Notes under the pieces: generated by a model
Seen by the model: the letters and a program-made list of their open reading frames with translations, nothing else
Databases searched by the model: none
What the model was told of the DNA's origin: nothing
Program-made: the position numbers and the translations under genes
Source of the DNA: Eubacteriales bacterium
GTDB taxonomy: Bacteria; Bacillota; Clostridia; Lachnospirales; Lachnospiraceae
Direction of reading: 5' to 3'
Length of the DNA stretch: 64,000 bases
Assembly: GCA_030539395.1 (NCBI GenBank)
Contig: JAUNSC010000012.1
Coordinates: 10,390 to 74,389 of the forward strand
Shown here: positions 1 through 64,000 of the stretch, in pieces
Layout of the letters: every line of letters begins with the position of its first letter
Position numbering within the stretch: position 1 is the first letter of the stretch

Positions 1-843
1 AAGTGCTCCGCCGCTATTACCGAAATTAATAGCCGCGTCCGTCTGGATCATATTATTTGTAACAGTGCCATTTGACGCTGATACTGTAACCTCCCGGTCA
101 AGGGCACTGATAATACCGAAAGTAACGGACTGTCCATAACCAAGTGAATTTCCGATAGCAATAGCCCATTCGCCAACCTCAACACTGTCTGAATCTCCCA
201 TCTGAACAATGCCAATCTTACTTGCCACTTCATCTGAGATATCCTCCAGTTTTACTGCGATGACCGCAAGGTCAAGAGAAGAATCCGTTCCCTTTACCTG
301 CGCAGACACAAGTTTTTCTTCCTCATCCTTCTCATCATCCATATCAACAGTAAAACACACTGTCAAATCCTCTGCACCTTCTACCACATGATTGTTTGTG
401 GCGATCAAAAGTTCACTGTCACTTTTGGCAACAATAATTCCCGAACCGCTGCTCTCTACATCCTGTTCATAAGAGCGTCCGAAAAAGTCAATTTCTTCCA
501 CACCGACATTTGTAATCGCAACAATAGCGGGCATCACATCATGCGCCACCTTCTTTATATTCGGAAGACTCTCGGCTGCCTCCTCCTGAACCGGAATCTC
601 ATCAATCTCTTTTTCGTCATCTTCCTCTATAATCTGCTGAGTATCTTCCGCCTCTGTTTCTTCTTCCGCCGTGCTTCCCAGTCTGACCCCGGCATCAAGA
701 TCAATCGAAGAATCCAGAGTGATGCGTTCCTGATCACCGTTTGTTTTCTTATCTTCTGCATTTTCTAACCCATACGCTGTGGCTCCCAGCAATCCCGCCG
801 CAAGAATGGCCGCGCAAATGCCGGCTCCTCTTTTCTTCCACAT
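1..843 (-). CDS. htrA: HtrA/DegP-family (S1C) trypsin-like serine protease, N-terminal 281 aa; the 3' end runs off the window start
   Basis: Absent from the ORF track because it has no stop codon inside the window. The reverse complement of 1-843 is one open frame starting at ATG 843-841, with AGGAGGG 6 nt upstream. It reads MWKKRGAGICAAILAAGLLGA (signal anchor), then TNNHVV (His), DLAVI (Asp) and, at the window edge, IQTDAAINFGNSGGAL (catalytic Ser motif). Confidence 0.85.
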   Translation of the reverse strand, partial: MWKKRGAGICAAILAAGLLGATAYGLENAEDKKTNGDQERITLDSSIDLDAGVRLGSTAEEETEAEDTQQIIEEDDEKEIDEIPVQEEAAESLPNIKKVAHDVMPAIVAITNVGVEEIDFFGRSYEQDVESSGSGIIVAKSDSELLIATNNHVVEGAEDLTVCFTVDMDDEKDEEEKLVSAQVKGTDSSLDLAVIAVKLEDISDEVASKIGIVQMGDSDSVEVGEWAIAIGNSLGYGQSVTFGIISALDREVTVSASNGTVTNNMIQTDAAINFGNSGGAL

Positions 844-914
844 AAAAATCCCTCCTGATCACTTTGTATAAACCTATCATATCAGTCATTTGTGTTCAAT
901 TTGTGACAACATGT

Positions 915-1871
915 TTAAAACTTTTTGTTTTTCCAAAACTTTTTGTTCATAGAACATTTCAAAATAAGATTTTGCGGAAGTTTCCGATAATTCTTCCCCA
1001 TAAGATAACCTGTATATTTACATCCGCTCTGCCATATCAGTTTTGGGATGAGATAAAATTTCCCGTTTTTACATAACCACACTGCTGTGCCTTTTACAAG
1101 GCGCAAACCTTCGCCCTCAGACGGTATATCTGCGAAAATTTCTGCATTCTGAGCCTGAGAAACCGCCATGTCAAAATTTCTGTGAAATTGTTGTATACCG
1201 CTATAATTGTGGGAATGGATCACTTTTGCATCTGCTTCATATGCAACTTTATATCCGTTTCGGATCAGCTCCGCTGCAAAAACCATATCTTCATTAAAAA
1301 TAGCCTTCTTTATAAAACCGCCAAGTTTTTCATATACCGCTCTGTCATATGCAGCGCAGACATTAGAGCAAAAATATGTCTTTATCCCCAAACGCGGTAA
1401 ATCCTCTGCTGATTTTATCAAACTGTCTTTTCCATAATTAAATTCCCGGGTGTATTTTTCCAAAATGCCGCAATCCTTTTCCGGAAGCTGTCTGGCATAA
1501 ACCGCCGCAACATTTTCTTCTTTTTCAAATGCTCCCAGAAGATTTTCCACCAAATATCTGTCAGCAGGCATTGCATCCTGCGTCATAAACAAAAGCGTAT
1601 CTGCCCGGGACATCGCCGCTGCAGCCGCTCTCGTTCCCCCATGGTCAAATTCTTCCTGCCTGATATGGTGGACCTCAAAATATATACCGCACTCATCTGT
1701 CATTCTCTCGAGATCCGTTTTGTCAAAAGATGCCTTTTCCCACCACTCCTGCTCTGTATTCATGATCAGAATTTTAGCAGGCAGAACTGTCTGACGACAA
1801 AGTCTTTCCACAAGCATCTGAAATTTCTTATCCGGTTTAAATGTTGGAATAATCACATCTACAGTCCGCAT
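915..1871 (-). CDS. Family-2 glycosyltransferase (GT-A), possibly a rhamnosyltransferase
   Basis: 318-aa ORF. The N-terminus VDVIIPTFKPDKKF is a typical GT2 start. Also FDHGGTR and the acceptor-side region FMTQDAMP. It is the last gene of the rhamnan-type operon. Confidence 0.75.
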   Translation of the reverse strand: MRTVDVIIPTFKPDKKFQMLVERLCRQTVLPAKILIMNTEQEWWEKASFDKTDLERMTDECGIYFEVHHIRQEEFDHGGTRAAAAAMSRADTLLFMTQDAMPADRYLVENLLGAFEKEENVAAVYARQLPEKDCGILEKYTREFNYGKDSLIKSAEDLPRLGIKTYFCSNVCAAYDRAVYEKLGGFIKKAIFNEDMVFAAELIRNGYKVAYEADAKVIHSHNYSGIQQFHRNFDMAVSQAQNAEIFADIPSEGEGLRLVKGTAVWLCKNGKFYLIPKLIWQSGCKYTGYLMGKNYRKLPQNLILKCSMNKKFWKNKKF

Positions 1872-1923
1872 CGCTTAACTCCTTTTAAAAAGGGACTGAC
1901 TGATTGTCAATCCCTTTTCTGCA

Positions 1924-3183
1924 TTAATAAACTCCTGTATTATTCGCAATCGTATTACTGATTTCCTGTACTGTTGCTGTCGGTTCATATCCCTGACTTC
2001 CAAACAGATAATCATGCAGCTGTGATACATTCGCTGCCAGATTAACCGGAACAACAATATCACCCTGTAATTGTACTGCCTCTTTTTCAAACGGGAAACC
2101 TGTTGTTCCCACCAGTTTGTATGATGCAATATCTTTTGCAAGACTCAGAATTTCTGTCTGCGTCAGATTTGTGCTTACATACGGCAGAAGGTCCTGCACC
2201 AGATTTGTTAATGATACGATATCCATTTTCTGCACCTTTCCAAGAATCTGCTCAAGAACTACACGCTGACGCTGCGCACGTTCATAGTCAAGGCCCGGAT
2301 GCTCATCATCTATCGGAACAGTATAACGGATACGGCAGTAAGACAATGCCTGCAGACCATTTAATGTCTGAAGTCCCGTATCATATACCGGTATTATTTC
2401 TTTTCCGGTAATTTCAGAGCCTTCTACCTGGTAATTGTTCAGATGAGTAATTTCATCTTCACGCACATCAATTTCTACTCCGCCGATCGAATCAACGACT
2501 TCTGCAAGAACATCCATATTTACTGTCAGGAAATTCGTAATATCAAGGTCCAGGTTCTTATTCAGCATATTGATGGAGCGCTCCGGTCCGCCCATAAGAT
2601 AGCACTCCGTCGCTTTCCTGTAATCGCCGTTTGTATTGTCAAGATAGGTATCACGGTATACAGATACCAGTTTTACTTCTTTTGTATCTTTATTGATACT
2701 TGCAACCATAATAGCATCACTCAGAGCAGATGTCGTACTTCCCTCACGTGAATCCACGCCATACAATGCAATATTCCAATAACCCTTCAGCTTCTGCACA
2801 ACCTGTTCCGGCAGCTGTTCCTGAACCTGCTGTTCAATTTTCTGTTCTTCAATATCCACTTTTTCCACTTTAGAGAGCTGTGCTGCCACATAAAGAACAA
2901 CCGCAAGTACAGCCAAAAAAATTACTTCAATTACAAAAAGAATTACTTTTCTTGCCGTTTTCTTTTTCTTCTTTTTTACCGGTGCCTGATGATACGGCTG
3001 CTGGTAATACGGCTGTCCGCCATTCATCGGCTGCTGATAATATTGCTGCTGGCCATTTCCCGGCTGACCCGTCTGCTGCTGATAATACGGCTGCTGGCCG
3101 TTCATCGGCTGGCCCATCTGCCGCTGGTCGTTCACCATTCTATTACTTCTCCTCGTTTCACGATCCTCTCTCTTCTGCGCCAT
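1924..3183 (-). CDS. LytR-CpsA-Psr (LCP) family glycopolymer-peptidoglycan ligase with a Q/P/Y-rich cytoplasmic tail
   Basis: 419 aa. Layout is a low-complexity N-terminus, a KKKKKK stop-transfer, one TM (VILFVIEVIFLAVLAVVLYVAA), then LCP-like motifs IALYGVDSREG, SDAIMVASINKDTKEVKLVSVYRDTYL and LSYCRIRY. SD AAGAGGAA lies upstream of the ATG. Confidence 0.85.
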   Translation of the reverse strand: MAQKREDRETRRSNRMVNDQRQMGQPMNGQQPYYQQQTGQPGNGQQQYYQQPMNGGQPYYQQPYHQAPVKKKKKKTARKVILFVIEVIFLAVLAVVLYVAAQLSKVEKVDIEEQKIEQQVQEQLPEQVVQKLKGYWNIALYGVDSREGSTTSALSDAIMVASINKDTKEVKLVSVYRDTYLDNTNGDYRKATECYLMGGPERSINMLNKNLDLDITNFLTVNMDVLAEVVDSIGGVEIDVREDEITHLNNYQVEGSEITGKEIIPVYDTGLQTLNGLQALSYCRIRYTVPIDDEHPGLDYERAQRQRVVLEQILGKVQKMDIVSLTNLVQDLLPYVSTNLTQTEILSLAKDIASYKLVGTTGFPFEKEAVQLQGDIVVPVNLAANVSQLHDYLFGSQGYEPTATVQEISNTIANNTGVY

Positions 3184-3200
3184 AATATTCCTCTTTTCCC

Positions 3201-4616
3201 TTAGTATGCATTCTTATTTACAAATCCCTTGAACACTGTCAAAAACAAAATCTTTATATCCAGTCCCAGCGTCCAATTCTCAATATAGTACAAATCATAA
3301 TCAATTCTGCGGCGGATAGAAGTATCACCCCGATACCCATTCACCTGCGCCCATCCGGTCATTCCCGGACGCACCTGATGTTTTACCATATATCTGGGAA
3401 TGTCCTCTCTGAATTTCTCAACAAACTGAGGACGCTCCGGCCTTGGCCCAATCAGACTCATATCTCCCTTCAGCACATTTACAAGCTGTGGCAGTTCATC
3501 TATGCTTGTCCTTCTTAAAAATTTACCGACGCCTGTCACCCTTGGGTCATTTTTCGTCGTCCAGCCTGCCCGTTCCCTGGATTTCTTCTGCACCTCCATA
3601 GAACGGAACTTATACATTATAAACGGCTTATTGTGAATGCCCACACGTTCCTGTTTAAAAATCAGCGGTCCCGGTGATGTCAATTTGATCAGAATTGCCG
3701 CAGTCAGCATGACCGGTGAAAAAATCACCAGACAGACAAGCGAACCTGCAATATCCATCATTCTTTTTATAATCGAATTGAATGTGTTTGACAATGGTAC
3801 ATAGCGGATATTGATTACCGGCAGCCCCATCAGATCCTCTGTATATGGTTTTGTAGGAATAATATTTCCATAATCCGGAATAAACTTAGTGTGCACTCCC
3901 GATTTTTCGCATTGCGCCACAATATGCTCAAGTTTATAATATTCACTCAGCCCCAGCGTAATCGCAATTTCATCCAGCATATTAACAGATAAAATCTGAA
4001 ACAGGTCATCTGTCCTTCCAATAATGGGAACCCCCCTGTATACGGTTGTCCGTTCCACATTATCATCCAAAATTCCATGCACTTTATAGCCCCACTGCGG
4101 ATTCTCAATAATGCGGTCAATATACTCCTGTGCCGCGTGACCATATCCCACCAGAATGATGTGCTTCAGATTCATTCCTCTTCTGCGGATATCGATCAGC
4201 GCCCTGCGGATCATCATTCTTACAATCAGGTCAATCGCTACATTCAATCCGAAAAATGTAAAAATAACACCTCGGGAAAAGTCGCCGCCTCCAAATTTGA
4301 AAAGCGTAATGACCGCCATGAACAATACAATGCCCAGCAAATTCGCCTTTATGACATTACCGTATTCCAGACGCCTTCCCTGCACTCTTTTTGGTGTATA
4401 AAGATTAAACGCATAGTACAGCAGAATCATTCCCGGAATAAGCGGCACCAGAACCAGCATATATACCGGCATAGGAAGGACACCTTTACCGGCCGGCGTG
4501 AGTAATTTTATCTGAATAAACCATGCCAGCACATAACTGCCGGCAACAATCAAAGCATCTATCAGGACGTGTAATCGATTAAAATATTTCTGATTATCTT
4601 TAATCAATTTTTTCAC
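3201..4616 (-). CDS. Polyprenyl-phosphate glycosylphosphotransferase (large PGT, WbaP/CpsE/WcaJ/EpaR-like initiating sugar transferase)
   Basis: 471 aa. It has N-terminal TM helices, a central Rossmann-like region ([12 protein letters not shown]), and a C-terminal bacterial sugar-transferase domain with [29 protein letters not shown] and [10 protein letters not shown]. The start is GTG at 4616; a TTG 9 nt downstream is an alternative. Confidence 0.85.
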
Positions 4617-4695
4617 CCCTTATGTTGACTATACCTTTTACATAATACACTGCGAACCCCAAAAAAGCAACCACAGTTTGCAAAATATTACAAAT

Positions 4696-5649
4696 TTATT
4701 GATTTTTTCTTAATAAAAGAAAAAGGTTTTTCCACAGCTGCAGCTGGATACTCCAGCAGTTATCAAGGTTCTCCGGCAGGAAAGACACCTTCTCCCCCGC
4801 TCTTGCGAGAAGTACACCTTTCCACAGGCCTTTAATATAAACAGGCCCCATGCCTTTTACTGAAAAAAACAAAAACTTTATCAGCCAGCCGATCACCAGA
4901 AACGGCAGATTTATCACTATCTGCCAATATGGCATATTTTTATAAATCATGTATACATTATTTTTTGCAGAATGCTCCACTTTAAAACGGTTATATCTGG
5001 AACCTGTTGCCCCGCTGCCCTTATGGTAAACAGTCGCATCCGGAACAAACCGGTTTTGATATCCCGCAATTCTTGCCCGGTAGCCAATATCCACATCCTC
5101 AAGATAAGCAAAATGTGCCTCATCAAAATACCCGATTTTCTCAAAAACATCCCTTCGATATATAGCTGCTCCGCCACAGGATGAAAAAATCTCATCCGCT
5201 TTGCTGCAGCTTGTTCCCAGACAGTCTTTGCCCCGGGCTCTCTGCCATCCGAGGGCACAATAAAAATCCCCGGCGCTGTCAATAAGATCCGGTTTATCCA
5301 TCTGCATCATCTTAGCCTGACATGAGAATATTTTTTCATCCTGTTGTATGGCATTCAGCAGATTTTCCACAAATCCCACTGCTGCTTTTGTATCGTTATT
5401 AAGCAGGATAACAAACTCTGCATCACAGCTTTTAATGCCTTCATTTACAGCTTTACAGAAACCATAATTCTTATCCAGACAGATCAGCTCCACTTCCGGA
5501 TAATATTTCTTTACAAATTCCACGCTGCCATCTGTTGATCCGTTGTCCACCATAATAACCGGATATTTCTGTACTTCCAGCGAACCCAGGCACGCCTCAA
5601 GATATGCCATCCCATTCAGGTTCGGTATCACTACCGCCACTTTTCTCAT
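4696..5649 (-). CDS. Family-2 glycosyltransferase, WbbL-like (putative rhamnosyltransferase)
   Basis: 317 aa. Motifs VAVVIPNLNG, VDNGSTDGS, NYGFCKAVNEGI, LLNNDT and YLEDVDIGYRARIAGY match the GT2 'rhamnosyltransferase' subfamily pattern. Confidence 0.75.
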   Translation of the reverse strand: MRKVAVVIPNLNGMAYLEACLGSLEVQKYPVIMVDNGSTDGSVEFVKKYYPEVELICLDKNYGFCKAVNEGIKSCDAEFVILLNNDTKAAVGFVENLLNAIQQDEKIFSCQAKMMQMDKPDLIDSAGDFYCALGWQRARGKDCLGTSCSKADEIFSSCGGAAIYRRDVFEKIGYFDEAHFAYLEDVDIGYRARIAGYQNRFVPDATVYHKGSGATGSRYNRFKVEHSAKNNVYMIYKNMPYWQIVINLPFLVIGWLIKFLFFSVKGMGPVYIKGLWKGVLLARAGEKVSFLPENLDNCWSIQLQLWKNLFLLLRKNQ

Positions 5650-5662
5650 ACTTATACCTCAA

Positions 5663-7519
5663 TTATTGTTTCAACTCATACTTCCACGTCTTTAAAGAAA
5701 AATTGGGATTGTAATAAGGGTCTCCCTCTTTTAAAACTTTTATCCAGCGCTTACGCATGAACTCTATTTCATTTTGAAATCTGCGGATTTTCTCCTTTGT
5801 GTCCTCTGCACCTCTTGAACGTGATTCATGATGATACATTTCCGTATAAGGATCATAAACCACAAGATAACCCTTTTCTCTTACACGGAGGCAAAAGTCC
5901 ACATCATTAAACGCGACAGCAAGTGATGCGTCCATTCCTCCCACTTCTTCATATATACATTTCCTGATCATCATACATGCAGCCGTGACAGCGCTCAAAT
6001 CCTGAATCAGGGCCGCCTTGTGCATATATCCGCTCTGAACTCCCGGCATTCCTGTAAAAAGACTGCCGGCAATTCCGCCAATGCCGATAACAATACCTGC
6101 ATGCTGAATAGTTCCATCCGGATAATAAAGCCGCGCCCCCACAGCTGCAGTCCCCGGCCGCTGGCAAATTCCAAGAAACTCCTCTATCCATCCCGGCGTG
6201 ATAACAGTGATATCATTATTCAAAAGAACAATGTACTCCCCTTCCGATTTTTCCACTCCGAAATTGTTGATCTCCGGATAATTAAATCCCCTGCCCGGCC
6301 ATTTTACGATCTTCAGCTTCTTTCCATTTTTGCGGGCCTTTGCCATTGCCCGCTCATAATATTTAAATGTAGACGGATCTTCACTGTTATTTTCCACCAC
6401 AATAATCTCATAATTCTGGTAAGTCGTTTTTTCCCATACAGACTCAAGACATGCCTGCAGTTCTTCTTTATGATCCTTATTAGGAATCACCAGAGATACC
6501 AGCGGCTGTCCCTGCGGTTTATAGATAACCCGGTAAAACCCGGGGTCCTTTAATCTCTCCACCTGCCCCGGAAGCCCACATCTTTCAAGATGCGCCTCTA
6601 TTGCACATTTTCCGGCCTCGTAAGCATAATCTTTGCTGAAAGGATTATCTGCCGTAGACGAAGAATGGACTCTCCAGTGGTACAATACTTTCGGAACATG
6701 CACGATTTCTTCTGCCATTTCTGTACAGCGCAAAATGAAATCATAGTCCTGAGCGCCGTCAAATTTTTCATCCAAAAATCCGGCCCGGTCCGCCAGCGTC
6801 CGGCTTACACACAGAAAATGACAAATATAATTATTTGACCTCAGCAGATCCGGATTAAAATCCGGTTTAAAATGAGGCTGAAAATATTCTGCTTCATCTG
6901 CCGAAATTTTATCTTCATCACTGTAAAACATGTCCGCACCCGGACATGTCTTTGAAGCCTGTGCCAGTTCATACAATGCATCCGGTGAAAGAAGATCATC
7001 ATGATCCAGAAAACACAGATATTCCCCGGATGCCATACGGATGGCATAATTGGTATTCCGGGATATGCCGTCATTTGACTTCAGGACGCAATATTTTATC
7101 CTGTCGTCTTTTTTCTGATATTCCCGGACAACGGCTGTAAGAGACGTTTCTTCTCTTCCCGCTTCACAGGGGCTGGCATCCGCCAGGCACAATTCCCAGC
7201 CATCATATGTCTGGCTGCACACTGACTCAATCATGCGGCGCAAAAAATTCTCCGGTGTTTTATAAAGCGGCACTACAATACTGTAAATCTTTTTATTCTC
7301 CGGTTTCCAGCCTCGCTGCCTGCCCAGTTCTTCTTCTGAAGGCAAATGCTGCAGCCTCCACTGGTCATAACTGATCTCAGAATATTCAAAACGATCTGTC
7401 AGTTTCGCAATAAATCCTTTAAGCCCAAAATGGCGCAGATATAACACAGCTTTCTTTAAATTATAGGGGGACAGATGCCCCAGCATTCTGCCCCAGTCCA
7501 ATTTTGTATGTTTTTTCAT
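5663..7519 (-). CDS. Dual-domain GT2 glycosyltransferase (shortest of three paralogues); candidate rhamnan polymerising enzyme
   Basis: 618 aa. GT2 domain 1 starts SIVVPLYKTPENFLRRMIESVCSQTYDGWELCLADAS with FLDHDD. GT2 domain 2 starts LVSLVIPNKDH with LLNNDI and AFNDVDFCLR. The C-terminus is GDPYYNPNFSLK. It overlaps the upstream gene by 4 nt. Confidence 0.8.
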   Translation of the reverse strand: MKKHTKLDWGRMLGHLSPYNLKKAVLYLRHFGLKGFIAKLTDRFEYSEISYDQWRLQHLPSEEELGRQRGWKPENKKIYSIVVPLYKTPENFLRRMIESVCSQTYDGWELCLADASPCEAGREETSLTAVVREYQKKDDRIKYCVLKSNDGISRNTNYAIRMASGEYLCFLDHDDLLSPDALYELAQASKTCPGADMFYSDEDKISADEAEYFQPHFKPDFNPDLLRSNNYICHFLCVSRTLADRAGFLDEKFDGAQDYDFILRCTEMAEEIVHVPKVLYHWRVHSSSTADNPFSKDYAYEAGKCAIEAHLERCGLPGQVERLKDPGFYRVIYKPQGQPLVSLVIPNKDHKEELQACLESVWEKTTYQNYEIIVVENNSEDPSTFKYYERAMAKARKNGKKLKIVKWPGRGFNYPEINNFGVEKSEGEYIVLLNNDITVITPGWIEEFLGICQRPGTAAVGARLYYPDGTIQHAGIVIGIGGIAGSLFTGMPGVQSGYMHKAALIQDLSAVTAACMMIRKCIYEEVGGMDASLAVAFNDVDFCLRVREKGYLVVYDPYTEMYHHESRSRGAEDTKEKIRRFQNEIEFMRKRWIKVLKEGDPYYNPNFSLKTWKYELKQ

Positions 7520-8652
7520 TTTGTCATCCCGAAGAATCCATATGCTGCCTGAACAACCTTCTCATATTTTTCCGGTGTCAGCTGATAGAACATTGGAAGA
7601 CGTACAAGGCGTTCACTCTCTTTTGTTGTATATCTGTCTTCCCCATGGAAATATCCGAACTTTTTACCTGCAGCAGCAGAATGAAGAGGGATATAGTGGA
7701 ATACAGTTCCTACGCCATGTCCTTTCATATATGCAATAAATTTGCTTCTCTCTTCCAGGTCTTTCAGTTTTATATAGTACATATGTGCATTATGTGTTGC
7801 ATAATCCGGCACAAACGGTCTTTCGATCAGTCCTGCTTCCTGCAGCGGAGCAAGGGCTTCATGATAATAATTCCATATCTGCATACGCTTATCATTTATC
7901 TCTTTCATGCATTCCAGCTGAGCATACAGATATGCTGCATTCAGCTCACTGGGAAGATAAGATGAACCAAAATCCACCCAGGTGTATTTATCTACCTGTC
8001 CCCGGAAGAAACGGCTCCGGTCGGTTCCCTTTTCACGGAGAATTTCCGCACTGTCCCGATATTTCTCATCATTGAATAACAGTGCGCCGCCTTCACCCAT
8101 GCTGTAATTTTTCGTTTCATGAAAGCTGTAACATCCAAAGTCACCGATGGTTCCCAGCGCTTTTCCCTTATAATAAGCATTTACTCCCTGGGCCGCATCT
8201 TCCACAACTTTCAGATTATATTTTTTGGCAATTGCCATAATCGTATCCATCTCACACCCTACGCCTGCATAGTGAACCGGCGCAATGACTCTTGTTTTTT
8301 CCGTGATGGCATCTTCAATCAGTTTCTCATCGATATTCATGGTGTCCGGACGGATATCAACGAACACAATCCTGGCTCCTCTCAGGACAAATGCATCTGC
8401 CGTAGAAACAAATGTATAGGATGGCATGATTACCTCGTCCCCCGGCTGTATATCTGAAAGATAAGCCGCCATTTCCAGAGCATGTGTACAGGAAGTGGTC
8501 AGATAAACATGGTTCACATCAAAAGCTTCCTGCATCAGCGCAGAACACTTTTTTGTAAACGGTCCATCACCGCATAAACGGTTCCCTTCAATCGCCTGTT
8601 TTATATATTCCAGTTCTTTACCCACATATGCGGCTCTGTTAAACTCTATCAT
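7516..8652 (-). CDS. wecE: dTDP-4-amino-4,6-dideoxyhexose (Fuc4N/Qui4N) aminotransferase, DegT/DnrJ/EryC1 family, WecE-like
   Basis: 378 aa. Long stretches match my recollection of E. coli WecE: KLCGDGPFTKKC, GDEVIMPSYTFVSTADAFVLRGARIVFVDIRPDTMNIDE, KTRVIAPVHYAGVGCEMDTIMAIAKK, SFHETKNY (PLP Lys), DKYTWVDFGSSYL and HGEDRYTTKESERLVRLP. Confidence 0.85.
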   Translation of the reverse strand: MIEFNRAAYVGKELEYIKQAIEGNRLCGDGPFTKKCSALMQEAFDVNHVYLTTSCTHALEMAAYLSDIQPGDEVIMPSYTFVSTADAFVLRGARIVFVDIRPDTMNIDEKLIEDAITEKTRVIAPVHYAGVGCEMDTIMAIAKKYNLKVVEDAAQGVNAYYKGKALGTIGDFGCYSFHETKNYSMGEGGALLFNDEKYRDSAEILREKGTDRSRFFRGQVDKYTWVDFGSSYLPSELNAAYLYAQLECMKEINDKRMQIWNYYHEALAPLQEAGLIERPFVPDYATHNAHMYYIKLKDLEERSKFIAYMKGHGVGTVFHYIPLHSAAAGKKFGYFHGEDRYTTKESERLVRLPMFYQLTPEKYEKVVQAAYGFFGMTK

Positions 8653-11372
8653 TTATTGACTCCTTCTTTCTTTATCCCTGTATTTTTAAATTTCCTGATT
8701 CCTATCCATATTACCACAAACAGTACCCACGAAACAAGACTTATTATAACGCCTTCCCGAAACATCGGTGCATCGTACCGCACATCCAGTTCATAATCTC
8801 CGCTGTCTACCTCAAAGGCAATAAAGCCATAGTCCCCTTTTACCAGCTGCTGTTCTTGTCCATTTAAGTATACACTCCATCCGTTTTCATACGGAATTGC
8901 CAGCATTACCATACCATCTGTATCTGCATGTATACTGCCGGTAAGCCTTGTATCTTTCTGCGGTGCATCGATCCGGATAACAGCCTCCTGTGAAAAACTG
9001 CTCTCACCCTTTGTCCCAAAAAATTTTAAATCTGTTATCGCCGCAGTGATCCCGCCGTTTGTAATCTGTATTGTGATTTCTTCTGTATTCGCAGGAACTG
9101 CAAATTTGTATGTATGCTCTCCTGCATAATGATAGCAGACATGGGACCTGTCATCATTCATACGTATTTCAATTTCCGTACCCAGGTCTGTCTCCAACTT
9201 AAACTGCACCCAAACAGTATCATACTCCTGCAGTTCCTGCTGTTTAAGCGGAAGATATACAAAGTGCTCATTAAATACGGAGATAACATCATTTTTTGCC
9301 TGAAGTGTTTCGGTATCCAGATGAGCCTTATCCAGCAAATCTATTTCTTCACCTTTATACGCATTAAGCTCTTCCTCTCCTGTTTCAAAGGAATTTCCCT
9401 CTTCTGTGATCAGCACATCTTTTAACAAATTCCAGATATCCGCGTTTTTTACCTTCTCAACTGTTTCCTCTGACACGGTATTGGTAAAAAATTTACCAAT
9501 AGAATCAGTTTCCGTATTTTTGTAAATCGAAATATCGCCAATCTGGTGATATAATTCGTAACCGCTCACATCCAGTTCATCTGAACGGCTGAGAAGATAT
9601 TTTACTCCTGCAAGAGATGCCATATCCTGCTCTCTTACCGTATTAGAAAAACGGTAATGGTTATTATCATACCCTGTCAAAAGCTGCGGCCAGAGCTTCT
9701 TTACAAAACGGGCTATATTCTCATTCTGCACGGAATTATACGTACCGACTCCGGCGTACCCCTGAGCCATAGAATCCATACATCCCGATGCCGTGTGAAA
9801 GTCTTTTTCCACCCGGTAAAAAGAATCATCCTGCTGAGAGATCCAGTCCAGCGCTTCATTTATGGAAGAATGATATGTCTCTCCAAAATACGCAATATCA
9901 TTTTTCTTAAGCGTTCCTCTGTCCTGATAGCACAGCATCGTATCTGAAACGACATTTACAAACAGCATTGCCAAAAGTATCCAGGTGCACATTCTTTTGT
10001 CTGCCGGCTTTTTTCTCGTCACAGCAAAAAGCACTCCCGCCATAATAAGCCCGGTAAGGCAGAGAAGCAGAGCATTATTTTTTTCCGCAATGCTGTCCAT
10101 ATACCGGTATGCTTTTGCATAAACTGCCAGGATAGCTGCTATCGCCGCAAAAAAGCCTGCTATGCTGAGTCTTTCCTCTTCAAAAATCTGTTCCAGCATA
10201 TACGCGCTTATAAGAGCAAACAATGGCATCACTAAAAAGGTGTGACGTGAAAATGAGTATGCAAAACCATTAAATATCAGGCTTCCTGTCTGAATCATCA
10301 ATATAAACGCCACGGCCGCCGCGCTTAAATATTGGGCAATTTTCCTGCCCGGCTTTACTTTCTGCCTGTGGATCGTAAAGAAATACTGAACCAGCAGGAT
10401 AATAAAAAGCGTAGAGAAAAACAGGTTGATCGCTTCATAAAAATTGGCATGTCCTGAATATCCCGGCGCACTGTGCTGAAGATTCGATCCAAAAAGGCGG
10501 TAAGCAAAGGTTTTATAATAGCTCGTGGAATAAGGTTTTAAATTGCGGACAACCTTTTCCAGCAAAGACAAATCCGAGTCCATTCTGCTTGTCGTTCCCA
10601 GCTGAAACGCCGCAGCCGGCAGCAGATTGACTGCTCCCATAAAGAGCCCCAGTGCCATGGATGCTCCAATGGCAAAAAAATCTTTTACCTTCTTCTTCCA
10701 CTTTGCATCTTCATATAAAAATACGCGAAAAGCAACATAGATACCGCCGCCCAGCATACACATATATCCCAGATAAAAGCCGCCCAATATGATAATTGCC
10801 GATATAAAAGCTGTCCCCAAAACGGCCTTTCTTCTTTTTACGGTTTTCTCCACATACATCAGAAGCAGCGGCAGAAAAACTGCCACATATCCCATCTGAT
10901 AATGCTGTCCCCAAATCATCAGATAGCCATTAAAAGCATACATAAATGCTGCCGCAATCTTACCTCTTTCGCCGAAAGAAAACTCTGACAGAAAGAAATA
11001 ACACGCTGTTCCCGCAAGCAGGATCTGTAATATCTGAATATATACCATGCTCCCTGCTATATGTTCCGGTCCCAAAACTGTTCCGATAATATATACGGGT
11101 ATCATCAAAGGATGAAACAAATTCAGCTGGAACATGCTGCTTCCCAGTCCATTATAAAAATCCCACAGGCTGAAACTTCCGTTTCTCAAATGATTGGCAA
11201 GGCTGTTGTACCACATGATATACTGTTCTTTCGTATCAGAACCCACATCCGAAAATACCAGTGTCTCATTTCCCAGAATAAAACTGTGGAAAATAAGAAT
11301 GCAGGCTGCCGCTGTCATTCCCCACAAACAGAGCAGTGCCTTTTTCTCAATCTTTTTTCTCTCTTGCCGCAT
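8649..11372 (-). CDS. YfhO-family polytopic membrane glycosyltransferase (GT-C type) with a large C-terminal extracytoplasmic domain
   Basis: 907 aa. The N-terminus has the characteristic YfhO pattern (GNETLVFSDVGSDTKEQYIMWYNSLANHLRNGSFSLWDFYNGLGSS). About 13 hydrophobic segments follow, then a roughly 400-aa soluble domain and a final TM. Confidence 0.8.
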   Translation of the reverse strand: MRQERKKIEKKALLCLWGMTAAACILIFHSFILGNETLVFSDVGSDTKEQYIMWYNSLANHLRNGSFSLWDFYNGLGSSMFQLNLFHPLMIPVYIIGTVLGPEHIAGSMVYIQILQILLAGTACYFFLSEFSFGERGKIAAAFMYAFNGYLMIWGQHYQMGYVAVFLPLLLMYVEKTVKRRKAVLGTAFISAIIILGGFYLGYMCMLGGGIYVAFRVFLYEDAKWKKKVKDFFAIGASMALGLFMGAVNLLPAAAFQLGTTSRMDSDLSLLEKVVRNLKPYSTSYYKTFAYRLFGSNLQHSAPGYSGHANFYEAINLFFSTLFIILLVQYFFTIHRQKVKPGRKIAQYLSAAAVAFILMIQTGSLIFNGFAYSFSRHTFLVMPLFALISAYMLEQIFEEERLSIAGFFAAIAAILAVYAKAYRYMDSIAEKNNALLLCLTGLIMAGVLFAVTRKKPADKRMCTWILLAMLFVNVVSDTMLCYQDRGTLKKNDIAYFGETYHSSINEALDWISQQDDSFYRVEKDFHTASGCMDSMAQGYAGVGTYNSVQNENIARFVKKLWPQLLTGYDNNHYRFSNTVREQDMASLAGVKYLLSRSDELDVSGYELYHQIGDISIYKNTETDSIGKFFTNTVSEETVEKVKNADIWNLLKDVLITEEGNSFETGEEELNAYKGEEIDLLDKAHLDTETLQAKNDVISVFNEHFVYLPLKQQELQEYDTVWVQFKLETDLGTEIEIRMNDDRSHVCYHYAGEHTYKFAVPANTEEITIQITNGGITAAITDLKFFGTKGESSFSQEAVIRIDAPQKDTRLTGSIHADTDGMVMLAIPYENGWSVYLNGQEQQLVKGDYGFIAFEVDSGDYELDVRYDAPMFREGVIISLVSWVLFVVIWIGIRKFKNTGIKKEGVNK

Positions 11373-11383
11373 CTTATTCCTCT

Positions 11384-13858
11384 CTAAACTCGTAATGAAA
11401 AGTCCGATTTATTAAGTGTCAGGTTCGGATTGTATGCCGGATCTCCTTTCTCCAGAATATCCGGCCATTTTTTCAGAAAGAGATCCGCCTCTCTGTTAAA
11501 CCGGGCCACTTTTTCAGGCGTATCTTCATATCCTCTTGACTTTGATTCATAATGATATAGCTGCGCATATGGATTATATACCACCAGCTTCCCGCTTTTT
11601 CTTATCTTCAGGCAAAGATCAATATCATTAAACGCCACCCTCAGTGTCTCATCAAATCCGCCTGCCGTTTCAAACGCCTTACGTTTAACCATCATACAGG
11701 CGGCCGTAACTGCACTTAAGTCTGCAGCACAGATAATTCTTGAAAAATATCCATTTTCCGTCCGGTGTTTTCCGATAAATGCATGACCGGCAATACCTCC
11801 AAAACCTATAATAACACCTGCATGCTGAATCGTATCATCCGGATAAAAAAGTCTCGCTCCAACAGCACCCACATCTTCCCGCATACATGGTCCGAGAAGT
11901 TCTTCAATACAGTCTTCGTTTATCATTTCAATATCATTATTTAAGAACAAAAGATACTCGCCTTTCGCATGATCCACGCCAAAATTGTTAATTCTGGAAT
12001 AATTAAATTCTTCTGCCCAGTAAACCACATGCACATTGGGATACTTCGTCTCAATTTCCTTATAGAAAGCAAACGTTGCATCCTCTGTACTGTTATTTTC
12101 TACAATAATAAATTCCAGATTCGGATAAGCAGATTTATTTCGCACAGAATCAATACATTTCCGCAGATCTTCCGAATGGTCTTTATTCGGAATAATCACA
12201 GAAACAGGCGGATACTCCTCAAACAGATAGCGGGTCCGATATAATCCCGGATATTCCCCCTCTTCCACAACCGCATTGATCCCAAGCCTGTCATAATGCG
12301 CCTGAACGGCTCTTTTTCCTGCAGCAAAAGCATAACGCTTGCTCTCAGGATTCTCTGCTGTGGAATCTTTATGCGCTCTCCAATGATACAGCACCCTCGG
12401 AATATGGTAGATCCGCCGTGCCTGCTCCACACATCTCAAAACAAAATCGTAATCCTGCGCTCCGTCAAACTCAGGATCAAGATATCCGGCTTTTTCAAAA
12501 AGCTCTCTTTTCACAGCCACCAGATGACAAAAATAATTCATGCTCCGCAAAAGATCAATATTAAAGTCCGGTTTAAAATGGGGTTGGAAAAACTCCTTTC
12601 CATTCATTGTAACCTTATCTTCATCCGTATAGATCATATCAATATCCGGCTGCTCATTAATCACCCGGGCACACTCAAACAACGCATCCGGTGAAAGCAG
12701 GTCATCATGGTCTGCAAAAACAATGAAATCTCCCTCTGCTGCCTTTAAAGCCTCATTTGTATTTTCTGAGATAGCCATCTGCTTCCCCGAACAGACCACT
12801 TTTATTCTACGGTTTTTTTTCTGGATCTCATCCAGAAAATCCGTCAGGGGAGAATCCGGTCCGCTTCCATCAGACAGGCAAAGTTCCCAGTTACGATATG
12901 TCTGATTTTCCACAGAATCAATGAGTTCTTTCAGATACTCCCGGGGTGTGCGGTATAGCGGGACCACAATGCTGAATAATGGCTGATACGGAAATACCGT
13001 CTTTTTCTGTGATGCCAGTTCTTCGCCTGACGGTATGCGTGTTTTCCGCCATTTCATATAATTTTCTCCGGTACTGTTTCCGCCTGAAAATATCTTTTCA
13101 ACGCAGCGCTTTGCTGTCCGCTTCAGACCATTGCGCTTAAAATATGCCGTTCCTTTCTGCCAGAGCGACGGCGTGCCTGTTGTCTTTGCCCCTCTTTTTA
13201 CCGAAACTCTGTAAACTGCTTTTTGTTCTCCGGCCTGCAAAAGGATTTTTACATGTCCCGACCGGGGTCTGACAAACATCACCTCAAATCCCATCTGTTC
13301 CGGAACGGCCATTTCTGTCCGGTTCTCTTCCAGTTCCGGAAATCCACTCCTTACATCTTCACGGTAATGCCACTTTATTTCAGATGGAATCTCGTTTCCA
13401 TTATCATCCGTAACTTTGATACAGCAGGGCTCATTTCCGGCCGCCCAGCCGCCTGCACATATTTTTCCGCGCTCCTCACGCCAGCTTTCCAGATAACTTT
13501 CCAGTTCTTTCTGCTTTTTCTGAAGCGCTGCTGTGTGTATTGAATGGATACGCTTTTTCTCATCAGACTGATACTGATACACTTCCAGCCGGGAGCACTC
13601 CGTAAAGTTCTCCGGAAGAGTGATCCATACATCATACTCCCGGTCAATATATCCTGATGCCGGTGCCTGTGCCATATATTTCTGGCGCACTGCAATCCCC
13701 TCTCTTACAGAAGTGCCAACTTCCAGTTCCTGTCCGTCCAAAAATGCTCTTAATCTGCTTCCCGCAATGGAATTCCCCATAAAATACCCCTGCAGCACAT
13801 ATACATATGGCTGCCCGATACAAAATCTGTTCCGCTGCAGAATAAACAATCGTTCCAT
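11384..13858 (-). CDS. Dual-domain GT2 glycosyltransferase with a ~290-aa beta-rich N-terminal extension (paralogue 2)
   Basis: 824 aa. The core from LFSIVVPLYRTPREYLKELIDSVENQTYRNWELCLSDGS (FADHDD), PVSVIIPNKDH (FLNNDI) to GDPAYNPNLTLNK is collinear with the 618- and 1010-aa paralogues. SD GGAGAT lies upstream. Confidence 0.8.
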   Translation of the reverse strand: MERLFILQRNRFCIGQPYVYVLQGYFMGNSIAGSRLRAFLDGQELEVGTSVREGIAVRQKYMAQAPASGYIDREYDVWITLPENFTECSRLEVYQYQSDEKKRIHSIHTAALQKKQKELESYLESWREERGKICAGGWAAGNEPCCIKVTDDNGNEIPSEIKWHYREDVRSGFPELEENRTEMAVPEQMGFEVMFVRPRSGHVKILLQAGEQKAVYRVSVKRGAKTTGTPSLWQKGTAYFKRNGLKRTAKRCVEKIFSGGNSTGENYMKWRKTRIPSGEELASQKKTVFPYQPLFSIVVPLYRTPREYLKELIDSVENQTYRNWELCLSDGSGPDSPLTDFLDEIQKKNRRIKVVCSGKQMAISENTNEALKAAEGDFIVFADHDDLLSPDALFECARVINEQPDIDMIYTDEDKVTMNGKEFFQPHFKPDFNIDLLRSMNYFCHLVAVKRELFEKAGYLDPEFDGAQDYDFVLRCVEQARRIYHIPRVLYHWRAHKDSTAENPESKRYAFAAGKRAVQAHYDRLGINAVVEEGEYPGLYRTRYLFEEYPPVSVIIPNKDHSEDLRKCIDSVRNKSAYPNLEFIIVENNSTEDATFAFYKEIETKYPNVHVVYWAEEFNYSRINNFGVDHAKGEYLLFLNNDIEMINEDCIEELLGPCMREDVGAVGARLFYPDDTIQHAGVIIGFGGIAGHAFIGKHRTENGYFSRIICAADLSAVTAACMMVKRKAFETAGGFDETLRVAFNDIDLCLKIRKSGKLVVYNPYAQLYHYESKSRGYEDTPEKVARFNREADLFLKKWPDILEKGDPAYNPNLTLNKSDFSLRV

Positions 13859-13880
13859 TCTTATTATATCTCCATTTCTT

Positions 13881-16800
13881 TTATACCAGAGTAAAGGGTG
13901 CTGCTTTCACCGAAAAATTCGGATTATAATACGGATCTCCCGCATCAACAGTCTCTCCCCAGTAATCTCTGAAACGTTCTACTTCTCTCTGAAAACGCTC
14001 CTGTTTTTCCGGGGTATCCTCGTATCCTCTGGACTTTGATTCATAATGATGCCACAGCGCAAAAGGATGCATTACGATCAGGTATCCTTCACTGCGCAGT
14101 TTCATACAAAAATCCACATCATTCAAAGCCACCGCAAATTCTTCGGAAAATCCTTCCACCTGCCGGTACACCTCACTGCGCACCATCATGCATGCCGCCG
14201 TAACCGCACTGAAATTTCCGGTAATTTTGGCTCTGGCCATATAGGCAGGATTGTCTTTTTCAAATCCGCTGAATACGTGACCTGCAAAACCTCCAAATCC
14301 AAGTACAATTCCCACATGCTGCACGGTATCATCTTCAAAAAGAAGTTTCGCCCCAACGGCTCCCACATCTTTTCGCATACAGTATCCCAGCATTTCCCCG
14401 ATACCATCCGGTGAGATCAGTTCCGTATCATTGTTCAGCAAAAGCAGATAGTCTCCCTTAGCCTTGCTGACCCCAAAATTATTGATGGCAGAATAATTAA
14501 ACTCCCTGTCCCATATTTCCACACGCACCTGAGGAAATTCACTTTGTATCTTTTTGTAATAATCCCAGGTCTGATCCTGCCTGCTGTTATTCTCCACCAC
14601 CACAATCTCCAGATTGCGGTAACTGCTCTTTTCCATAATAGAACGGATGCATTTATCCAGATCATCCGTATGGTCTTTGTTTGGTATAATTACGGAAACC
14701 AGAGGATTTTCCGGTGTATCATATGTCACATGATACATGGCATGCATCTCTGTCATTTCCACGCTGCCCTTTAATCCCATCCGTTTCAGATGTTCTTCAA
14801 CAGCCTTTTTTCCTGCTTCATAGGCATACATTTTGCTCTCAGGATTCTGAGCCGTAGAATTCCTGTGCATTCTCCAGTGATAAAGAATTTTGGGTACATG
14901 GCGCACTTCATTTGCCCTCTCCACGCTTCGCAGGATCAGATCGTAATCCTGAGCCCCGTCAAATTCACTCCGAAAGCCTCCAAGTTCATCAAACAGCGCT
15001 TTTTTTAAAACAAACAAATGAGTGATGTAATTGTGAGACCGGAGAAGATCCGGCGAAAAATCCGGTTTCAAATGTGGAGAAAAATATTCTTCCCCTTCTG
15101 TATCCACTTTATCTTCGTCTGTGTAAAGGACATCCGGCATCGTTTCCTGCATGGCATAAACAACCTCAAACAGCGCATCCGGTGAAAGCAGGTCATCATG
15201 GTCAAGAAGCGCAATATACTCTCCTGTTGCCATTGCCGCAGCTCCGTTTGTATTTCCGGAAATACCTGTGTTCTCTTTTAAAACTACATACTTTATTCTC
15301 TCGTCTGCCGCAGCGTAACCGTCCAGTATGTCTGTCACTTCCCTGCCGGAACCGCCGTCCGCGATACAAAGTTCCCAGTTCCCATATGTCTGGGCAACTA
15401 CCGAATCCAGCATCTCTTTTAAAAATTTCACAGGTGTCTTATACGTGGGCACAAGAATACTGATTTTCGGGCAGTACTGTGGCCTGCTCTTTCTCTGCGC
15501 AGCCAGCTCTTCTTCTGTCTTTGCATGCTGAAGATACCATTTATGATAGGTATTTTTGTCCAATGTGCGTTTCAAATGAGCGACCTGCCCATTTATGCGG
15601 ACAGAAAAGTAATTGCGCACGCTCCTGGCTTTCTCCATTGCACGAAATCCCTTCGTCCCACGGATTGCCTGAAGCTGCCCCCGCACATTTTCCAGTTCCT
15701 CAAAATATGCATCTCTCTGGCGGCGTATCTGAACGAATTCAGGAAGCAGTTCTTCCATTGTAACTGTCTGCAGCCACCCCCGGATTACAATCTTCTTTAT
15801 TTTCTGGAAAGCTCCGCTTACCGCATAAGCCGGATCTCTCGTCCAGAAAACATCCTCAGTGCCTTCACAAAAGCCATTTATTGCCGACATTTTAAGCGGC
15901 GTCTGAGCCGATAATTGATCAATCCTGATACGGCACAACTGGCCTTCCAGCGGATCCCACCGAAGCTTATGCTGCCCTTTCAGCACCTTTTCTCCGCCCG
16001 ACAGATCAAATTCTACTTCAAATCTTCCCGTCTCATCCGCTGTAAGCTGCGCCGCAATGCTCCATATCATCTCTCCCTGTTCACTCCACAAAGAGAGAGT
16101 ACTTTTAAAGCTGTTTCCCTGCTGCTTTTCTTTTCCAATTCCAAGCTGAGCCAGTGAGATACTTCCCGGAGAAATCCCGGCAAACATTTCCCGAAGGGGT
16201 ACATGGCTTCCGGTCACATACGCCTGAAAAGCCTTTTCCATCTCCTGATATGCCCTGATCTGGGCCACATCAATTTCTTCTTCTGCGCAATGTTTCACCA
16301 GCGTTTCACTCTGCTGAGGGAAATTACGGTAAATAAAATAACGCCAGATCCGGTAAATAATGAAATTTACCGGTATCGGAAAGTCAAATGTCCATTCATA
16401 GTCAATTAAAGTCCTGACATTTCCGTCCTGTGTCAGAACAATGTTTTCCAGAACCATATCAATATCCGTCACCGGCATGCATTTCAGTTCTCCCATAAAC
16501 CGGATATCTCCGAATACCTTTTTGAAGCCTTCCGTATATTCAAAGTCCTGAGTGGCGCACCTGCGCAGAACCGTCAGGAAGTCCTCCATGATCTGAAATG
16601 CCCGGTCTTTCTCGCCCTTTTGCACCAGATCATACAGCTGCTTCTCCAGTGTAACGCCGCCCTCAAGGTATTCCAGACAGACACTGCCGTCAGATATCTC
16701 CTTTACTTTGTTTACGCAGATTTCAAAGGGGGCAAACTGCTTCTGCAGTTTCTCATACCAGCCGCAGGTCTGTGCCACATGATTCTTCCCTTCCGGATAA

Positions 16801-16913
16801 CACGCGGTCTTTTCCACCGTTTTTGTACCCTTTTCATCTATCCATATATCTGTGCGGACAGAAAATTTACGGTCTCTTTCATTTGAATGTTTTGAAAACA
16901 CAATGTTTTTCAT
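13881..16913 (-). CDS. Kinase-like domain + spacer/coiled-coil + dual GT2 fusion protein (paralogue 3); candidate polymerase-terminator
   Basis: 1010 aa. Residues 1-230 show a protein-kinase/APH-like motif order: TVEKTA (Lys), LEYLEGG (hinge), TDIDMVLENIVL (D-x4-N catalytic loop) and, 14 aa later, LIDYEW (metal-binding Asp). Residues 396-430 are heptad-like (RRQRDAYFEELENVRGQLQAIRG). The GT2 core runs from KISILVPTYKTP (LLDHDD), LVSVIIPNKDH (LLNNDT) to GDPYYNPNFSVK. Confidence 0.75.
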   Translation of the reverse strand: MKNIVFSKHSNERDRKFSVRTDIWIDEKGTKTVEKTACYPEGKNHVAQTCGWYEKLQKQFAPFEICVNKVKEISDGSVCLEYLEGGVTLEKQLYDLVQKGEKDRAFQIMEDFLTVLRRCATQDFEYTEGFKKVFGDIRFMGELKCMPVTDIDMVLENIVLTQDGNVRTLIDYEWTFDFPIPVNFIIYRIWRYFIYRNFPQQSETLVKHCAEEEIDVAQIRAYQEMEKAFQAYVTGSHVPLREMFAGISPGSISLAQLGIGKEKQQGNSFKSTLSLWSEQGEMIWSIAAQLTADETGRFEVEFDLSGGEKVLKGQHKLRWDPLEGQLCRIRIDQLSAQTPLKMSAINGFCEGTEDVFWTRDPAYAVSGAFQKIKKIVIRGWLQTVTMEELLPEFVQIRRQRDAYFEELENVRGQLQAIRGTKGFRAMEKARSVRNYFSVRINGQVAHLKRTLDKNTYHKWYLQHAKTEEELAAQRKSRPQYCPKISILVPTYKTPVKFLKEMLDSVVAQTYGNWELCIADGGSGREVTDILDGYAAADERIKYVVLKENTGISGNTNGAAAMATGEYIALLDHDDLLSPDALFEVVYAMQETMPDVLYTDEDKVDTEGEEYFSPHLKPDFSPDLLRSHNYITHLFVLKKALFDELGGFRSEFDGAQDYDLILRSVERANEVRHVPKILYHWRMHRNSTAQNPESKMYAYEAGKKAVEEHLKRMGLKGSVEMTEMHAMYHVTYDTPENPLVSVIIPNKDHTDDLDKCIRSIMEKSSYRNLEIVVVENNSRQDQTWDYYKKIQSEFPQVRVEIWDREFNYSAINNFGVSKAKGDYLLLLNNDTELISPDGIGEMLGYCMRKDVGAVGAKLLFEDDTVQHVGIVLGFGGFAGHVFSGFEKDNPAYMARAKITGNFSAVTAACMMVRSEVYRQVEGFSEEFAVALNDVDFCMKLRSEGYLIVMHPFALWHHYESKSRGYEDTPEKQERFQREVERFRDYWGETVDAGDPYYNPNFSVKAAPFTLV

Positions 16914-16919
16914 TTAGAA

Positions 16920-17846
16920 TTATTCCCTCTCTAAAATAACCAGGTATGAATTGGAATACAACGGAAAAAGTCCGCATTCCAACATCGAATCAAAAGCAAG
17001 CTTCTCGTCAAAAAGTACAAGCCTGTCCCTGTCAAAATTCCAGATATTTGTATTTAACTCTCCCTTTTGCGGTAGATATTCATCGGAATAAATTGTCATG
17101 GGCAATTTATAATCAGGATAGGGATAATAGAACTTCCAGTTTTTAAACCCTGCCACAGCAAAAAGCTTTTCAAGTTCCGGCTTTGCAAAAGTTCTCACCG
17201 TACAGTCTTTTGAATAATTTTCCATTCCTTCAAACAGGTTTCCTGTGTGGTCTTCCCTGCATCCTGCCCAGTACTTCATTCCCAACCGGTTTTCTATGGC
17301 GATCACCACTTTCCCGCCCGGAGCAAGGTGTGCCGATATCTGACGCAGGAACTCAACATACGGCTGCTGTGTTCCAATATATCCCTGCGCGTATTCAAAC
17401 ACGCCGATCAGCGTGATATAATCATATTTTTTTGTCAGATTTTTTTCAATATCCTGAAAATTTCCCACCATAATCGTGAGATTATCTGCATTCTGATGTC
17501 TGTAAGCATTCACCAGACTTCTTTTTCTGGATAAATCCACGCAGGTGACATGCCCGGCTTTTTCTGTAAGCGCCCCTGTGATGGCTCCGCATCCTGCTCC
17601 GATTTCCAAAACCTCATCCGTTTTTCCAATCGGCAGCCAATCCACAATATTCTGACGGATGTGAGACATGTGATATAAAACAGCCCAGTCCTTTTCTCTA
17701 TCTATGACGGCATTCATTTCTTCTTCGCCGACAGTTCTGGCAATTTCCAGCAGCCGGTCCTCTATCTCACCATCACTGTAAAGATCTTTTCCCGGATACC
17801 AGGTATAGTCCAGGGTAACTTTCCCAATTTGTTCTCTGTCATTCAT
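16920..17846 (-). CDS. Class I SAM-dependent methyltransferase
   Basis: 308 aa with SAM motif I VLEIGAGCGAITGAL, then the acidic residue in CVDLS, and post-I/II motifs LIGVFEY and LAPGGKVVIAIENRLG. It overlaps the upstream Wzt gene by 8 nt. Confidence 0.85.
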   Translation of the reverse strand: MNDREQIGKVTLDYTWYPGKDLYSDGEIEDRLLEIARTVGEEEMNAVIDREKDWAVLYHMSHIRQNIVDWLPIGKTDEVLEIGAGCGAITGALTEKAGHVTCVDLSRKRSLVNAYRHQNADNLTIMVGNFQDIEKNLTKKYDYITLIGVFEYAQGYIGTQQPYVEFLRQISAHLAPGGKVVIAIENRLGMKYWAGCREDHTGNLFEGMENYSKDCTVRTFAKPELEKLFAVAGFKNWKFYYPYPDYKLPMTIYSDEYLPQKGELNTNIWNFDRDRLVLFDEKLAFDSMLECGLFPLYSNSYLVILERE

Positions 17847-19155
17847 TCAGCAGTGTCACCTCCGAATTGGTATCGTAGAATCCCACCGTATTTTTTGTAG
17901 ATACAATTGTCAGATTACATGCTTCATACAACCGGTGATGTACCACAAAATCTACCCCGTCATATCCTGTACAGCCAAGAGACAGCATGTACTCTCCGCC
18001 CTGCATATCCATATTCTGCGTAAAGGCAATCTCCTGTGTCTCTCCCGGATTTTTGGATTTCACATTCACCCGCTCAAAAAGGCTGTTTGTTCCCGTAATA
18101 TCCGTTCCCTTTAAATCTGTAATCGTAAAAGCATAGATCGGGTCGTTTACTTTTTCATTAAACTTCACCTTCATCCGGATCGTGCACTTTCTTCCCTTTT
18201 CCAGCGTATTCGATGATTTTCCTTCCTCATCCAGAATATTAAATCCAATGATCTCAGCCCGTTTATCCCCATATTCATTAATCTGGGGATTGACCGGAAA
18301 TGCCGGTGTCCAGGCATCCGCCGGCTCTGCCTCCTTCGGCTGCACAGCTTTTTTCTGTTTCTCATCCGCTTTTCCAGATCCCAGACTGTCCAGATCAAGC
18401 TGATTTACCAAAAGTTTTTTATAAAGATCGACCATGTCCTTCGGGTCTCCCTCTGCCAGCTTATCGCCCTTATTCAGCAAAATCACACGGTCGCAGTATT
18501 TCCTGATGCTGGAAAGATCATGACTTACAAAAATGATCGTCTTTCCCATCTCTTTAAAATCTTCAAATTTACGGTAACATTTTGACTGGAAAAAAACATC
18601 TCCCACAGAAAGTGCTTCATCTACGATCAATATCTCCGGATCAATGTTTATGGCAACCGCAAACGCCAGACGCACGAACATACCGCTGGAATAAGTCTTC
18701 ACCGGCTGGTATACAAAATCACCGATATCTGCAAATTCAAGAATATCCGCAAGTTTTGCGTCGACTTCCTCCCTGGAAAATCCGATCATCGTGCCATTTA
18801 AATATATATTTTCAATTCCCGTGTATTCCATATTAAAGCCGGCGCCCAGCTCCAGCAGGGCGGAAATTCTCCCGTCCACCGTCACTTTTCCCCCGCTGGG
18901 ATTTAAGACACCGGTAATAATCTTCAAAATTGTGGATTTACCGGAACCGTTTGTTCCGATAATCCCTACTGTTTCTCCCCGTTTTACATCAAAACTGATA
19001 TTATTCAGAGCATAATGATCCCTGGACAGGGTCTTTCCCCTTGAAAGTCCAAGAGATTCCAAAAGCCTGTCCTTGGGTCTGTCATATAATTTGTATATCT
19101 TAGTCAGGTCTTCCACCCTGATCGCATAATCCTGCATGCTGTAACCTTCCTGCAA
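17839..19155 (-). CDS. wzt: Polysaccharide ABC exporter ATP-binding protein with a C-terminal Wzt_C-type carbohydrate-binding domain
   Basis: 438 aa. It has Walker A GTNGSGKST, signature YSSGMFVRLAFA and Walker B ILIVDEALSVGD. A ~170-aa beta-rich extension (about 17842-18348: IIGFNILDEEGK..IRMKVKF..YAFTITDLKGTDITGTN..MLSLGCT) is absent from the second exporter ATPase at 35983-36720. Confidence 0.85.
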   Translation of the reverse strand: MQEGYSMQDYAIRVEDLTKIYKLYDRPKDRLLESLGLSRGKTLSRDHYALNNISFDVKRGETVGIIGTNGSGKSTILKIITGVLNPSGGKVTVDGRISALLELGAGFNMEYTGIENIYLNGTMIGFSREEVDAKLADILEFADIGDFVYQPVKTYSSGMFVRLAFAVAINIDPEILIVDEALSVGDVFFQSKCYRKFEDFKEMGKTIIFVSHDLSSIRKYCDRVILLNKGDKLAEGDPKDMVDLYKKLLVNQLDLDSLGSGKADEKQKKAVQPKEAEPADAWTPAFPVNPQINEYGDKRAEIIGFNILDEEGKSSNTLEKGRKCTIRMKVKFNEKVNDPIYAFTITDLKGTDITGTNSLFERVNVKSKNPGETQEIAFTQNMDMQGGEYMLSLGCTGYDGVDFVVHHRLYEACNLTIVSTKNTVGFYDTNSEVTLLNE

Positions 19156-19185
19156 TTATCTCTCCGGGAGATACTGCGCCTTTCT

Positions 19186-20004
19186 CTATAACACATCTGC
19201 AAAATGAATTTTCAATTTTTTGAAAACCCGCGTCCCCAGTATGAACATTATAATAGTAAATGCCCAGAAGTACAAGGTCAGCGCAGGCCGCTCCCAGAAC
19301 CATTTGCCATTGATCAGTGCATCTCTGTAGCCCTCCACAATATAGAACATGGGATTGAGCTTCAATATGAACACCAGCAGTCCCGACAAACGAAAATCCT
19401 CAAAATTCCACATAATCGGTGTCATCCAGACTCCAACCTGCAGACAGATATTAATAAACTGAGACAAATCCCTGAAAAAAATAACAATTGCACTGGTCAT
19501 ATAGGATATTCCCAATACCAATATAAACATGGCCATGGAATAGTATATGATCTGAATTACCTCTATCCCCGGCATATGCCCCATCACAATATAAAGGAGC
19601 AGACATATGCCTATAAATACAAGATGGACAAACAACGCTGATATCAGCTTCACAACAGGCAGAACATTTATATTAAATACTACTTTTTTGACAAGATAGC
19701 TGTATTCTATCAGAGAATTCGTTCCGCTGTTCAATCCTTCCTGAAAGAAAAACCATGGAACAAGCCCGGCTACCAGCCAAAGTACAAATGGCACTTCCCT
19801 TTCAGCTCCGTCCCTCAAATTTGAAAAAACAAACCAGTACACCAGGATTGTGACCAACGGCTGGATAAACGCCCAGATAATTCCCAGATAAGATCCTGCA
19901 TATTTTGTTTTGAAATCATTTTTTGCCAGGCTCAGTATCATTTTTCTATTTTGATACGTTTCACCCAGCAAAGAAAAAAAGCGTGTTATCATAGATTCTC
20001 CCAT
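19186..20004 (-). CDS. wzm: ABC-2 type polysaccharide exporter permease (Wzm/TagG/RgpC-like)
   Basis: 272 aa, six hydrophobic segments. The N-terminal motif KNDFKTKYAGSYLGIIWAFIQPL is typical of ABC-2 polysaccharide permeases. It abuts rfbC with no gap. Confidence 0.85.
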   Translation of the reverse strand: MGESMITRFFSLLGETYQNRKMILSLAKNDFKTKYAGSYLGIIWAFIQPLVTILVYWFVFSNLRDGAEREVPFVLWLVAGLVPWFFFQEGLNSGTNSLIEYSYLVKKVVFNINVLPVVKLISALFVHLVFIGICLLLYIVMGHMPGIEVIQIIYYSMAMFILVLGISYMTSAIVIFFRDLSQFINICLQVGVWMTPIMWNFEDFRLSGLLVFILKLNPMFYIVEGYRDALINGKWFWERPALTLYFWAFTIIMFILGTRVFKKLKIHFADVL

Positions 20005-20556
20005 CTATTTCTTAAGTTGCCTGATCGTGCCCCATTTCTGATCCTTTTCAGAAATCGTCAGCTCCATGCCTTCCGGGATCGGCCAGTCAATCCCGATATC
20101 CGGATCATTCCACATGATCCCGCCCTCATCATCCGGATGATAAAAATCCGAACACTTGTAAGTAAATTCCGCATAATCCGAAAGTACCAGAAATCCATGC
20201 GCAAAGTTCTTCGGGATAAAGAACTGCTTCTTATTTTCCGCAGAAAGAATGACTCCATACCACTTCCCGTAAGTAGCTGAACCCTCTCTTAAGTCCACAG
20301 CCACATCAAATACTTCTCCCGATACCACCCTTACTATTTTATCCTGGGAATACTTTTTCTGGAAGTGCAGGCCTCTCAGCACCCCTTTTTTGGATGCCGA
20401 CTGGTTATCCTGCACAAATTCCATCTCTATTCCCGCTTCTTTATAATCATTGAAGTTATATGTCTCCATGAAATACCCACGCTCGTCTCCGAAAATCGTG
20501 GGGGTAATCACCTTCAGGCCTTCTATTTCACAGGTCTCCACTGTAATCTTTCCCAT
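20005..20556 (-). CDS. rfbC: dTDP-4-dehydrorhamnose 3,5-epimerase
   Basis: 183 aa; FGDERGYFMETYN, GVLRGLHFQ, KIVRVVSGEVFDVAVDLR and NFAHGFLVLSD are classic RmlC motifs. Confidence 0.95.
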   Translation of the reverse strand: MGKITVETCEIEGLKVITPTIFGDERGYFMETYNFNDYKEAGIEMEFVQDNQSASKKGVLRGLHFQKKYSQDKIVRVVSGEVFDVAVDLREGSATYGKWYGVILSAENKKQFFIPKNFAHGFLVLSDYAEFTYKCSDFYHPDDEGGIMWNDPDIGIDWPIPEGMELTISEKDQKWGTIRQLKK

Positions 20557-20575
20557 GTTCTGTCCTCGATCCTCA

Positions 20576-21463
20576 CTACTGTTTTACGTTCCCGCCAAGT
20601 CCCTCTGCGATCTCCATCAGGTACTGACCATAAGCTGTTTTGAGCAGCGGCTGTGCAAGGGCAACCAGCTGGTCTTTATTGATAAACCCCCGCTTGTAAG
20701 CGATCTCCTCAATACAGGAAATATAAAGTCCCTGGCGTTTCTGGAATGCAGCCACAAAATCAGCCGCGTCCAGCAGCGCATCATGGTTTCCCGTATCCAG
20801 CCATGCAAATCCCCGGCCCAGCGTTTCTACCTGAAGAGTTCCTCTTCTCAGGTATTCATTATTGATGCTGGTAATCTCGATCTCACCTCTGGCGGAAGGC
20901 TTTACATTTTTAGCGATCTCCACTACATCATTGTCATAGAAGTACAATCCCGGCACCGCATAGTTGCTTCTTGGGTGCTCCGGTTTTTCCTCAATGGAAA
21001 GCGCTTTTCCGTTTTCATCAAACTCCACTACGCCATATTCTCTCGGATCCTTGACATAATAACCAAAAATAGTCGCTCCCCGCTCCCTTTCAGCCGCGCT
21101 TTTCAGCACTCTTGAAAAGCTCTGCCCGTAGAAGATATTATCTCCCAGGACAAGCGCCACCCTGTCATCCCCGATAAATTCTTCCCCGATAAGAAATGCG
21201 TCCGCAAGCCCCCTGGGCTGTTCCTGGACAGCATAGGAAAAACGCATTCCAAGCTGCTCTCCCGTCCCCAGAAGGTCTTCAAAAACCGGAAGGTCCCTCG
21301 GTGTGGAAATGATCAGCACTTCACGGATGCCTGCCAGCATCAGTGTGGAAAGCGGATAGTAGATCATCGGCTTGTCATAAACAGGCATGATCTGTTTTGA
21401 AATTGCCTTTGTCAGCGGATAAAGCCGGGTGCCGGCTCCGCCCGCAAGTATGATACCTTTCAT
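20576..21463 (-). CDS. rfbA: Glucose-1-phosphate thymidylyltransferase
   Basis: 295 aa; [34 protein letters not shown] and [14 protein letters not shown] are the RmlA signature. Confidence 0.95.
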
Positions 21464-21510
21464 CAGTTCCTCCTTATACGTATAAGCATACCCGAACGCC
21501 TGCCCGGAAA

Positions 21511-22593
21511 CTATTTGTTCGAGTACATATCGTCATAGTATTTCTGGTAATCTCCGCTGGTCACGTTTTTCATCCAGTCTTCGTTCTCAAAAAACCATTT
21601 GATCGTCATGCGGATCCCATCCCTGAACATGGTTTCCGGCTCCCAGCCAAGCTCTGCACGGATCTTATCCGGTGCGATGGCATAGCGCCTGTCATGGCCC
21701 TTGCGGTCTGTCACATAAGTAATCAGGTTTTCGCTTACCAGCTCTCTTCTCGGATCATTTTCCGGAAGCATCTCCAGAAGGGTGTCCAGAATGATATGGA
21801 TGATCTCAATATTCTGCTTCTCGTTATGTCCGCCGATATTATAGGTCTCAAAAAGACGTCCCTTTTCCTGTACAAGGTCGATCCCCTTTGCGTGATCTTC
21901 CACATAGAGCCAGTCACGCACATTTTTTCCGTCCCCGTATACCGGGAGCGGTTTGCCCTGGAGTGCATTATTGATCATCAGCGGAATCAGTTTCTCCGGG
22001 AACTGGTACGGTCCGTAATTATTGCTGCAGTTCGTGATATTGGCCGGGAATCTGTAAGTATCCATATAAGCCTTTACCAGCATGTCAGAAGATGCCTTGC
22101 TGGCAGAATAGGGGCTGTGAGGATCATACGGAGTCGTCTCATAAAAATACTCTCCCTCATTTTCCAGTGATCCATATACTTCATCCGTAGAAACATGAAG
22201 GAATTTTTTGCCCTCTTTAAAGCTTCCGTCCGGCAGTTCCCATGCAGCCTTAGCCGCATTCAGCATCACAAGTGTTCCCAGGACATTTGTCTTTACAAAA
22301 ACATCCGGGTTCTTAATGCTGCGGTCTACGTGGCTTTCTGCCGCAAAGTGTACGACGCGGTCGATATCATTTTCCTCAAATATTTTCATGATCGCGTCAC
22401 TGTCCGTAATATCCGCTTTCACGAACGTATAGTTATCACGTTTTTCCACATCACGGAGATTCTCCAGATTACCTGCATAAGTCAGGCAGTCTACATTTAT
22501 GATGCGGATCTCATTATCATATTTTTTAAACATGTAGTGAATATAGTTGGAACCGATAAAACCTGCTCCTCCGGTTACAAGATAAGTTCTCAT
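21511..22593 (-). CDS. rfbB: dTDP-glucose 4,6-dehydratase
   Basis: 360 aa; [30 protein letters not shown] and [12 protein letters not shown] (Y-x3-K) are the RmlB signature. SD GGAGG lies upstream. It is the first gene of operon 1. Confidence 0.95.
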
Positions 22594-22631
22594 TTGTTTT
22601 CCTCCACTATTTTATTGCATAGCTATGTTTT

Positions 22632-22660
22632 ATTATAGCAAAAAAGCCTGTTCTGGGCAA
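22632..22660 (-). promoter_or_regulatory. Predicted sigma-A promoter of the rfbB-led operon (TTGCCC -17 nt- TGcTATAAT)
   Basis: On the minus strand, -35 TTGCCC is at 22660-22655, followed by a 17-nt spacer. The extended -10 TGCTATAAT is at 22640-22632, about 38 nt upstream of the rfbB ATG. Read by eye, not scored. Confidence 0.55.
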
Positions 22661-22664
22661 GGCA

Positions 22665-22712
22665 TTAACCTTATTTTATAAATTTTCCTTAACCTTATTT
22701 TATAAATTTTCC
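22665..22712. repeat. Perfect 24-bp tandem direct repeat (TTAACCTTATTTTATAAATTTTCC x2) abutting the -35 box
   Basis: Copy 1 is 22665-22688 and copy 2 is 22689-22712, identical on reading. It lies 4 nt upstream of the predicted -35 of the rfbB promoter. Confidence 0.9.
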
Positions 22713-23244
22713 TGCGCTTCGATTGATCACGCTATATATATCATGACAAGCATAGTCAAATGTAGAAAATCTGCGATACGCTTCTCTTATTTTGCTCTCA
22801 GAAACGAGAGTTGATTATCAAGGAAGTTCACATATATTTGTACATTTTTTTCTTCAGATAAACTTGACGTTATCGAAAATAATATGATATTGTATATAGC
22901 AGATTTCTTTAATTCAATTTATAGGAAGGAGTGAAATGGATACTTTCCGGAAATATGCAGAAATTCTTTTATAATTATTCGAGAAAAACTAATGAAATTG
23001 TTATAGATAAGCCAAGACCTGATTCCAGGCCAGTAAATAATTTTTCTGAAATTATTCAGCAGCAGCATCCTGTTTCGCATGCAATAATACCCGTTGCATA
23101 TATTTTAGCTGATGAATAGTCAAATCATACAAGGACAATTACAGAAAACTCTATTCATATATGGTGTTTTCTGCAATTGTCCTTATATTTTGCAAAACAG
23201 ATCCCGCAATGAAAAACGCAAATGTCACCCCGGAATAATATATT

Positions 23245-23283
23245 ATAAAAACAAGGGCAGAACCTGTGAAAATGGTTCTGCCC
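23245..23283 (-). terminator. Rho-independent terminator ending operon 2
   Basis: Stem GGGCAGAACC (23255-23264), 9-nt loop, stem GGTTCTGCCC (23274-23283). On the minus strand it is followed by TTGTTTTTAT. It sits 25 nt after the stop of the 222-aa gene. Confidence 0.75.
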
Positions 23284-23308
23284 ATATAATACTCTATGTT
23301 AAACATTT

Positions 23309-23977
23309 TTAAAATCTATCCGATGCGAGACCAAAATATCTCTTTCCATTATAATCTCTGTACGCGCGAATCTTAAAAGGATATCTCAGATAATTTGAAT
23401 AACCCATTTTCAAATAAGAATTAGAAGGCCTAATCATAGAATAGTGTCTCCAGTTACTTCCATTCCAATAAAGAATCTGATATCCGCTGATCTTAGACTG
23501 AGTGCTAAAATGAATATATACAAAATTTCCGCTGCGGTATTTGCTTCCAAGCGATACCTTTCCAGGTATAACATTGAAAGTACGTGTAGCCCATTTACTA
23601 TAACGACCCTTTTTATCAATTGCTCTTACCTGCCATTTGTAAGCGCCTGCTCCCCTATAAGAGCCTGAAAAATAATCACTTAATCTGAACCGGGTTGCAT
23701 TTGTACTATTGTTGATCGTAGTGCTGTAATTCCAACCGGGCCCAGTAATCTTCACCTGATAACATTTAATACTCGACATAAATTTGGTATTCAGATATAT
23801 TGTATCAGTTGTCGCAAATGTAGACTTGTTATTATATGAATTATTGTCAGAAACATATAATGACGGTGCACTCACTGCTTTTGCTGATAAAGGCAAAGCG
23901 CCAACCATCATAATCATGGCAAACGTTGCTAAAACAACCTTAGAAAATTTCATAACTCCTTCTTTAAAGCTTTTCAT
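23309..23977 (-). CDS. Secreted protein of unknown function with two FN3-like modules
   Basis: 222 aa with a signal peptide (KFSKVVLATFAMIMMVGALPLSAKA). FN3-like strand patterns are YQVKITGPGW..YKWQVRAIDKKGRYSKWATRTFNV and SGYQILYWNGSNW..YPFKIRAYRDYNGKRYFG. SD AAGGAG is 9 nt before the ATG at 23977. Confidence 0.6.
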   Translation of the reverse strand: MKSFKEGVMKFSKVVLATFAMIMMVGALPLSAKAVSAPSLYVSDNNSYNNKSTFATTDTIYLNTKFMSSIKCYQVKITGPGWNYSTTINNSTNATRFRLSDYFSGSYRGAGAYKWQVRAIDKKGRYSKWATRTFNVIPGKVSLGSKYRSGNFVYIHFSTQSKISGYQILYWNGSNWRHYSMIRPSNSYLKMGYSNYLRYPFKIRAYRDYNGKRYFGLASDRF

Positions 23978-24059
23978 AAAACCTCTCTCCTTCCCCTACT
24001 GCTTTTCTGCTTAAAATGCTGCTTATAATTAGTACTTTTGCACAAATACATTGTATTAT

Positions 24060-24116
24060 AAAAAAAAATTTTTTACAAGTATTTGTTCACAAAATTTTCA
24101 CAAATTTTCACATTAC
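24060..24116. promoter_or_regulatory. A9T6 tract followed by three helically phased TTCACA direct repeats upstream of the FN3-like secreted-protein gene
   Basis: A9 is at 24060-24068 and T6 at 24069-24074. TTCACAAAATT (24086), TTCACAAATT (24097) and TTCACATTAC (24107) are spaced 10-11 bp apart. Function unknown. Confidence 0.35.
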
Positions 24117-24210
24117 AATTAACTTCTATAAGAAAAAAAGGTACCGGCAGCTTCAATCTCATGCCCATACCTTTTTCTTCATTAATCAAATACTCTCGAA
24201 GTGCAAACTG

Positions 24211-25269
24211 TCACGGAAAAAGTTTCCTGATTCCCGGAATTTTCTTCGTACAAAATACAATACACAAACTCACCGCCCAAGTTAAAAACGGGCCTAAAAT
24301 TCTCCACTTCCATCCTGTTTCCCAGACATCCATTAGTTGTTTCTCATAATACATGACAAAAGCATGTATCAAATAGATACCAAGACTGCAGGAGGAAATC
24401 CTGGCTATCGCCCTTTCACTGATTTTCACCTTTCTCAGGAGGCTTTCCCAATCCCGGTGTTTGAAAAAAAGAAATACTGCACATGCCAGAAAAACAGAGT
24501 GGAACTGTATATAGCCAAACAATGTTTTATTCGTACTCCCGTCCTGCACAGACAAAACAAGCGTCACAAAATAGCGCAGCAACATGGATGCCGCCGCAAG
24601 CACATACGAAGCATGGCGAACCCCCGACGATATCTCATTTGTAGCCAGCAGATATCCCAGGACCGGAAAAAGAAATACCCCCGAAGCCATCGGAAATCCC
24701 AGAGCAGAGGGCCATGAAATCCCCATCGCCTTACATAAAACAGGCATGACGGAATATGTTATAAACGCCAAAAGCGCCATGTACCACAGAAGTTTTTTAT
24801 TCTTCTTATCCTGAGCAAAAGGCGCAAGAAAGGGGATTCCCATATAAACAGCAAACAGACTTGGGAAGAACCAGTATTTTGTCTCAATTTTACTGTTCAG
24901 CAGCATTGAAATCAAATTAGCCAATGACCAACTTTCCATACTGATTTGATGACTGACCGCCGTTTTCCATACAAGTGATATTCCGCTCCATACAAGCCAC
25001 GGAAATACCGCTCTGTCTATCCGCTTCCGAATATACGTTTTGGTATCATATTTGCAACGATATTCTATCAATGTTGCACCTGACAGCATCAGAAATACCG
25101 GTACTGCCCAATAACACGCAACCTCCACAACCAGTGCCTGTTTCCATGCTGAGCCCTCACTGTATGAATGTACAATCCCATTACAATGCAGGGCAACCAC
25201 GCAAAAACATGCACATATATTTAAGATGTCATAATACAGGATTCTTCCTGGTAATCTTTTCGTATTCAT
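24211..25269 (-). CDS. Acyltransferase family 3 integral membrane O-acyl(acetyl)transferase
   Basis: 352 aa with about 10 TM segments. The N-terminus RILYYDILNICACFCVVALHCNG has the conserved His pattern of Acyl_transf_3 (OatA/WecH-like) proteins. Confidence 0.8.
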   Translation of the reverse strand: MNTKRLPGRILYYDILNICACFCVVALHCNGIVHSYSEGSAWKQALVVEVACYWAVPVFLMLSGATLIEYRCKYDTKTYIRKRIDRAVFPWLVWSGISLVWKTAVSHQISMESWSLANLISMLLNSKIETKYWFFPSLFAVYMGIPFLAPFAQDKKNKKLLWYMALLAFITYSVMPVLCKAMGISWPSALGFPMASGVFLFPVLGYLLATNEISSGVRHASYVLAAASMLLRYFVTLVLSVQDGSTNKTLFGYIQFHSVFLACAVFLFFKHRDWESLLRKVKISERAIARISSCSLGIYLIHAFVMYYEKQLMDVWETGWKWRILGPFLTWAVSLCIVFCTKKIPGIRKLFP

Positions 25270-25302
25270 AATACCCTTCCAATATCATTCGGCATTTCCA
25301 AT

Positions 25303-27639
25303 TTAACGTTTAATACCTCTTCCAAGCTTACGCATATTTCTTTTGATTATTTCAGGTAAATACCCTATGATCTTTCTAACTTTATACCCCATTGTCCGTT
25401 TTAAAGTCTCTATTTCTGTTTTAAGCTGTTCATTTTGATTCTCAAGCTGCACAATTGTATTTTCGAGAGTTTTTATCTTCAATCCGCGCTCTGATTTTTC
25501 CGTATAAGCAATCTGCAATTTACGATTAATCTCTGATTTTTCCCCATAAGTAACCTGCAATTTTTTATTCAGTTCTGACTTTTCTGCATAAGCAGTCTGC
25601 AATTTACGGTTAAGTTCTGATTTTTCTGCATAAGTCTGTTGTAGCAGCTGCCTGTAATCCTTCCATCTTTGTATCGAATCAGAAGGCTCCACAACATACA
25701 GGTTAAATAATAACTGCAAATACGGCTCCATTCCCCAGAAACTGCACTTTTCTGACAAAGATAAATCCATATATTTATTTCTTGCATTATGAAGCACTCT
25801 ATAAATAAGAGTATTCACAGCATCTCCAACTGCTTCCGTAAACAGGCACCGCTCTGCAAATTTGTTCATTTGCAGAAATGAAATGAAATATCCATAAACA
25901 TGAGCAAATGATACCTGCGCCGTCATAGTTGACTGCTCCCGTACTCTTCTGTGGAATAAAATCTCATGAACATAGCCTGCTCTATCTGTATTTAGCATAC
26001 AGCAAAATGTATAAATATTATCTTCATGATAAATACCCTCGTAAAAGAACAGATTCCTGTCCATAAAATATGACCGCTTTGTCATCTGCAGGCACGGTGA
26101 TACACGGTATTCGCCATGCTGCACAAATGAGCACAGCAACTCTTCTCCACGGCATATTTCCGGATAAGTATATTCTCGTTGATAATACTTTTTGTACGTT
26201 CCTTCCACTTCATTGGATTTATCCGGCCCGGAGAAACTGCTCCCATCAAAAAAAATAACATCCAGTTCATTCTTCTTTACTTTGCTATACAGCAGCTCCA
26301 GAGCATTTGTTTCTAATATATCATCGCTGTCCATAAAATACAGATATTCACCGTTTGCATGCCTTATACCTTCATTTCTGGCCGCAGATTGCCCGCGATT
26401 TTCTTGTACATATATGGCAATACGTTGATCATTTTGAGCATAGCGCATTAATATATCCCCAGAAGTATCCGCAGAGCCATCATTAACACAAATAATTTCT
26501 ATTTGTCGCAATGTCTGATTTACGATACTATCAAGGCACTCTTCCAGATAAAGCTCCACATTGTATACAGGAATAACAACAGAAACAAGAGGCTTTTCTG
26601 TGACAATGCTTTTCTTTAAACATTCAGCCTTTCCCTCATTTTCTGCGAGGTATTTTCTCATACGATTCTGCCATTTTAAAGCATATAATGCCCCCTCCAC
26701 TTTTTCTTTCCTGTTCAATGAATTGTAGAACTCATCCGAGTGATCAAATATATTAGTCTGTAAAAATTCTTCACTTCCAATTGCACCACACAACCCTATT
26801 TTATCAACCGGCCGCTCAACCTTTGTAAGCTCCGATTCCAAAGCAGCTAAAGCCATCTCCGTCCAATTCTTTTCAACTTCTTCAAATATTCCACGCGATG
26901 ACAGTTCTTTATAAACCGCTGTAAGCCACCACACACAATTTTGTGGGTTTTCACCAACTAAATTATCGCGGAATCCGGTGCGGTGGTATACTAAATCCTC
27001 ATCCACATATGTGATTCTCCCTGCAACACACATGGAAACCAGACTAATATATATATCATTGGCATGTTGAAATAGAGGAATTTCCAATTTTTCCCCAAAC
27101 AGAAAATCCCGGCGAAAAAGTTTTAACCACAAATCCGGCGATGAAATACTCATTATGTCATTTGGAATATCTTTTCTTGAAAAAACCATTTTATCCGGTA
27201 ATAATTCCCGGCGAAAATATCCAGGAGCATCTATCGCCTCATCTGTATCAGTGCCGTAATCCCTGGCCCCAAACAATACAATGTCTGCATGTTCCCCGGC
27301 ACCGGCCTCATACGTTTTTTTCAACAATTCCGGATGGAAAACATCGGATGAATTCAAGAATATAACATATTCACCGCAAGACTCTTTTAAGAGACTGCTC
27401 ACATCATCTTCCCCATACCGATCCTTTTTTTCTATTTTTTTTATAATAGAATACCGCTCTGCATACTCACTCAAAATCGCAGAAGAATTATCTGTTGATC
27501 CTCCATCAACACATAGAATTTCAACTTTGTCCAAAGTTTGATTTAACAAACTTTCCAAACATTCAGGAAGATACTTTTCTACATTATAAACCGATAAAAC
27601 AACCGTCACCTTCGATAATGCCATATTCCTTTTCCTCAT
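25303..27639 (-). CDS. Tandem GT2 glycosyltransferase (first domain degenerate) with a C-terminal repeat coiled-coil and amphipathic tail
   Basis: 778 aa. Domain 1 is VTVVLSVYNVEKYLPECLESLLNQT..VDGGSTDNS but has FLNSSDVF in place of D-x-D. Domain 2 is VSVVIPVYNVELYLEECLDSIVNQT..VNDGSADTS..ENRGQSAARNEG..FMDSDD. Four 14-aa repeats follow. The better SD-supported start is ATG 27624 (MALSKV). Confidence 0.8.
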   Translation of the reverse strand: MRKRNMALSKVTVVLSVYNVEKYLPECLESLLNQTLDKVEILCVDGGSTDNSSAILSEYAERYSIIKKIEKKDRYGEDDVSSLLKESCGEYVIFLNSSDVFHPELLKKTYEAGAGEHADIVLFGARDYGTDTDEAIDAPGYFRRELLPDKMVFSRKDIPNDIMSISSPDLWLKLFRRDFLFGEKLEIPLFQHANDIYISLVSMCVAGRITYVDEDLVYHRTGFRDNLVGENPQNCVWWLTAVYKELSSRGIFEEVEKNWTEMALAALESELTKVERPVDKIGLCGAIGSEEFLQTNIFDHSDEFYNSLNRKEKVEGALYALKWQNRMRKYLAENEGKAECLKKSIVTEKPLVSVVIPVYNVELYLEECLDSIVNQTLRQIEIICVNDGSADTSGDILMRYAQNDQRIAIYVQENRGQSAARNEGIRHANGEYLYFMDSDDILETNALELLYSKVKKNELDVIFFDGSSFSGPDKSNEVEGTYKKYYQREYTYPEICRGEELLCSFVQHGEYRVSPCLQMTKRSYFMDRNLFFYEGIYHEDNIYTFCCMLNTDRAGYVHEILFHRRVREQSTMTAQVSFAHVYGYFISFLQMNKFAERCLFTEAVGDAVNTLIYRVLHNARNKYMDLSLSEKCSFWGMEPYLQLLFNLYVVEPSDSIQRWKDYRQLLQQTYAEKSELNRKLQTAYAEKSELNKKLQVTYGEKSEINRKLQIAYTEKSERGLKIKTLENTIVQLENQNEQLKTEIETLKRTMGYKVRKIIGYLPEIIKRNMRKLGRGIKR
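25477..25644 (-). repeat. In-frame 42-bp x4 tandem repeat encoding LQxxYxEKSExNxK heptad repeats
   Basis: The protein repeats are LQQTYAEKSELNRK, LQTAYAEKSELNKK, LQVTYGEKSEINRK and LQIAYTEKSERGLK. The DNA copies are visibly near-identical (ctgatttttc[ct]gcataag...tctgcaatttacg). Confidence 0.9.
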
Positions 27640-27652
27640 TATTAGACATAAA

Positions 27653-30550
27653 CTATTGTATCTTTTTCAAATTTTTCACAAACTTATGGGTTATCTTCTC
27701 AATTTTGATCAAATGATTATCTTCTAACTGACTCAACGGTGAATTTTGATTCACCAGCGCAATTACTTTTGTATCAGCCGACAGATAATCCGCCAGTTTT
27801 GACGGAAGATAAGGGTTCAAATTGCCCTCAAACTGCACATCATTCAAATAACAGTAGTCCATTCTGTTTGCCAAATTTAAGACCTCAAGATGAGAAACCA
27901 TATCATGTACATACAGGTTTTCATGCTGCAGCATAAGTTTATCCAGCAATTCATTTTTCTTCGTAAAAATATGCAAATCAATATCAGAATTGTTCAAAAA
28001 CAACAGCAGCTCATCATAATTTCTGTTTTTATAAAACGTCCCAAAATATGCCACATTCACTTTTTCCGGGTTTAATACCATATCGGAAGTTATAATATCA
28101 GCATAATCCGACGGAATTACAGGATGATTCCAAACCAGGCTTTTCGGAAGAAGGCTGTCAGCACACAAATCCTCATTTTTCTCAAGCATATAAGTTCGCT
28201 GATTCTGATTTGTAAAGATAATTGCATCAGCTCTATCACATACCAGTGTTTCAATGTCCTTCCAAAAAGTATTCAGAAAGGCAAGTTCTCCTTCATATTG
28301 CCTTGATGCCGGCCGTACCTGATTATCTACACCCATATAGATTGGATCAGAAAATTCAGCAATCCAGTATGTTTCAGGATGTTTCTTTTTGTATAACAGA
28401 GCCGCAACATGAGATCCAATCCACATACTTCTTGAATAGATATAATCCACGTCCCGTTCCTGTATGCTTTCATAAGCCCTGTGTCCCCATTTATACTGCA
28501 CCTCTTCATTAAAGTATGTGGGGCCTTCGAGCGTAATTTTCTCACTATATTGAATTCGGGCAAAAAACCTGTCCCACTTAGAATCCTGCCTGCTCTGTTT
28601 TGACATATCCGCATTAACAACCGTCCAGTTTATTATATCTCCAATCCACGCTGAAATCTGCCCAAGCCTTTTTGAGGCCACATACGCCGATGCATCCACA
28701 TATGGGGCAAAATTGTGACAAAAAGCTATACCCTTTTTTTTCCCAAATAATGATTTATTCAAAAACCTGCAATCACTCGCTAAAATCTGTGTGCGCGCCC
28801 TCTCTTTTTCTCTTTGATCATCTATGCTATCAAAAAAGTTTTTCATTCCTTTTGTCATAGCGTGTATCTTGGAAATAACAAATTCCTTATATTGAATATC
28901 CCGGTTTTTCTCATACAAGGCACTGGAAAACCTTTTAATCAGCATAATACGATCCGTGATATTAAATTCGTATCTGCGTTCTTCATCCGGACGGCTTCTA
29001 CTTTCCTCCGTCAGCCTTCTCAAATATGCTTCTCCGCTGTTGCCATAGCAGGTTGCTATTTTACCGGTCACTTTATATATATTATCTACCCAAAAGGCCA
29101 CGTCCTCCGTATGGTTCAGTGATTCATCAAAATCCCCCGCCACATTCTTTATAAAATCTGTCTTATACAATTTGCAGCACACCGTAGAAAACAGAGCGCC
29201 AATCGACAAATAGTTCTCCTGGATTCCAAATCCGGCTTCCATGATTGTTCTATTAATATAGGTATCTGCTTCTTCTTTTCCGTTAATATCCACATCTGTC
29301 ATACATCCGCATACAATTGACACATCTTCATATGCATAGGATGTCAATTCTTTCAAAAATCCCTTCGAAAACCGATCATCATCATCAAGATATGCAACAT
29401 ATTCTGTATGAAGATATTTTCTGGCAAAATTTCTTGCTCTTCCAGCCCCCTTTTTACGAGTATGAATCACACGGATTTCTGTATTATTCTTATATTTCTT
29501 TTTCAGACTCTCTGCGTATGCCAGATCATCGCCGTTTACTGACAAAATAATTTCAATCTTCTCTTTCGGATAATCCTGATTCAACACAGATTCTATACAT
29601 TCGTCAATATAATTATTCTGTCTATACGTTGGAATCACAATTGTTACAGATGGCTCAAAAAACTGTTTTTCCGGTGTTTCGCTCACAGAATCTCCCCTGA
29701 ACGCTTTTACCTGATAAGTATAGCGTTCAGATATATTATCCTGCACCACATCTTCATACAAAGTGCTCTCTTCGCCTCTGAGAACAGCAATTCTCTCGTA
29801 TTTCCCTGTACCTTTTTTTCTATAAACATTATACCCATTCGCTCCCGGTGTTTTTTCCCACTCCAAGCCCAGAATATCTCCTCTGGATTTGATGGAAATA
29901 ATAACAGGGGTAGAAAGGCAAATAATACTTTTTTCCTGCTCAGCACTCACAGACGCACCTTTAAAAGCCTTAATTTTATATATATATTTCTTTCCGCTGA
30001 CTGCAGTCTCGTCGGTGTAAGCGGTTCTCCAGGCCCCCTTAAGCACCTCAATCGTCTGATATCTGCCATTCGGCATCTTCCGGTAAACATTATATCCGTT
30101 GGTCTTTGGGGTCTGTTTCCATTTTAAAACCACACCTTCACTTGTATTATACAGTTCCTCTATAACAGGCGCTGACAATCTAATAATCGCATTTTCCTTT
30201 GATTCCTCTGCAACACAATCAGCTCCCGGTTTATACTTCACAAGATTTTTCAGGGAATAAAAACATTCCTCCCAAAAACCCACCATCATATTTTTATAAG
30301 CCTTAACTTCATATACATATTTCAGGCCGCTTTCCGCCGATGAATCAATATAGGAGCAAATGTCACTTCCCCGCAAAACTGCTATCCGTTCCAGGTTGCT
30401 GGTCACCTCTCGCCGATATATGACATATTTTTTAACATCCGGAGAGGGTTTCCACTTTAGAACCACACCTTCCGCACCGTTACTCAACTCCAAAATGACA
30501 GACTGCCCCAATATCTCTATTTCAGAATTCAACGTTATCTCCCTCCGCAA
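27653..30550 (-). CDS. Giant cytoplasmic multidomain glycosyltransferase: 3x FN3-like repeats + GT2 (GT-A) + C-terminal GT-B-like domain
   Basis: 965 aa with no signal peptide or TM seen. The three ~95-aa repeats are VVLKWKPSPDVKKYVIYRRE..YVYEVKAYK, VVLKWKQTPKTNGYNVYRKM..YIYKIKAFK and LGLEWEKTPGANGYNVYRKK..YTYQVKAFR. The GT2 domain reads VTIVIPTYRQNNYIDECIESVLNQDY..YLDDDD. The C-terminal ~370 aa end in a GT-B-like PSKLADYLSADTKVIAL motif; that assignment is tentative. Confidence 0.7.
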   Translation of the reverse strand: MRREITLNSEIEILGQSVILELSNGAEGVVLKWKPSPDVKKYVIYRREVTSNLERIAVLRGSDICSYIDSSAESGLKYVYEVKAYKNMMVGFWEECFYSLKNLVKYKPGADCVAEESKENAIIRLSAPVIEELYNTSEGVVLKWKQTPKTNGYNVYRKMPNGRYQTIEVLKGAWRTAYTDETAVSGKKYIYKIKAFKGASVSAEQEKSIICLSTPVIISIKSRGDILGLEWEKTPGANGYNVYRKKGTGKYERIAVLRGEESTLYEDVVQDNISERYTYQVKAFRGDSVSETPEKQFFEPSVTIVIPTYRQNNYIDECIESVLNQDYPKEKIEIILSVNGDDLAYAESLKKKYKNNTEIRVIHTRKKGAGRARNFARKYLHTEYVAYLDDDDRFSKGFLKELTSYAYEDVSIVCGCMTDVDINGKEEADTYINRTIMEAGFGIQENYLSIGALFSTVCCKLYKTDFIKNVAGDFDESLNHTEDVAFWVDNIYKVTGKIATCYGNSGEAYLRRLTEESRSRPDEERRYEFNITDRIMLIKRFSSALYEKNRDIQYKEFVISKIHAMTKGMKNFFDSIDDQREKERARTQILASDCRFLNKSLFGKKKGIAFCHNFAPYVDASAYVASKRLGQISAWIGDIINWTVVNADMSKQSRQDSKWDRFFARIQYSEKITLEGPTYFNEEVQYKWGHRAYESIQERDVDYIYSRSMWIGSHVAALLYKKKHPETYWIAEFSDPIYMGVDNQVRPASRQYEGELAFLNTFWKDIETLVCDRADAIIFTNQNQRTYMLEKNEDLCADSLLPKSLVWNHPVIPSDYADIITSDMVLNPEKVNVAYFGTFYKNRNYDELLLFLNNSDIDLHIFTKKNELLDKLMLQHENLYVHDMVSHLEVLNLANRMDYCYLNDVQFEGNLNPYLPSKLADYLSADTKVIALVNQNSPLSQLEDNHLIKIEKITHKFVKNLKKIQ

Positions 30551-30566
30551 TTATGGATATATTAAT

Positions 30567-31664
30567 TTATTTTCCTTTTTCAATTATATCTGCAATTCTT
30601 TTTGCTGCCAATCCGTCTCCATACGGGTTAGCCGCATGGCTCATTGCTTCATAGGCATTCCGATCCGATAACAATTCTTCAAATGCATTGTATATCGTAT
30701 CCTCATTGGTTCCCACCAGGCGCAATGTGCCAGCTTCTATTCCTTCCGGTCGTTCAGTGGTATCTCTCATAACTAAAACCGGTTTTCCAAGAGATGGTGC
30801 CTCTTCCTGAATTCCACCGCTATCCGTCAAAATAATATATGCATGTGCAAGAAAGTTATGAAAATCCAGTACATCCAACGGCTCAATAATACGAATGCGG
30901 TCATGATTTCCCAATTCTTCTTCACAAATTGCACGAACAACCGGATTCATATGAATCGGATAAATGACCTTCACATCCGGATGAATGTCTACAATTCTGC
31001 GGATTGCCCTAAACATATGATGCATTGGTTCACCCAGATTTTCCCGACGATGTGCTGTAAGTATCACAAGCCGACTATCTCTTGCCCACTCCAGTACAGG
31101 ATGTTGATAATCCGAACGCACTGTTGTTTTAAGTGCATCTATTGCCGTATTACCGGTAACATAAATACTCGACTCATCACGTCCTTCTTCAAGAAGATTT
31201 TTCCTTGAAAGCTGTGTTGGAGCAAAATTATACTTTGATATAATACTGACCGCCTGACGGTTAAATTCCTCCGGCCACGGCGAATATATATTATGCGTTC
31301 GCAGTCCTGCTTCAACATGCCCTATCGGAATTTGAAGATAAAAACATGCAAGTGCTGTCGCAAATGTCGTAGATGTATCCCCGTGCACCAAGACCACATC
31401 CGGACGCACGTCCTCCAGCACTTCTTTAATCTTTAAGAGAATATTCGAAGTAATTTCGAAAAGAGACTGCTTTTCTTTCATGATATTCAAATCATAATCT
31501 GGCTCAACCCCAAAACATTCCAGTACCTGATCCAACATCTGACGATGCTGTCCTGTCACACATACAACCGTATCGATTGCCGGACGTTTTTCTAATTCTT
31601 TAATCACCGGACACATTTTTATCGCTTCCGGGCGTGTACCAAAAACCAGCATAACTTTTTTCAT
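30567..31664 (-). CDS. wecB: UDP-N-acetylglucosamine 2-epimerase (non-hydrolysing)
   Basis: 365 aa; VFGTRPEAIKMCPV, VLVHGDTSTTFA, HVEAGLRT and LTDSGGIQEEAPSLGKPVLVMR are classic WecB/MnaA motifs. Confidence 0.92.
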   Translation of the reverse strand: MKKVMLVFGTRPEAIKMCPVIKELEKRPAIDTVVCVTGQHRQMLDQVLECFGVEPDYDLNIMKEKQSLFEITSNILLKIKEVLEDVRPDVVLVHGDTSTTFATALACFYLQIPIGHVEAGLRTHNIYSPWPEEFNRQAVSIISKYNFAPTQLSRKNLLEEGRDESSIYVTGNTAIDALKTTVRSDYQHPVLEWARDSRLVILTAHRRENLGEPMHHMFRAIRRIVDIHPDVKVIYPIHMNPVVRAICEEELGNHDRIRIIEPLDVLDFHNFLAHAYIILTDSGGIQEEAPSLGKPVLVMRDTTERPEGIEAGTLRLVGTNEDTIYNAFEELLSDRNAYEAMSHAANPYGDGLAAKRIADIIEKGK

Positions 31665-31682
31665 AATCTATATCCAACCTTT

Positions 31683-32891
31683 TTATAATGTATAAGAGTC
31701 TTTGCAAATACAACGTGTATCAAGGACAATCTTTCCTTGCAATCTGTCAAGTTGCTCTTTTAACTGTGTATGACCAACTAAAACAACTACCATATCTACC
31801 TGGTTCAGAAAATCATTGAAATCATGTACTTGATTTTCTACTATATTTTTTTCAATCATAGGATCGTATACGACTGGTTGGAATATCCCATGCTTTTTCA
31901 TGACATCCAATAACTGCAATGTCGGGCTTTCTCTTACATCATCCACATCTTCTTTATAAGTCAAACCATAAAGTCCTACTTTACCAAAATCTATAATATC
32001 ATGTTCCTTCATGATTGTTTCGATTCTCTCCAAAACAAATTCCGGCATCTGTGAATTTACCATTCGTGCCTGATAAATCAGCTTCGCAAGTTCCGGATAA
32101 TCCCCTACTAAAAACCACGGATCAACTGAGATACAATGTCCTCCAACCCCCGGACCCGGCTGCAAAATATTCACACGCGGATGTTTATTCGCAATCCTGA
32201 TGACTTCATATACATCCATTCCATTTTGACGACAAATTTTTGCCAACTCATTCGCATAAGCAATATTAATATCACGAAATGTATTTTCTACGACCTTTGA
32301 CATTTCTGCAGTCCTGATATCCGTAAGGACAATTTCACCTTTGCAAAAAGATGAATACACTTCTTTTACCTTTTCTCCAACAACTGCTTCATCACTTCCG
32401 ATTGTCCTGGAATTATGAACCAATTCATACATCATATTTCCCGGAATAATCCTTTCCGGTGCATGTGCGAGATAAACTTTTCTCCGTGCTTTCTCCACAA
32501 CAGGGCGGACTTCCCTGTCAATCGTTCCAGGGGCAATCGTTGATTCAACTACAATAATAGCTCCATCTTTACAGCACTTCAGTACAGATTCTACTGCTCT
32601 TACCACATATGTGGCATCAACCTTTTTTGTTGCTTCAATATATGGTGTCGGCACTGCAATAACATAAAAATCATGAGCCGGATAATCATTTCGAAAATTT
32701 ATTCCGCCATCAACTGCCTGTTTAAACAGTTCTTCCAGCCCCACCTCTTCAAAAGTCACTTTTCCATTCTGCAACCTTGAAATAATTTCCTTATTATAAT
32801 CCACTGCATCTACTTTTACTCCGTGCGCAGCCATCATAAGTGCGGTTGGCAACCCGATATACCCCAACCCGATAATACATGCTTCCATCAT
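31683..32891 (-). CDS. wecC: UDP-N-acetyl-D-mannosamine dehydrogenase (nucleotide-sugar dehydrogenase family)
   Basis: 402 aa; IIGLGYIGLPTALMMA, the catalytic-Cys region GPGVGGHCISVDPWF, and its position next to wecB. Confidence 0.85.
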   Translation of the reverse strand: MMEACIIGLGYIGLPTALMMAAHGVKVDAVDYNKEIISRLQNGKVTFEEVGLEELFKQAVDGGINFRNDYPAHDFYVIAVPTPYIEATKKVDATYVVRAVESVLKCCKDGAIIVVESTIAPGTIDREVRPVVEKARRKVYLAHAPERIIPGNMMYELVHNSRTIGSDEAVVGEKVKEVYSSFCKGEIVLTDIRTAEMSKVVENTFRDINIAYANELAKICRQNGMDVYEVIRIANKHPRVNILQPGPGVGGHCISVDPWFLVGDYPELAKLIYQARMVNSQMPEFVLERIETIMKEHDIIDFGKVGLYGLTYKEDVDDVRESPTLQLLDVMKKHGIFQPVVYDPMIEKNIVENQVHDFNDFLNQVDMVVVLVGHTQLKEQLDRLQGKIVLDTRCICKDSYTL

Positions 32892-32959
32892 TTGCCTCCT
32901 AATGCTTTTATATATTGGGAACCCGTCTGTCCCTGCTTTGTAATAATTCTGTATCTTTC

Positions 32960-33883
32960 TCAGTATTCAATCTCTTTCAAATATCTCTGAAGCGCATCCT
33001 GCCATGTCGGCAGAAGCTTAAATCCGTTTTCTGTGAGTTTGCTCTTATCCAGTCTGCTGTTAAACGGCCTCGCCGCTTTTGACAGCCCATACTCCTTTGT
33101 TGTCACCGGAATCACCTTTGTTTCCGTATATCCTGCCTGTTTAAAAATTTCACGGGCAAACTCATACCATGAAATATAGCCGCCTTCATTCGTAGCATGA
33201 TAATAGCCATATTTGTCTGTTTCAATCATATCTACCAAAAGACTGGCAAGATCATAGGTGTAAGTAGGAGTTCCAATCTGATCGTTTACAACACGGATTT
33301 CCTTATATTTTTTTCCAAGATTTAACATAGTCTTGATAAAATTCTTTCCGTTTACACCGAATACCCATGCAATACGGACAATAAAATATTTATCCAGATT
33401 GTTGCTGACAGCTAATTCTCCTTCCAGTTTTGTCTGACCATATACATTCAGCGGCTTGTAATCCCTGCAATCCGGCTGCCACGGTTCTTCTCCCTGCCCG
33501 TCAAATACGTAATCCGTAGAGAGATACACCATTGGAATATCCAGCTCTTTGCATACCTGTGCAATATTCTCTGTTCCTCCTGCGTTGACCCGGCGGACAA
33601 GTTCCACTTTTTCATCCTCTTCTGCCATATCAACCGCTGTCCATGCCGCACAGTGGACCACAACATCCGGCGCAGCTTCTTTTATGACTTTTTCCACAGC
33701 GGCACTGTCAGTTATATCCAGCGAAACATATGGCATTTTCGTAACTGCCGTGCCATCCTGCACTCCGGAGTATCCCGGTGCGATATCTGATCCCACGCCC
33801 TGATATCCTCTCTTATCCAGTTCATTCATCACATCATGGCCCAACTGACCTGCGACTCCCGTTACAAATGCTTTCATTTCCAA
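32960..33883 (-). CDS. rfbD: dTDP-4-dehydrorhamnose reductase
   Basis: 307 aa; MKAFVTGVAGQLG, VVHCAAWTAVD, STDYVFDG and YGQTKLEGE (Y-x3-K). It lies 10.4 kb from rfbBAC. Confidence 0.92.
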   Translation of the reverse strand: MEMKAFVTGVAGQLGHDVMNELDKRGYQGVGSDIAPGYSGVQDGTAVTKMPYVSLDITDSAAVEKVIKEAAPDVVVHCAAWTAVDMAEEDEKVELVRRVNAGGTENIAQVCKELDIPMVYLSTDYVFDGQGEEPWQPDCRDYKPLNVYGQTKLEGELAVSNNLDKYFIVRIAWVFGVNGKNFIKTMLNLGKKYKEIRVVNDQIGTPTYTYDLASLLVDMIETDKYGYYHATNEGGYISWYEFAREIFKQAGYTETKVIPVTTKEYGLSKAARPFNSRLDKSKLTENGFKLLPTWQDALQRYLKEIEY

Positions 33884-33893
33884 TCTCCTTGTA

Positions 33894-34826
33894 CTATTCT
33901 TCTACTTTACTCTCAATCTTTTTTGAAATAAGATATCTGGGCCGCCCCTTTACTTCCTCATATATTTTAGAGATGTAGTAACCAATCACGCCCAGACTGA
34001 TCATTATCATACTTCCAATAAACAAAATCAGCAATATCACTGTGGTAAATCCTTCTACCGCATGTCCCAGAAAATACTTCACAAGAGTCTGTACTCCAAG
34101 TATGACTGCCATAAAAAAAACAAGTATTCCTGCAAATGTTACAATTTGCATAGGCATGGAAGAAAAAGATACAATATTAGTTAAAGCATATTGTATCAAT
34201 GATCTGGTGGACCACTTAGATTCTCCTTCCGTGCGTTCCTGCACATCAAATTCCACAGACGTACTCCGAAATCCAATCCATGCTGACATTGCTCTGAAAA
34301 AAGAATTCCTCTCGGGCATTTCCAGAAGGGCATCCACAGCTCCTCTGTCCAAAAGCTTAAAATCAGATGCATGAGTCATATCAATCTTCGATGCTTTGGA
34401 AATCATTTTATAGAACGTTCCTGCACATATGCTATGCAAAGTGCTCTCTTTTCCCCGGCTTCTTTTAATTCCTTCTATGACCTCATATCCCTGCTCCCAC
34501 AGTCTGTACATTTCCACCAGTGTTTCCGGAGGATGCTGAAGATCACAATCCATAACGGCACAGCATTCCCCTTTTGCATTTGCAAGGCCCGCCATCATCG
34601 CCGATTCCTTACCAAAATTTCTGGAAAAATGCACTCCCGATATGTGTGGATCTTCCTTTGCCGTCTTTTCTATCTGCTCCCATGTCCTGTCTTTAGAGCC
34701 ATCATCCACAAACACAATTTCATATGTGATCTGCGCATTGTCCAAAATTTCCCCGATGGTATACGCCGCTTTGGAAATCATTTTTTCTTCATTATATGCA
34801 GGCACGACCACCGACAATAAACTCAT
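33894..34826 (-). CDS. Polyprenol-phosphate hexosyltransferase, GtrB/CsbB/GacI-like GT2 with two C-terminal TM helices
   Basis: 310 aa; LSVVVPAYNEE, VFVDDGSKDRT, FSRNFGKESAMMAGL and MDCDLQHPP, followed by two hydrophobic helices near the C-terminus. This is the typical Und-P-sugar synthase architecture. Confidence 0.85.
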   Translation of the reverse strand: MSLLSVVVPAYNEEKMISKAAYTIGEILDNAQITYEIVFVDDGSKDRTWEQIEKTAKEDPHISGVHFSRNFGKESAMMAGLANAKGECCAVMDCDLQHPPETLVEMYRLWEQGYEVIEGIKRSRGKESTLHSICAGTFYKMISKASKIDMTHASDFKLLDRGAVDALLEMPERNSFFRAMSAWIGFRSTSVEFDVQERTEGESKWSTRSLIQYALTNIVSFSSMPMQIVTFAGILVFFMAVILGVQTLVKYFLGHAVEGFTTVILLILFIGSMIMISLGVIGYYISKIYEEVKGRPRYLISKKIESKVEE

Positions 34827-34849
34827 ATTATCTGCTTCCTTTCAAAAAC

Positions 34850-35965
34850 CTATGACTGTAAATCAACGTTAATTACCGGACGGATAAAAAATGTATTCCA
34901 ATCTACCGGACAGCCATACTCCATAATACCATGTTCATTTGTCATATATACAACCGTATCCGGTGCATTTCCTGGTGTACGAAGCAGCCAGTTAAGATTA
35001 AATTTGAACATCTCCTGATACTCGACTGCTTCAGACATACTTAACAAATATACATAATCCTGTGTATCATTGCCACCATCCGTATGGTAAACCTCATTGT
35101 CCTCATTTTCCACATCTGTCAGGAGTATCTGTTCCCTTTCAAGTTCATTAAATCCATTCTCCAGGAAATCGCTGTTTAACCATTCTCTCAGAGAAGACTC
35201 CTCCCATGTCACAGGCTCATTTTTTTCGTGATACTGAACCGCTTTCAGTTCATCATACTTCTCCACCTGAACAGCAAGAAGCGTAGCACTGTTTTCATCC
35301 TTATCCAAAATGACCCATCTGTACTTGCCGAATTCGACTTCATCACCATTCTTTGCCTTCCGCATAATCTCAACAGCTCTTCTTCGGTTCTTCTCCTTCT
35401 TCATCTCTGTACAAAGCTGTGCTTTTTCCAAACTGTCCCGGTATCCGCTCAATGCTTCATACACATTCTTTGCTTCATCATATTTTTCCTCGGAAAATAA
35501 TCCTTCTGCTTCACGGTATTTCCATATTGGTTGATTAGACAGACATATTGCTGCTATTACCACTATCGCCACCACTGCCGAAGCAATCCAGATAAAAAGA
35601 GTATTTTTTTTCTTAATTGTACTATTTTTCTCAAGGCATTTCATGGCAAGCTCATCCGCATCCTTGTATCCGCTGATTCGCTGAAACATATCGGCTGCGA
35701 GTTTACGTTCCGCTTCTTTAACCGCATGATCCATCTTTTCACACGCGCTCTGATAGAGCCGCTCATTGCCTTCCTCCAATATCTGAACAGCTTTTGAAGC
35801 ATACTCCCTGGAAAGCTTTTGGGCATCCTGATAATCTCCCGCAGCCTCCATCTCTTTCGCTGCCTCTTCGTAAACCTCTGAAATATCTTTTGGCTGAATC
35901 AGCACTTGCACTGTTTCCAGAAGCTCCTGGGCCTTTTTGTAATGATTTTCGCATTCTGCACCCAT
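34850..35965 (-). CDS. Single-pass membrane protein of unknown function (cytoplasmic helical repeats, extracellular domain)
   Basis: 371 aa. It has repeated GDYQDA/GYKDAD/GYRDSLEKA helical motifs and one TM (LFIWIASAVVAIVVIAAICL). The C-terminal domain carries WVILDKD, WEESSLREWLN, YVYLLSMSEA and LLRTPG. No function can be assigned from sequence. Confidence 0.5.
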   Translation of the reverse strand: MGAECENHYKKAQELLETVQVLIQPKDISEVYEEAAKEMEAAGDYQDAQKLSREYASKAVQILEEGNERLYQSACEKMDHAVKEAERKLAADMFQRISGYKDADELAMKCLEKNSTIKKKNTLFIWIASAVVAIVVIAAICLSNQPIWKYREAEGLFSEEKYDEAKNVYEALSGYRDSLEKAQLCTEMKKEKNRRRAVEIMRKAKNGDEVEFGKYRWVILDKDENSATLLAVQVEKYDELKAVQYHEKNEPVTWEESSLREWLNSDFLENGFNELEREQILLTDVENEDNEVYHTDGGNDTQDYVYLLSMSEAVEYQEMFKFNLNWLLRTPGNAPDTVVYMTNEHGIMEYGCPVDWNTFFIRPVINVDLQS

Positions 35966-35982
35966 TGTTCCACCCCAATCTA

Positions 35983-36720
35983 TTATAATGTTTTCTTCTC
36001 ATAGACTCTGGCTACTTTATCCGTATCACCATAAGCAATCATCTGTCCATGATCCAGAATCATCGCCTTATCACAAAGCATTTCCACCTGATCTAATGAA
36101 TGAGACACAAATAAAACTGTGACCCCTTTATCAAACATTTCCATCACGCGGCGCTCACTCTTTTTCCTGAATTTGGCATCTCCCACAGATAAAACTTCAT
36201 CCAAAATCAAAATATCCGGTTCCACCACCGTGGCAATAGAAAATCCCAATCTGGCCTTCATTCCGGACGAATAATTTTTCAGCGGTACATCAATGAATTT
36301 TTGTAATTCAGAAAATTCCACAATCTCATCATATTTCGATTCCAGAAACTGTCTGGAAAGGCCTAAAACAGAGCCGTACAGAAAAATATTTTCCGATCCT
36401 GTATATTGAGGATCAAATCCCGCACCAAGTTCCAGCAACGGTGCTATCTTTCCATGCCGTTCCACTGTTCCTGATGACGGCTTGTATACCCCTGCAATAA
36501 TTTTCAGCAAAGTACTCTTTCCGGCTCCGTTAAGTCCCAGTATTCCAAGCCGCTCACCTTTTTTCAATTCAAAAGAAATGTTGCGGAGCGCCCAAAATTC
36601 ATCATACTGTATTTCTCTTTTCAAAAATTTTATTACATATTCTTTCAGACTGTCATTCTTTTCCCTGCTCAGATTAAACCGAATGCTGACATCATCTACT
36701 TTTAACGCTGTTTTTCCCAT
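35983..36720 (-). CDS. tagH: Teichoic-acid/polysaccharide ABC exporter ATP-binding protein (no C-terminal binding domain)
   Basis: 245 aa; Walker A GLNGAGKST, signature YSSGMKARLGFS and Walker B ILILDEVLSVGD. It ends directly after the NBD. Confidence 0.85.
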   Translation of the reverse strand: MGKTALKVDDVSIRFNLSREKNDSLKEYVIKFLKREIQYDEFWALRNISFELKKGERLGILGLNGAGKSTLLKIIAGVYKPSSGTVERHGKIAPLLELGAGFDPQYTGSENIFLYGSVLGLSRQFLESKYDEIVEFSELQKFIDVPLKNYSSGMKARLGFSIATVVEPDILILDEVLSVGDAKFRKKSERRVMEMFDKGVTVLFVSHSLDQVEMLCDKAMILDHGQMIAYGDTDKVARVYEKKTL

Positions 36721-36729
36721 TTTTATCTC

Positions 36730-37509
36730 CTAAATATGAAGCACAAATTTGTCCTGCTCTTTATAGAACACACCAAACCCAATCACAATTGAAACCAGAC
36801 TGAACACAAACGCATAAATCGCATATTCTATATTCATAGGTTCTCCGAACACTGCAGACCGGAAGTTTGCAATAATGCAGTATAGCGGATTATATTTCAG
36901 CACATAGCTGTAACCGGATGTCAACAGTCGCTCCGGATAATAGAAAATTGCACACATATACATGATCAGCATCAGCGCCACGTTCCACAGATATTCCAGA
37001 TCACGGAAAAAAACAGAAAACGTACCCAGAATCATACCTACGCCCAATGATAAAAGCAGGATTGTGATCATCGGAACAATGCCCTGCAAAAGATATATTG
37101 TCGGTCGGATTTTCAAAGCAAGAGCCACTACAAACAAAACAATCAATGACAGTAAAAAGATTACATAATTGAACAAAACGCTTGACAGCGGATACAGATA
37201 TTTCGGTACATACACCTTTTTAATCATAGCGCCGTTAGCGCGGATTGCTTTCATGGCACCTGTGGTAGCGCTTGAAAACATAGAATACAAAAGCCGTCCG
37301 CACAGAATATAGACCGGAAACGTCGTTTCTTTGTTTCCAAGCAATGTGCCAAACACTACTGTCAAAACAACCATTGTCAGCAGCGGTTCTATTAAAGTCC
37401 AAATCAATCCGAGATATGATCTTCTATATTTTAAGGTAATCCCCTTTTTTACCAGTTCCATCAATAAATATCTATATTTTTTAAATCCAGCAATAGCTCT
37501 TCTTACCAT
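36730..37509 (-). CDS. tagG: ABC-2 type teichoic-acid/polysaccharide exporter permease
   Basis: 259 aa, six TM segments; KKGITLKYRRSYLGLIWTLIEPL is the ABC-2 N-terminal motif. Confidence 0.85.
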   Translation of the reverse strand: MVRRAIAGFKKYRYLLMELVKKGITLKYRRSYLGLIWTLIEPLLTMVVLTVVFGTLLGNKETTFPVYILCGRLLYSMFSSATTGAMKAIRANGAMIKKVYVPKYLYPLSSVLFNYVIFLLSLIVLFVVALALKIRPTIYLLQGIVPMITILLLSLGVGMILGTFSVFFRDLEYLWNVALMLIMYMCAIFYYPERLLTSGYSYVLKYNPLYCIIANFRSAVFGEPMNIEYAIYAFVFSLVSIVIGFGVFYKEQDKFVLHI

Positions 37510-37563
37510 ATTGCCTTATCCCTCCATACCGCATATTCCATTCTTCCGCGGGACTGTATAACT

Positions 37564-38769
37564 TCAATTGCCCAACACCATTTCCAAAATCCTCTGTGTC
37601 GATTTTCCATCACAGGAACTCATAAACTTCTCACGAAAATCAACTATTTTCTGACGATCAAATTTTGTTTTCAGATTTTCTATATAATCTATGATATCTT
37701 CTGTTGTTTTACAGACCGGTCCGGGCGTCATCTCGCTGTAATCATAATAGAATCCCCGCCAGTCAAAATATTCGTCAAGATCATATGCAAAAAACAGCAT
37801 CGGCCGTTCAAATAAAGAATACTCAAATATCAATGAAGAATAATCTGAAATGCAGATATCACTGACCATCAGCAATTCTTCAATTGTCAAAATGTCTGTA
37901 ACATCAATAGAAAAATCCTGCACTTCTTTCGATATTTCCGGACGTTGTTTTACAAATGGATGATGTTTATTTAAAATAACATATTCATCACCCAAAGCCT
38001 TTTTCATCTTTACCAGATTCATCTTATCCGGTGATTCAGCACAGGCCACTCTTCCTCTGAATGTCGGTGCATAAAGGATGATCTTTTTATTGCAGCTTTG
38101 CGGCACCAGCTGATGTACTTTTTCATAAGCAGCCTGAATCTTCCCCTTATCAAAAAAGACATCTGTACGGCTGATTCCGGCAGCAACAATATTTTCTTTT
38201 TTATCTTCCATATGAAAAGCTTCTGCATAAGCCCATATCACTTCCGGACTGCTGACTGTTACCAGAGAGAAATTTTTATGAAGCGGAAATTGTTCCAGTT
38301 CTTTTCTGCTTCCGCCAAAAATTTTATCCGCCGTACTGTATCCAAATTTTTTAAATGCTCCGCAGGCATGCCACAATTGAACAATCTTTGTTTCCGGCCG
38401 CGGCTCAATACAACTCACCAGCGTGGTAGAATCATTAATAAATACGTATTTTGCTGTTGCTATTTCTTTTATAAATGCAGCATTATTTTTCCACTGCTCC
38501 CATCTGCCAAGTCTCCCTTCGCCGATAAAGCAGGAAACCAGTTCTATATCTCCTCTTTTTTTCAGTTCCTCATATACCAGTTCGAAATTATCCGACAACT
38601 GTACACCACGTCTTTCCAGAAATACCGCTTTCTCTTTTACCGGTTTCCTGCTCTCTTTTTGGTAAATAGCCGGATATCTGAACTTTAACGTATAACATTT
38701 ATGCATACGTCCAATCACTCTTCGCGCTCTCCATGCTATTCCATGAATAATTTTCTTAACCAATCTCAT
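37564..38769 (-). CDS. CDP-alditol:polyol-phosphate transferase, TagB/TagF/TarL family (short form)
   Basis: 401 aa; QLWHACGAFKKFGYS (His), ILYAPTFRG and ISDYSSLIFEYSLFERPMLFFAYDLDEY are diagnostic of the Glyphos_transf family. Confidence 0.85.
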   Translation of the reverse strand: MRLVKKIIHGIAWRARRVIGRMHKCYTLKFRYPAIYQKESRKPVKEKAVFLERRGVQLSDNFELVYEELKKRGDIELVSCFIGEGRLGRWEQWKNNAAFIKEIATAKYVFINDSTTLVSCIEPRPETKIVQLWHACGAFKKFGYSTADKIFGGSRKELEQFPLHKNFSLVTVSSPEVIWAYAEAFHMEDKKENIVAAGISRTDVFFDKGKIQAAYEKVHQLVPQSCNKKIILYAPTFRGRVACAESPDKMNLVKMKKALGDEYVILNKHHPFVKQRPEISKEVQDFSIDVTDILTIEELLMVSDICISDYSSLIFEYSLFERPMLFFAYDLDEYFDWRGFYYDYSEMTPGPVCKTTEDIIDYIENLKTKFDRQKIVDFREKFMSSCDGKSTQRILEMVLGN

Positions 38770-38778
38770 TTTTTTCCT

Positions 38779-39804
38779 CTATTCATTCCAAATCATTACA
38801 GTCTTACCGATCATTTTATGGATATCCGTCTCAAATGCCTTTGTAAGGTCTTTTATATTGTGAACAACAAACTGAGTTCCCACAATATTTTCCAGATAAA
38901 ATGGGATGTCGGGATTTTCCTTATACAATTTCATAAGACCTTCATAATCTTTTCTTCCACTGCGGCTGCTTCCAAAAATATGCAATCCCTTTTCCAGAAC
39001 CATTCTTGTATTAATCGGCACCGGATCTTCACTTACTCCGAGGATACTTATTGTTCCCTCCGGCATAATATAATCAATCATCTGATTGATTGCTTTTCCG
39101 CTTCCTCCGCCGCCAACACATTCAAAAGCATGATCTATATAAATATCATCCGGTATCTCAGATACGGAAAATGTATCATCCACAAAAGAAAAGTCATTCA
39201 TTTTTTCCTGATTTACACCAAAAACATATATCCTGGAATCGGGAAGCATTTTTTTTAAAAGGAGCGATGTTATATAGCCAAGGTTTCCATCTCCCCATAC
39301 TCCAATCGCAGTTCTTCTTCCATGAGAAAAACGAAGAAATCTTGAAATGGCATGATAACTGACGCTTACAATTTCTGTAAATGCCGCCGTAATCTTATCA
39401 ATTCCCTCCGGCAATCTCACTACTCTGTCCGGCAGCAGGGAAACATACTCCTGCATAAACCCGTCTTTACTGCTGCCGCAAAACTTTGTAGAGCGCAGAT
39501 AGTTCTCGGCAATATAATCATCTTCCTCGGCAGGATGATTTGGTATCATCACTACTTCTGAACCAATTTCATATGTTCCGGTCGGATCATATACCACGTT
39601 TCCGATTCCTTCATGAATCAGCGCCATCGGAAGTTTTGCACGCATCACTTCTTCCGGACGCGTCCCCTGATAATAGCGCTGATCTGCATGACAGATGGAT
39701 AAATGCGTAGGTCTTACAATAAGATGCCGGTCATCCAGCTCTACGTTCTTAAAAACAGCTTCAAATTGTCTGGGCGCTTTCAGCTGATATACTGTATTTA
39801 ACAT
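38779..39804 (-). CDS. tarJ: Ribulose-5-phosphate reductase (ribitol-5-phosphate 2-dehydrogenase)
   Basis: 341 aa. MLNTVYQLKAPRQFE..IVRPTHLSICHADQRYYQGTR..KLPMALIHEGIG closely parallels my recollection of S. aureus TarJ. It overlaps tarI by 7 nt. Confidence 0.88.
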   Translation of the reverse strand: MLNTVYQLKAPRQFEAVFKNVELDDRHLIVRPTHLSICHADQRYYQGTRPEEVMRAKLPMALIHEGIGNVVYDPTGTYEIGSEVVMIPNHPAEEDDYIAENYLRSTKFCGSSKDGFMQEYVSLLPDRVVRLPEGIDKITAAFTEIVSVSYHAISRFLRFSHGRRTAIGVWGDGNLGYITSLLLKKMLPDSRIYVFGVNQEKMNDFSFVDDTFSVSEIPDDIYIDHAFECVGGGGSGKAINQMIDYIMPEGTISILGVSEDPVPINTRMVLEKGLHIFGSSRSGRKDYEGLMKLYKENPDIPFYLENIVGTQFVVHNIKDLTKAFETDIHKMIGKTVMIWNE

Positions 39805-40523
39805 GAAGCATCTCCTCCAAGAAGGGATTCTGCCACACGAAGATCGTTAGGATATGTTATCTTTATATTAAAGACTTCTCCGTTCACCAGTTCCACTTTT
39901 TCACCTTTTAGTACATAAATTTTACACGCATCTGTCAAAATCGCTTTTTCTTCTTCTGACAAAGCCCCATAGACATCACGCAATTTTTTTGCTTTGAAAC
40001 TCTGCGGAGTCTGACCCTGATACATGCAAGATCTGTCCGGAATATTTGTGATAAACTTATGATCGCAGCTTTCTACTATTGTATCTGTTGCAGGAATTAC
40101 AGTATCACAGGCTCCCGTTTTTTTCGCCATACGAATATTATCTTCCAGAATACGATGAGTTACAAATGGCCGTACCGAATCGTGTGTCACAATAATTGTT
40201 TCATCATCCAGACCATATTTATTTTCAATATGATTAATAGAATTCATGATTGTCTCATTGCGTGTCTCACCACCCTGAATCACATCTATCCTGTCACCTT
40301 GCAAAATAAATTTGCGGATCATATCCTGAGTATGTTTTACCCACTGACGCGGAGTAAGAACAATAATTCTCTCAAACTGCGGATTCAGCACAAACTTTTC
40401 TATTGTGTGGATAATGATGGGTTTCTTCCCGATTTCCATAAATTGCTTGGGCTTTTCCACATTTCCCATACGGCTTCCGATTCCGCCTGCAAGTATAACT
40501 CCAAACACATTCGTTTTTTTCAT
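39798..40523 (-). CDS. tarI: Ribitol-5-phosphate cytidylyltransferase (IspD family)
   Basis: 241 aa; VILAGGIGSRMG..KPKQF, THDSVRPF and its pairing with tarJ. Confidence 0.88.
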   Translation of the reverse strand: MKKTNVFGVILAGGIGSRMGNVEKPKQFMEIGKKPIIIHTIEKFVLNPQFERIIVLTPRQWVKHTQDMIRKFILQGDRIDVIQGGETRNETIMNSINHIENKYGLDDETIIVTHDSVRPFVTHRILEDNIRMAKKTGACDTVIPATDTIVESCDHKFITNIPDRSCMYQGQTPQSFKAKKLRDVYGALSEEEKAILTDACKIYVLKGEKVELVNGEVFNIKITYPNDLRVAESLLGGDASC

Positions 40524-40540
40524 ATTTTATTCCTCCTGAT

Positions 40541-41719
40541 CTAAGTCAAAAGCTTTTCCATGATCCGCTCTGTAGCATGTCCGTCACACGCCCCCATATA
40601 AGTGTCAAACGTCTTTTCCATCTTTGTCAGGTCATACTCCTTCAACTCTTTCATAACCCCGGAATACAACTCTCTCTCATCTGTTACCAGTGTTCCCGGA
40701 AGGGAATGGTAATCCATATAAAATCCCCGTTTTTTCTCATAAATGTCCAAATCCGGTGCAAATAAAACCAAAGGCCGCCGGAAAATCAAATAATCAAAAA
40801 GTATTGATGAATAATCCGTTATCAGCAAATCGGTTACCACCAGGAGTTCCTCCGCTGTCATCCCTGGTTTTGGCTCATCTTTCGACATAAGATGGGGGTG
40901 AAGGCTCTTGATCAAATAATATCCCTCATCCAGTCTCCCGGCCAGATCATCCACTGCTTCTTCTCCGCATACCCGTGCCATAGCCGCATTTCCCCGAAAT
41001 GTAGGTGCCCAGAGAATCACTTTCTTTCCCTGCGCCTGTGGATATTCTTTTTTAAAACGACTTCTGACATTTTCCAAAAAATCTGTCCGATAATAAAAAT
41101 CTGTCCGGCTAATACCGGACGCCAAAAATCTTTCTTTCGGGAGCTTCATAGCACTGGAAAAATGTGGAACACACCACTTTGAGCTCACAGTAACATAATC
41201 GCAATTTTTTAAAACATTTCCTTTATAATAGGAAGGTATATCTTCCGTTGTATCATAGCCAAACTTTTTCAGAGCACCGCAGGCATGCCACAATTGAATA
41301 ACAGTTGTCTCCGGCCTTTTTTTACAGGATGCTACCGGAAGAAAATTATCACAGATTACCACACACCGCGCATTGGCATATACTTTCATAAAGTGTATCA
41401 TATTTTTCATATTGGCCGGAAAGGAATCTTTTCCATAATCAGAAACCATGATTTCCGTACACATTCCAGCCTTTTTCATCTCTTCATAGAGACATCTCAT
41501 GCTAAAAGGTAATTCAGTATGATGGGCATCCGCAAACAGGACAACATTGCTGTTTATTTCTTTTCGGCAATAAATCCGATAAACTGCCGGCAAAAAAATA
41601 TTTTGCACTCCCATTTTTAAATATTGTTTTATTATAAATTTTATATTCACTATACTACTCCTGCACATCAGTATTCCCACTTTATGCCACGAAATATTTC
41701 CAGATTCCATGAATTGCAT
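40541..41719 (-). CDS. CDP-alditol:polyol-phosphate transferase, TagB/TagF/TarL family (short form, second copy)
   Basis: 392 aa; QLWHACGALKKFGYD, ILWAPTFRGNA and ITDYSSILFDYLIFRRPLVLFAPDLDIYE. The track start overlaps the upstream GT2 by 38 nt, so the real start is probably the internal ATG near 41668 (MCRSSIVNIKF). Confidence 0.85.
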   Translation of the reverse strand: MQFMESGNISWHKVGILMCRSSIVNIKFIIKQYLKMGVQNIFLPAVYRIYCRKEINSNVVLFADAHHTELPFSMRCLYEEMKKAGMCTEIMVSDYGKDSFPANMKNMIHFMKVYANARCVVICDNFLPVASCKKRPETTVIQLWHACGALKKFGYDTTEDIPSYYKGNVLKNCDYVTVSSKWCVPHFSSAMKLPKERFLASGISRTDFYYRTDFLENVRSRFKKEYPQAQGKKVILWAPTFRGNAAMARVCGEEAVDDLAGRLDEGYYLIKSLHPHLMSKDEPKPGMTAEELLVVTDLLITDYSSILFDYLIFRRPLVLFAPDLDIYEKKRGFYMDYHSLPGTLVTDERELYSGVMKELKEYDLTKMEKTFDTYMGACDGHATERIMEKLLT

Positions 41720-42458
41720 AACAACAGAAATACCATATGGACTTTATAATGCCAAAGCCTGCATATCGGTATACCTTAAAAGTCATCCCCGCTGACTTTA
41801 GCTTATTTCCTGATTTTCCCTTCGCGCTCAGCCTATATTTTAACAGAGGTTCATTGATACCGCAAGCCTTTTGATGTTTTTTCAGTATCTCAAGCCACAG
41901 GATATAATCCTCGTGACTGTCTTCATGAACCATCTCATACTGCTTTATAATATCAGATTTAATAAGTACAGACGAGCAATTTATACTGTTATGATGAAGC
42001 AGATTCTGGTAGGTAATGATTTCTTTTACAGGAATCACCTTTCCTGTCGGTTCACCCTCTAAAGTCACCAATTCACGTGCAGTACAGCAAAGGATTGTTT
42101 CCGTTTTCTCAATACATGAAATCTGTTTTTGCAGTTTACCCGGTTCCCACCAGTCATCCGCATCAAGAAAGGCAACATATTCCCCGGAAGCCATTGCAAT
42201 TCCTCTGTTCCGGCTGGCTGCCGCCCCCATATTTTTCTCATTTTTTATATAACAAACAGCGGGGTTATCTTTATACCCCGCTAATTTGTTTTCCAGTCCG
42301 TCCTGGGAGCCATCATCAATTACAATGAGCTCCAAATCCACTTTCTGTGCAAGTACAGAATCTACAGCTTTACAAATTGTACCGGCACAATTATATGCCG
42401 GCATTATAACAGAAACAATCGGTTTGGTCATCAAACTTTCCGCCATCCTGCAAATCAT
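41682..42458 (-). CDS. Family-2 glycosyltransferase (first gene of operon 2)
   Basis: 258 aa; IVSVIMPAYNCAGTICKAVDSVLAQK, VIDDGSQDG, GAAASRNRGI and FLDADD. The predicted TSS is almost on the first ATG, so the true start is likely ATG 42431 (MTKPIVSV). Confidence 0.8.
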   Translation of the reverse strand: MICRMAESLMTKPIVSVIMPAYNCAGTICKAVDSVLAQKVDLELIVIDDGSQDGLENKLAGYKDNPAVCYIKNEKNMGAAASRNRGIAMASGEYVAFLDADDWWEPGKLQKQISCIEKTETILCCTARELVTLEGEPTGKVIPVKEIITYQNLLHHNSINCSSVLIKSDIIKQYEMVHEDSHEDYILWLEILKKHQKACGINEPLLKYRLSAKGKSGNKLKSAGMTFKVYRYAGFGIIKSIWYFCCYAIHGIWKYFVA

Positions 42459-42467
42459 ATTTGCTAC

Positions 42468-42496
42468 ATTCTATCATATCCAAAATATCTTTTCAA
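42468..42496 (-). promoter_or_regulatory. Predicted sigma-A promoter of operon 2 (TTGAAA -17- TGaTAGAAT)
   Basis: On the minus strand, -35 TTGAAA is at 42496-42491, followed by a 17-nt spacer. The -10 TAGAAT is at 42473-42468 and is preceded by TGA. Read by eye. Confidence 0.5.
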
Positions 42497-42511
42497 CCAT
42501 GCAAAATCGGA

Positions 42512-42540
42512 TTGTAACACTGCGCTTTATCTGATATAAT
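42512..42540 (+). promoter_or_regulatory. Predicted sigma-A promoter of the SGNH/Big_2 gene (TTGTAA -17- TATAAT)
   Basis: -35 TTGTAA is at 42512-42517, followed by a 17-nt spacer, and -10 TATAAT is at 42535-42540. SD GGAGG is at 42589-42593 and the ATG at 42605. Confidence 0.55.
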
Positions 42541-42604
42541 ATTAAATAATTATGAACTCTTCTTTGCATCACATTTTTTATAAACAATGGAGGTATATCC
42601 ATAA

Positions 42605-44326
42605 ATGCTACAGATAAAAAAGAAATATCTTATTTTATTTACATTTATTTTCAGTTTTATGATGGCCTTACCGATTTCCGCTGCCAACTTTTTCGATTCA
42701 TTTCCAAAGCGTCTTGCCAGGTCTCAACCAGATCATCCGCGTATTCTGATGATTGGCAATAGTCTTACATATACGCATAATATAGATTCCATGCTCAAAA
42801 ATATCTGTCAAAGTAACGCCATTGATGCCGAAGTTCATCGGATTACCAAAGGCGGTCATGCACTATTTGAATGTATGAGCGAAACAGATGCTCTCCATGA
42901 TAGTATTGTAACTGCACTGTCTACACAAAAGTGGGACTATGTTATCCTTCAGGGCCGAGCTGCTGAACCGGTAGAAAATCCCGCTGAAATGCTTGAAGCA
43001 ATTAAATGGTTTGAACCCCAGATCAAATCTGCCGGGGCACAGATGGTTCTTTACATGACCTGGGTTCCGGAAAATTCAGCTAATTTGAACGCTTTCCAAA
43101 GCGCAGTATCTAAAGTGTATTATGAACTTGGCAATCATTTCAATTGCGCTGTTGCTCCTTCTGGTATTGCCTTTGCCAGAGCAAGGGACCTTTACCCTTC
43201 CATTGATTTGCATTATAATAATACAGACCGCAAACACCCCAGTGTAATCGGCAGCTATTTGTCTGCCTGTACCATTTATGCCACACTATTTAACCGAAGC
43301 CCCTACGGCACTGCATACTATCCCGCCGGCAGATCTCCGGCCACTTGCGCACACATGCAGGCCATCGCCGAAGACGTGACTGTAAATATGGATATTTCAA
43401 GTCACGCGAAGTTAAATTTTTCTTCCAGGGGTTATAGTATTAACAAAGGAAAATCCCTTAAATTATCCTACACTCTTAATAGAGGAGCACGTGTTATCGG
43501 CTGGACTTCAGCAAATCAGTCCGTTGCTGCTGTCAGCAGCTCCGGCACAATTAAAGGTGTTTCCAACGGGCGCACAACAATTACTGCGCTTTTAAATAAC
43601 AACACCACCGTCTCATGCGAAGTAATTGTGACTCCTACCAAATTAACAATGGGCATAAACGAAAAATATACATTGGAATTTCCTGGTAAATATACATGGA
43701 CCTCCTCAAAGAGTTCTGTTGCCGGAATCAAGAAAAACATTATTACTGCATCCAAAAAAGGAACCACTGTTCTGACAGGCAGGGATTCCTCCGGCGTTAC
43801 AATAAAAATCTCTGTCACAGTAAAGGGTGCTCCCACAGCTATTAAGGCAGCAAGTTCAAAAACTATCTATATAGGGCGTCAGTCAAAACTTTCTGCTGCT
43901 GTCAAATCCGGCGTAAGCTTCAGTAAACTGACATTTAAATCCAGTAATCCTGGGATAGTCTCGGTTGATAAAAATGGTATACTCACCGGAAAACGTGTCG
44001 GAAAAGCAAAAATAACAATTAAATCTTACAATGGAAAAAAAGCCGTCTGCACAGTACATTGTGTTATTCCTGCTCAAAAAATATGGTTTAAGAATGCCAG
44101 CTCTCCTATTACACTGAAACGCGGAAAAACAAAGACTTTAAAGGTTGGATTTGCCCCGTCCAATACCACAATAAAAACTATAAAGTGGAAATCCAGCAAC
44201 AAAAAAATCGTTTCCGTTTCATCTAAGGGGAAGATAACGGCTCTAAAAAAGGGAACTGCTACTGTTTCAGCCACTACAACAGATGGTACAAAGAAAGTAA
44301 TTAAACTAAAGATTAAAGTTAAATAA
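42605..44326 (+). CDS. Secreted SGNH/GDSL-like hydrolase (putative glycan esterase) with four C-terminal Big_2 Ig-like domains
   Basis: 573 aa with a signal peptide (LILFTFIFSFMMALPISAANF). SGNH block I is RILMIGNSLTY and block V is DRKHPSVIGSYL (D-x-x-H). Four ~80-aa repeats with the Big_2 pattern follow (e.g. LKLSYTL..WTSANQSVAAVSSSGTIKGVSNGRTTITA). Confidence 0.75.
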   Translation: MLQIKKKYLILFTFIFSFMMALPISAANFFDSFPKRLARSQPDHPRILMIGNSLTYTHNIDSMLKNICQSNAIDAEVHRITKGGHALFECMSETDALHDSIVTALSTQKWDYVILQGRAAEPVENPAEMLEAIKWFEPQIKSAGAQMVLYMTWVPENSANLNAFQSAVSKVYYELGNHFNCAVAPSGIAFARARDLYPSIDLHYNNTDRKHPSVIGSYLSACTIYATLFNRSPYGTAYYPAGRSPATCAHMQAIAEDVTVNMDISSHAKLNFSSRGYSINKGKSLKLSYTLNRGARVIGWTSANQSVAAVSSSGTIKGVSNGRTTITALLNNNTTVSCEVIVTPTKLTMGINEKYTLEFPGKYTWTSSKSSVAGIKKNIITASKKGTTVLTGRDSSGVTIKISVTVKGAPTAIKAASSKTIYIGRQSKLSAAVKSGVSFSKLTFKSSNPGIVSVDKNGILTGKRVGKAKITIKSYNGKKAVCTVHCVIPAQKIWFKNASSPITLKRGKTKTLKVGFAPSNTTIKTIKWKSSNKKIVSVSSKGKITALKKGTATVSATTTDGTKKVIKLKIKVK

Positions 44327-44365
44327 TCATACAAAAAGGCGCTGTCAGGCGCCCTTTTTGTATGA
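44327..44365. terminator. Bidirectional Rho-independent terminator between convergent genes
   Basis: TCATACAAAAAGGCGC-tgtcag-GCGCCCTTTTTGTATGA. It has a GC stem flanked by an A-run and a T-run, so it can terminate both the plus-strand gene and operon 3. Confidence 0.8.
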
Positions 44366-44403
44366 TTATTTAACTCAGCTTTTCATCAGAAATCTGTAAT
44401 TTT

Positions 44404-45351
44404 TCATTTCTGTACTATACAGGTATACTTATCATATTCCTTTTTATTGTAAAAATAGTCTCTATCCTTTCCGGTTATTCCCAGCTGCGAAAACCATTCA
44501 CCCTTAAGCTTCTCCAGCAGTTTTGTTTTAGTTGGTTCAGCCAGAGTATCGTAATTCCACAATGCAAAATGCAAGGCATAATTAATATAGTCCTTCTCTA
44601 CTTCTTCATAGAGTTCCTCGCCAATAAGTCTCTCACGAAGGGCCATTAAAGCGTCATAAAAACACCACCATGAGTTTTCTCTTGTTTTAGATAAAGAATC
44701 TTTTGCATCACGTCTCTGGTGTGCTAACACTTGAGGAAGCACAGAAATTCTTCTTGCCAGGACAACCGCACTAAAGACAAACAGCATATCGTTACTTGTC
44801 CTCTGCTCCTGAAATTTTAACTGATGCTTCTCAACGAAATCCCTGCGATATAGTTTGTCCCATGCCCAACCTACAAAAACTTTGAAAATATTGTCCGTCA
44901 TTTGACGGTGATTGAAAGGCTGATATGGAGGAATCTCCTTTTCCCTTACAACCCAGCTGACCGGCACAAATTTATCATCCTCTGTATGGTATTGGTCAGA
45001 TTTATATACCACAAAATCTGTCTGGTCCTGTTCAGCCAGATTATATGCCTTTTCAAGCATATCTTTTTCAAAAAAATCATCCGAATCCAAAAATGACAAA
45101 TATTTTCCCTGTGCCACAGACATTCCGGTATTTCTTGCTGCACCGGCACCTGCATTCTTCTGGGTAATAACTTTCACTCGTTCATCACTTCGGGCATATT
45201 CCTCCAATATGGAAAGAGACTGGTCTGTTGAACTGTCATTTACACAAATTATCTCTATCTCACGCAATGTCTGCTGCACAATGCTGTCCATACACTGCCG
45301 CAGATACTTCTCCACATTGTATACCGGAACAATTACTGATACCTTTATCAT
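44404..45351 (-). CDS. Family-2 glycosyltransferase
   Basis: 315 aa; KVSVIVPVYNVEKYLRQCMDSIVQQT, VNDSSTDQS, GAGAARNTG and FLDSDD. Confidence 0.8.
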   Translation of the reverse strand: MIKVSVIVPVYNVEKYLRQCMDSIVQQTLREIEIICVNDSSTDQSLSILEEYARSDERVKVITQKNAGAGAARNTGMSVAQGKYLSFLDSDDFFEKDMLEKAYNLAEQDQTDFVVYKSDQYHTEDDKFVPVSWVVREKEIPPYQPFNHRQMTDNIFKVFVGWAWDKLYRRDFVEKHQLKFQEQRTSNDMLFVFSAVVLARRISVLPQVLAHQRRDAKDSLSKTRENSWWCFYDALMALRERLIGEELYEEVEKDYINYALHFALWNYDTLAEPTKTKLLEKLKGEWFSQLGITGKDRDYFYNKKEYDKYTCIVQK

Positions 45352-45373
45352 TCTGTCTCCTTAACTTCTATCA

Positions 45374-46519
45374 CTATTTCAGTATTTTCTTTAATGCTTT
45401 TTTTATTGCAATCGGAATAAACATAATGATTCTTCCAACTTTGAAAGTTGTAGAGTTTTCAAGCTCCTTCACTCGTTTTTCCGCCTTCTCCAATTTTTTT
45501 TCACAGCTCTGCATTTTCTTAGAGATATCTGCTCCATATAAGCAATATTTTAAATAATAATCACCTGGCTGCTTCATCATAAATGCCAGTTTTTCCTGTT
45601 CCAGTTTTGTAAACAGGCTCATATCCAGTTCTCCCAGATCATTGCTGCGTCTGAACTCCGCTGCAATCCGTTCTACATACTCACGTTTAAAAACATCTGA
45701 TATTCGAGTAATCGTAAACATATAATTGTGGTATCTCTTTAAATTGTAATAGCCTTTGAACTTCTCCCATAACTCCTTATTCTCTTTCTGCATAAAAATA
45801 TCCCTGATGTGATCATATTCAATATTCATGCAGTATACTTTTTCTTTACTGTTTACTGAAGAATTCGGATTATCTCTTCTGTTCATATAATAGGGCTTGT
45901 CTAAAAACATCGCCCTCTTTGCATAAATAAATGTCTGCCAGAAGAAACCGTTATCCTGAAAAGATGCCCCTGGCGTCTCATTATGGCGAATGTGGTTCTC
46001 TTCAATATATTTCCTGCGGTAAATACCGCTCCAGGTATTCATAATAAACTTTGTGAGAATCGGCATTTCACTGGGATTATATACCTGATTATAATAAAGG
46101 CCCGATTTGTCAAGATGATTATATACCTGATTCATGTTACCATTCTCTTCTGTTGTAAACCTGTAGAAATCGGCTTTTACAAAATCAAGGTCATTTTCGG
46201 ATGCCACTTTATACAGATCTTCATACATATTCAGAGGAACAAAGTCATCCGGCTCTACAATACCGATATATTCCCCTGTGGCACGGTCCAATCCCATATT
46301 CATGGCCTTTCCGTAGCCGCCATTTTCCTTATCTATAATAATAATCCTGGCATCATTTTCTGCATATTTCTGAAGGATACTTAATGATGAATCTTTTGAT
46401 CCATCATTAATACAGATAATCTCTATATCCTGTAATGTCTGGCGCTGCACACTCTCCATACACTGATCCAGATACATTTCAACATTATAAGTAGGTATAA
46501 TAATCGATACTTTTGGCAT
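45374..46519 (-). CDS. Family-2 glycosyltransferase with C-terminal coiled-coil and amphipathic tail
   Basis: 381 aa; KVSIIIPTYNVEMYLDQCMESVQRQT, INDGSKDSS, GYGKAMNMG and VEPDD. The C-terminus is EKKLEKAEKRVKELENSTTFKVGRIIMFIPIAIKKALKKILK. Confidence 0.8.
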   Translation of the reverse strand: MPKVSIIIPTYNVEMYLDQCMESVQRQTLQDIEIICINDGSKDSSLSILQKYAENDARIIIIDKENGGYGKAMNMGLDRATGEYIGIVEPDDFVPLNMYEDLYKVASENDLDFVKADFYRFTTEENGNMNQVYNHLDKSGLYYNQVYNPSEMPILTKFIMNTWSGIYRRKYIEENHIRHNETPGASFQDNGFFWQTFIYAKRAMFLDKPYYMNRRDNPNSSVNSKEKVYCMNIEYDHIRDIFMQKENKELWEKFKGYYNLKRYHNYMFTITRISDVFKREYVERIAAEFRRSNDLGELDMSLFTKLEQEKLAFMMKQPGDYYLKYCLYGADISKKMQSCEKKLEKAEKRVKELENSTTFKVGRIIMFIPIAIKKALKKILK

Positions 46520-46570
46520 ATTTCCTCCCGTTAATACAAATTTTCCTCTTGATTAATCAACTTCTATTTT

Positions 46571-47809
46571 TTAGTCTTTCCCGTACAAATCCCTTGTGTA
46601 TACTTTGTCTTTCACATCATCCAATACCTTGTCATATCTGTTGGCAACAATCACATCACATTCTTTTTTAAAGTTCTCAAGATTATTGACAATCCTGCTT
46701 CCAAAAAAAGTACTTCCGTCTTTCAGCGACGGCTCGAAGATGATCACATCCGCACCTTTTGCTTTTACACGTTTCATTATCCCCTGTATGCTGCTCTGCC
46801 GGAAATTGTCACTGTTCGCTTTCATTGTCAGCCGGTAAATGCCCACAGTAACTGCATGCTCGTTTATATTATTATAATCATTATTCTCTGCGTAGCTATA
46901 ATACCCTGCTTTCTGCAGCACACGATCAGCAATAAAATCTTTTCTCGTGCGGTTTGCTTCTACAATTGCCTCAATCAGATTTTCCGGCACATCTTTATAG
47001 TTTGCCAGCAGCTGCTTTGTATCTTTCGGCAGACAATATCCGCCATACCCGAAAGACGGATTATTATAATGGGTTCCAATCCGGGGATCCAACCCTATCC
47101 CTTCAATAATCTGCGCCGTATTTAATCCTCGTACTTCCGCATACGTATCAAGCTCGTTAAAATAACTGACACGCAAAGCGAGGTACGTATTGGCAAACAG
47201 CTTGACAGCCTCCGCCTCCGTCAGACCGACGAAAAGAACCGGAATATCTTCTTTGATGGCCCCCTCCTCTAAGAGAGCTGCAAATTCATGTGCCCTTTGT
47301 ACCATTTTCTCATCATTCGATGGTACTCCCACAATAATACGGCTGGGATACAGATTATCATACAATGCTCTGCCTTCACGTAAAAATTCCGGACTGAAGA
47401 GCAGATTTGTACATCCGTACTTCTCTCTTACTCCCACTGTATATCCAACCGGTATCGTTGATTTAATGACAATCACCGCATCCGGATTACAGCGAATAAC
47501 CTGCTCAATTACACTTTCCACCGATGAAGTATCAAAATAATTTTTTACAGAATCATAGTTTGTAGGTGTAGCAATAATAACAAAATCCGCCTTACTGTAT
47601 GCAGCATCTCCATCAAGAGTAGCTGTAAGATTTAATTCATGTGTTGCGAGATATTCTTCAATTTCTTTATCTGCAATAGGCGATACTCCGCTGTTAATCT
47701 TGTTAACTTTTTCCTCTACAACATCAACCGCTGTAACCTCATGATTCTGCGCTAAAAGTACACTGAGACTAAGTCCGACATAGCCGGTTCCTGCAACTGC
47801 AATTTTCAT
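46571..47809 (-). CDS. ugd: UDP-glucose 6-dehydrogenase
   Basis: 412 aa; [22 protein letters not shown] and the catalytic-Cys region [10 protein letters not shown]. It overlaps the upstream GT2 by 4 nt. Confidence 0.9.
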
Positions 47810-48999
47810 TTTCCCATCTCCTTACTCTTTACGTCTTTTATTACGTACAGTTTTCTTGCTATCCATCCCAGAGGGTTTTTTATATTGTTTATTTTATTAT
47901 TTAAACGCCTGTTTTCTTTTTTCAGAGCATTCACACTGTCTCTCAATTCTCTGTTCTTAATTTTTAAATCACGTATATGTTCCTGCTTTTTCTTTTTCTC
48001 ATCCGCGCCATGCATGAGCACATAATCCAGAGGCGCCATTGTCATCATTCTTCGATATGACAACTGCGCATCCTCGGAATAATAATAATCTTCTCTATCA
48101 ATAATACCCAGCTTTTCAAACCCTTCATTCCTCAAATACTCATACATTTTTATAAACGCATTTCCATCTGTATTCTGATGGAGGGCGTACAAAAGGCTCT
48201 GCAGCGCCCTGTTTTCAAAACTCTGCCGAATCTGCAAATTGTCTAATCCTCCTGCCCTCTCCAAACTTTCATGAACAGCCATAAAAGCATCCATTGCGCA
48301 AAAAGGTGTCTCAACTTGTGTTCCCGTTAAACTGTCCTTATTGTTTACTCTATATGTTACTAATCTTTCTCTGACCACCGCTATCTTCGTTGCCAGATAA
48401 AATCCCATCATACCGAAATATACGTCATTTGCCCGGACACGATCTTCAAAGCGCAGATTATTTTCCTTTATAAATGAACTGCGATATAGCTTATTCCAGG
48501 GCACATTCGTTGCAATATTAAAAAGATATGCCGGATGGGATTCTTTTGAATATTCGTCAGCACCTTGCAAAAATTTCTCCAAAAGATACATTTCTGCCCG
48601 AATCAGATCTCCGGTAGGAACATCTAATCTATTTGCATTGCAGACACATATATCTGCGTTCGATGAAGTAATTTTTTCATATAACTTCTCCAACAAATTT
48701 CTTTCAAATCTGTCATCCGCATCCCAAAATGCCAAATATTCCCCTTTTGCATTTTCAATACCGTTATTTCTGGCTACACCTGCATGTTGATTTTCCTGGC
48801 ATATAAGTTGTATTCGTGAATCTTTGCGCATATACTCCCGCACAATTTCAGCTGAACAATCTGTAGAGCCATCATCCACACAAATAATCTCAATTTCCCG
48901 AAGAGTCTGCCCAATAGCATCTTCCAGTGTGTCCCGCAAAAAATCCTGAGCATTATAAATCGGAATTACAACTGTTACTTTAATCTCACTATTGTTCAT
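47806..48999 (-). CDS. Family-2 glycosyltransferase with C-terminal coiled-coil tail
   Basis: 397 aa; [44 protein letters not shown] and FWDADD. The C-terminus is [47 protein letters not shown]. Confidence 0.8.
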
Positions 49000-49156
49000 T
49001 TTTTCTTCCTGCCGTTTCTGATTTTTTTCATTATAACACGACTTTCAAAATCTATTCCACCCATTTAACTACATTTGTTTTCTTTGCCAAAAACTTTCCT
49101 TCCTGTACTGGATCCCCATGGCAATCTTTGTCCGGACAATATGGTTATCCGGCACA

Positions 49157-50671
49157 TCATAATTTCTCTTCTGCCCGCATCTCCCACAGCTTATACAGGG
49201 CCTTCCTGTCCAGCTTTTTCATACGGTTTCTTGGAAGTTCACTGATGATGATGTATTTCTGAGGCAATTTATACCGCTCCATCTTTCCGCCAAGAAATTT
49301 ACTAAATTCCTCTTCGTTATATCCACTGCTTTCCGGAACAACATACAGTACCGGGACCTGACCGAGAATTCCCTGGGGATCGTCCACACCAATACATGCG
49401 CACTCCACAGCGCCGTCATATTCCTGTGCAATATTTTCAACTTCAATAGGAGATACTTTTTCACCGCCCACATTGATAATATCGTCTGCACGCCCCATCA
49501 TATATACAAATCCATCCTCGTCCATATACACGATATCGTTTGTGTAGAGCCATCCATCTATCAGTGCCTGTGATGTTGCTTCCGGCATATTATAATATCC
49601 TGCCATCTGCATGGGTCCCTGAAGGATCATTCTGCCCGCCGTATCAATATCTTTTGCCTGTATTTCTTTTCCTTCCGAATCGACTACTTTCAATTTTGCT
49701 ATAGAAATCGGTCTTCCAAGAGCAGTAAATTTATCCGGATATTTGGATACCTCAAGAAAAATAACACCGCCGGTTTCTGTAGATCCCCATGTATTGACAA
49801 TATGTGTGTCCGGCAGCACTTTTGTCAGCTTTTTCTTCATGTCATAGCCAAGAGATCCTGCTCCCACTTCTATATAGCGCAGTTTTCCCATAACTTCCGA
49901 AAACCTGTCCTGCATCTTACGATAGATCATTTCCATGGATGCCGGAACAATTACCATTCCACTGCACTCAAAGTCATTGATATTTTTCTCAATCTCCTTA
50001 ATAAAAGCAAAACCATTCTGCAAAACAACAGTTGCCCCAACATATAAAAGAGTCCGAAGAACACGAAGTCCAAGAGAATGATTGAGCGGCAGAGGAATCA
50101 ATTCACAGTCTGCAGACTGTATACCCACGCCATCCCGATTGTTATGCGTAATTGCATAAATATTCCCAACACTCAGCATCGTTCCCTTAGGTTTTCCTGT
50201 CGTTCCGGTAGTAAACAGAATTTCTGCTACTTCATCATCATTTCTGTCAACAGCACTTATTTCCTGATGCATCTCTTCCTTTTCTACCGCAGCGGTATAC
50301 AATTCTTTCAGAGAATGGACGCGGATTTCCTCTGACAGAATTTTTCCATCTGCCAGCACAGTTTTTGGCTGTGTATATTCATATACATCCAAAATATTTT
50401 CTATTTTAGCCGCTTTCTCAATCGGAACAGACACTGCCCCCAGATACTGTATTGCCAGATATCCCACTATATAATCCGGCCTTGATACACCGGAAAGCAT
50501 AACGAGATCTCCTTTTTGGACGTCACAGCTTTCTCTCAGCAAATATGCCATAGATTTCATCCGCCTGCACAACTGAGAATAGGTAATTCTGTTTTTCTTA
50601 AATCCGACAGCAAGCTTGTCCGGTGTTTCTATGGCATGCGCCATTACCGCCTTTACAATTGTCTGATACAT
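49157..50671 (-). CDS. Class I adenylate-forming enzyme (AMP-binding; DltA-sized acyl/aminoacyl ligase)
   Basis: 504 aa; AMP-binding core motifs ILFTTGTTGKPKG (A3), WGSTETGG (A5), YTNDIVYMDEDGF (A7), GRADDIINVGGEKV (A8) and the terminal-Lys region LPRNRMKKLDRK (A10). The substrate cannot be read from sequence. Confidence 0.75.
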   Translation of the reverse strand: MYQTIVKAVMAHAIETPDKLAVGFKKNRITYSQLCRRMKSMAYLLRESCDVQKGDLVMLSGVSRPDYIVGYLAIQYLGAVSVPIEKAAKIENILDVYEYTQPKTVLADGKILSEEIRVHSLKELYTAAVEKEEMHQEISAVDRNDDEVAEILFTTGTTGKPKGTMLSVGNIYAITHNNRDGVGIQSADCELIPLPLNHSLGLRVLRTLLYVGATVVLQNGFAFIKEIEKNINDFECSGMVIVPASMEMIYRKMQDRFSEVMGKLRYIEVGAGSLGYDMKKKLTKVLPDTHIVNTWGSTETGGVIFLEVSKYPDKFTALGRPISIAKLKVVDSEGKEIQAKDIDTAGRMILQGPMQMAGYYNMPEATSQALIDGWLYTNDIVYMDEDGFVYMMGRADDIINVGGEKVSPIEVENIAQEYDGAVECACIGVDDPQGILGQVPVLYVVPESSGYNEEEFSKFLGGKMERYKLPQKYIIISELPRNRMKKLDRKALYKLWEMRAEEKL

Positions 50672-50680
50672 AATATTCTC

Positions 50681-52261
50681 CTAATAATTCATATAAGTAA
50701 ATCCGGTATTGCTGTAACCGGCTCCCCACACACCAAATATAATAACTGCAAAAAAAGCCAGATAATATATCGTCCATCTTACTACAGCATTATTACGGGC
50801 AATCATTTCACGCACCGACCCTCTTTCCTGCAGCATACTTACACACCACAATACAAAGATTCCAGCCATTGCAACCCAGAAATTTTTCCGGTTCAATCCG
50901 TAATTATATAGAGATTCATCAAAGAGTATCCATACATCAAATTTCGCAGCAATCTGTTTCAGAATATCTAAACTTGTCCTGATATGTCCCGGTACAGTCA
51001 GAAGACGCCCGAAGGAAAACAAAAGAAATGTTCTCACCATCTGGAAAATGTGCCAGCTCCTTGCCTCAGTATTGATTTTTAGCAGGCTTGTCATCTTATT
51101 GATCTCCGGCGCAAAAACACTTGGAACAATCGTCAGAACCGCCCAGTAAATTCCCCAGATAATGTAATTGTATCCCGTACCGTGCCATAATCCCGACAAT
51201 GTCCAGACACACACCAACGGAACAATTACCATAAGACTTTTAGATGCGCGGCTGCCAAAAGTCTTCTTTATCTTTCGTGAAAGCTTCAACAGAGCTGGAG
51301 AAATTGCAACGGGCATGTAAACATAGTTCTTAAAAAATTCGCCCAATGTAGCATGCCATCTGCGCCAGAATTCACCCGCACTTCTTGAAAAGAATGGATG
51401 TTCAAAGTTCTGTTCCAGTTCAATTCCAAGCATCTGAGAAATACCTCTGGCCATATCCATGCAGCCCGAGAAATCACAATATAGCTCAACGCTCGCAAAC
51501 ATAGCTGCTATCACAAATATAAGACTCGATTCCTGATCATAACAGTTCAAAAAAACCGAATCCACAAAAATTGACAATCTGTCAGCAATCACCAGCTTTT
51601 TAAAGTATCCCCAAAGCGCAAGCTGAATTCCAAAGCAGAAATTTGTATAGTCAAATGCATGGCCTTCGTTCAATTGATCAGCAAGATCCCTGTGCCTTGA
51701 TATCGGCCCCTGAAGAATCTTTGGAAAAAACAGCACAAACAACAAAAATTTTAAAAAGTTATGCTCCGCTTTATCTTTTTTCCAATATACATCCGCAAGA
51801 TAACTTAACATGGAAAAAGTATAATAAGATATTCCAAGAGGTACCAGCACCTGCATCCAGACAGGCAATTCTTCTCCCGTCAGCCGACTGATTCCATCCA
51901 AAATATTTTGTCCAATTTTACTGTATGCCAGCACTATAACAAGAACAAAACCTGTAAATATCAATATCCTGTGGCATTTCTTCTTTGCCTGCTGCTTACA
52001 TTTTTTCTTCTCTGCCGCATTCATATCTGAGTTTTTAATCTTCTCACTTTGACGGGCATATATTTTCTCCATCCATCTGGCCGACAGATAAACCAACAGT
52101 GAAGAGAACAGTACTACTGCAAATGCTTTCCATCCCCATGACAGATAGAAAAGTATACTTGCCAGCAGCAAAACTACCCAGCGTCCCTTTAATGGCATAA
52201 TATAGTACAATAACACCACTGCCAGAATAAAAACAAAAAAACTTCCTGATAAAAATGTCAT
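50681..52261 (-). CDS. MBOAT-family membrane-bound O-acyltransferase (DltB/AlgI/PatA-like)
   Basis: 526 aa, polytopic. FSMLSYLADVY, FWRRWHATLGEFF and LSGLWHGTGYNYIIWG (the conserved MBOAT His) are typical AlgI/DltB motifs. Confidence 0.85.
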   Translation of the reverse strand: MTFLSGSFFVFILAVVLLYYIMPLKGRWVVLLLASILFYLSWGWKAFAVVLFSSLLVYLSARWMEKIYARQSEKIKNSDMNAAEKKKCKQQAKKKCHRILIFTGFVLVIVLAYSKIGQNILDGISRLTGEELPVWMQVLVPLGISYYTFSMLSYLADVYWKKDKAEHNFLKFLLFVLFFPKILQGPISRHRDLADQLNEGHAFDYTNFCFGIQLALWGYFKKLVIADRLSIFVDSVFLNCYDQESSLIFVIAAMFASVELYCDFSGCMDMARGISQMLGIELEQNFEHPFFSRSAGEFWRRWHATLGEFFKNYVYMPVAISPALLKLSRKIKKTFGSRASKSLMVIVPLVCVWTLSGLWHGTGYNYIIWGIYWAVLTIVPSVFAPEINKMTSLLKINTEARSWHIFQMVRTFLLFSFGRLLTVPGHIRTSLDILKQIAAKFDVWILFDESLYNYGLNRKNFWVAMAGIFVLWCVSMLQERGSVREMIARNNAVVRWTIYYLAFFAVIIFGVWGAGYSNTGFTYMNY

Positions 52262-52305
52262 TTTATGTATCTCCTATAACAACGTTGGATTATTCTCCCG
52301 TTCTC

Positions 52306-53838
52306 CTATTTTTTAGGTGCTGGATTTGGTTCAGCGCAGGTATCAAAATATACACTGCTTAATACTTCATCAGCTTCCTTATCATAAACCACAATATTAA
52401 TCCCCCGGCCATCTTTCATCCACTCGGTTTCATCAATTATAAGACTGGCATCTACTCCTGACATCTGCCCCCCGCTATACAATTGATATTTTTTTCCATT
52501 ATTAAGTCCGGCCTCAGCCGACACCTTTTTCCGACTGAGTTTCTGAGTCACAACTTCCCCATCATCAATAACAGCCAGAAAACTGTACCTGAATTTCCCT
52601 TCCAGATTTTTTGTAATTCCCAGCTGCTGCAAAACATCTCTTCCCTCTGCATCCAGTTGATTTGTCATATCATCACTGCCAGCCATAAATATCGCATAGC
52701 CTTCTTTATCAAGAGACAGAATCGTCTGCATATATTGTTTAAAGTCTTCTGCAGCTGCAAAATCTTTCTTAACTTCCATTGCTTTCACCATCTGCAGATA
52801 GCGTTCCTCATTCTTTTCAAACTCTTCATAATTTTCATCCAAACGGCAGTCTGGGAGATCATAATTACTCTTTAAGTAATCCCCCACATAACCCATCCAT
52901 TTTCTTGCTCCCGACAAATTCATATGTACATTATCGGCGTTATCCGTTGTCCAATCTATTCCTATCTGTTTTTCAAGGAGATTGATATCCAGATACGGTA
53001 TCCCGTATTCATCTGCAATTTCCCGCACGGCATTATATTGCGCCCACTTCCATTCAATGAGGCCATTTCCCCAAAGTAATACTAAGTCTATATCCTTCTC
53101 CTTACACAGCTCAATGATTTTTATCAGATATTTCTTATTACATGCAGGTATAACGGCTTTTTGGCCGCTATTCTCCACATCATACACTTCCTTTTTTCGT
53201 TCCTTTGGAGTAATTGTCAAAAGCAGGCGGTTTCCACCCAAATATTCTTTCGGAAGTTCATGGGTAAATTCTTCTTCTGTAATGCTTTCCCAGTAAGAAT
53301 GTCCGTAATACATATCACAAAAGTATTCCCAAAAATTAATTTCCGGATAGAATTCTTCTTTTACTGCAAGAAATGCCTTATATCGGGTCTTTATACTCTT
53401 TATATCATCCAGTGTGAAATGCAAATATGTATTTTCGTCTCTTCGTATAGCGTCCGAAATACGTTCTTTTGAATAGAAAAGAGATTTCACATCAAAAAGA
53501 AGCACTTCAGGTTTTTGATATTTCAGCGTCTCTTCTATTGCATAATAGGAAAGACATGTAGATTGCTGAGGCGCTCCTATAGAAGTCGATGCAATTCCAT
53601 ATTCATGATAGAGCTCCGCTGAATTTGTATTTGCAATAGCAATACTTGTCCCCGCAATCAGAACATCATAGTAATCTTTTTCTTTATAAATATTAGTTAA
53701 TCCATCACTATACCAACGTGCATCTTTCGGTTTATGCACAACGTATTCTACTGCTTTCCATAAAAAAGCCGCTATCAGGACGAACAGAATCATCCTGACA
53801 GCATATCCCACTCTCTTTTTTACCATTGTTCCTCCCAA
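52306..53838 (-). CDS. N-terminally anchored extracytoplasmic SGNH-like protein (DltD/AlgJ/PatB-analogous) with an extra C-terminal domain
   Basis: 510 aa with one N-terminal TM (MILFVLIAAFLWKAV). The candidate block I is VLIAGTSIA and block V is DNVHMNLSGARKW (D-x-x-H-x-N-x-x-G). It sits directly upstream of the MBOAT gene. The fold assignment is tentative. Confidence 0.55.
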   Translation of the reverse strand: MGGTMVKKRVGYAVRMILFVLIAAFLWKAVEYVVHKPKDARWYSDGLTNIYKEKDYYDVLIAGTSIAIANTNSAELYHEYGIASTSIGAPQQSTCLSYYAIEETLKYQKPEVLLFDVKSLFYSKERISDAIRRDENTYLHFTLDDIKSIKTRYKAFLAVKEEFYPEINFWEYFCDMYYGHSYWESITEEEFTHELPKEYLGGNRLLLTITPKERKKEVYDVENSGQKAVIPACNKKYLIKIIELCKEKDIDLVLLWGNGLIEWKWAQYNAVREIADEYGIPYLDINLLEKQIGIDWTTDNADNVHMNLSGARKWMGYVGDYLKSNYDLPDCRLDENYEEFEKNEERYLQMVKAMEVKKDFAAAEDFKQYMQTILSLDKEGYAIFMAGSDDMTNQLDAEGRDVLQQLGITKNLEGKFRYSFLAVIDDGEVVTQKLSRKKVSAEAGLNNGKKYQLYSGGQMSGVDASLIIDETEWMKDGRGINIVVYDKEADEVLSSVYFDTCAEPNPAPKK

Positions 53839-53859
53839 AATCCCGAATGAAACTTCTGC

Positions 53860-55263
53860 TTATTTTTTTTCCTCTTCTTTTGTTGCCGCGGTCACCTGCC
53901 AGCTTTCCACGCCTTCCGTATTTTCCTTCTGGAAAAGAATCTTGAAGGTCAGCATCAAAAGCTTGATATCCATGATCACGGAATAATTTTCTATATAGGT
54001 CAGATCCAGCTTCAGTTTATCATATGGGGTCGTATTATATTTCCCATATACCTGAGCATATCCGGTCAGTCCTGCTTTTACCTTTAATCTGTAATCAAAC
54101 TCCGGTATCTCTTTTGCATACTGCTGTGCAATCTCCGGGCGCTCCGGACGGGGACCTACCAGCGACATATCGCCTTTTAAAATATTAAATATCTGCGGCA
54201 GCTCATCAAAATGAATGTTTCGTATTACTTTCCCCACCGGTGTGATCCTGTCGTCTTCCTTCCTGGCAAGACGCGCACCGTCTTTTTCAGATTCCACTTT
54301 CATGCTGCGGAATTTGTATATATAGAAAATGCGCTTATCTATTGTAAGTCTTTCCTGTTTATAAAAGACAGGTCCTCCATCGTATGCTTTGATCAATAGC
54401 GCTATGATCAGCATAAACGGAGATGCCAGAATAAGTCCCAGCAGCGAGAAGATAATGTCCATAGCACGTTTTACAAACAACTGCTCTGCTGTCAGCCTTC
54501 TGTTTCGGGACAGCATGAGTGTCGTATCAAACAAATGGATTCCGTCAGAACTCATCAGCATAATATCAGACAGTTTGGGTATACTATAACAACGGATATC
54601 CTGTTCAAAACAATATTTCAAAAATAAATTTCTCTCATGGGAAGGGATATCCCCTAAAATAACTGCCGGATACTCTCTGATTTTTTCTTTGATTACTTCC
54701 TCTCCCCAGGAAAGGTGGATCATTTCACAGATATTATATTTATCTTCCCGGGATGAAATTTTCCGTATCAGATCTCTGGGATTTTTGTCGCCATAAACCA
54801 GCAGCATTCTCCTTGGCGGATAAATGCGGGCATAAATCCAGCGCATAAAAACAACCCAGATAACGACAATAATAACATCTATTACCGTCATATTACAAAG
54901 GGGTATCAGATTTGTTCCGAATCTCCATCGGCCGACCAGACTGAGCTGAAGATACGTAATAATATTAACGCATACGATGGATAATATCTGTGAATACACT
55001 ACTTCGAATACACGAAGATACCCCACCTTAAATCCTCCATATATTTTATAAAAGAAAAACAGCATCAGTGCATACTGACCGATAATAACCCAGTTGCCTC
55101 TGACAAATGATCTGCCGATCGCCCCTGTCCTTGCGTAACAGTTATACCATACATATGCAAAAATTGCTGTTTCCAGCGTCAAAATCAATACAGAGGATAA
55201 AAACATAATAATTCTCTTATACTGTTCTCTTTTTTCCATATTGGTTACCTCTATTTTACTCAT
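53860..55263 (-). CDS. Polyprenyl-phosphate glycosylphosphotransferase (second large PGT initiating transferase)
   Basis: 467 aa with N-terminal TMs. The C-terminal domain carries KFRSM, DELPQIFNILKGDMSLVGPRPERP and KAGLTGYAQV. Confidence 0.85.
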   Translation of the reverse strand: MSKIEVTNMEKREQYKRIIMFLSSVLILTLETAIFAYVWYNCYARTGAIGRSFVRGNWVIIGQYALMLFFFYKIYGGFKVGYLRVFEVVYSQILSIVCVNIITYLQLSLVGRWRFGTNLIPLCNMTVIDVIIVVIWVVFMRWIYARIYPPRRMLLVYGDKNPRDLIRKISSREDKYNICEMIHLSWGEEVIKEKIREYPAVILGDIPSHERNLFLKYCFEQDIRCYSIPKLSDIMLMSSDGIHLFDTTLMLSRNRRLTAEQLFVKRAMDIIFSLLGLILASPFMLIIALLIKAYDGGPVFYKQERLTIDKRIFYIYKFRSMKVESEKDGARLARKEDDRITPVGKVIRNIHFDELPQIFNILKGDMSLVGPRPERPEIAQQYAKEIPEFDYRLKVKAGLTGYAQVYGKYNTTPYDKLKLDLTYIENYSVIMDIKLLMLTFKILFQKENTEGVESWQVTAATKEEEKK

Positions 55264-55337
55264 CTTTTTGCTGTTTTTTGCATCAAGTCACATTCTACAA
55301 CATTTTTCTGCAAAAAACAACTTAAAACGACTGGTAA

Positions 55338-56126
55338 TCACTCTACGCGATAAATCGTATGTCTCGCCGTTCTTCCAACAACACTGCAATCCACCGCAAG
55401 CATCTGTTCATCCATATCATAGCTTGTCGCAATGACAATATAGTCTGTCTTTGAACGCCGCAGCATCTTTCTGATCTTTTTATCCGGCACATCTAAGGTT
55501 CCCCCGTTCACCAGAGTCAGCAGACAATGCTGCCGGTTCCTTCTGGCGCTTTTCAAGCCCAACACATCATCATAAAGATATGTCTGCCTGGTAATTGCAT
55601 TTTGAATAGTAGGGTCCTGGATACGCAAAGAAAGGACCAGACTAAAATCACATGCCACTCTGGGATGTTCTTTTTCTTTATCTGCACTGATCAGATTACA
55701 GATTTCTTCTGCCTCATCATGCAGATACTGCACCTGACCGGGCATTTTGAAACTGCCTTTTTCCAGATAGGGAACTCCTGCCGCAGCAACGATCACAACT
55801 GCAGCGATCACGACAGCAATTTTGCGAACCATCGTTTTCTGTAATACAATCACATCCACCACCGCATATGCCAGCATCGGAATTGCAGGTATCATCCACA
55901 AAAAACGATAATAGGTCTCCGTTCCCATCACTGCGCCGACCAACCGAAACACTATATCATTGAAAACAATCAGACAGGCTGCACCAATCGTCAGCAGCGC
56001 ACTCCGCCGGTTTCTCTGGTCAGCCCGCACAAGCAGCCAGGCCACTGCTGCCAGTATCAGTGGAAGAAACCAGGTATCCCCGTTATACAACTGAAAAACC
56101 TCAAAAACATTTGTTACATTATTCAT
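55338..56126 (-). CDS. Membrane protein of unknown function (4 TM + ~150-aa soluble C-terminal domain)
   Basis: 262 aa; hydrophobic segments in the first ~115 aa, then a soluble domain. It is in the same reading frame as the upstream ORF (see findings). Confidence 0.5.
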   Translation of the reverse strand: MNNVTNVFEVFQLYNGDTWFLPLILAAVAWLLVRADQRNRRSALLTIGAACLIVFNDIVFRLVGAVMGTETYYRFLWMIPAIPMLAYAVVDVIVLQKTMVRKIAVVIAAVVIVAAAGVPYLEKGSFKMPGQVQYLHDEAEEICNLISADKEKEHPRVACDFSLVLSLRIQDPTIQNAITRQTYLYDDVLGLKSARRNRQHCLLTLVNGGTLDVPDKKIRKMLRRSKTDYIVIATSYDMDEQMLAVDCSVVGRTARHTIYRVE

Positions 56127-56129
56127 ATA

Positions 56130-57230
56130 TCAAATTCCTATTCTGAATATTTTCATTTTGTAAAGCAGATAGAGTATCAGATACAGTGTATCAGGAAGCA
56201 TACACAAAATATAAAACCCTGCAAACTTCCAGTTCTTTTCACGGAAAATTACCGGCAGCAGCATCAGTGTAATCAATGCAGGTGCCGTGATCAATGCACT
56301 CATGGAAATGGCTACACTCCCGAATGCTCCCGCAAAGAGCATCACCTTTACCTCGCGTTTTGTACTGTCACGCCATACCATCAGACACAGCAGAAACAGA
56401 AACGGCAAAATCAGATTTGCACAATATCCTTTTGCCTCCAGCGCACGGTTTAAGAGAAAGTCCGATGTAGTATAAATAGATTGATAGTAAAAATTCAGGA
56501 AAATTGCGGCAATTACCATCGCTGCCGAACAGGCCAGTATCTGTGTTTCCGTCAGTTTTTCCTGATAGCGTTTCCCCGAAAACAGGAAATACCCGATTTC
56601 AAATATTACAAGATTGGCCAGCACTGCCAACAGACCACCCTGCACAATTTTTGCATAATAAATAATCTTTACCGGCAAAATCTGGCACCACACTGCCGAA
56701 TGCATGTAAAATGAGGATAACATGTAACGAAAATCCAGAGAATTTTGTATACGGCCGCTCAGTCCATCATATAAATACATATTGTTTCTTGATACACTAT
56801 TTCCAATCGTCCCAACATAAGCAGCAGTATCCCAGCCAAGATAATTATTTGTGATAATATAATACATCTGTACAGCTGCTGCCGCTATCATCACACCATA
56901 TAGCAGCAGTGGTTTTTTTCTTTTCCGCGGAATATCCGTCCGCTGCTTTGCCGCTCTTTTCTCCAGAATCAGCAGGCATACCAGAACTGCTGCAACAGTA
57001 ACGCCCCAAAGCATCGTCAGCGACGACAATGGTTGTTTCAAAAGCATCAGAGGCAATGCTTCTATCTGAAACAGCCCGTGATAGACAAACACGCCTGTCA
57101 GCAGGCACATTCTCCAGCTTAATTTCCCTCCGGTCAAAAGACATATGACTCTCCCAAAACACCAGTATAACAAAAGCAGCAACAGGATTACTGCCATGCA
57201 GATTCCGATTTCCATTTCATATTCTTCCAT
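56130..57230 (-). CDS. Polytopic membrane protein of unknown function (possible polymerase/GT-C-like; unassigned)
   Basis: 366 aa with about 10 hydrophobic segments and a loop reading NNYLGWDTAAYVG. It is the first gene of operon 3. No diagnostic motif recognised. Confidence 0.45.
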   Translation of the reverse strand: MEEYEMEIGICMAVILLLLLLYWCFGRVICLLTGGKLSWRMCLLTGVFVYHGLFQIEALPLMLLKQPLSSLTMLWGVTVAAVLVCLLILEKRAAKQRTDIPRKRKKPLLLYGVMIAAAAVQMYYIITNNYLGWDTAAYVGTIGNSVSRNNMYLYDGLSGRIQNSLDFRYMLSSFYMHSAVWCQILPVKIIYYAKIVQGGLLAVLANLVIFEIGYFLFSGKRYQEKLTETQILACSAAMVIAAIFLNFYYQSIYTTSDFLLNRALEAKGYCANLILPFLFLLCLMVWRDSTKREVKVMLFAGAFGSVAISMSALITAPALITLMLLPVIFREKNWKFAGFYILCMLPDTLYLILYLLYKMKIFRIGI

Positions 57231-57264
57231 TTCTTCCTAAATTCATTTTGCTTCTATATTGCTC

Positions 57265-57312
57265 TTGCCTATTCACCAGAAATATGTTAACATTATTTTA
57301 ACTATTTGTAAA
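57265..57312. promoter_or_regulatory. Two predicted divergent sigma-A promoters sharing one palindromic extended -10 (ATGTTAACAT)
   Basis: Plus strand: TTGCCT 57265-57270, 17-nt spacer, TGtTAACAT ending at 57293. Minus strand: TTTACA (57312-57307), 17-nt spacer, TGtTAACAT (57292-57284). Read by eye. Confidence 0.4.
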
Positions 57313-57344
57313 CTACCCTATTTCAATCAGGAGTGATCATCATC

Positions 57345-58691
57345 ATGAAAAAAAGGAGAATTTTATTTACATTTCTATTCATTTTTTCTCTGTTTTTTAT
57401 GCTGTCATCTACAGCCTTTGCTTACAAAAATCAATGGATTACTACCGGGGATGGTAAGTATTATTATGGAAGCAATGGAAAAAAATATACCGGCGGTCCA
57501 AAGAAAATCAAAACCAATGGCAAGACATACTACTACATATTTGACAGCACCGGCAAATTAGTTACAAACAAAGTCACTTACATAAAAAGTAAGAAAAAAT
57601 ACTACTACAGCCAGTCCAACGGCCGCCTTCTTACATCTGTAAAGACAATAAACGGGAAACTCTATTACGGGACCAGGTATGGCTACCTCAAAACAGGGCT
57701 CCAGAAATGGAAAAACAATTATTATTATTTTCAGCCAAAAGTGGGCTATGCATTGACCGGGACTCTGAAAAAGATAAAAGGCCACACTTACTATTTCACT
57801 GCAAACGGTCAGGCCGCAAAGAATAAAATTGTTACCATTCAAAAAAATAAATACTATTTTGATAAAAACGGGTACCGCCAATATGGCCTGCAGCAAATCG
57901 GGAAATTTTATTATTACTTTAACAAATCGAACGGTAAGATGGTGTATGGCTGGAAAAAGATCAACGGTTCCTATTACTATTTTAATCAGGCGAACAAGGG
58001 ACGTGCACTGCGCGACGGATTCAAAACCCTTGGAACAGGAAGCAGCAAAAAGGTGTATTACTTCAATTCCTACGCACAGCAGACCCGTGGCTGGCTGGTT
58101 CTTGGTACTAAACGCTATTATATGGATCCCGCTAAAAACGGAGCCCGCACTTACGGCAAAAAGAAAATCAATGGAAAAACTTACAATTTTGGCACAAAAG
58201 GATATGTGACCTACACGCCCACAGGGAATTATACGATTCGTGTAAACCGAAAAAAATGTGTTGTTACAATATATGACAATGATATAGCTGTTAAAGCAAT
58301 GACATGTTCAGTCGGCGGACCAGGATTTGATACTCCGACAGGTACTTTCTTTATTCAGACTCATAAAAGATGGTGGTATCTGAATGGACCTTCTGTTGGA
58401 CAGTATTGCAGTCATTTCCTTTCGGAATATCTGTTCCACTCAGTCCCCATGTATGGTACATCCTTTAATCCGTACAATGTGAACTCACGTGATTTTAATA
58501 ATTTGGGCCGCGCAGCATCCGGCGGATGTATTCGTCTCTGTGTGGCAGATGCAAAATGGATTTATGATAATATCCCCATCGGCACCCGGGTTGTGATCAG
58601 TGACAGTGCAGCCACACCTCTCGGCAAACCGGCACTCCCCAAAATGAAGGCCGGCACAATCGGAAAAGATCCGACAGATAAGTGGAGTTAA
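57345..58691 (+). CDS. L,D-transpeptidase (YkuD domain) with N-terminal cell-wall-binding (CW_binding_1-type) repeats
   Basis: The signal peptide is MKKRRILFTFLFIFSLFFMLSSTAFA. About 12 roughly 20-aa repeats follow (GKxYYFxxxGxxxxG). The C-terminus has HSVP..GRAASGGCIRL (the YkuD His/Cys motif). The track starts at GTG 57333, which overlaps the SD AGGAG, so ATG 57345 is preferred. Confidence 0.85.
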   Translation: MKKRRILFTFLFIFSLFFMLSSTAFAYKNQWITTGDGKYYYGSNGKKYTGGPKKIKTNGKTYYYIFDSTGKLVTNKVTYIKSKKKYYYSQSNGRLLTSVKTINGKLYYGTRYGYLKTGLQKWKNNYYYFQPKVGYALTGTLKKIKGHTYYFTANGQAAKNKIVTIQKNKYYFDKNGYRQYGLQQIGKFYYYFNKSNGKMVYGWKKINGSYYYFNQANKGRALRDGFKTLGTGSSKKVYYFNSYAQQTRGWLVLGTKRYYMDPAKNGARTYGKKKINGKTYNFGTKGYVTYTPTGNYTIRVNRKKCVVTIYDNDIAVKAMTCSVGGPGFDTPTGTFFIQTHKRWWYLNGPSVGQYCSHFLSEYLFHSVPMYGTSFNPYNVNSRDFNNLGRAASGGCIRLCVADAKWIYDNIPIGTRVVISDSAATPLGKPALPKMKAGTIGKDPTDKWS

Positions 58692-58718
58692 ATTTTTATA
58701 CAATTGAATTTCTGGCAT

Positions 58719-58760
58719 AAAAAAGAGGAAAGTCTATAAAACAGACTTTCCTCTTTTTTA
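58719..58760. terminator. Bidirectional Rho-independent terminator
   Basis: AAAAA-AGAGGAAAGTCT-ataaaac-AGACTTTCCTCT-TTTTTTA, lying between the convergent L,D-transpeptidase and HPr-like genes. Confidence 0.85.
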
Positions 58761-58766
58761 TATCAT

Positions 58767-59030
58767 TTATTCTCCCAGTCCCTCTGATATCAGTTTTCCC
58801 AGGTTTTCCATCGCCTCTGCTTCATCTTCCCCTTCACAGATCAACGTGATGGAATCATTACATTTCACACAGGCGCTTAACACATTCAGAACGCTTTTTG
58901 CATTCGTTGTCACATTTCCAAAAGAAAGCGTCACTGTTGCTTTATATTTGATAGCCTCTGTACATAGGAGTGCAGCCGGTTTCAAATGCAATCCTGCGTT
59001 GTTTTTTATTACAAAAGTTTTGCTTACCAT
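58767..59030 (-). CDS. ptsH: HPr-family phosphocarrier protein
   Basis: 88 aa counted from ATG 59030, with SD GGAGGG 5 nt upstream inside the cdaR 3' end. GLHLKPAA carries the His15 equivalent and NAKSVLNVL the Ser46 equivalent. The C-terminus is EGEDEAEAMENLGKLI. The track ORF (95 aa) starts further upstream. Confidence 0.8.
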   Translation of the reverse strand: MVSKTFVIKNNAGLHLKPAALLCTEAIKYKATVTLSFGNVTTNAKSVLNVLSACVKCNDSITLICEGEDEAEAMENLGKLISEGLGE

Positions 59031-59031
59031 A

Positions 59032-60366
59032 CTAGCCCTCCGTAAGAAGTTCAACCTCTTCTTCCTGTTCCTCGTCCTCCACGTTCACTACTATTGTCAC
59101 TTCACTTGTCAAAAAATACCCCTCTGGCAGTGTCACTTCTACCGGAAGTGTATAATTTCCATTTGCCCTGCACTGCTGCAGATCGATCTGTGCTGATATG
59201 TCTTTTTCTGTTATAACCTTGTATTCTCCCTGCTCTCCCTGAATGCTCAGTAAAATTTTGTCAGTAGGCGAAAATATTAGTTTTTTATTTGCCGGTACAT
59301 TTTTAAGAGTTAATTCTGAAACAGGATACTCAACTGTTCTTGTACCTGCTTCTTCCACCTGGACATCCACAGTTACTACAGAAGACATGTCTGCTTCCAG
59401 GCGGATGTTATTATATAAATCTAATGTATCATTCAGATCCACCTGAAACGTCTGGTTTTCTGTAATTCCCTGTATATTAAATTTGTCTTTAATCTGAAGC
59501 TTATGTCCCAGCGTTCGCATCGCCTGTTCTGATGCCACCAGATTTACCGTTTTGGGCGAGACGGAAATTGCTGTAACATTATAACCTTCTGCAGGTGTTC
59601 CTGTCAGAACTGCATCCAGTGTAATATCTCCATAAATATTCCAGATTTCTGTATAGACCTCTGCCTTATTATCTTTCAGCACAACACCATCCATGTTTTT
59701 CAATTCCAGATTGCTCATCTGGCTTTCATTCAATATGGTACCGTTCTTATCCTCTATTCTTATGGTATAGCTGTCTGTACTATCTGTTGATTTTCCTGTG
59801 ATATCGACCGGAACAGTTACTTTGCCAATGATATTGATCAAAGATTGGGGACCGGCAATGCGAATGGTGTCACCTGTAAGCACCGTAACACGCCCCAGTT
59901 CCGTGCCTTTGGCTGTTTCCCCTGTCGTTTTTGCCACAATACCGAAGTTCTGCTCTATCTTGTCTTCCATATTGATTTTCAGCGATGACGGCTGTATTCT
60001 CAGCTGTTCCTGCTGCACAGCCGGATTTGAACAGCTCACTTCCAGAGGAACCGATCCAAGTGCTTCATTGTAATTTTCCATATCAGCCTTCACCGTAAAA
60101 CTGGAAATATTCAGTTTTGAGCGCACCGACCGTCTTGCCGTTACATACACGTTTACTTTGTCCGTATCATCCACCACACTATAAGTTTTATTGGCGTTCG
60201 TGATTGTGTCTTCGTTCGTTCTTGTAACCGATATATTTTTATATGCCTGAGTATCCACCGGATCATTATTATCCATAACCAGCAGCCAGATAACGCAGGC
60301 AGCTAAAACAGAGATGAGTTTCAATCCCAGGTTATTTGTTAATTTATATTTCAATTTATGCTTCAT
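59032..60366 (-). CDS. cdaR: CdaR (YbbR-domain) regulator of diadenylate cyclase
   Basis: 444 aa with an N-terminal TM (LGLKLISVLAACVIWLLV), then repeated beta-rich YbbR-like modules. It overlaps cdaA by 4 nt. Confidence 0.85.
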   Translation of the reverse strand: MKHKLKYKLTNNLGLKLISVLAACVIWLLVMDNNDPVDTQAYKNISVTRTNEDTITNANKTYSVVDDTDKVNVYVTARRSVRSKLNISSFTVKADMENYNEALGSVPLEVSCSNPAVQQEQLRIQPSSLKINMEDKIEQNFGIVAKTTGETAKGTELGRVTVLTGDTIRIAGPQSLINIIGKVTVPVDITGKSTDSTDSYTIRIEDKNGTILNESQMSNLELKNMDGVVLKDNKAEVYTEIWNIYGDITLDAVLTGTPAEGYNVTAISVSPKTVNLVASEQAMRTLGHKLQIKDKFNIQGITENQTFQVDLNDTLDLYNNIRLEADMSSVVTVDVQVEEAGTRTVEYPVSELTLKNVPANKKLIFSPTDKILLSIQGEQGEYKVITEKDISAQIDLQQCRANGNYTLPVEVTLPEGYFLTSEVTIVVNVEDEEQEEEVELLTEG

Positions 60367-61256
60367 ACTGCCTGGTTCCTTTCTCCACGGTCCTTCTTTG
60401 TCTTCCCGACAATTCGTTTTCTCGAACTCATAACAGATTTATTCTGGAGCAGTATAAGCTGTTCTCTCAGCTTTTCTTCTGAAACATTTCTGGTCAGAAT
60501 ACCTTTCTTTGCCAAAGCGATCTTTCCTGTTTCCTCTGAAACAATAATAGTCAGTGAATCTGTAACCTCGCTGATACCTACTCCGGCACGATGCCTTGTT
60601 CCCAGTTCTTTGTCAAGGGACTTATTTTCAGAAAGAGGAAGATAACAGGTTGCAGACCTTATTTTATCTCCTTTAATAATGACAGCTCCGTCATGAAGCG
60701 GTGTATTATGTTCAAAGATATTGATCAACAGCTGACTCGATACAATCGCATCAATATCAATGCCTGTTCGCTCATATTCTTCCAGCTTCTCATTCTGCTC
60801 CAGCACCATCAGTGCCCCCGTCTTGACTTTTGCCATCTCCAATGTGGCACGCACAAGCTCATTGACTGTCCTGTCGCTGCAGCGTTGAATTACTTCCTTA
60901 CTATTTCCTACATTAAACAGTGCTGAAATAAATTCTTTCTCTCCAAGCTGTTCCAACGCACGCCTGAGTTCGGGCTGGAAAATAATGATTGCTGCCATAA
61001 TTACAAGAGAAACTCCCTTTTCAATAAGGAAAGTCAGAGTGTCCATCTTAAACAGGTAAGCCATTGCAACAAACATGCCTAATACCAGCATTCCCTTTAA
61101 AAGCGTCCATGCTCTGCTGTTTTTTACCCATACAAGAATACTGTACACCAGAAATGAAAGAATGATAATCTCTATTACATCTGTCAGAGTCATTGAAATA
61201 GATGATATCTTCATCCACGGTAAATGACTCTCTATCCACATTCTTATCGTCTCCAC
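60363..61256 (-). CDS. cdaA: Membrane-anchored diadenylate cyclase CdaA (DAC domain)
   Basis: 297 aa with three N-terminal TMs. DAC motifs are GALMVLE, PLHDGAVII, LGTRHRAG and SEETGKIALA. Confidence 0.92.
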   Translation of the reverse strand: METIRMWIESHLPWMKISSISMTLTDVIEIIILSFLVYSILVWVKNSRAWTLLKGMLVLGMFVAMAYLFKMDTLTFLIEKGVSLVIMAAIIIFQPELRRALEQLGEKEFISALFNVGNSKEVIQRCSDRTVNELVRATLEMAKVKTGALMVLEQNEKLEEYERTGIDIDAIVSSQLLINIFEHNTPLHDGAVIIKGDKIRSATCYLPLSENKSLDKELGTRHRAGVGISEVTDSLTIIVSEETGKIALAKKGILTRNVSEEKLREQLILLQNKSVMSSRKRIVGKTKKDRGERNQAV

Positions 61257-61259
61257 TGT

Positions 61260-62192
61260 TTACCTCCCCTCTGATCTTCTCCGCCTTCTTTTTCTTCGGA
61301 TTTTTTTCTTCGGCACTGCTTTTACAAAATAGAAGTATTCATCATCTTCAAACCGTACCGTTTCCGTTTTTTTATAATCCAGACTGTACAGCATCAATTC
61401 TGCTGCTTTTGCTGTCAGCAGCGCTGCAATTATTTCAACAGCAATTGCTGCCGGCATTATCTCCGTATCCCAAAATGTCCATAAAAGAATTCTGAAAAGT
61501 AAATACCCGGCGCTTCCAACAATTGCCGCTATTGTCCAGGCATACTTCACTGCCAGAATGCGGATGTAATAAACAACCAGCATGACTGATGCCAGCACTG
61601 CCGCTGTGATCAGCATTTCCCTGTTTTGAATAACAGCTTCTATCAGTCCCGCCATCTTTTGCACCATTGCCTCTGCCGCCTCTTTTGATGTTGTCTGCAA
61701 TTTTCCGTCTGTCTGCACAATCGTATTCATCAGGCTATGCAATACCGCGCCAAATGCAATACCCGCTGCTGACAACGGCCCTCCAATCAACCCAAACAAC
61801 ACAGCCGGTACACACCCCAGCTCCATTTTAACAAAAATTGCTGTAAGAATCAGCGGATATGCCGATGAAGAAGCAATGCTGAAATACAGCATAAGACCAA
61901 TCAGCAGTATCCCTCCGCCCACGATCACAGCCTCTATTGACACACTATACAAACACAGTATCATCATACCTGCTCCAATAATAAGTATGCCATTTGAAGG
62001 AACAAATGCACAGACAAGCGCCAGCACAAAGATTACCGGCAGTCTGTTAAGCGGTGCATTACCTCCCAATCCTGTACGTATCTCCATAAATGCCCAAAGG
62101 GCCAGTGCAAATTTAAATATCAGGCGAATGGACGTATCATGCTTACCATAAAATCTGCTCAGAGAATCTCTGAATGCGAGCATTACTTCCAT
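61260..62192 (-). CDS. Polytopic membrane protein of unknown function with a poly-basic C-terminus
   Basis: 310 aa with about 8 hydrophobic segments. The C-terminus is KKKIRRKRRRRRSEGR. It lies 3 nt upstream of cdaA. Confidence 0.5.
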   Translation of the reverse strand: MEVMLAFRDSLSRFYGKHDTSIRLIFKFALALWAFMEIRTGLGGNAPLNRLPVIFVLALVCAFVPSNGILIIGAGMMILCLYSVSIEAVIVGGGILLIGLMLYFSIASSSAYPLILTAIFVKMELGCVPAVLFGLIGGPLSAAGIAFGAVLHSLMNTIVQTDGKLQTTSKEAAEAMVQKMAGLIEAVIQNREMLITAAVLASVMLVVYYIRILAVKYAWTIAAIVGSAGYLLFRILLWTFWDTEIMPAAIAVEIIAALLTAKAAELMLYSLDYKKTETVRFEDDEYFYFVKAVPKKKIRRKRRRRRSEGR

Positions 62193-62198
62193 GCGCCA

Positions 62199-62633
62199 TC
62201 ACCTCCTGCCGGGCATCTCACGTTCTTCTTCTGCCCGGTATTCTTTCTCCAAATTGCGAAGCATCTCTCTATATTCATACAAATCCTGCTTTGCCCTTGC
62301 ATACCTTACTGTCTGAACAATATAAGTAATCAGCAAAAACAGACACATCACCGCTGCATATAAAAATAGTATCCGCGCTCCCAGTGCTTTTACATCTATT
62401 TTTGTGATATCAACAATCAATGTTTCTGCATTATATAATCCCCATCCGGCAAGCGCCAGTAAAAATGCCGCTGTGATACGAAAACCATTCTTTATCATAA
62501 CTCTTCCGATATAATCACTCCGGAAAGATTTCTGTACACCCTCCAGCTGTTTTTCATGATTTTTCTCAAAAACAGCGAGCTGTGTCATAAGATATATCCG
62601 CTTCTCATTAATCATAAAAATACCTCTCCGCAT
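62199..62633 (-). CDS. Small two-TM membrane protein of unknown function
   Basis: 144 aa with two hydrophobic helices flanked by charged helical segments. Confidence 0.45.
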   Translation of the reverse strand: MRRGIFMINEKRIYLMTQLAVFEKNHEKQLEGVQKSFRSDYIGRVMIKNGFRITAAFLLALAGWGLYNAETLIVDITKIDVKALGARILFLYAAVMCLFLLITYIVQTVRYARAKQDLYEYREMLRNLEKEYRAEEEREMPGRR

Positions 62634-62651
62634 TTTAGTATAGCACAGAAA

Positions 62652-63371
62652 TTATTCCGTAACAATACAAATAGTCACAAAATAAACTGCTTCTGCACCA
62701 TGCTCCAGGAGGGTTTTCGCTGCTTCATCCAGCGTACTTCCCGTTGTATAGACATCATCTACCAGAACTGCTCTTTTCCATGGAAGCCGCCCCTTTTCAT
62801 CCAAAAATTTTTTATCTATATCAAAGGCACCCTTTAGATTTTGCCTTCTCTGGCGGTAGTCCATTTCTTTTTGATTCGCTGTATGACGTATTTTGCAGAG
62901 AGCTCTTGTACACACAGGCAGATCCAATTCCTCTCCCAGCTTTTCAGCCAGTATCTCCGCCTGATTATATCCCCGCATTTTGCGGGCTTTTATATGCATC
63001 GGTATCGGAATCAGTACCTGAGGATTCCAACTCTGGATCTCTTTTTGAAATTTTTCCGCCATGTCCTGTGAAAAATACTCTAAATATTCCCTTTTATTCT
63101 GGTATTTTACAGCATAGACTGATTCCCGGACTTCTTTTTCGTAAGGATACAGTGCCCGCCCCTGACAAAAATAGTGGTTGTGCTTCCGGCAATCATCGCA
63201 TAACTCTTCGTCCTCCCGTTTTAACGGCCTGCCGCACCGATAACAGAAAGGGTGCTCAATCTGTATCACCTTCTTCCGGCATTTCTCGCAGGTACCGTCA
63301 GAGATACTTCCGCAAAACGGACACCTCCTTGGAAATAACAAATCCAGCAGTATTTCTAAAAGTCTTACCAC
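62652..63371 (-). CDS. comFC: ComF family protein (ComFC-like, phosphoribosyltransferase fold with N-terminal zinc-finger)
   Basis: 239 aa; CPFCGS..CEKC plus CYRCGRP..CDDC cysteine pairs and the PRTase motif VLVDDVYTTGSTL. The GTG start overlaps the recD2 stop. Confidence 0.85.
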   Translation of the reverse strand: MVRLLEILLDLLFPRRCPFCGSISDGTCEKCRKKVIQIEHPFCYRCGRPLKREDEELCDDCRKHNHYFCQGRALYPYEKEVRESVYAVKYQNKREYLEYFSQDMAEKFQKEIQSWNPQVLIPIPMHIKARKMRGYNQAEILAEKLGEELDLPVCTRALCKIRHTANQKEMDYRQRRQNLKGAFDIDKKFLDEKGRLPWKRAVLVDDVYTTGSTLDEAAKTLLEHGAEAVYFVTICIVTE

Positions 63372-64000
63372 TCACAAATCCTTTCACATAATGTTGTATA
63401 TCTCTTTTGCTCAAACTGATTATCCACCATCTGATAGAATACCTGGGCTGATCCCACCAGAGTCACACAGCTTTTTGCCCGTGTCACTGCCGTATACAGT
63501 AGATTCCTGTTCATCAACATTCGCGGACCTGACAAAAGCGGGATCACAACTGCCGGATATTCACTTCCCTGAGATTTGTGAATCGTGATTGCATAGGCCA
63601 GTTCCAGTTCCTCCAGTTGTTTGAAGCTGTAATCCACAAATCTTCCTTCATCAAATTCCACTGTCATCTGCTCTGCATAGTGATTGATTTCTCTGATAAT
63701 CCCCATGTCCCCATTGAAAATGCCGGTTCCACGTTCAACAGGAATCCCGTATTTTCCGCGTATTTCCCATTCTGCCTGATAGTTATTTTTTATCTGCATG
63801 ACCTTATCTCCTTCACGGAAAAGGCCATCCCCATATTCCTTTTCTTTTTTCTGAGGTGACTCAGGGTTCAGATAGCGCTGCAAAATGGTATTCAGCCTTT
63901 CCACCCCAAGAAGCCCTTTTCTCATGGGCGTCAGCACCTGAATATCATATGGAGTTGCATTTACATACCCTGGCATTTTTTCCTGGATCAGTGCAAGGGT
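63365..64000 (-). CDS. recD2: RecD2-type ATP-dependent DNA helicase, C-terminal part (5' end beyond the window)
   Basis: The frame is open to the window end. It carries SH3-like insert motifs (GDKVMQIKNNY, GIFNGDMGII) and helicase motifs V/VI (AYAITIHKSQGSEYPAVV, LLYTAVTRAK). Confidence 0.85.
   Translation of the reverse strand, partial: TLALIQEKMPGYVNATPYDIQVLTPMRKGLLGVERLNTILQRYLNPESPQKKEKEYGDGLFREGDKVMQIKNNYQAEWEIRGKYGIPVERGTGIFNGDMGIIREINHYAEQMTVEFDEGRFVDYSFKQLEELELAYAITIHKSQGSEYPAVVIPLLSGPRMLMNRNLLYTAVTRAKSCVTLVGSAQVFYQMVDNQFEQKRYTTLCERICEW

Follow-up and report, generated by a model that had tools for sequence, protein, structure and literature searches.

A predicted chain-termination and export module for a rhamnose-rich wall polysaccharide in a Lachnospiraceae-type Clostridia organism, related to the Klebsiella O7 system

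WsaE of G. stearothermophilus and WbbB of K. pneumoniae O12 are single chains that join a terminating activity to two polymerising GT modules. The terminator of WsaE, which belongs to a Gram-positive rhamnan system, is an O-methyltransferase without a kinase, and that of WbbB is a GT99 Kdo transferase. To our knowledge, neither carries the kinase-like plus beta-sandwich head of the protein described here, to which both are likened by description and not by sequence. In the WbdD/WbdA/Wzt system of E. coli O9a and K. pneumoniae O3, a kinase and a methyltransferase (MT) produce a methyl-phosphate cap, a spacer separates terminator from polymerase, and the cap is bound by the C-terminal domain of Wzt. 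The closest relative is ORF6 of K. pneumoniae O7, a single chain with the order MT, kinase, Ig-like domain, coiled coil, GT2 and GT2 (Kelly et al. 2024, J Biol Chem, PMC11231755). In vitro, ORF6-O7 phosphorylates and then methylates a rhamnose-terminated acceptor, yielding a methyl-phosphate cap, and the D441A substitution abolishes phosphorylation (PMC11231755). In C. difficile Ox247 (SLCT-11), the S-layer glycan ends in 2,3-cyclophosphoryl-rhamnose, and the locus carries orf10, annotated as “AdoMet_MTase + glycosyltransferase”, next to a wzt gene whose product has a Wzt_C-like domain (Richards et al., J Biol Chem 2018, PMC6254364).

The window (the whole 64-kb stretch of DNA that was analysed) contains four contiguous genes, all on the minus strand, that we judge likely to constitute an ABC-transporter-dependent module by which a Lachnospiraceae-type Clostridia organism of the gut assembles, terminates and exports a rhamnose-rich wall polysaccharide. 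They encode the exporter permease Wzm (19186..20004; PF01061 ABC2_membrane, E 8e-18), which occupies the same place upstream of Wzt in related loci, the exporter ATPase Wzt (17839..19155; ABC_tran and Wzt_C), a stand-alone class I SAM methyltransferase (16920..17846; Pfam Methyltransf_12/23/25/11) and a protein of 1010 aa (13881-16913). The dTDP-L-rhamnose precursor genes rmlC, rmlA and rmlB lie directly upstream (20005..22593, minus strand; Pfam dTDP_sugar_isom, NTP_transferase and GDP_Man_Dehyd/Epimerase), and rmlD is found at 32960-33883 (RmlD_sub_bind). On the other side, also on the minus strand, is a second dual-GT2 protein of 824 aa (11384..13858; two Pfam GT2 matches), whose GT region shares 52% identity with the one in the 1010-aa protein. 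It has its own N-terminal domain of ~265 aa without assigned function, and its full-length orthologues come after the kinase gene in related loci. The window also encodes a 618-aa dual-GT2 paralogue of the 1010-aa protein. The exact 1010-aa protein is present in one NCBI MAG and two independent Logan assemblies, and is therefore not an assembly artefact.

Pfam detects only the GT2 modules of the 1010-aa protein, from residue 485 on. An AlphaFold2 (AF2) model of residues 1-480 (mean pLDDT 87, mostly above 90 in the kinase-like part) places a kinase-like lobe pair in residues 1-250, a beta-sandwich in 268-384 and long helices in 386-445; the kinase-like domain is taken as residues 1-255 (16149..16913). 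Foldseek comparison of this model with the PDB returned 219 matches at E<=1e-3; the best 50 of these are all kinases of the protein-kinase-like/APH superfamily, with probability 1.0, and the top matches include PRPK/Bud32, LicA, macrolide phosphotransferases, RIO, ethanolamine kinase and DAPK1. This bears out the proposal of a kinase-like N-terminal domain made in the preliminary description, the motifs of which are located at residues 32-35 (TVEK), 80-85 (LEYLEG), 150-157 (DIDMVLEN) and 169-174 (LIDYEW), the latter two at nt 16392-16466. Across 70 homologues, divergent enough for an average column identity of 23%, K35, D152, N157, D171 and E173 are invariant, with a D-to-N spacing of 5 and an N-to-D spacing of 14. 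K35, D152, N157 and D171 are the predicted catalytic residues. D152, N157 and D171 had been named before as targets for mutation; D150, named with them, is variable (N in 38 homologues, D in 32).

WbdD was the first candidate for a prototype of this domain, and was rejected: no PDB chain, WbdD included, was matched meaningfully by the single sequence or by the family profile, and WbdD is absent from the best 50 Foldseek matches. The family is instead of the ORF6-O7 type. The WbdD system and, by prediction, that of the window share the kinase-plus-methyltransferase cap logic, a spacer and a cap-binding Wzt domain, and the WbdD residues D351, N356 and D369 are spaced similarly to the catalytic Asp/Asn/Asp of the window. 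However, the kinase-like domains have no detectable sequence homology. The WbdD kinase has a Src-type eukaryotic likeness and a DFG motif, whereas the domain in the window resembles Bud32, RIO, APH and choline-kinase folds and carries D-Y-E; and the coiled coil of WbdD is long and trimeric and its polymerase, WbdA, is a separate protein that it recruits, whereas the protein in the window has a short spacer and its own polymerase modules.

The relationship with the O7 type is seen in the methyltransferase and GT2 modules. The methyltransferase overlaps wzt by 8 nt (17839-17846), as originally reported, and residues 80-90 (nt 17577-17609) form its SAM motif, LEIGAGCGAIT. Against the corresponding region of proteobacterial ORF6-like proteins it shows 35-37% identity (E 2e-46 and 2e-43), and its peptide VLEIGAGCGAIT is identical at 12/12 positions to the ORF6-O7 peptide around G91/G93, as deduced from published primers. 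The GT2-GT2 region (residues 482-1010, 13881..15470; PF00535 twice and PF13641), a predicted rhamnosyltransferase polymerase, aligns over 536 aa with the GT2-GT2 part of a Pseudomonas ORF6-like protein at 41.8% identity (E 4e-124), and with the two GT2 fragments published for ORF6-O7 at 39.8% and 39.6%. For the kinase-like domain the link to the O7 type is remote and relies on profile methods through a Pseudomonas intermediate. The intermediate, a 1457-aa protein of Pseudomonas asturiensis with the layout MT-Kin-beta-CC-GT2-GT2, is matched by the family profile with an hmmsearch E of 1e-8 (in a search space of two sequences) and by hhalign with a probability of 96.4% (E 1e-9, 262 columns). It has the D441 motif of ORF6-O7 (G-x-FIDAVP); at the position of K35 it does not conserve the lysine.

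The order of domains after the methyltransferase is also that of ORF6-O7: an atypical kinase of ~220-250 aa that Pfam does not match, with the catalytic-loop form I-D-x-V-x-x-N ... L-I-D-x-E-W, then a beta-sandwich, a helical spacer and a pair of rhamnosyltransferase-type GT2 modules. In both cases the gene adjoins wzm/wzt and belongs to an ABC-transporter-dependent pathway that involves rhamnose. The beta-sandwich (residues 266-385, 15759..16118, from AF2 models) occupies the place that the Ig-like “CBM” has after the kinase of ORF6-O7, can be aligned with the Pseudomonas homologue, and carries conserved R318-x-D320-P321 and D360-P361; comparison with the PDB found no significant neighbour and no recognisable carbohydrate-binding relative. 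The spacer (residues 386-480, 15474..15758) has AF2 helices at 386-418 and 421-445/453, in a monomer model of a kind that cannot reveal a coiled coil. Within it, GTKGFRAMEKARS (residues 419-431) corresponds to the C-terminal tail motif of stand-alone homologues, the family consensus of which terminates in M-x-N-T-K-x-W-K-x-Y-x-K. Fused homologues have spacers of 23 to 367 aa, and at about 60-95 residues the helical spacer of the window is shorter than that of ORF6-O7. The role of molecular ruler once suggested for it would be the weakest step of the mechanism.

Unlike ORF6-O7, the system in the window has its methyltransferase in a separate gene, its activity is predicted, and its host is a Gram-positive of the Clostridia, so that the product, given the LCP ligase in the window (1924-3183), would be a wall-linked polymer and not an LPS O antigen. 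We regard as well supported by these comparisons the view that the module is a split-gene Gram-positive variant of the system proven in Klebsiella O7 in 2024. The arrangement had been thought undescribed; this holds for the gene split, but a single-chain MT-kinase-GT2-GT2 protein had already been reported (PMC11231755).

Wzt carries a C-terminal domain (PF14524 Wzt_C, E 1.1e-39; residues 293-428, 17872..18279) that is predicted to recognise the cap. Searched alone, its top PDB match is the methyl-phosphate-binding Wzt-C of E. coli O9a, 2R5O (E 2.5e-5), a weak similarity (27 bits) that does not prove the ligand of the domain. It is 52-56% identical to the Wzt C-domains of Blautia, Ruminococcus and Enterococcus loci, which hold the same MT and kinase genes. 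The best PDB matches of the nucleotide-binding domain are Aquifex Wzt 8dku/7k2t.

Relatives of the kinase-like family are found in 404 species-representative genomes; the family is large in Firmicutes, and hundreds of gut species have the module. Cultured carriers include Robinsoniella peoriensis CCUG 48729 and Blautia schinkii DSM 10518. Upstream sequence of 4 kb or more is available for 74 species loci, and in every one of them the kinase-like gene occurs together with an MT and a Wzt bearing the C-domain. The order rml-Wzm-Wzt(+Wzt_C)-MT-Kin-GT2x2-GT2x2 recurs in Blautia, Ruminococcus sp. OA3 and Enterococcus. Every fusion state occurs: MT-Kin, Kin-GT2x2 and MT-Kin-GT2x2. In the first, proteins of ~730 aa, the methyltransferase forms the N-terminal half, to which the stand-alone MT of the window is 55-65% identical over its full length, and the kinase-like domain forms the C-terminal half. 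Over 80 species loci, the kinase-like domain is fused to polymerase GT2 modules in 25, and the state seen in the window, with a separate MT, accounts for 15, a common arrangement and not an unusual one. We found no biochemistry or glycan structure in the literature for Firmicute members of the family, this organism included.

Taken together, sequence, fold and gene context favour the functional reading first proposed (a kinase-like and MT capping machine, a dual-GT2 polymerase and gating by Wzt), but not its WbdD prototype or its novelty. Most likely, the module halts rhamnan growth with a phosphate-based cap and exports capped chains only; by analogy with O7, the cap is probably methyl-phosphate. 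The glycan would be assembled from dTDP-L-rhamnose on undecaprenyl phosphate at the cytoplasmic face, with the 1010-aa protein and its paralogues of 824 and 618 aa supplying the dual-GT2 modules. The kinase-like domain, held apart from the GT2 modules by the beta-sandwich and helical spacer, would transfer phosphate from ATP to a hydroxyl group on the sugar at the non-reducing end, and the MT would methylate this phosphate, blocking extension. The Wzt C-terminal domain would read the cap, so that Wzm/Wzt would flip finished chains only, and the LCP ligase would then join them to peptidoglycan. The value of the module is that, for Gram-positive rhamnans, chain termination has yet to be proven.

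Chains might instead be terminated by a cap other than methyl-phosphate, such as a free or cyclised phosphate, or a sugar hydroxyl O-methylated by the MT, with Wzt_C reading either. O-methyl caps are established for E. coli O8 WbdD and Geobacillus WsaE. C. difficile Ox247 provides a cyclic phosphate on terminal rhamnose, with an MT-containing GT gene beside Wzt (PMC6254364). Like the window, Ox247 belongs to the Clostridia and has a rhamnose-rich, ABC-transporter-dependent glycan with rml genes, Wzm and a Wzt with a Wzt_C-like domain, orf10 being likened by annotation; unlike the polymer predicted here, its glycan is O-linked to SlpA by a WsaB-type ligase. Given this cyclic-phosphate precedent, the cap finally made may be of another kind. 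Nevertheless, we consider such a cap rather unlikely, since the kinase and the MT invariably occur together and are in many cases fused as MT-Kin, a pattern that fits two consecutive steps at one site. The MT, moreover, shares an identical SAM motif and homology with the MT of the ORF6-O7 type, which methylates phosphate (35-37% identity being to its orthologues).

That the kinase-like domain and MT decorate the chain internally, or activate a small-molecule substituent in a LicA/choline-like manner, with no length control and with Wzt_C reading another feature, appears highly improbable. Kinases for choline (LicA) and ethanolamine do rank among the closest structures and the window is rich in decoration genes, but LicB, LicC and LicD-type genes were not found within it, the domain is fused to polymerase GT2 modules in many species and follows Wzt in all loci examined, and the characterised homologue ORF6-O7 modifies the glycan terminus. 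Least probable of all is an inactive pseudokinase serving as scaffold or glycan-binding head, with termination by methylation alone or by exporter-to-polymerase stoichiometry. Here the lack of a GxGxxG-type glycine-rich loop, replaced in the family by an S-N-E-R motif, and of a sequence-level match among solved kinases is set against the invariance of the catalytic-loop Asp/Asn, metal-binding Asp and beta3 Lys in 70 divergent sequences, which is read as the signature of an active phosphotransferase. The ORF6-O7 kinase, moreover, is equally atypical yet active (PMC11231755).

The decoration genes of the window include YfhO, acyltransferase and Dlt-like genes. The true start of Wzt is probably the ATG at 19137, which is preceded by a GGAAGG ribosome-binding site, rather than the TTG at 19155. 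A second exporter ATPase of 245 aa (35983-36720) adjoins an ABC-2 permease, TarI/TarJ-like genes and Glyphos_transf genes; as noted in the preliminary description, it lacks the C-terminal extension, and only ABC_tran is detected in it.

The kinase-like gene lies in a tightly packed run of genes, all on the minus strand, in which rmlB, rmlA and rmlC (20005-22593, -) directly precede the ABC exporter permease Wzm (19186-20004, -; Pfam ABC2_membrane), followed by the exporter ATPase Wzt (17839-19155, -), a 308-aa methyltransferase (MT; 16920-17846, -) matched by several class I SAM-methyltransferase Pfam models, a 1010-aa protein (13881-16913, -), an 824-aa dual-GT2 protein (11384-13858, -) and then YfhO. 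All of rmlABCD are found by Pfam within the window. The MT gene overlaps that of Wzt by 8 nt, and 6 nt separate the MT stop from the start of the 1010-aa protein, in which Pfam recognises two GT2 modules alone, from residue 485 onward. The source MAG annotates proteins of the module merely as “glycosyltransferase family 2 protein” and “class I SAM-dependent methyltransferase”. The preliminary description, which proposed capping and export gating on the model of WbdD, WbdA and Wzt of E. coli O9a, was accurate in its factual statements on domains, coordinates and motifs, including the class I SAM methyltransferase overlapping Wzt, with the exception of residue D150, a position occupied by N in 38 of 70 aligned sequences and by D in the other 32.

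Wzt consists of an ABC domain (ABC_tran) followed by the C-terminal domain Wzt_C (PF14524, residues 293-428, E 1.1e-39). In the PDB, Wzt_C matches 2R5O, 8dku, 6o14 and 5hno, the best of these being the methyl-phosphate-binding domain of E. coli O9a (2R5O, E 2.5e-5). As had been claimed, the extension is missing from the second exporter ATPase of the window, a protein of 245 aa (35983-36720, -). The corresponding C-domains of comparable Firmicute loci share 52-56% identity with Wzt_C. The longest Wzt ORF begins at TTG 19155; since a GGAAGG ribosome-binding site precedes ATG 19137 by 8 nt and this start agrees with the N-termini of Wzt homologues (M-x-D-x-A-I), Wzt probably starts at ATG 19137 and has 432 aa rather than 438.

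Searches of the region preceding the GT2 modules against the PDB came up empty: the N-terminal 478 aa had no match by single-sequence phmmer, and a 70-sequence family profile run against all PDB chains gave just two spurious coiled-coil-type matches. None of the Pfam kinase models was significant against the 1010-aa protein. Fold prediction was therefore needed. AlphaFold2, run on residues 1-480 with the 70-sequence alignment, gave a model with a mean pLDDT of 87 in which residues 1-250 form a bilobal domain. Foldseek returned 219 PDB matches at E<=1e-3 for this model, and the best 50 of the 219 are all protein-kinase-like/APH-superfamily enzymes with a probability of 1.0, as the preliminary description had anticipated from motif order; they include PRPK/Bud32, the pneumococcal choline kinase LicA, macrolide 2'-phosphotransferases, RIO kinases, ethanolamine kinase and DAPK1. 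K35 (TVEK), D152 and N157 (DIDMVLEN), and D171 and E173 (LIDYEW) are invariant in 70/70 aligned sequences. Judged from the sequence, these residues are spaced (D-5-N-14-D) as in the catalytic loop and metal-binding Asp of kinases, the WbdD equivalents being D351, N356 and D369. The head thus has the bilobal fold, beta3 Lys, D-x-x-x-x-N loop and downstream metal-binding Asp of the protein-kinase-like/APH fold. A choline-kinase-type (Lic) reading was also considered and rejected, there being no Lic-type genes within the window.

The head is followed in the AlphaFold2 models by a beta-sandwich (residues 268-384; pLDDT 83 when modelled separately) and by long helices (residues 386-445 in the monomer models). 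The beta domain aligns with that of a homologue from Pseudomonas asturiensis by both HMMER and hhalign. A carbohydrate-binding role for it may be proposed by analogy alone, because Foldseek with the beta-sandwich and helices together (residues 261-480) returned nothing at E<=1e-3. The helical spacer of the 1010-aa protein measures ~60-95 aa, and 97 residues lie between the beta-sandwich and the first GT2 module, a distance that ranges from 23 to 367 among fused members of the family. Four stand-alone kinase-like proteins (P0009, P0040, P0059 and P0116) share a conserved C-terminal M-x-N-T-K-x-W-K-x-Y-x-K, which takes a SASWKISKPIR-like form in a further homologue, P0112. A degenerate copy, GTKGFRAMEKARS, is internal in the 1010-aa protein, just before the GT2 linker (residues 419-431, nt 15621-15659). 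By analogy with the C-terminal region of WbdD, this motif may serve as a helix that docks to the membrane or to the polymerase.

WbdD, on which the preliminary description was modelled, has an N-terminally fused MT and a long trimeric coiled coil, whereas the window has a separate MT and a spacer of ~60-95 aa; moreover, WbdD was matched neither by phmmer nor by the family profile against all PDB chains, and is absent from the best 50 Foldseek matches, so that the window protein falls outside the WbdD family. Two other systems that had been brought in as parallels differ in their domains. The terminator of WbbB (Klebsiella pneumoniae O12) is a GT99 beta-Kdo transferase, whereas the N-terminal domain in the window is kinase-like and not of GT fold; and WsaE of G. 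stearothermophilus, by description, joins an O-methyltransferase to two rhamnosyltransferase modules and has no kinase, unlike the window, with its kinase-like domain and separate MT. A closer counterpart is ORF6-O7 of K. pneumoniae O7 (Kelly et al. 2024, PMC11231755). This protein of 1414 aa combines a methyltransferase and a 223-aa kinase, termed “unannotated”, with an Ig-like domain, a coiled coil and two GT2 rhamnosyltransferase modules. On a rhamnose-terminated acceptor, ORF6-O7 carries out first phosphorylation and then methylation, and the D441A substitution abolishes the phosphorylation; its kinase is described as “quite different” from that of WbdD, the closest structure being the amicoumacin kinase AmiN, and the study reports orthologues in alpha- and gamma-proteobacteria and in cyanobacteria (PMC11231755).

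ORF6-O7 was compared with the window through two GT2 segments and the peptides GRVLEIGAGCGAITRFLG and INQTIPGKFIDAVP, deduced from primers in the supplement of that paper. The window MT carries VLEIGAGCGAIT, which is identical at 12/12 positions to the ORF6-O7 peptide deduced from the published G91A/G93A primers, and the window GT2 modules are 39.8% and 39.6% identical to the two ORF6-O7 GT2 fragments. A 217-aa ORF6-O7 stretch (from residue 766) retrieved fragments and stand-alone GTs alone from a set of 5.8 billion proteins; its best match, from Azospirillum, was set aside as a GT at a contig end with neither MT nor kinase upstream. Searching plasmids with the window MT by tblastn identified two proteobacterial ORF6-like loci: Pseudomonas asturiensis pCC1524 (L007) encodes Wzm, a 455-aa Wzt and a 1457-aa protein with MT, kinase-like, beta, coiled-coil and two GT2 domains that contains LPGIFIDAVPQN, and Citrobacter braakii pF217-3 (L008) encodes rmlBACD, Wzm, a 453-aa Wzt and a 649-aa MT-kinase-coiled-coil protein. 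The window MT is 34.8% identical to the MT part of the former (E 2e-46) and 36.9% identical to that of the latter (E 2e-43), and the window GT2-GT2 region is 41.8% identical to the Pseudomonas protein over 536 aa (E 4e-124). The Firmicute kinase-family profile matches residues 442-725 of the Pseudomonas protein (hmmsearch E 1e-8 in a two-sequence search space), and alignment of the two families profile to profile gives a probability of 96.4% and E 1.1e-9 in hhalign over 262 columns spanning kinase and beta-sandwich, pairing IDMVLEN..LIDYEW of the window with IDAVPQN..LIDVEW. The Pseudomonas homologue carries the D441 motif of ORF6-O7 (G-x-FIDAVP), and it is via this intermediate that D152 of the window aligns.

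The window therefore has the MT GxGxG motif, the kinase catalytic Asp (through the Pseudomonas homologue) and the two C-terminal GT2 modules of the O7-type family, differing from ORF6-O7 in that the MT is encoded by a separate gene. On these sequence comparisons we conclude that MT and the 1010-aa protein represent a predicted split-gene Firmicute version of the O7-type terminator-polymerase, and not relatives of WbdD. The two plasmid loci are complete O7-type loci (Wzm, a Wzt of ~455 aa and an MT-kinase-coiled-coil protein with or without GT2-GT2), and one of the two plasmids, from a human isolate, is conjugative (MOBF/MPF_F) and also carries rmlBACD and an IS630 element. Since complete loci sit on plasmids, O-antigen capping and export modules may be mobile horizontally.

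Residues 1-478 used as query retrieved 236 relatives, the majority of them “hypothetical proteins” of 410-460 aa from Blautia, Ruminococcus, Lachnospiraceae and Enterococcus. In many others, of ~730 aa, the N-terminal half matches the window MT over its full length at 55-65% identity, and the C-terminal half corresponds to the kinase-like/beta/helical unit. An exhaustive profile search of 1.84 billion cluster representatives yielded 4260 proteins at E<=1e-3 (1610 at E<=1e-30), and among the top matches are kinase-GT2-GT2 proteins as in the window (e.g. 1014, 1042 and 1003 aa), forms with an additional GT4 module or RgpF domain, and an all-in-one MT-kinase-GT2-GT2 protein of 1339 aa. When this last protein served as the query, the all-in-one form (about 1240-1500 aa) proved very common among MAGs of Clostridiales, Lachnospiraceae and Erysipelotrichaceae.

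With each GTDB species represented by a single genome, a relative was detected in 404 genomes, and the best 80 of these were annotated with profiles built in this analysis. The kinase-like domain stands alone in 44/80 loci, is fused to MT in 11/80, to GT modules in 15/80 (the state in the window) and to both in 10/80. A rare or artefactual fusion is thus ruled out by the 15 species loci, together with the presence of the exact 1010-aa protein in three assemblies, namely the source MAG and two independent ones. A Wzt with C-domain and an MT, fused or separate, are encoded no farther than 6 kb upstream, and on the same strand, in 74/74 loci that have at least 4 kb of upstream sequence, and upstream in 79/80 loci overall, the sole exception being without any upstream sequence. 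In three loci studied in detail (Blautia, Ruminococcus sp. OA3 and Enterococcus sp. BWB1-3) the order is rml, Wzm, Wzt with Wzt_C, MT, kinase-like gene and two dual-GT2 units. Cultured members of the best 80 include Robinsoniella peoriensis, Blautia schinkii, B. faecis, B. glucerasea, B. acetigignens, Fusicatenibacter faecihominis and two Enterococcus species. All of the best 80 are Firmicutes except one labelled “Prevotella sp. CAG:279” (L081, contig CAVIGE010000006.1), which may be misbinned or may point to horizontal transfer into Bacteroidota. The 824-aa protein and its Blautia, Ruminococcus and Enterococcus orthologues have in common a further N-terminal domain of ~265 aa, without a Pfam match.

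The domain identities, folds, fusions, strict co-occurrence with Wzt_C and homology to a family proven to cap with methyl-phosphate are directly supported. In the mechanism that we propose, an undecaprenyl-linked rhamnan would be made by three paralogous dual-GT2 modules of predicted sugar specificity, located in the 618-aa (5663-7519, -), 824-aa (11384-13858, -) and 1010-aa (13881-15470, -) proteins and ~50% identical to one another. The kinase-like domain would phosphorylate the non-reducing terminal sugar, MT would then methylate the terminal phosphate, the resulting cap would stop extension, and the C-domain of Wzt, whose ligand is predicted, would read the cap ahead of export. The least secure step is a ruler function, with which the helical nature of the spacer and its variable length across the family are compatible, but the spacer of the window protein is short.

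Within the Clostridia, the S-layer glycan of C. difficile Ox247 (SLCT-11) ends in 2,3-cyclophosphoryl-rhamnose, the capping enzyme of which has not been identified, and in orf10-orf12 of its locus an “AdoMet_MTase + glycosyltransferase” gene adjoins a Wzt with a Wzt_C-like domain (PMC6254364). It provides a precedent, among the Clostridia, for capping terminal rhamnose with phosphate. Because O2 and O3 of rhamnose are cis, cyclisation of a 3-O-methyl-phosphate with loss of methanol is conceivable and could in principle, speculatively, give the C. difficile cap. We consider it quite possible, if a little short of evenly balanced, that a methyl-phosphate or derived cyclic-phosphate cap, added by the kinase-like/MT pair, is a general chain end and export licence for the rhamnose-rich wall polysaccharides of Lachnospiraceae, some Enterococcus and other Firmicutes. 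If so, the SLCT-11 cap would be a product of the same enzyme family, and chain length would be set species by species through the variable spacer (23-367 aa). The module would also give a new annotation to thousands of database entries from abundant human-gut Lachnospiraceae that now read “hypothetical protein” or “glycosyltransferase”, and a methyl-phosphate at the chain end would present phages and the immune system with a defined surface epitope.

The advance would be incremental rather than conceptual, as knowledge of this class of capping mechanism goes back to WbdD and that of the enzyme family to 2024. Of the suggestion that the arrangement is undescribed, the part concerning the domain family is overtaken by the publication of ORF6-O7; no description of the separate-MT form, nor of the large Firmicute presence of the family, was found in the accessible literature, and a 2019 survey of terminators and Wzt-CBMs might already list Firmicute loci of this type. 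According to a 2022 review, chain-length setting of Gram-positive rhamnose-rich wall polysaccharides is without experimental evidence, there being just an untested idea of capping by RgpE (PMC9574508), and the module is therefore a useful and directly testable candidate. It offers named predicted catalytic residues (K35, D152, N157, D171 and the MT GxGxG motif), a Gram-negative homologue of proven biochemistry from which assays can be adapted, and cultured carriers.

Nearly the whole window (1-64000) is a one-strand cell-envelope glycopolymer super-locus with strongly negative GC skew. G+C drops to ~0.37 at 22600-24200, between rmlB and an Acyl_transf_3 gene, from ~0.42-0.48 on either side; a 222-aa ORF in this region (23309-23977) has no Pfam match. 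The second exporter, comprising an ABC-2 permease (36730-37509, -) and the ATPase without C-domain, belongs to a second glycopolymer export cluster (35983-41719, -) with two Glyphos_transf proteins (TagF/TarL-type) and an IspD-like cytidylyltransferase and alcohol dehydrogenase (TarI/TarJ-like). As it is set among TarI/TarJ-like and CDP-glycerol/ribitol phosphotransferase genes, it resembles a teichoic-acid exporter, and the cluster probably encodes a pathway for ribitol-phosphate teichoic acid; the gene of a DUF6273 protein lies at 34850-35965. Elsewhere in the super-locus are two Bac_transf initiating transferases (3201-4616 and 53860-55263), an LCP ligase (1924-3183), a DltA/DltB-like pair (AMP-binding, 49157-50671; MBOAT, 50681-52261), YfhO, a DegT aminotransferase, two UDP-sugar dehydrogenases and a UDP-GlcNAc 2-epimerase. 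The sole plus-strand gene among the ORFs examined by Pfam encodes a Big_2/DUF4886 surface protein (42605-44326, +).

Follow-up and report, generated by a model that had tools for sequence, protein, structure and literature searches.

How is an envelope polymer acylated when an MBOAT, an extracytoplasmic SGNH-like protein and an adenylating enzyme are encoded side by side, and the carrier protein expected between them is missing? This question is raised by three consecutive genes within a polysaccharide operon in a 64-kb stretch of Lachnospiraceae DNA (the window). A sequence-only reading had described them as a Dlt-like unit without a carrier; its three ORFs and the gaps around them (21, 44, 9 and 157 nt) were reproduced exactly on the minus strand (Table 1).

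Table 1. Features of the acylation locus and its surroundings in the window
Feature	Position	Strand	Size or evidence
SGNH-fold protein ORF	53838-52306	-	510 aa from TTG
MBOAT ORF	52261-50681	-	526 aa
Adenylase ORF	50671-49157	-	504 aa
Deletion junction	50672..50680	-	9 nt, GAGAATATT; blastn collinearity with L009-L011
Nitroreductase 3'-end relic	49052..49155	-	out of frame with adenylase; internal 1-nt deletion
Polyprenyl-phosphate glycosyl-phosphotransferase	53860..55263	-	Bac_transf 5e-67; TIGR03025 325 bits, above cutoff
GT2, Ugd, GT2, GT2	44404..48999	-	downstream of adenylase; Pfam, blastn, synteny
Secreted SGNH-like DUF4886 protein with Big_2 repeats	42605..44326	+	DUF4886 9.6e-9, Big_2 8.5e-31 (Pfam)
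Teichoic-acid-type genes	35983..42458	-	Pfam

Three genes resembling the D-alanylation machinery

The first gene lies directly downstream of a polyprenyl-phosphate glycosyl-phosphotransferase gene of the same operon, and NCBI places its start at an ATG at 53826 (506 aa), which is likely the true start. Pfam reports an ILEI/FAM3 domain (1.6e-8), which forms a C-terminal beta domain, and a GDSL_2 match that is sub-threshold (9e-4), so that the assignment to the SGNH fold needed structure. The AF2 model (pLDDT 91.7) has an N-terminal transmembrane helix (residues 2-30) and an SGNH-fold domain, and its PDB neighbours in Foldseek are SGNH hydrolases, DltD (6pfx, rank 3) and PatB (7tjb). The match to DltD has an E of 1.5e-4 and a TM of about 0.3, and no DltD family match was found in Pfam or NCBIfam. 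The family alignment shows conserved G59-x-S61, H176 and D295/D298-x-x-H301, which together with the AF2 fold predict a membrane-anchored SGNH partner with a Ser-His-Asp triad. The product is putatively an extracytoplasmic acyl-transferase, the counterpart of DltD or PatB.

The second gene encodes an MBOAT (Pfam MBOAT 1.6e-15, above cutoff). Its only NCBIfam match is DltB, with 138 bits to the equivalog TIGR04091 for which the cutoff is 375, and it matches DltB in the PDB (6bug) at 1.6e-20. The catalytic His is H360 in GLWHGTG, aligned to the catalytic-His region of DltB. The protein ends in GFTYMNY, with Y rather than F as its last residue, and an FxYxx[FY] end is found in 11 of 11 relatives examined; the FxYxxF motif has been defined, along with its function, as the C-terminal acyl-Tyr shuttle of MBOATs (PMC12148441). 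With both the catalytic His and the shuttle motif fused at its own C-terminus, and with no separate DltX microprotein, the MBOAT is of the PatA/AlgI type.

The third gene encodes an adenylase (Pfam AMP-binding 7e-56, AMP-binding_C 5e-12) with the P-loop FTTGTTGKPKG. All core motifs of the ANL superfamily (A3, A5, A7, A8 hinge, A10 Lys) are present, as TTGTTGKPKG (A3), NTWGSTE, YTND, GRADDIINVGGEKV and K486 (A10 Lys), and these are invariant or nearly so. The A4 region reads LPLNHSLG, in which N197, H198 and S199 vary little or not at all among 120 homologs and the equivalent of the alpha-amino-binding Asp235 is absent. FadD, MenE and an NRPS A-domain are the top matches across NCBIfam and the PDB. 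The NCBIfam models ranked highest are those of acyl-CoA ligases, fatty-acid and MenE-type ones among them; all score far below their cutoffs, and no DltA model appears among the best 25 NCBIfam matches listed. Matches in the PDB are 2.7e-51 for LgrA and 5.7e-49 for FadD5, against 5e-26 for DltA (7r27). By its motifs the enzyme is thus classed as a class I adenylate-forming (ANL) enzyme, acyl-CoA-ligase-like and not DltA-like, as the sequence-only reading had proposed from the P-loop. The proposal of a Dlt-like unit of MBOAT, SGNH protein and adenylase is likewise supported.

The carrier gene and the nitroreductase domain were lost by deletion

We found no carrier gene anywhere in the 64-kb window by motif regex, by tblastn with AcpP, DltC and the relatives' carriers, or by six-frame hmmsearch --max with a carrier profile (best E = 4.2), which supports the earlier reading that the carrier is missing in cis. 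The earlier claim had been made to depend on there being no adjacent dltC-like gene; there is none in the window, but near relatives have one. In the collinear loci L009-L011, a gene for a 75-aa DltC-like carrier lies between the MBOAT and the adenylase, and 9 nt in the window replace the 288 nt that hold it. The ribosome-binding site (RBS) of the adenylase, AGGAG, is kept at the junction, where it overlaps the MBOAT stop codon. The relatives' carriers contain DDGILDSLTL, PP-binding matches nine of nine of them, and the alignment to DltC in the PDB (about 6e-8) is full-length.

The same deletion is found in a further locus, L008, whose junction is identical to that of the window, with about 17% DNA divergence across the region. 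Carrier searches of 21.5 kb of L008 and of the L014 and L025 loci were also negative. On these comparisons, the carrier was lost secondarily, and the layout that had been taken for a native design is a deletion derivative of a four-part module. A 76-aa ORF near the L025 and L027 modules was considered as a carrier and rejected, since its sequence is unrelated and carrier tblastn is negative. Among the best 120 carrier clusters listed, none could be tied to the assembly of the window as a carrier in trans, and a search of JGI metagenomes with the exact junction pattern gave no further instance of the deletion allele.

The window differs from L009-L011 by a second deletion, that of a C-terminal nitroreductase domain carried by their adenylases. 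The window's adenylase ends just before the position of this domain, is 81-85% identical to the fused proteins P0003 and P0004, and nests inside the nitroreductase-fused clade; the domain is present in 96 of the 120 closest adenylase homolog clusters. Orthology to this fused family is matched by synteny with the MBOAT and SGNH genes. The 157-nt gap behind the adenylase has no ORF, as reported earlier, but it is not empty: within it lies a remnant of the nitroreductase domain's 3' end, disrupted by a frameshift. The domain of P0003 matches 49167-49114 and 49117-49055 by tblastn, in two frames, and blastn against L009 (6358 onwards) and a nucleotide alignment support the relic. Thus neither an intact nitroreductase domain nor an adjacent 75-aa carrier is left in the window.

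In the PDB the nitroreductase domain matches only generic structural-genomics nitroreductases (3ek3, 1.5e-32). At least five losses of the domain have left the module in place, and we conclude that the domain is an accessory. The idea that it is always lost together with the carrier, which would imply that it acts on the tethered acyl group, was rejected because L031 and L032 keep the carrier without it. Adenylating domains are coupled to nitroreductase-superfamily flavin domains in NRPS A-Ox-PCP modules. A comparable coupling is found in OxzB, a ThiF::nitroreductase protein (10.1101/2020.06.11.147165). In both, the flavin domain tailors an activated or tethered substrate, and the ancestral adenylase::nitroreductase with its carrier resembles such a pairing of a carboxylate-activating domain with a flavin redox domain, although here the nitroreductase domain is an accessory and only a relic remains in the window.

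Could the unit be a true D-alanylation system with an unusual gene order? The module has much in common with the Dlt pathway (DltA, DltC, DltB, DltX, DltD): it would esterify a wall polymer by the same logic, with an adenylase, an MBOAT, an SGNH ectoprotein and, in the relatives, a carrier of 75-80 aa that aligns with DltC over its full length, it is linked to teichoic-acid-type genes, the best sequence and structure relative of the MBOAT is DltB, and DltD is a top fold neighbour of the SGNH protein. However, the adenylase has no alpha-amino-binding Asp and is matched far better by other enzymes than by DltA; the MBOAT scores far under the DltB cutoff and carries its Tyr shuttle fused in place of DltX; the SGNH protein shows no sequence relation to DltD in Pfam or NCBIfam and has a FAM3-like domain; and the ancestral module includes a nitroreductase domain. 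With the DltA-type Asp, a DltC in the operon, a DltB equivalog and DltX all lacking, we reject membership in the Dlt family, and D-alanylation is scarcely credible as the function.

The reduced module is maintained

The full module, which consists of an SGNH ectoprotein, a PatA-type MBOAT, a 75-aa DltC-like carrier and an adenylase::nitroreductase, is widespread in Lachnospiraceae, and a full-text literature search found no published description of this architecture. In our locus survey, MBOAT, carrier and adenylase occur together in about 61 of about 67 MBOAT-linked loci (L009-L011 and about 58 others), and the carrier is lacking in only two lineages; this indicates that the adenylase family normally loads a carrier. 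L022, L037 and L061 have a second module in tandem, with a carrier of its own. Solo adenylases of the same family occur in L013, L029 and L035 (some of them beside nrdD), and truly decayed, frameshifted copies of the module in L024, L091 and L097.

The solo copies beside nrdD and the acyl-CoA ligases among the top NCBIfam matches would fit a housekeeping acyl-CoA synthetase that happens to stand beside an ordinary MBOAT/SGNH pair for O-acetylation from acetyl-CoA. This is very improbable, given that every NCBIfam match is far below its cutoff, that adenylase, MBOAT, carrier and SGNH genes are linked in about 67 loci whose surroundings are otherwise unrelated, and that only 9 nt separate adenylase and MBOAT in the window.

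If the unit had been inactivated when one lineage lost two of its five ancestral functional parts, its ORFs would be intact only by chance or recency. The visible erosion of the nitroreductase remnant and the frameshifted copies in other contigs are in keeping with such decay. The three genes behave otherwise. All are intact in the window and in L008, with 1,540 codons open in both, and their dN/dS values between the two (0.104 for the SGNH protein, 0.069 for the MBOAT and 0.095 for the adenylase) resemble those of neighbouring genes, at dS of 0.65-1.9. The deletion predates a split at dS of about 0.65-0.9 and has been followed by purifying selection. It also preserved a good RBS, and all catalytic motifs are intact. 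Similarly, the second, independent carrier-less lineage (L014, L025-L027) is conserved, with dN/dS of 0.06-0.09. We consider decay improbable; the junction shared with L008, the intact genes and dN/dS of 0.07-0.10 argue that the three-gene unit works without a neighbouring carrier.

Donor and target of the reduced module

Two donors come into consideration, acyl-CoA and a carrier whose gene lies elsewhere. Here the sequence-only reading is out of date in holding that donor routes had not been described for MBOAT systems: DltB takes an acyl-S-carrier and PatA acetyl-CoA, both by way of an acyl-Tyr shuttle (PMC12148441). The acyl-CoA-dependent MBOAT-SGNH pairs are PatA/PatB, AlgI/AlgJ/AlgX, WssH/WssI and PatA1/PatB1 (PMC12148441). 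The module resembles these pairs in its MBOAT of about 500 aa with a catalytic His and a C-terminal FxYxxF-type shuttle, and in its separate, membrane-anchored SGNH protein; like them, the unit in the window has no carrier and no DltX. It differs in that their acetyl group comes from the general acetyl-CoA pool with no dedicated adenylase, whereas the window has a dedicated ANL enzyme 9 nt from the MBOAT and a carrier-dependent ancestry.

We lean, by a modest degree of confidence, towards the view that the three-gene unit, though reduced from the four-part module, still functions, and that in it CoA most likely serves as the acceptor and a wall glycopolymer is esterified. Acyl-CoA as the cytoplasmic donor is suggested by the missing cis carrier and the acyl-CoA-ligase-like adenylase. 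Less probable, and in our judgement somewhat doubtful, is that the module still works like its four-part relatives with a borrowed carrier, from a paralogous module or an orphan DltC-like ACP, which the adenylase would load in trans and from which the MBOAT would accept the acyl group. More than 90% of MBOAT-linked loci have a carrier along with the adenylase, and the carrier family is very abundant in Lachnospiraceae (>7,000 clusters), which with two-module loci such as L022 and L061 makes a carrier elsewhere in the genome plausible and counts against the CoA route. The negative carrier searches of the window, L008 and the L014 and L025 loci weigh against borrowing, as do the two losses that occurred independently and the existence of solo adenylases, which suggest that the carrier is dispensable, and the use of CoA donors by PatA-type MBOATs (PMC12148441).

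We also looked for convergent substitutions in the adenylases of the carrier-less lineages. There are none: the conserved positions are all unchanged, with no sign of retooling toward CoA, which counts against our preferred explanation and in favour of a borrowed carrier.

Under the preferred explanation, in which the reduced module is active with CoA, the carrier gene would have been cleanly excised in the common ancestor of the window genome and L008, leaving the adenylase RBS, and the nitroreductase domain would have been cut off by a frameshift and then eroded. The adenylase would activate a carboxylic acid other than an alpha-amino acid to an acyl-AMP and hand its acyl moiety on to the thiol of a phosphopantetheine, most likely that of CoA where no cis carrier is available. 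The MBOAT His would catalyse its transfer to the Tyr of the protein's own FTYMNY on the membrane's outer face, and the Ser of the SGNH protein would then take it and esterify the wall glycopolymer, with the FAM3-like domain probably helping to hold the glycan. The module would probably serve to O-acylate a wall glycopolymer, with a non-amino carboxylic acid as the source of the acyl group.

The polymer may be the product of the glycosyl-phosphotransferase/GT2 operon, of the adjacent ribitol-phosphate teichoic-acid-type operon, or of both. The latter lies directly downstream of the module's operon and comprises GT2, Glyphos_transf, IspD/TarI-like, ADH/TarJ-like, Glyphos_transf, ABC-2 permease and ABC ATPase genes (TagF-like, TarI/TarJ-like and TagGH-like functions), and its product may be what the module acylates. 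Teichoic-acid-type genes likewise accompany the modules of L002-L004, L008 and L031. The glycosyl-phosphotransferase is syntenic in L008 and L009-L011; the GT2-Ugd-GT2-GT2 block is present in L009 and absent from L008 (blastn and synteny), which keeps the three-gene unit all the same. This and the downstream operon make it doubtful that the target is the operon's own glycan rather than wall teichoic acid, as had been supposed.

Convergent to the operon lies the DUF4886/Big_2 gene, whose product shows GNS and DxxH motifs and which has a homolog directly after the adenylase in L002-L004 and L008. By analogy with the esterase Ape1 of the PatA/PatB-type systems, this secreted SGNH protein is a candidate esterase partner of the module.

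Significance

MBOAT-SGNH pairs are a general bacterial route to the acylation of envelope polymers, and to our knowledge two types of donor are known for them, D-alanyl-DltC and acetyl-CoA taken from the general pool. Features of both meet in the family described here: its MBOAT is PatA-type with the Tyr shuttle fused on, its carrier is DltC-like, and its adenylase, which is not a DltA, often has a flavin domain attached. If the carrier is merely borrowed, the finding is an ordinary gene loss inside an uncharacterised family. We tentatively raise the possibility, which we hold to be real without being the probable case, that the window records a natural experiment in which a carrier-dependent MBOAT system switched to acyl-CoA supplied by its own dedicated ligase. 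If so, carrier and CoA donors would be interchangeable for PatA-type MBOATs, and the wider family would put non-amino acyl groups on wall glycopolymers, tailored by the nitroreductase in the full version. Gut Lachnospiraceae, which interact with their host in ways shaped by their surface chemistry, very commonly have modules of this family, and we know of no member that has been studied so far. The carrier-less copies, being under selection, provide a testable handle on the interchange of acyl-CoA and acyl-carrier and on which acyl group is installed.

Identity of the three genes

The sequence-only reading described three consecutive genes that resemble the parts of the Dlt machinery but lack a carrier gene, and this description holds. 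The ORF coordinates and Pfam matches (see the table) agree with it, the spacers flanking and between the ORFs are 21, 44, 9 and 157 nt, and no carrier-like ORF was found in the whole 64-kb window. Because the GDSL_2 match of the 510-aa protein is only sub-threshold (Pfam also reports an ILEI/FAM3 domain), we tested its designation as SGNH-like by structure. The AF2 model, built with 48 homologs as input (pLDDT 91.7), has a TM helix at the N-terminus, an alpha/beta domain and, at the C-terminus, a beta domain, and its Foldseek matches in the PDB are SGNH hydrolases, DltD (6pfx, rank 3) and PatB (7tjb). The residues GxS61, H176 and D295/D298xxH301 are kept across the family alignment. Thus, the predicted fold, its neighbours DltD and PatB, and the conserved GxS61 and DxxH301 argue for an SGNH-like ectoprotein. 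A FAM3/ILEI fold is the carbohydrate-binding stem domain in POMGnT1.

Features of the window and of related loci
Feature	Locus	Position	Strand	Remark
DUF6273	window	34850-35965		after teichoic-acid-type operon
Ribitol-phosphate teichoic-acid-type operon	window	35983-42458	-	Lachnospiraceae-like genome; GT2, two TagF-like Glyphos_transf, TarI-like IspD, TarJ-like ADH, TagGH-like ABC transporter
Secreted SGNH-like DUF4886 protein with Big_2 repeats	window	42605-44326	+	GNS and DxxH motifs
Linker with TTATGA stop	window	49000-49200
Nitroreductase relic	window	49155-49052
Adenylase	window	50671-49157	-	504-aa ORF; Pfam AMP-binding and AMP-binding_C
Remnant of deletion 1	window	50672-50680		9 nt
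MBOAT	window	52261-50681	-	526-aa ORF; Pfam MBOAT
SGNH-fold protein	window	53838-52306	-	510-aa ORF
DUF6077 membrane protein and 262-aa multi-TM protein	window	55338-57230	-	operon head
452-aa protein	window	57333-58691	+	divergent from operon
DUF4886/Big_2 gene	L002	12120-13916
DUF4886/Big_2 gene	L008	11612-13366
Linker with TTATGA stop	L008	11470-11650
Adenylase::nitroreductase fusion	L009	4423-6462
Solo adenylase	L013	9953-11509
Solo adenylase	L029	6001-7557
Solo adenylase	L035
Extra adenylase or tandem mini-module	L005-L007	8277-9833
Extra adenylase or tandem mini-module	L041	4459-5838
Extra adenylase or tandem mini-module	L022	9722-12446
Extra adenylase or tandem mini-module	L037
Extra adenylase or tandem mini-module	L061	9500-11224
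Distant fusions	L076-L078, L084	6001-13459

Loss of the carrier gene and nitroreductase domain

Most of the closest adenylase homolog clusters (96 of 120) are ~680 aa long, with a nitroreductase domain at the C-terminus. Three related contigs (L009-L011), whose adenylase is 81% identical to that of the window, share its gene order of PGT, SGNH-like (505 aa in these contigs), MBOAT (526 aa), then adenylase, GT2 and Ugd, but differ in having a 75-aa gene between MBOAT and adenylase and an adenylase fused to nitroreductase. The 75-aa protein contains DDGILDSLTL, PP-binding is matched by 9 of 9 members, and a profile of the protein matches DltC from end to end (8jf2_F, 6bug_A; ~6e-8).

Two deletions in the window were defined by blastn with L009 as the reference. 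At the first, a 288-nt stretch with the carrier gene in it is reduced to 9 nt; at the second, the nitroreductase domain has lost ~420 nt. The 157-nt gap, which had been taken as empty, holds the last ~35 codons of this domain, which are not in the reading frame of the adenylase and contain a 1-nt deletion. This comparison indicates that the carrier-less layout of the window is a derived state.

Persistence of the trio

A carrier-less relative, L008, encodes an adenylase 89% identical to that of the window at the protein level, with DNA ~17% diverged. The MBOAT-adenylase junction is identical in both (TAGGAGAATAT[T/G]ATG), and therefore the carrier deletion is older than their split; it spared the AGGAG ribosome-binding site 6 nt 5' of the adenylase ATG. 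In both, a shared TTATGA in the linker ends the adenylase, after frameshifting indels that differ between the two. As a relic of the nitroreductase domain, L008 keeps the 5' part and the window the 3' part.

Between the window and L008, the SGNH protein has a dN/dS of 0.104, the MBOAT of 0.069 and the adenylase of 0.095 (dS 0.65-1.9), with 0.03-0.12 for the flanking genes. The ANL core motifs of the adenylase, the His and Tyr motifs of the MBOAT and the triad residues of the SGNH protein are all intact. Decayed, frameshifted copies of the module were found in other contigs (L024, L091, L097), and thus decay shows up when present. These observations indicate that the trio outlived the loss of its carrier. 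That the trio is a relic, as those copies are, is improbable even when pooled with two further alternatives, an unrelated adenylase and a true Dlt system.

Layouts of related modules

We surveyed layouts in 111 fetched loci annotated with custom HMMs. MBOAT, carrier and adenylase occur together at ~61 loci; in this full layout, the adenylase usually carries the fused nitroreductase domain, and the SGNH-like gene either precedes the MBOAT or follows the adenylase. MBOAT and adenylase without carrier occur in two lineages, the window with L008, and L014 with L025-L027; the second is also conserved (dN/dS 0.06-0.09, but with saturated dS). On the adenylase tree, at least five losses of the nitroreductase domain can be counted. 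Two loci, L031 and L032, lost it and kept the carrier, and thus its loss is uncoupled from the carrier. In the fusions (among clusters P0003-P0120), this domain has only generic nitroreductase matches (3ek3). The adenylase::nitroreductase fusion, apparently uncharacterised, is the dominant form of the enzyme family in gut Lachnospiraceae (96 of 120 clusters).

The adenylase stands alone at L013, L029, L035 and other loci. The three named copies belong to the same family (~64% identical), have no nitroreductase domain and neither MBOAT nor carrier nearby, and are flanked by nrdD and pseudopilin genes; the isolate genome Bacterium 1XD42-54 holds one solo copy. Some loci have an extra divergent adenylase between carrier and fused adenylase, or a whole tandem SGNH-like/adenylase/carrier mini-module, which hints that a single locus may handle two or more acyl groups. 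Distant fusions (~40% identity) are surrounded by several other AMP-binding genes, with no MBOAT or carrier, a different and possibly NRPS-like context.

The acyl donor

In MBOAT-SGNH pairs, the acyl group starts out as a phosphopantetheine thioester in the cytoplasm, and a His of the MBOAT moves it to the Tyr of a C-terminal FxYxxF. PatA-type MBOATs carry this motif themselves, whereas the Dlt system has it on DltX. The Ser of the SGNH protein then receives the acyl group and esterifies the polymer. The known donors are acetyl-CoA for PatA and D-Ala-S-DltC for DltB (PMC12148441).

The window MBOAT has FTYMNY at its C-terminal end and GLWHG, and is therefore PatA-type. The A4 region of the adenylase, LPLNHSLG, has the acyl-CoA-ligase-type His and lacks Asp both at the Asp235 position and next to it, and the best database matches are FadD, MenE, other acyl-CoA ligases and one NRPS A-domain. 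An alpha-amino acid is therefore an unlikely substrate, and the earlier placement of the enzyme closer to acyl-CoA ligases than to DltA is borne out.

The adenylase would adenylate and thioesterify a non-amino carboxylic acid, with CoA itself or a carrier whose gene lies elsewhere as the acceptor in the window, and the acyl group would then pass from the MBOAT Tyr to the SGNH Ser and on to a wall glycopolymer. A-domains, DltA included, are able to form acyl-CoA. The conserved adenylase positions show no change in the carrier-less lineages. We consider a functional module that uses acyl-CoA to be roughly an even prospect. The carrier family is very large in these bacteria. A functional module served by a carrier in trans is plausible but less likely.

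The target polymer

The glycan of the operon, in which the PGT, GT2s and Ugd lie with the trio, had been proposed as the target. TagF-like, TarI/TarJ-like and TagGH-like genes are directly downstream of the trio operon, and in L002-L004, L008 and L031, too, the module occurs together with Glyphos_transf, IspD and ABC-2 genes. L008 keeps the trio without the GT2-Ugd-GT2-GT2 block. Therefore, the Ugd-dependent glycan is no likelier to be the target than a teichoic-acid-type or shared backbone polymer.

The DUF4886/Big_2 gene is convergent to the module. In L002-L004 and L008 it directly follows the adenylase, and in the window it is 4.8 kb away. Its product may be an esterase counterpart, as Ape1 is to PatAB, or else a second transferase. 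The DUF6077 and 262-aa multi-TM genes are conserved with the operon in L008, where the counterpart of the 452-aa protein has annotated choline-binding-type repeats and a YkuD L,D-transpeptidase domain.

Relation to known systems

The module is judged not to be a Dlt system, from which it differs in its non-DltA adenylase, its below-cutoff DltB equivalog score and the lack of both DltX and a carrier in cis. Every feature of PatA/PatB-type MBOAT-SGNH systems that we tested is present, and the dedicated adenylase comes in addition. The full four-part family (SGNH-fold protein, PatA-type MBOAT, 75-aa DltC-like carrier and adenylase::nitroreductase fusion), of which full-text literature searching found no description, is a hybrid of the Dlt and PatA/PatB designs.
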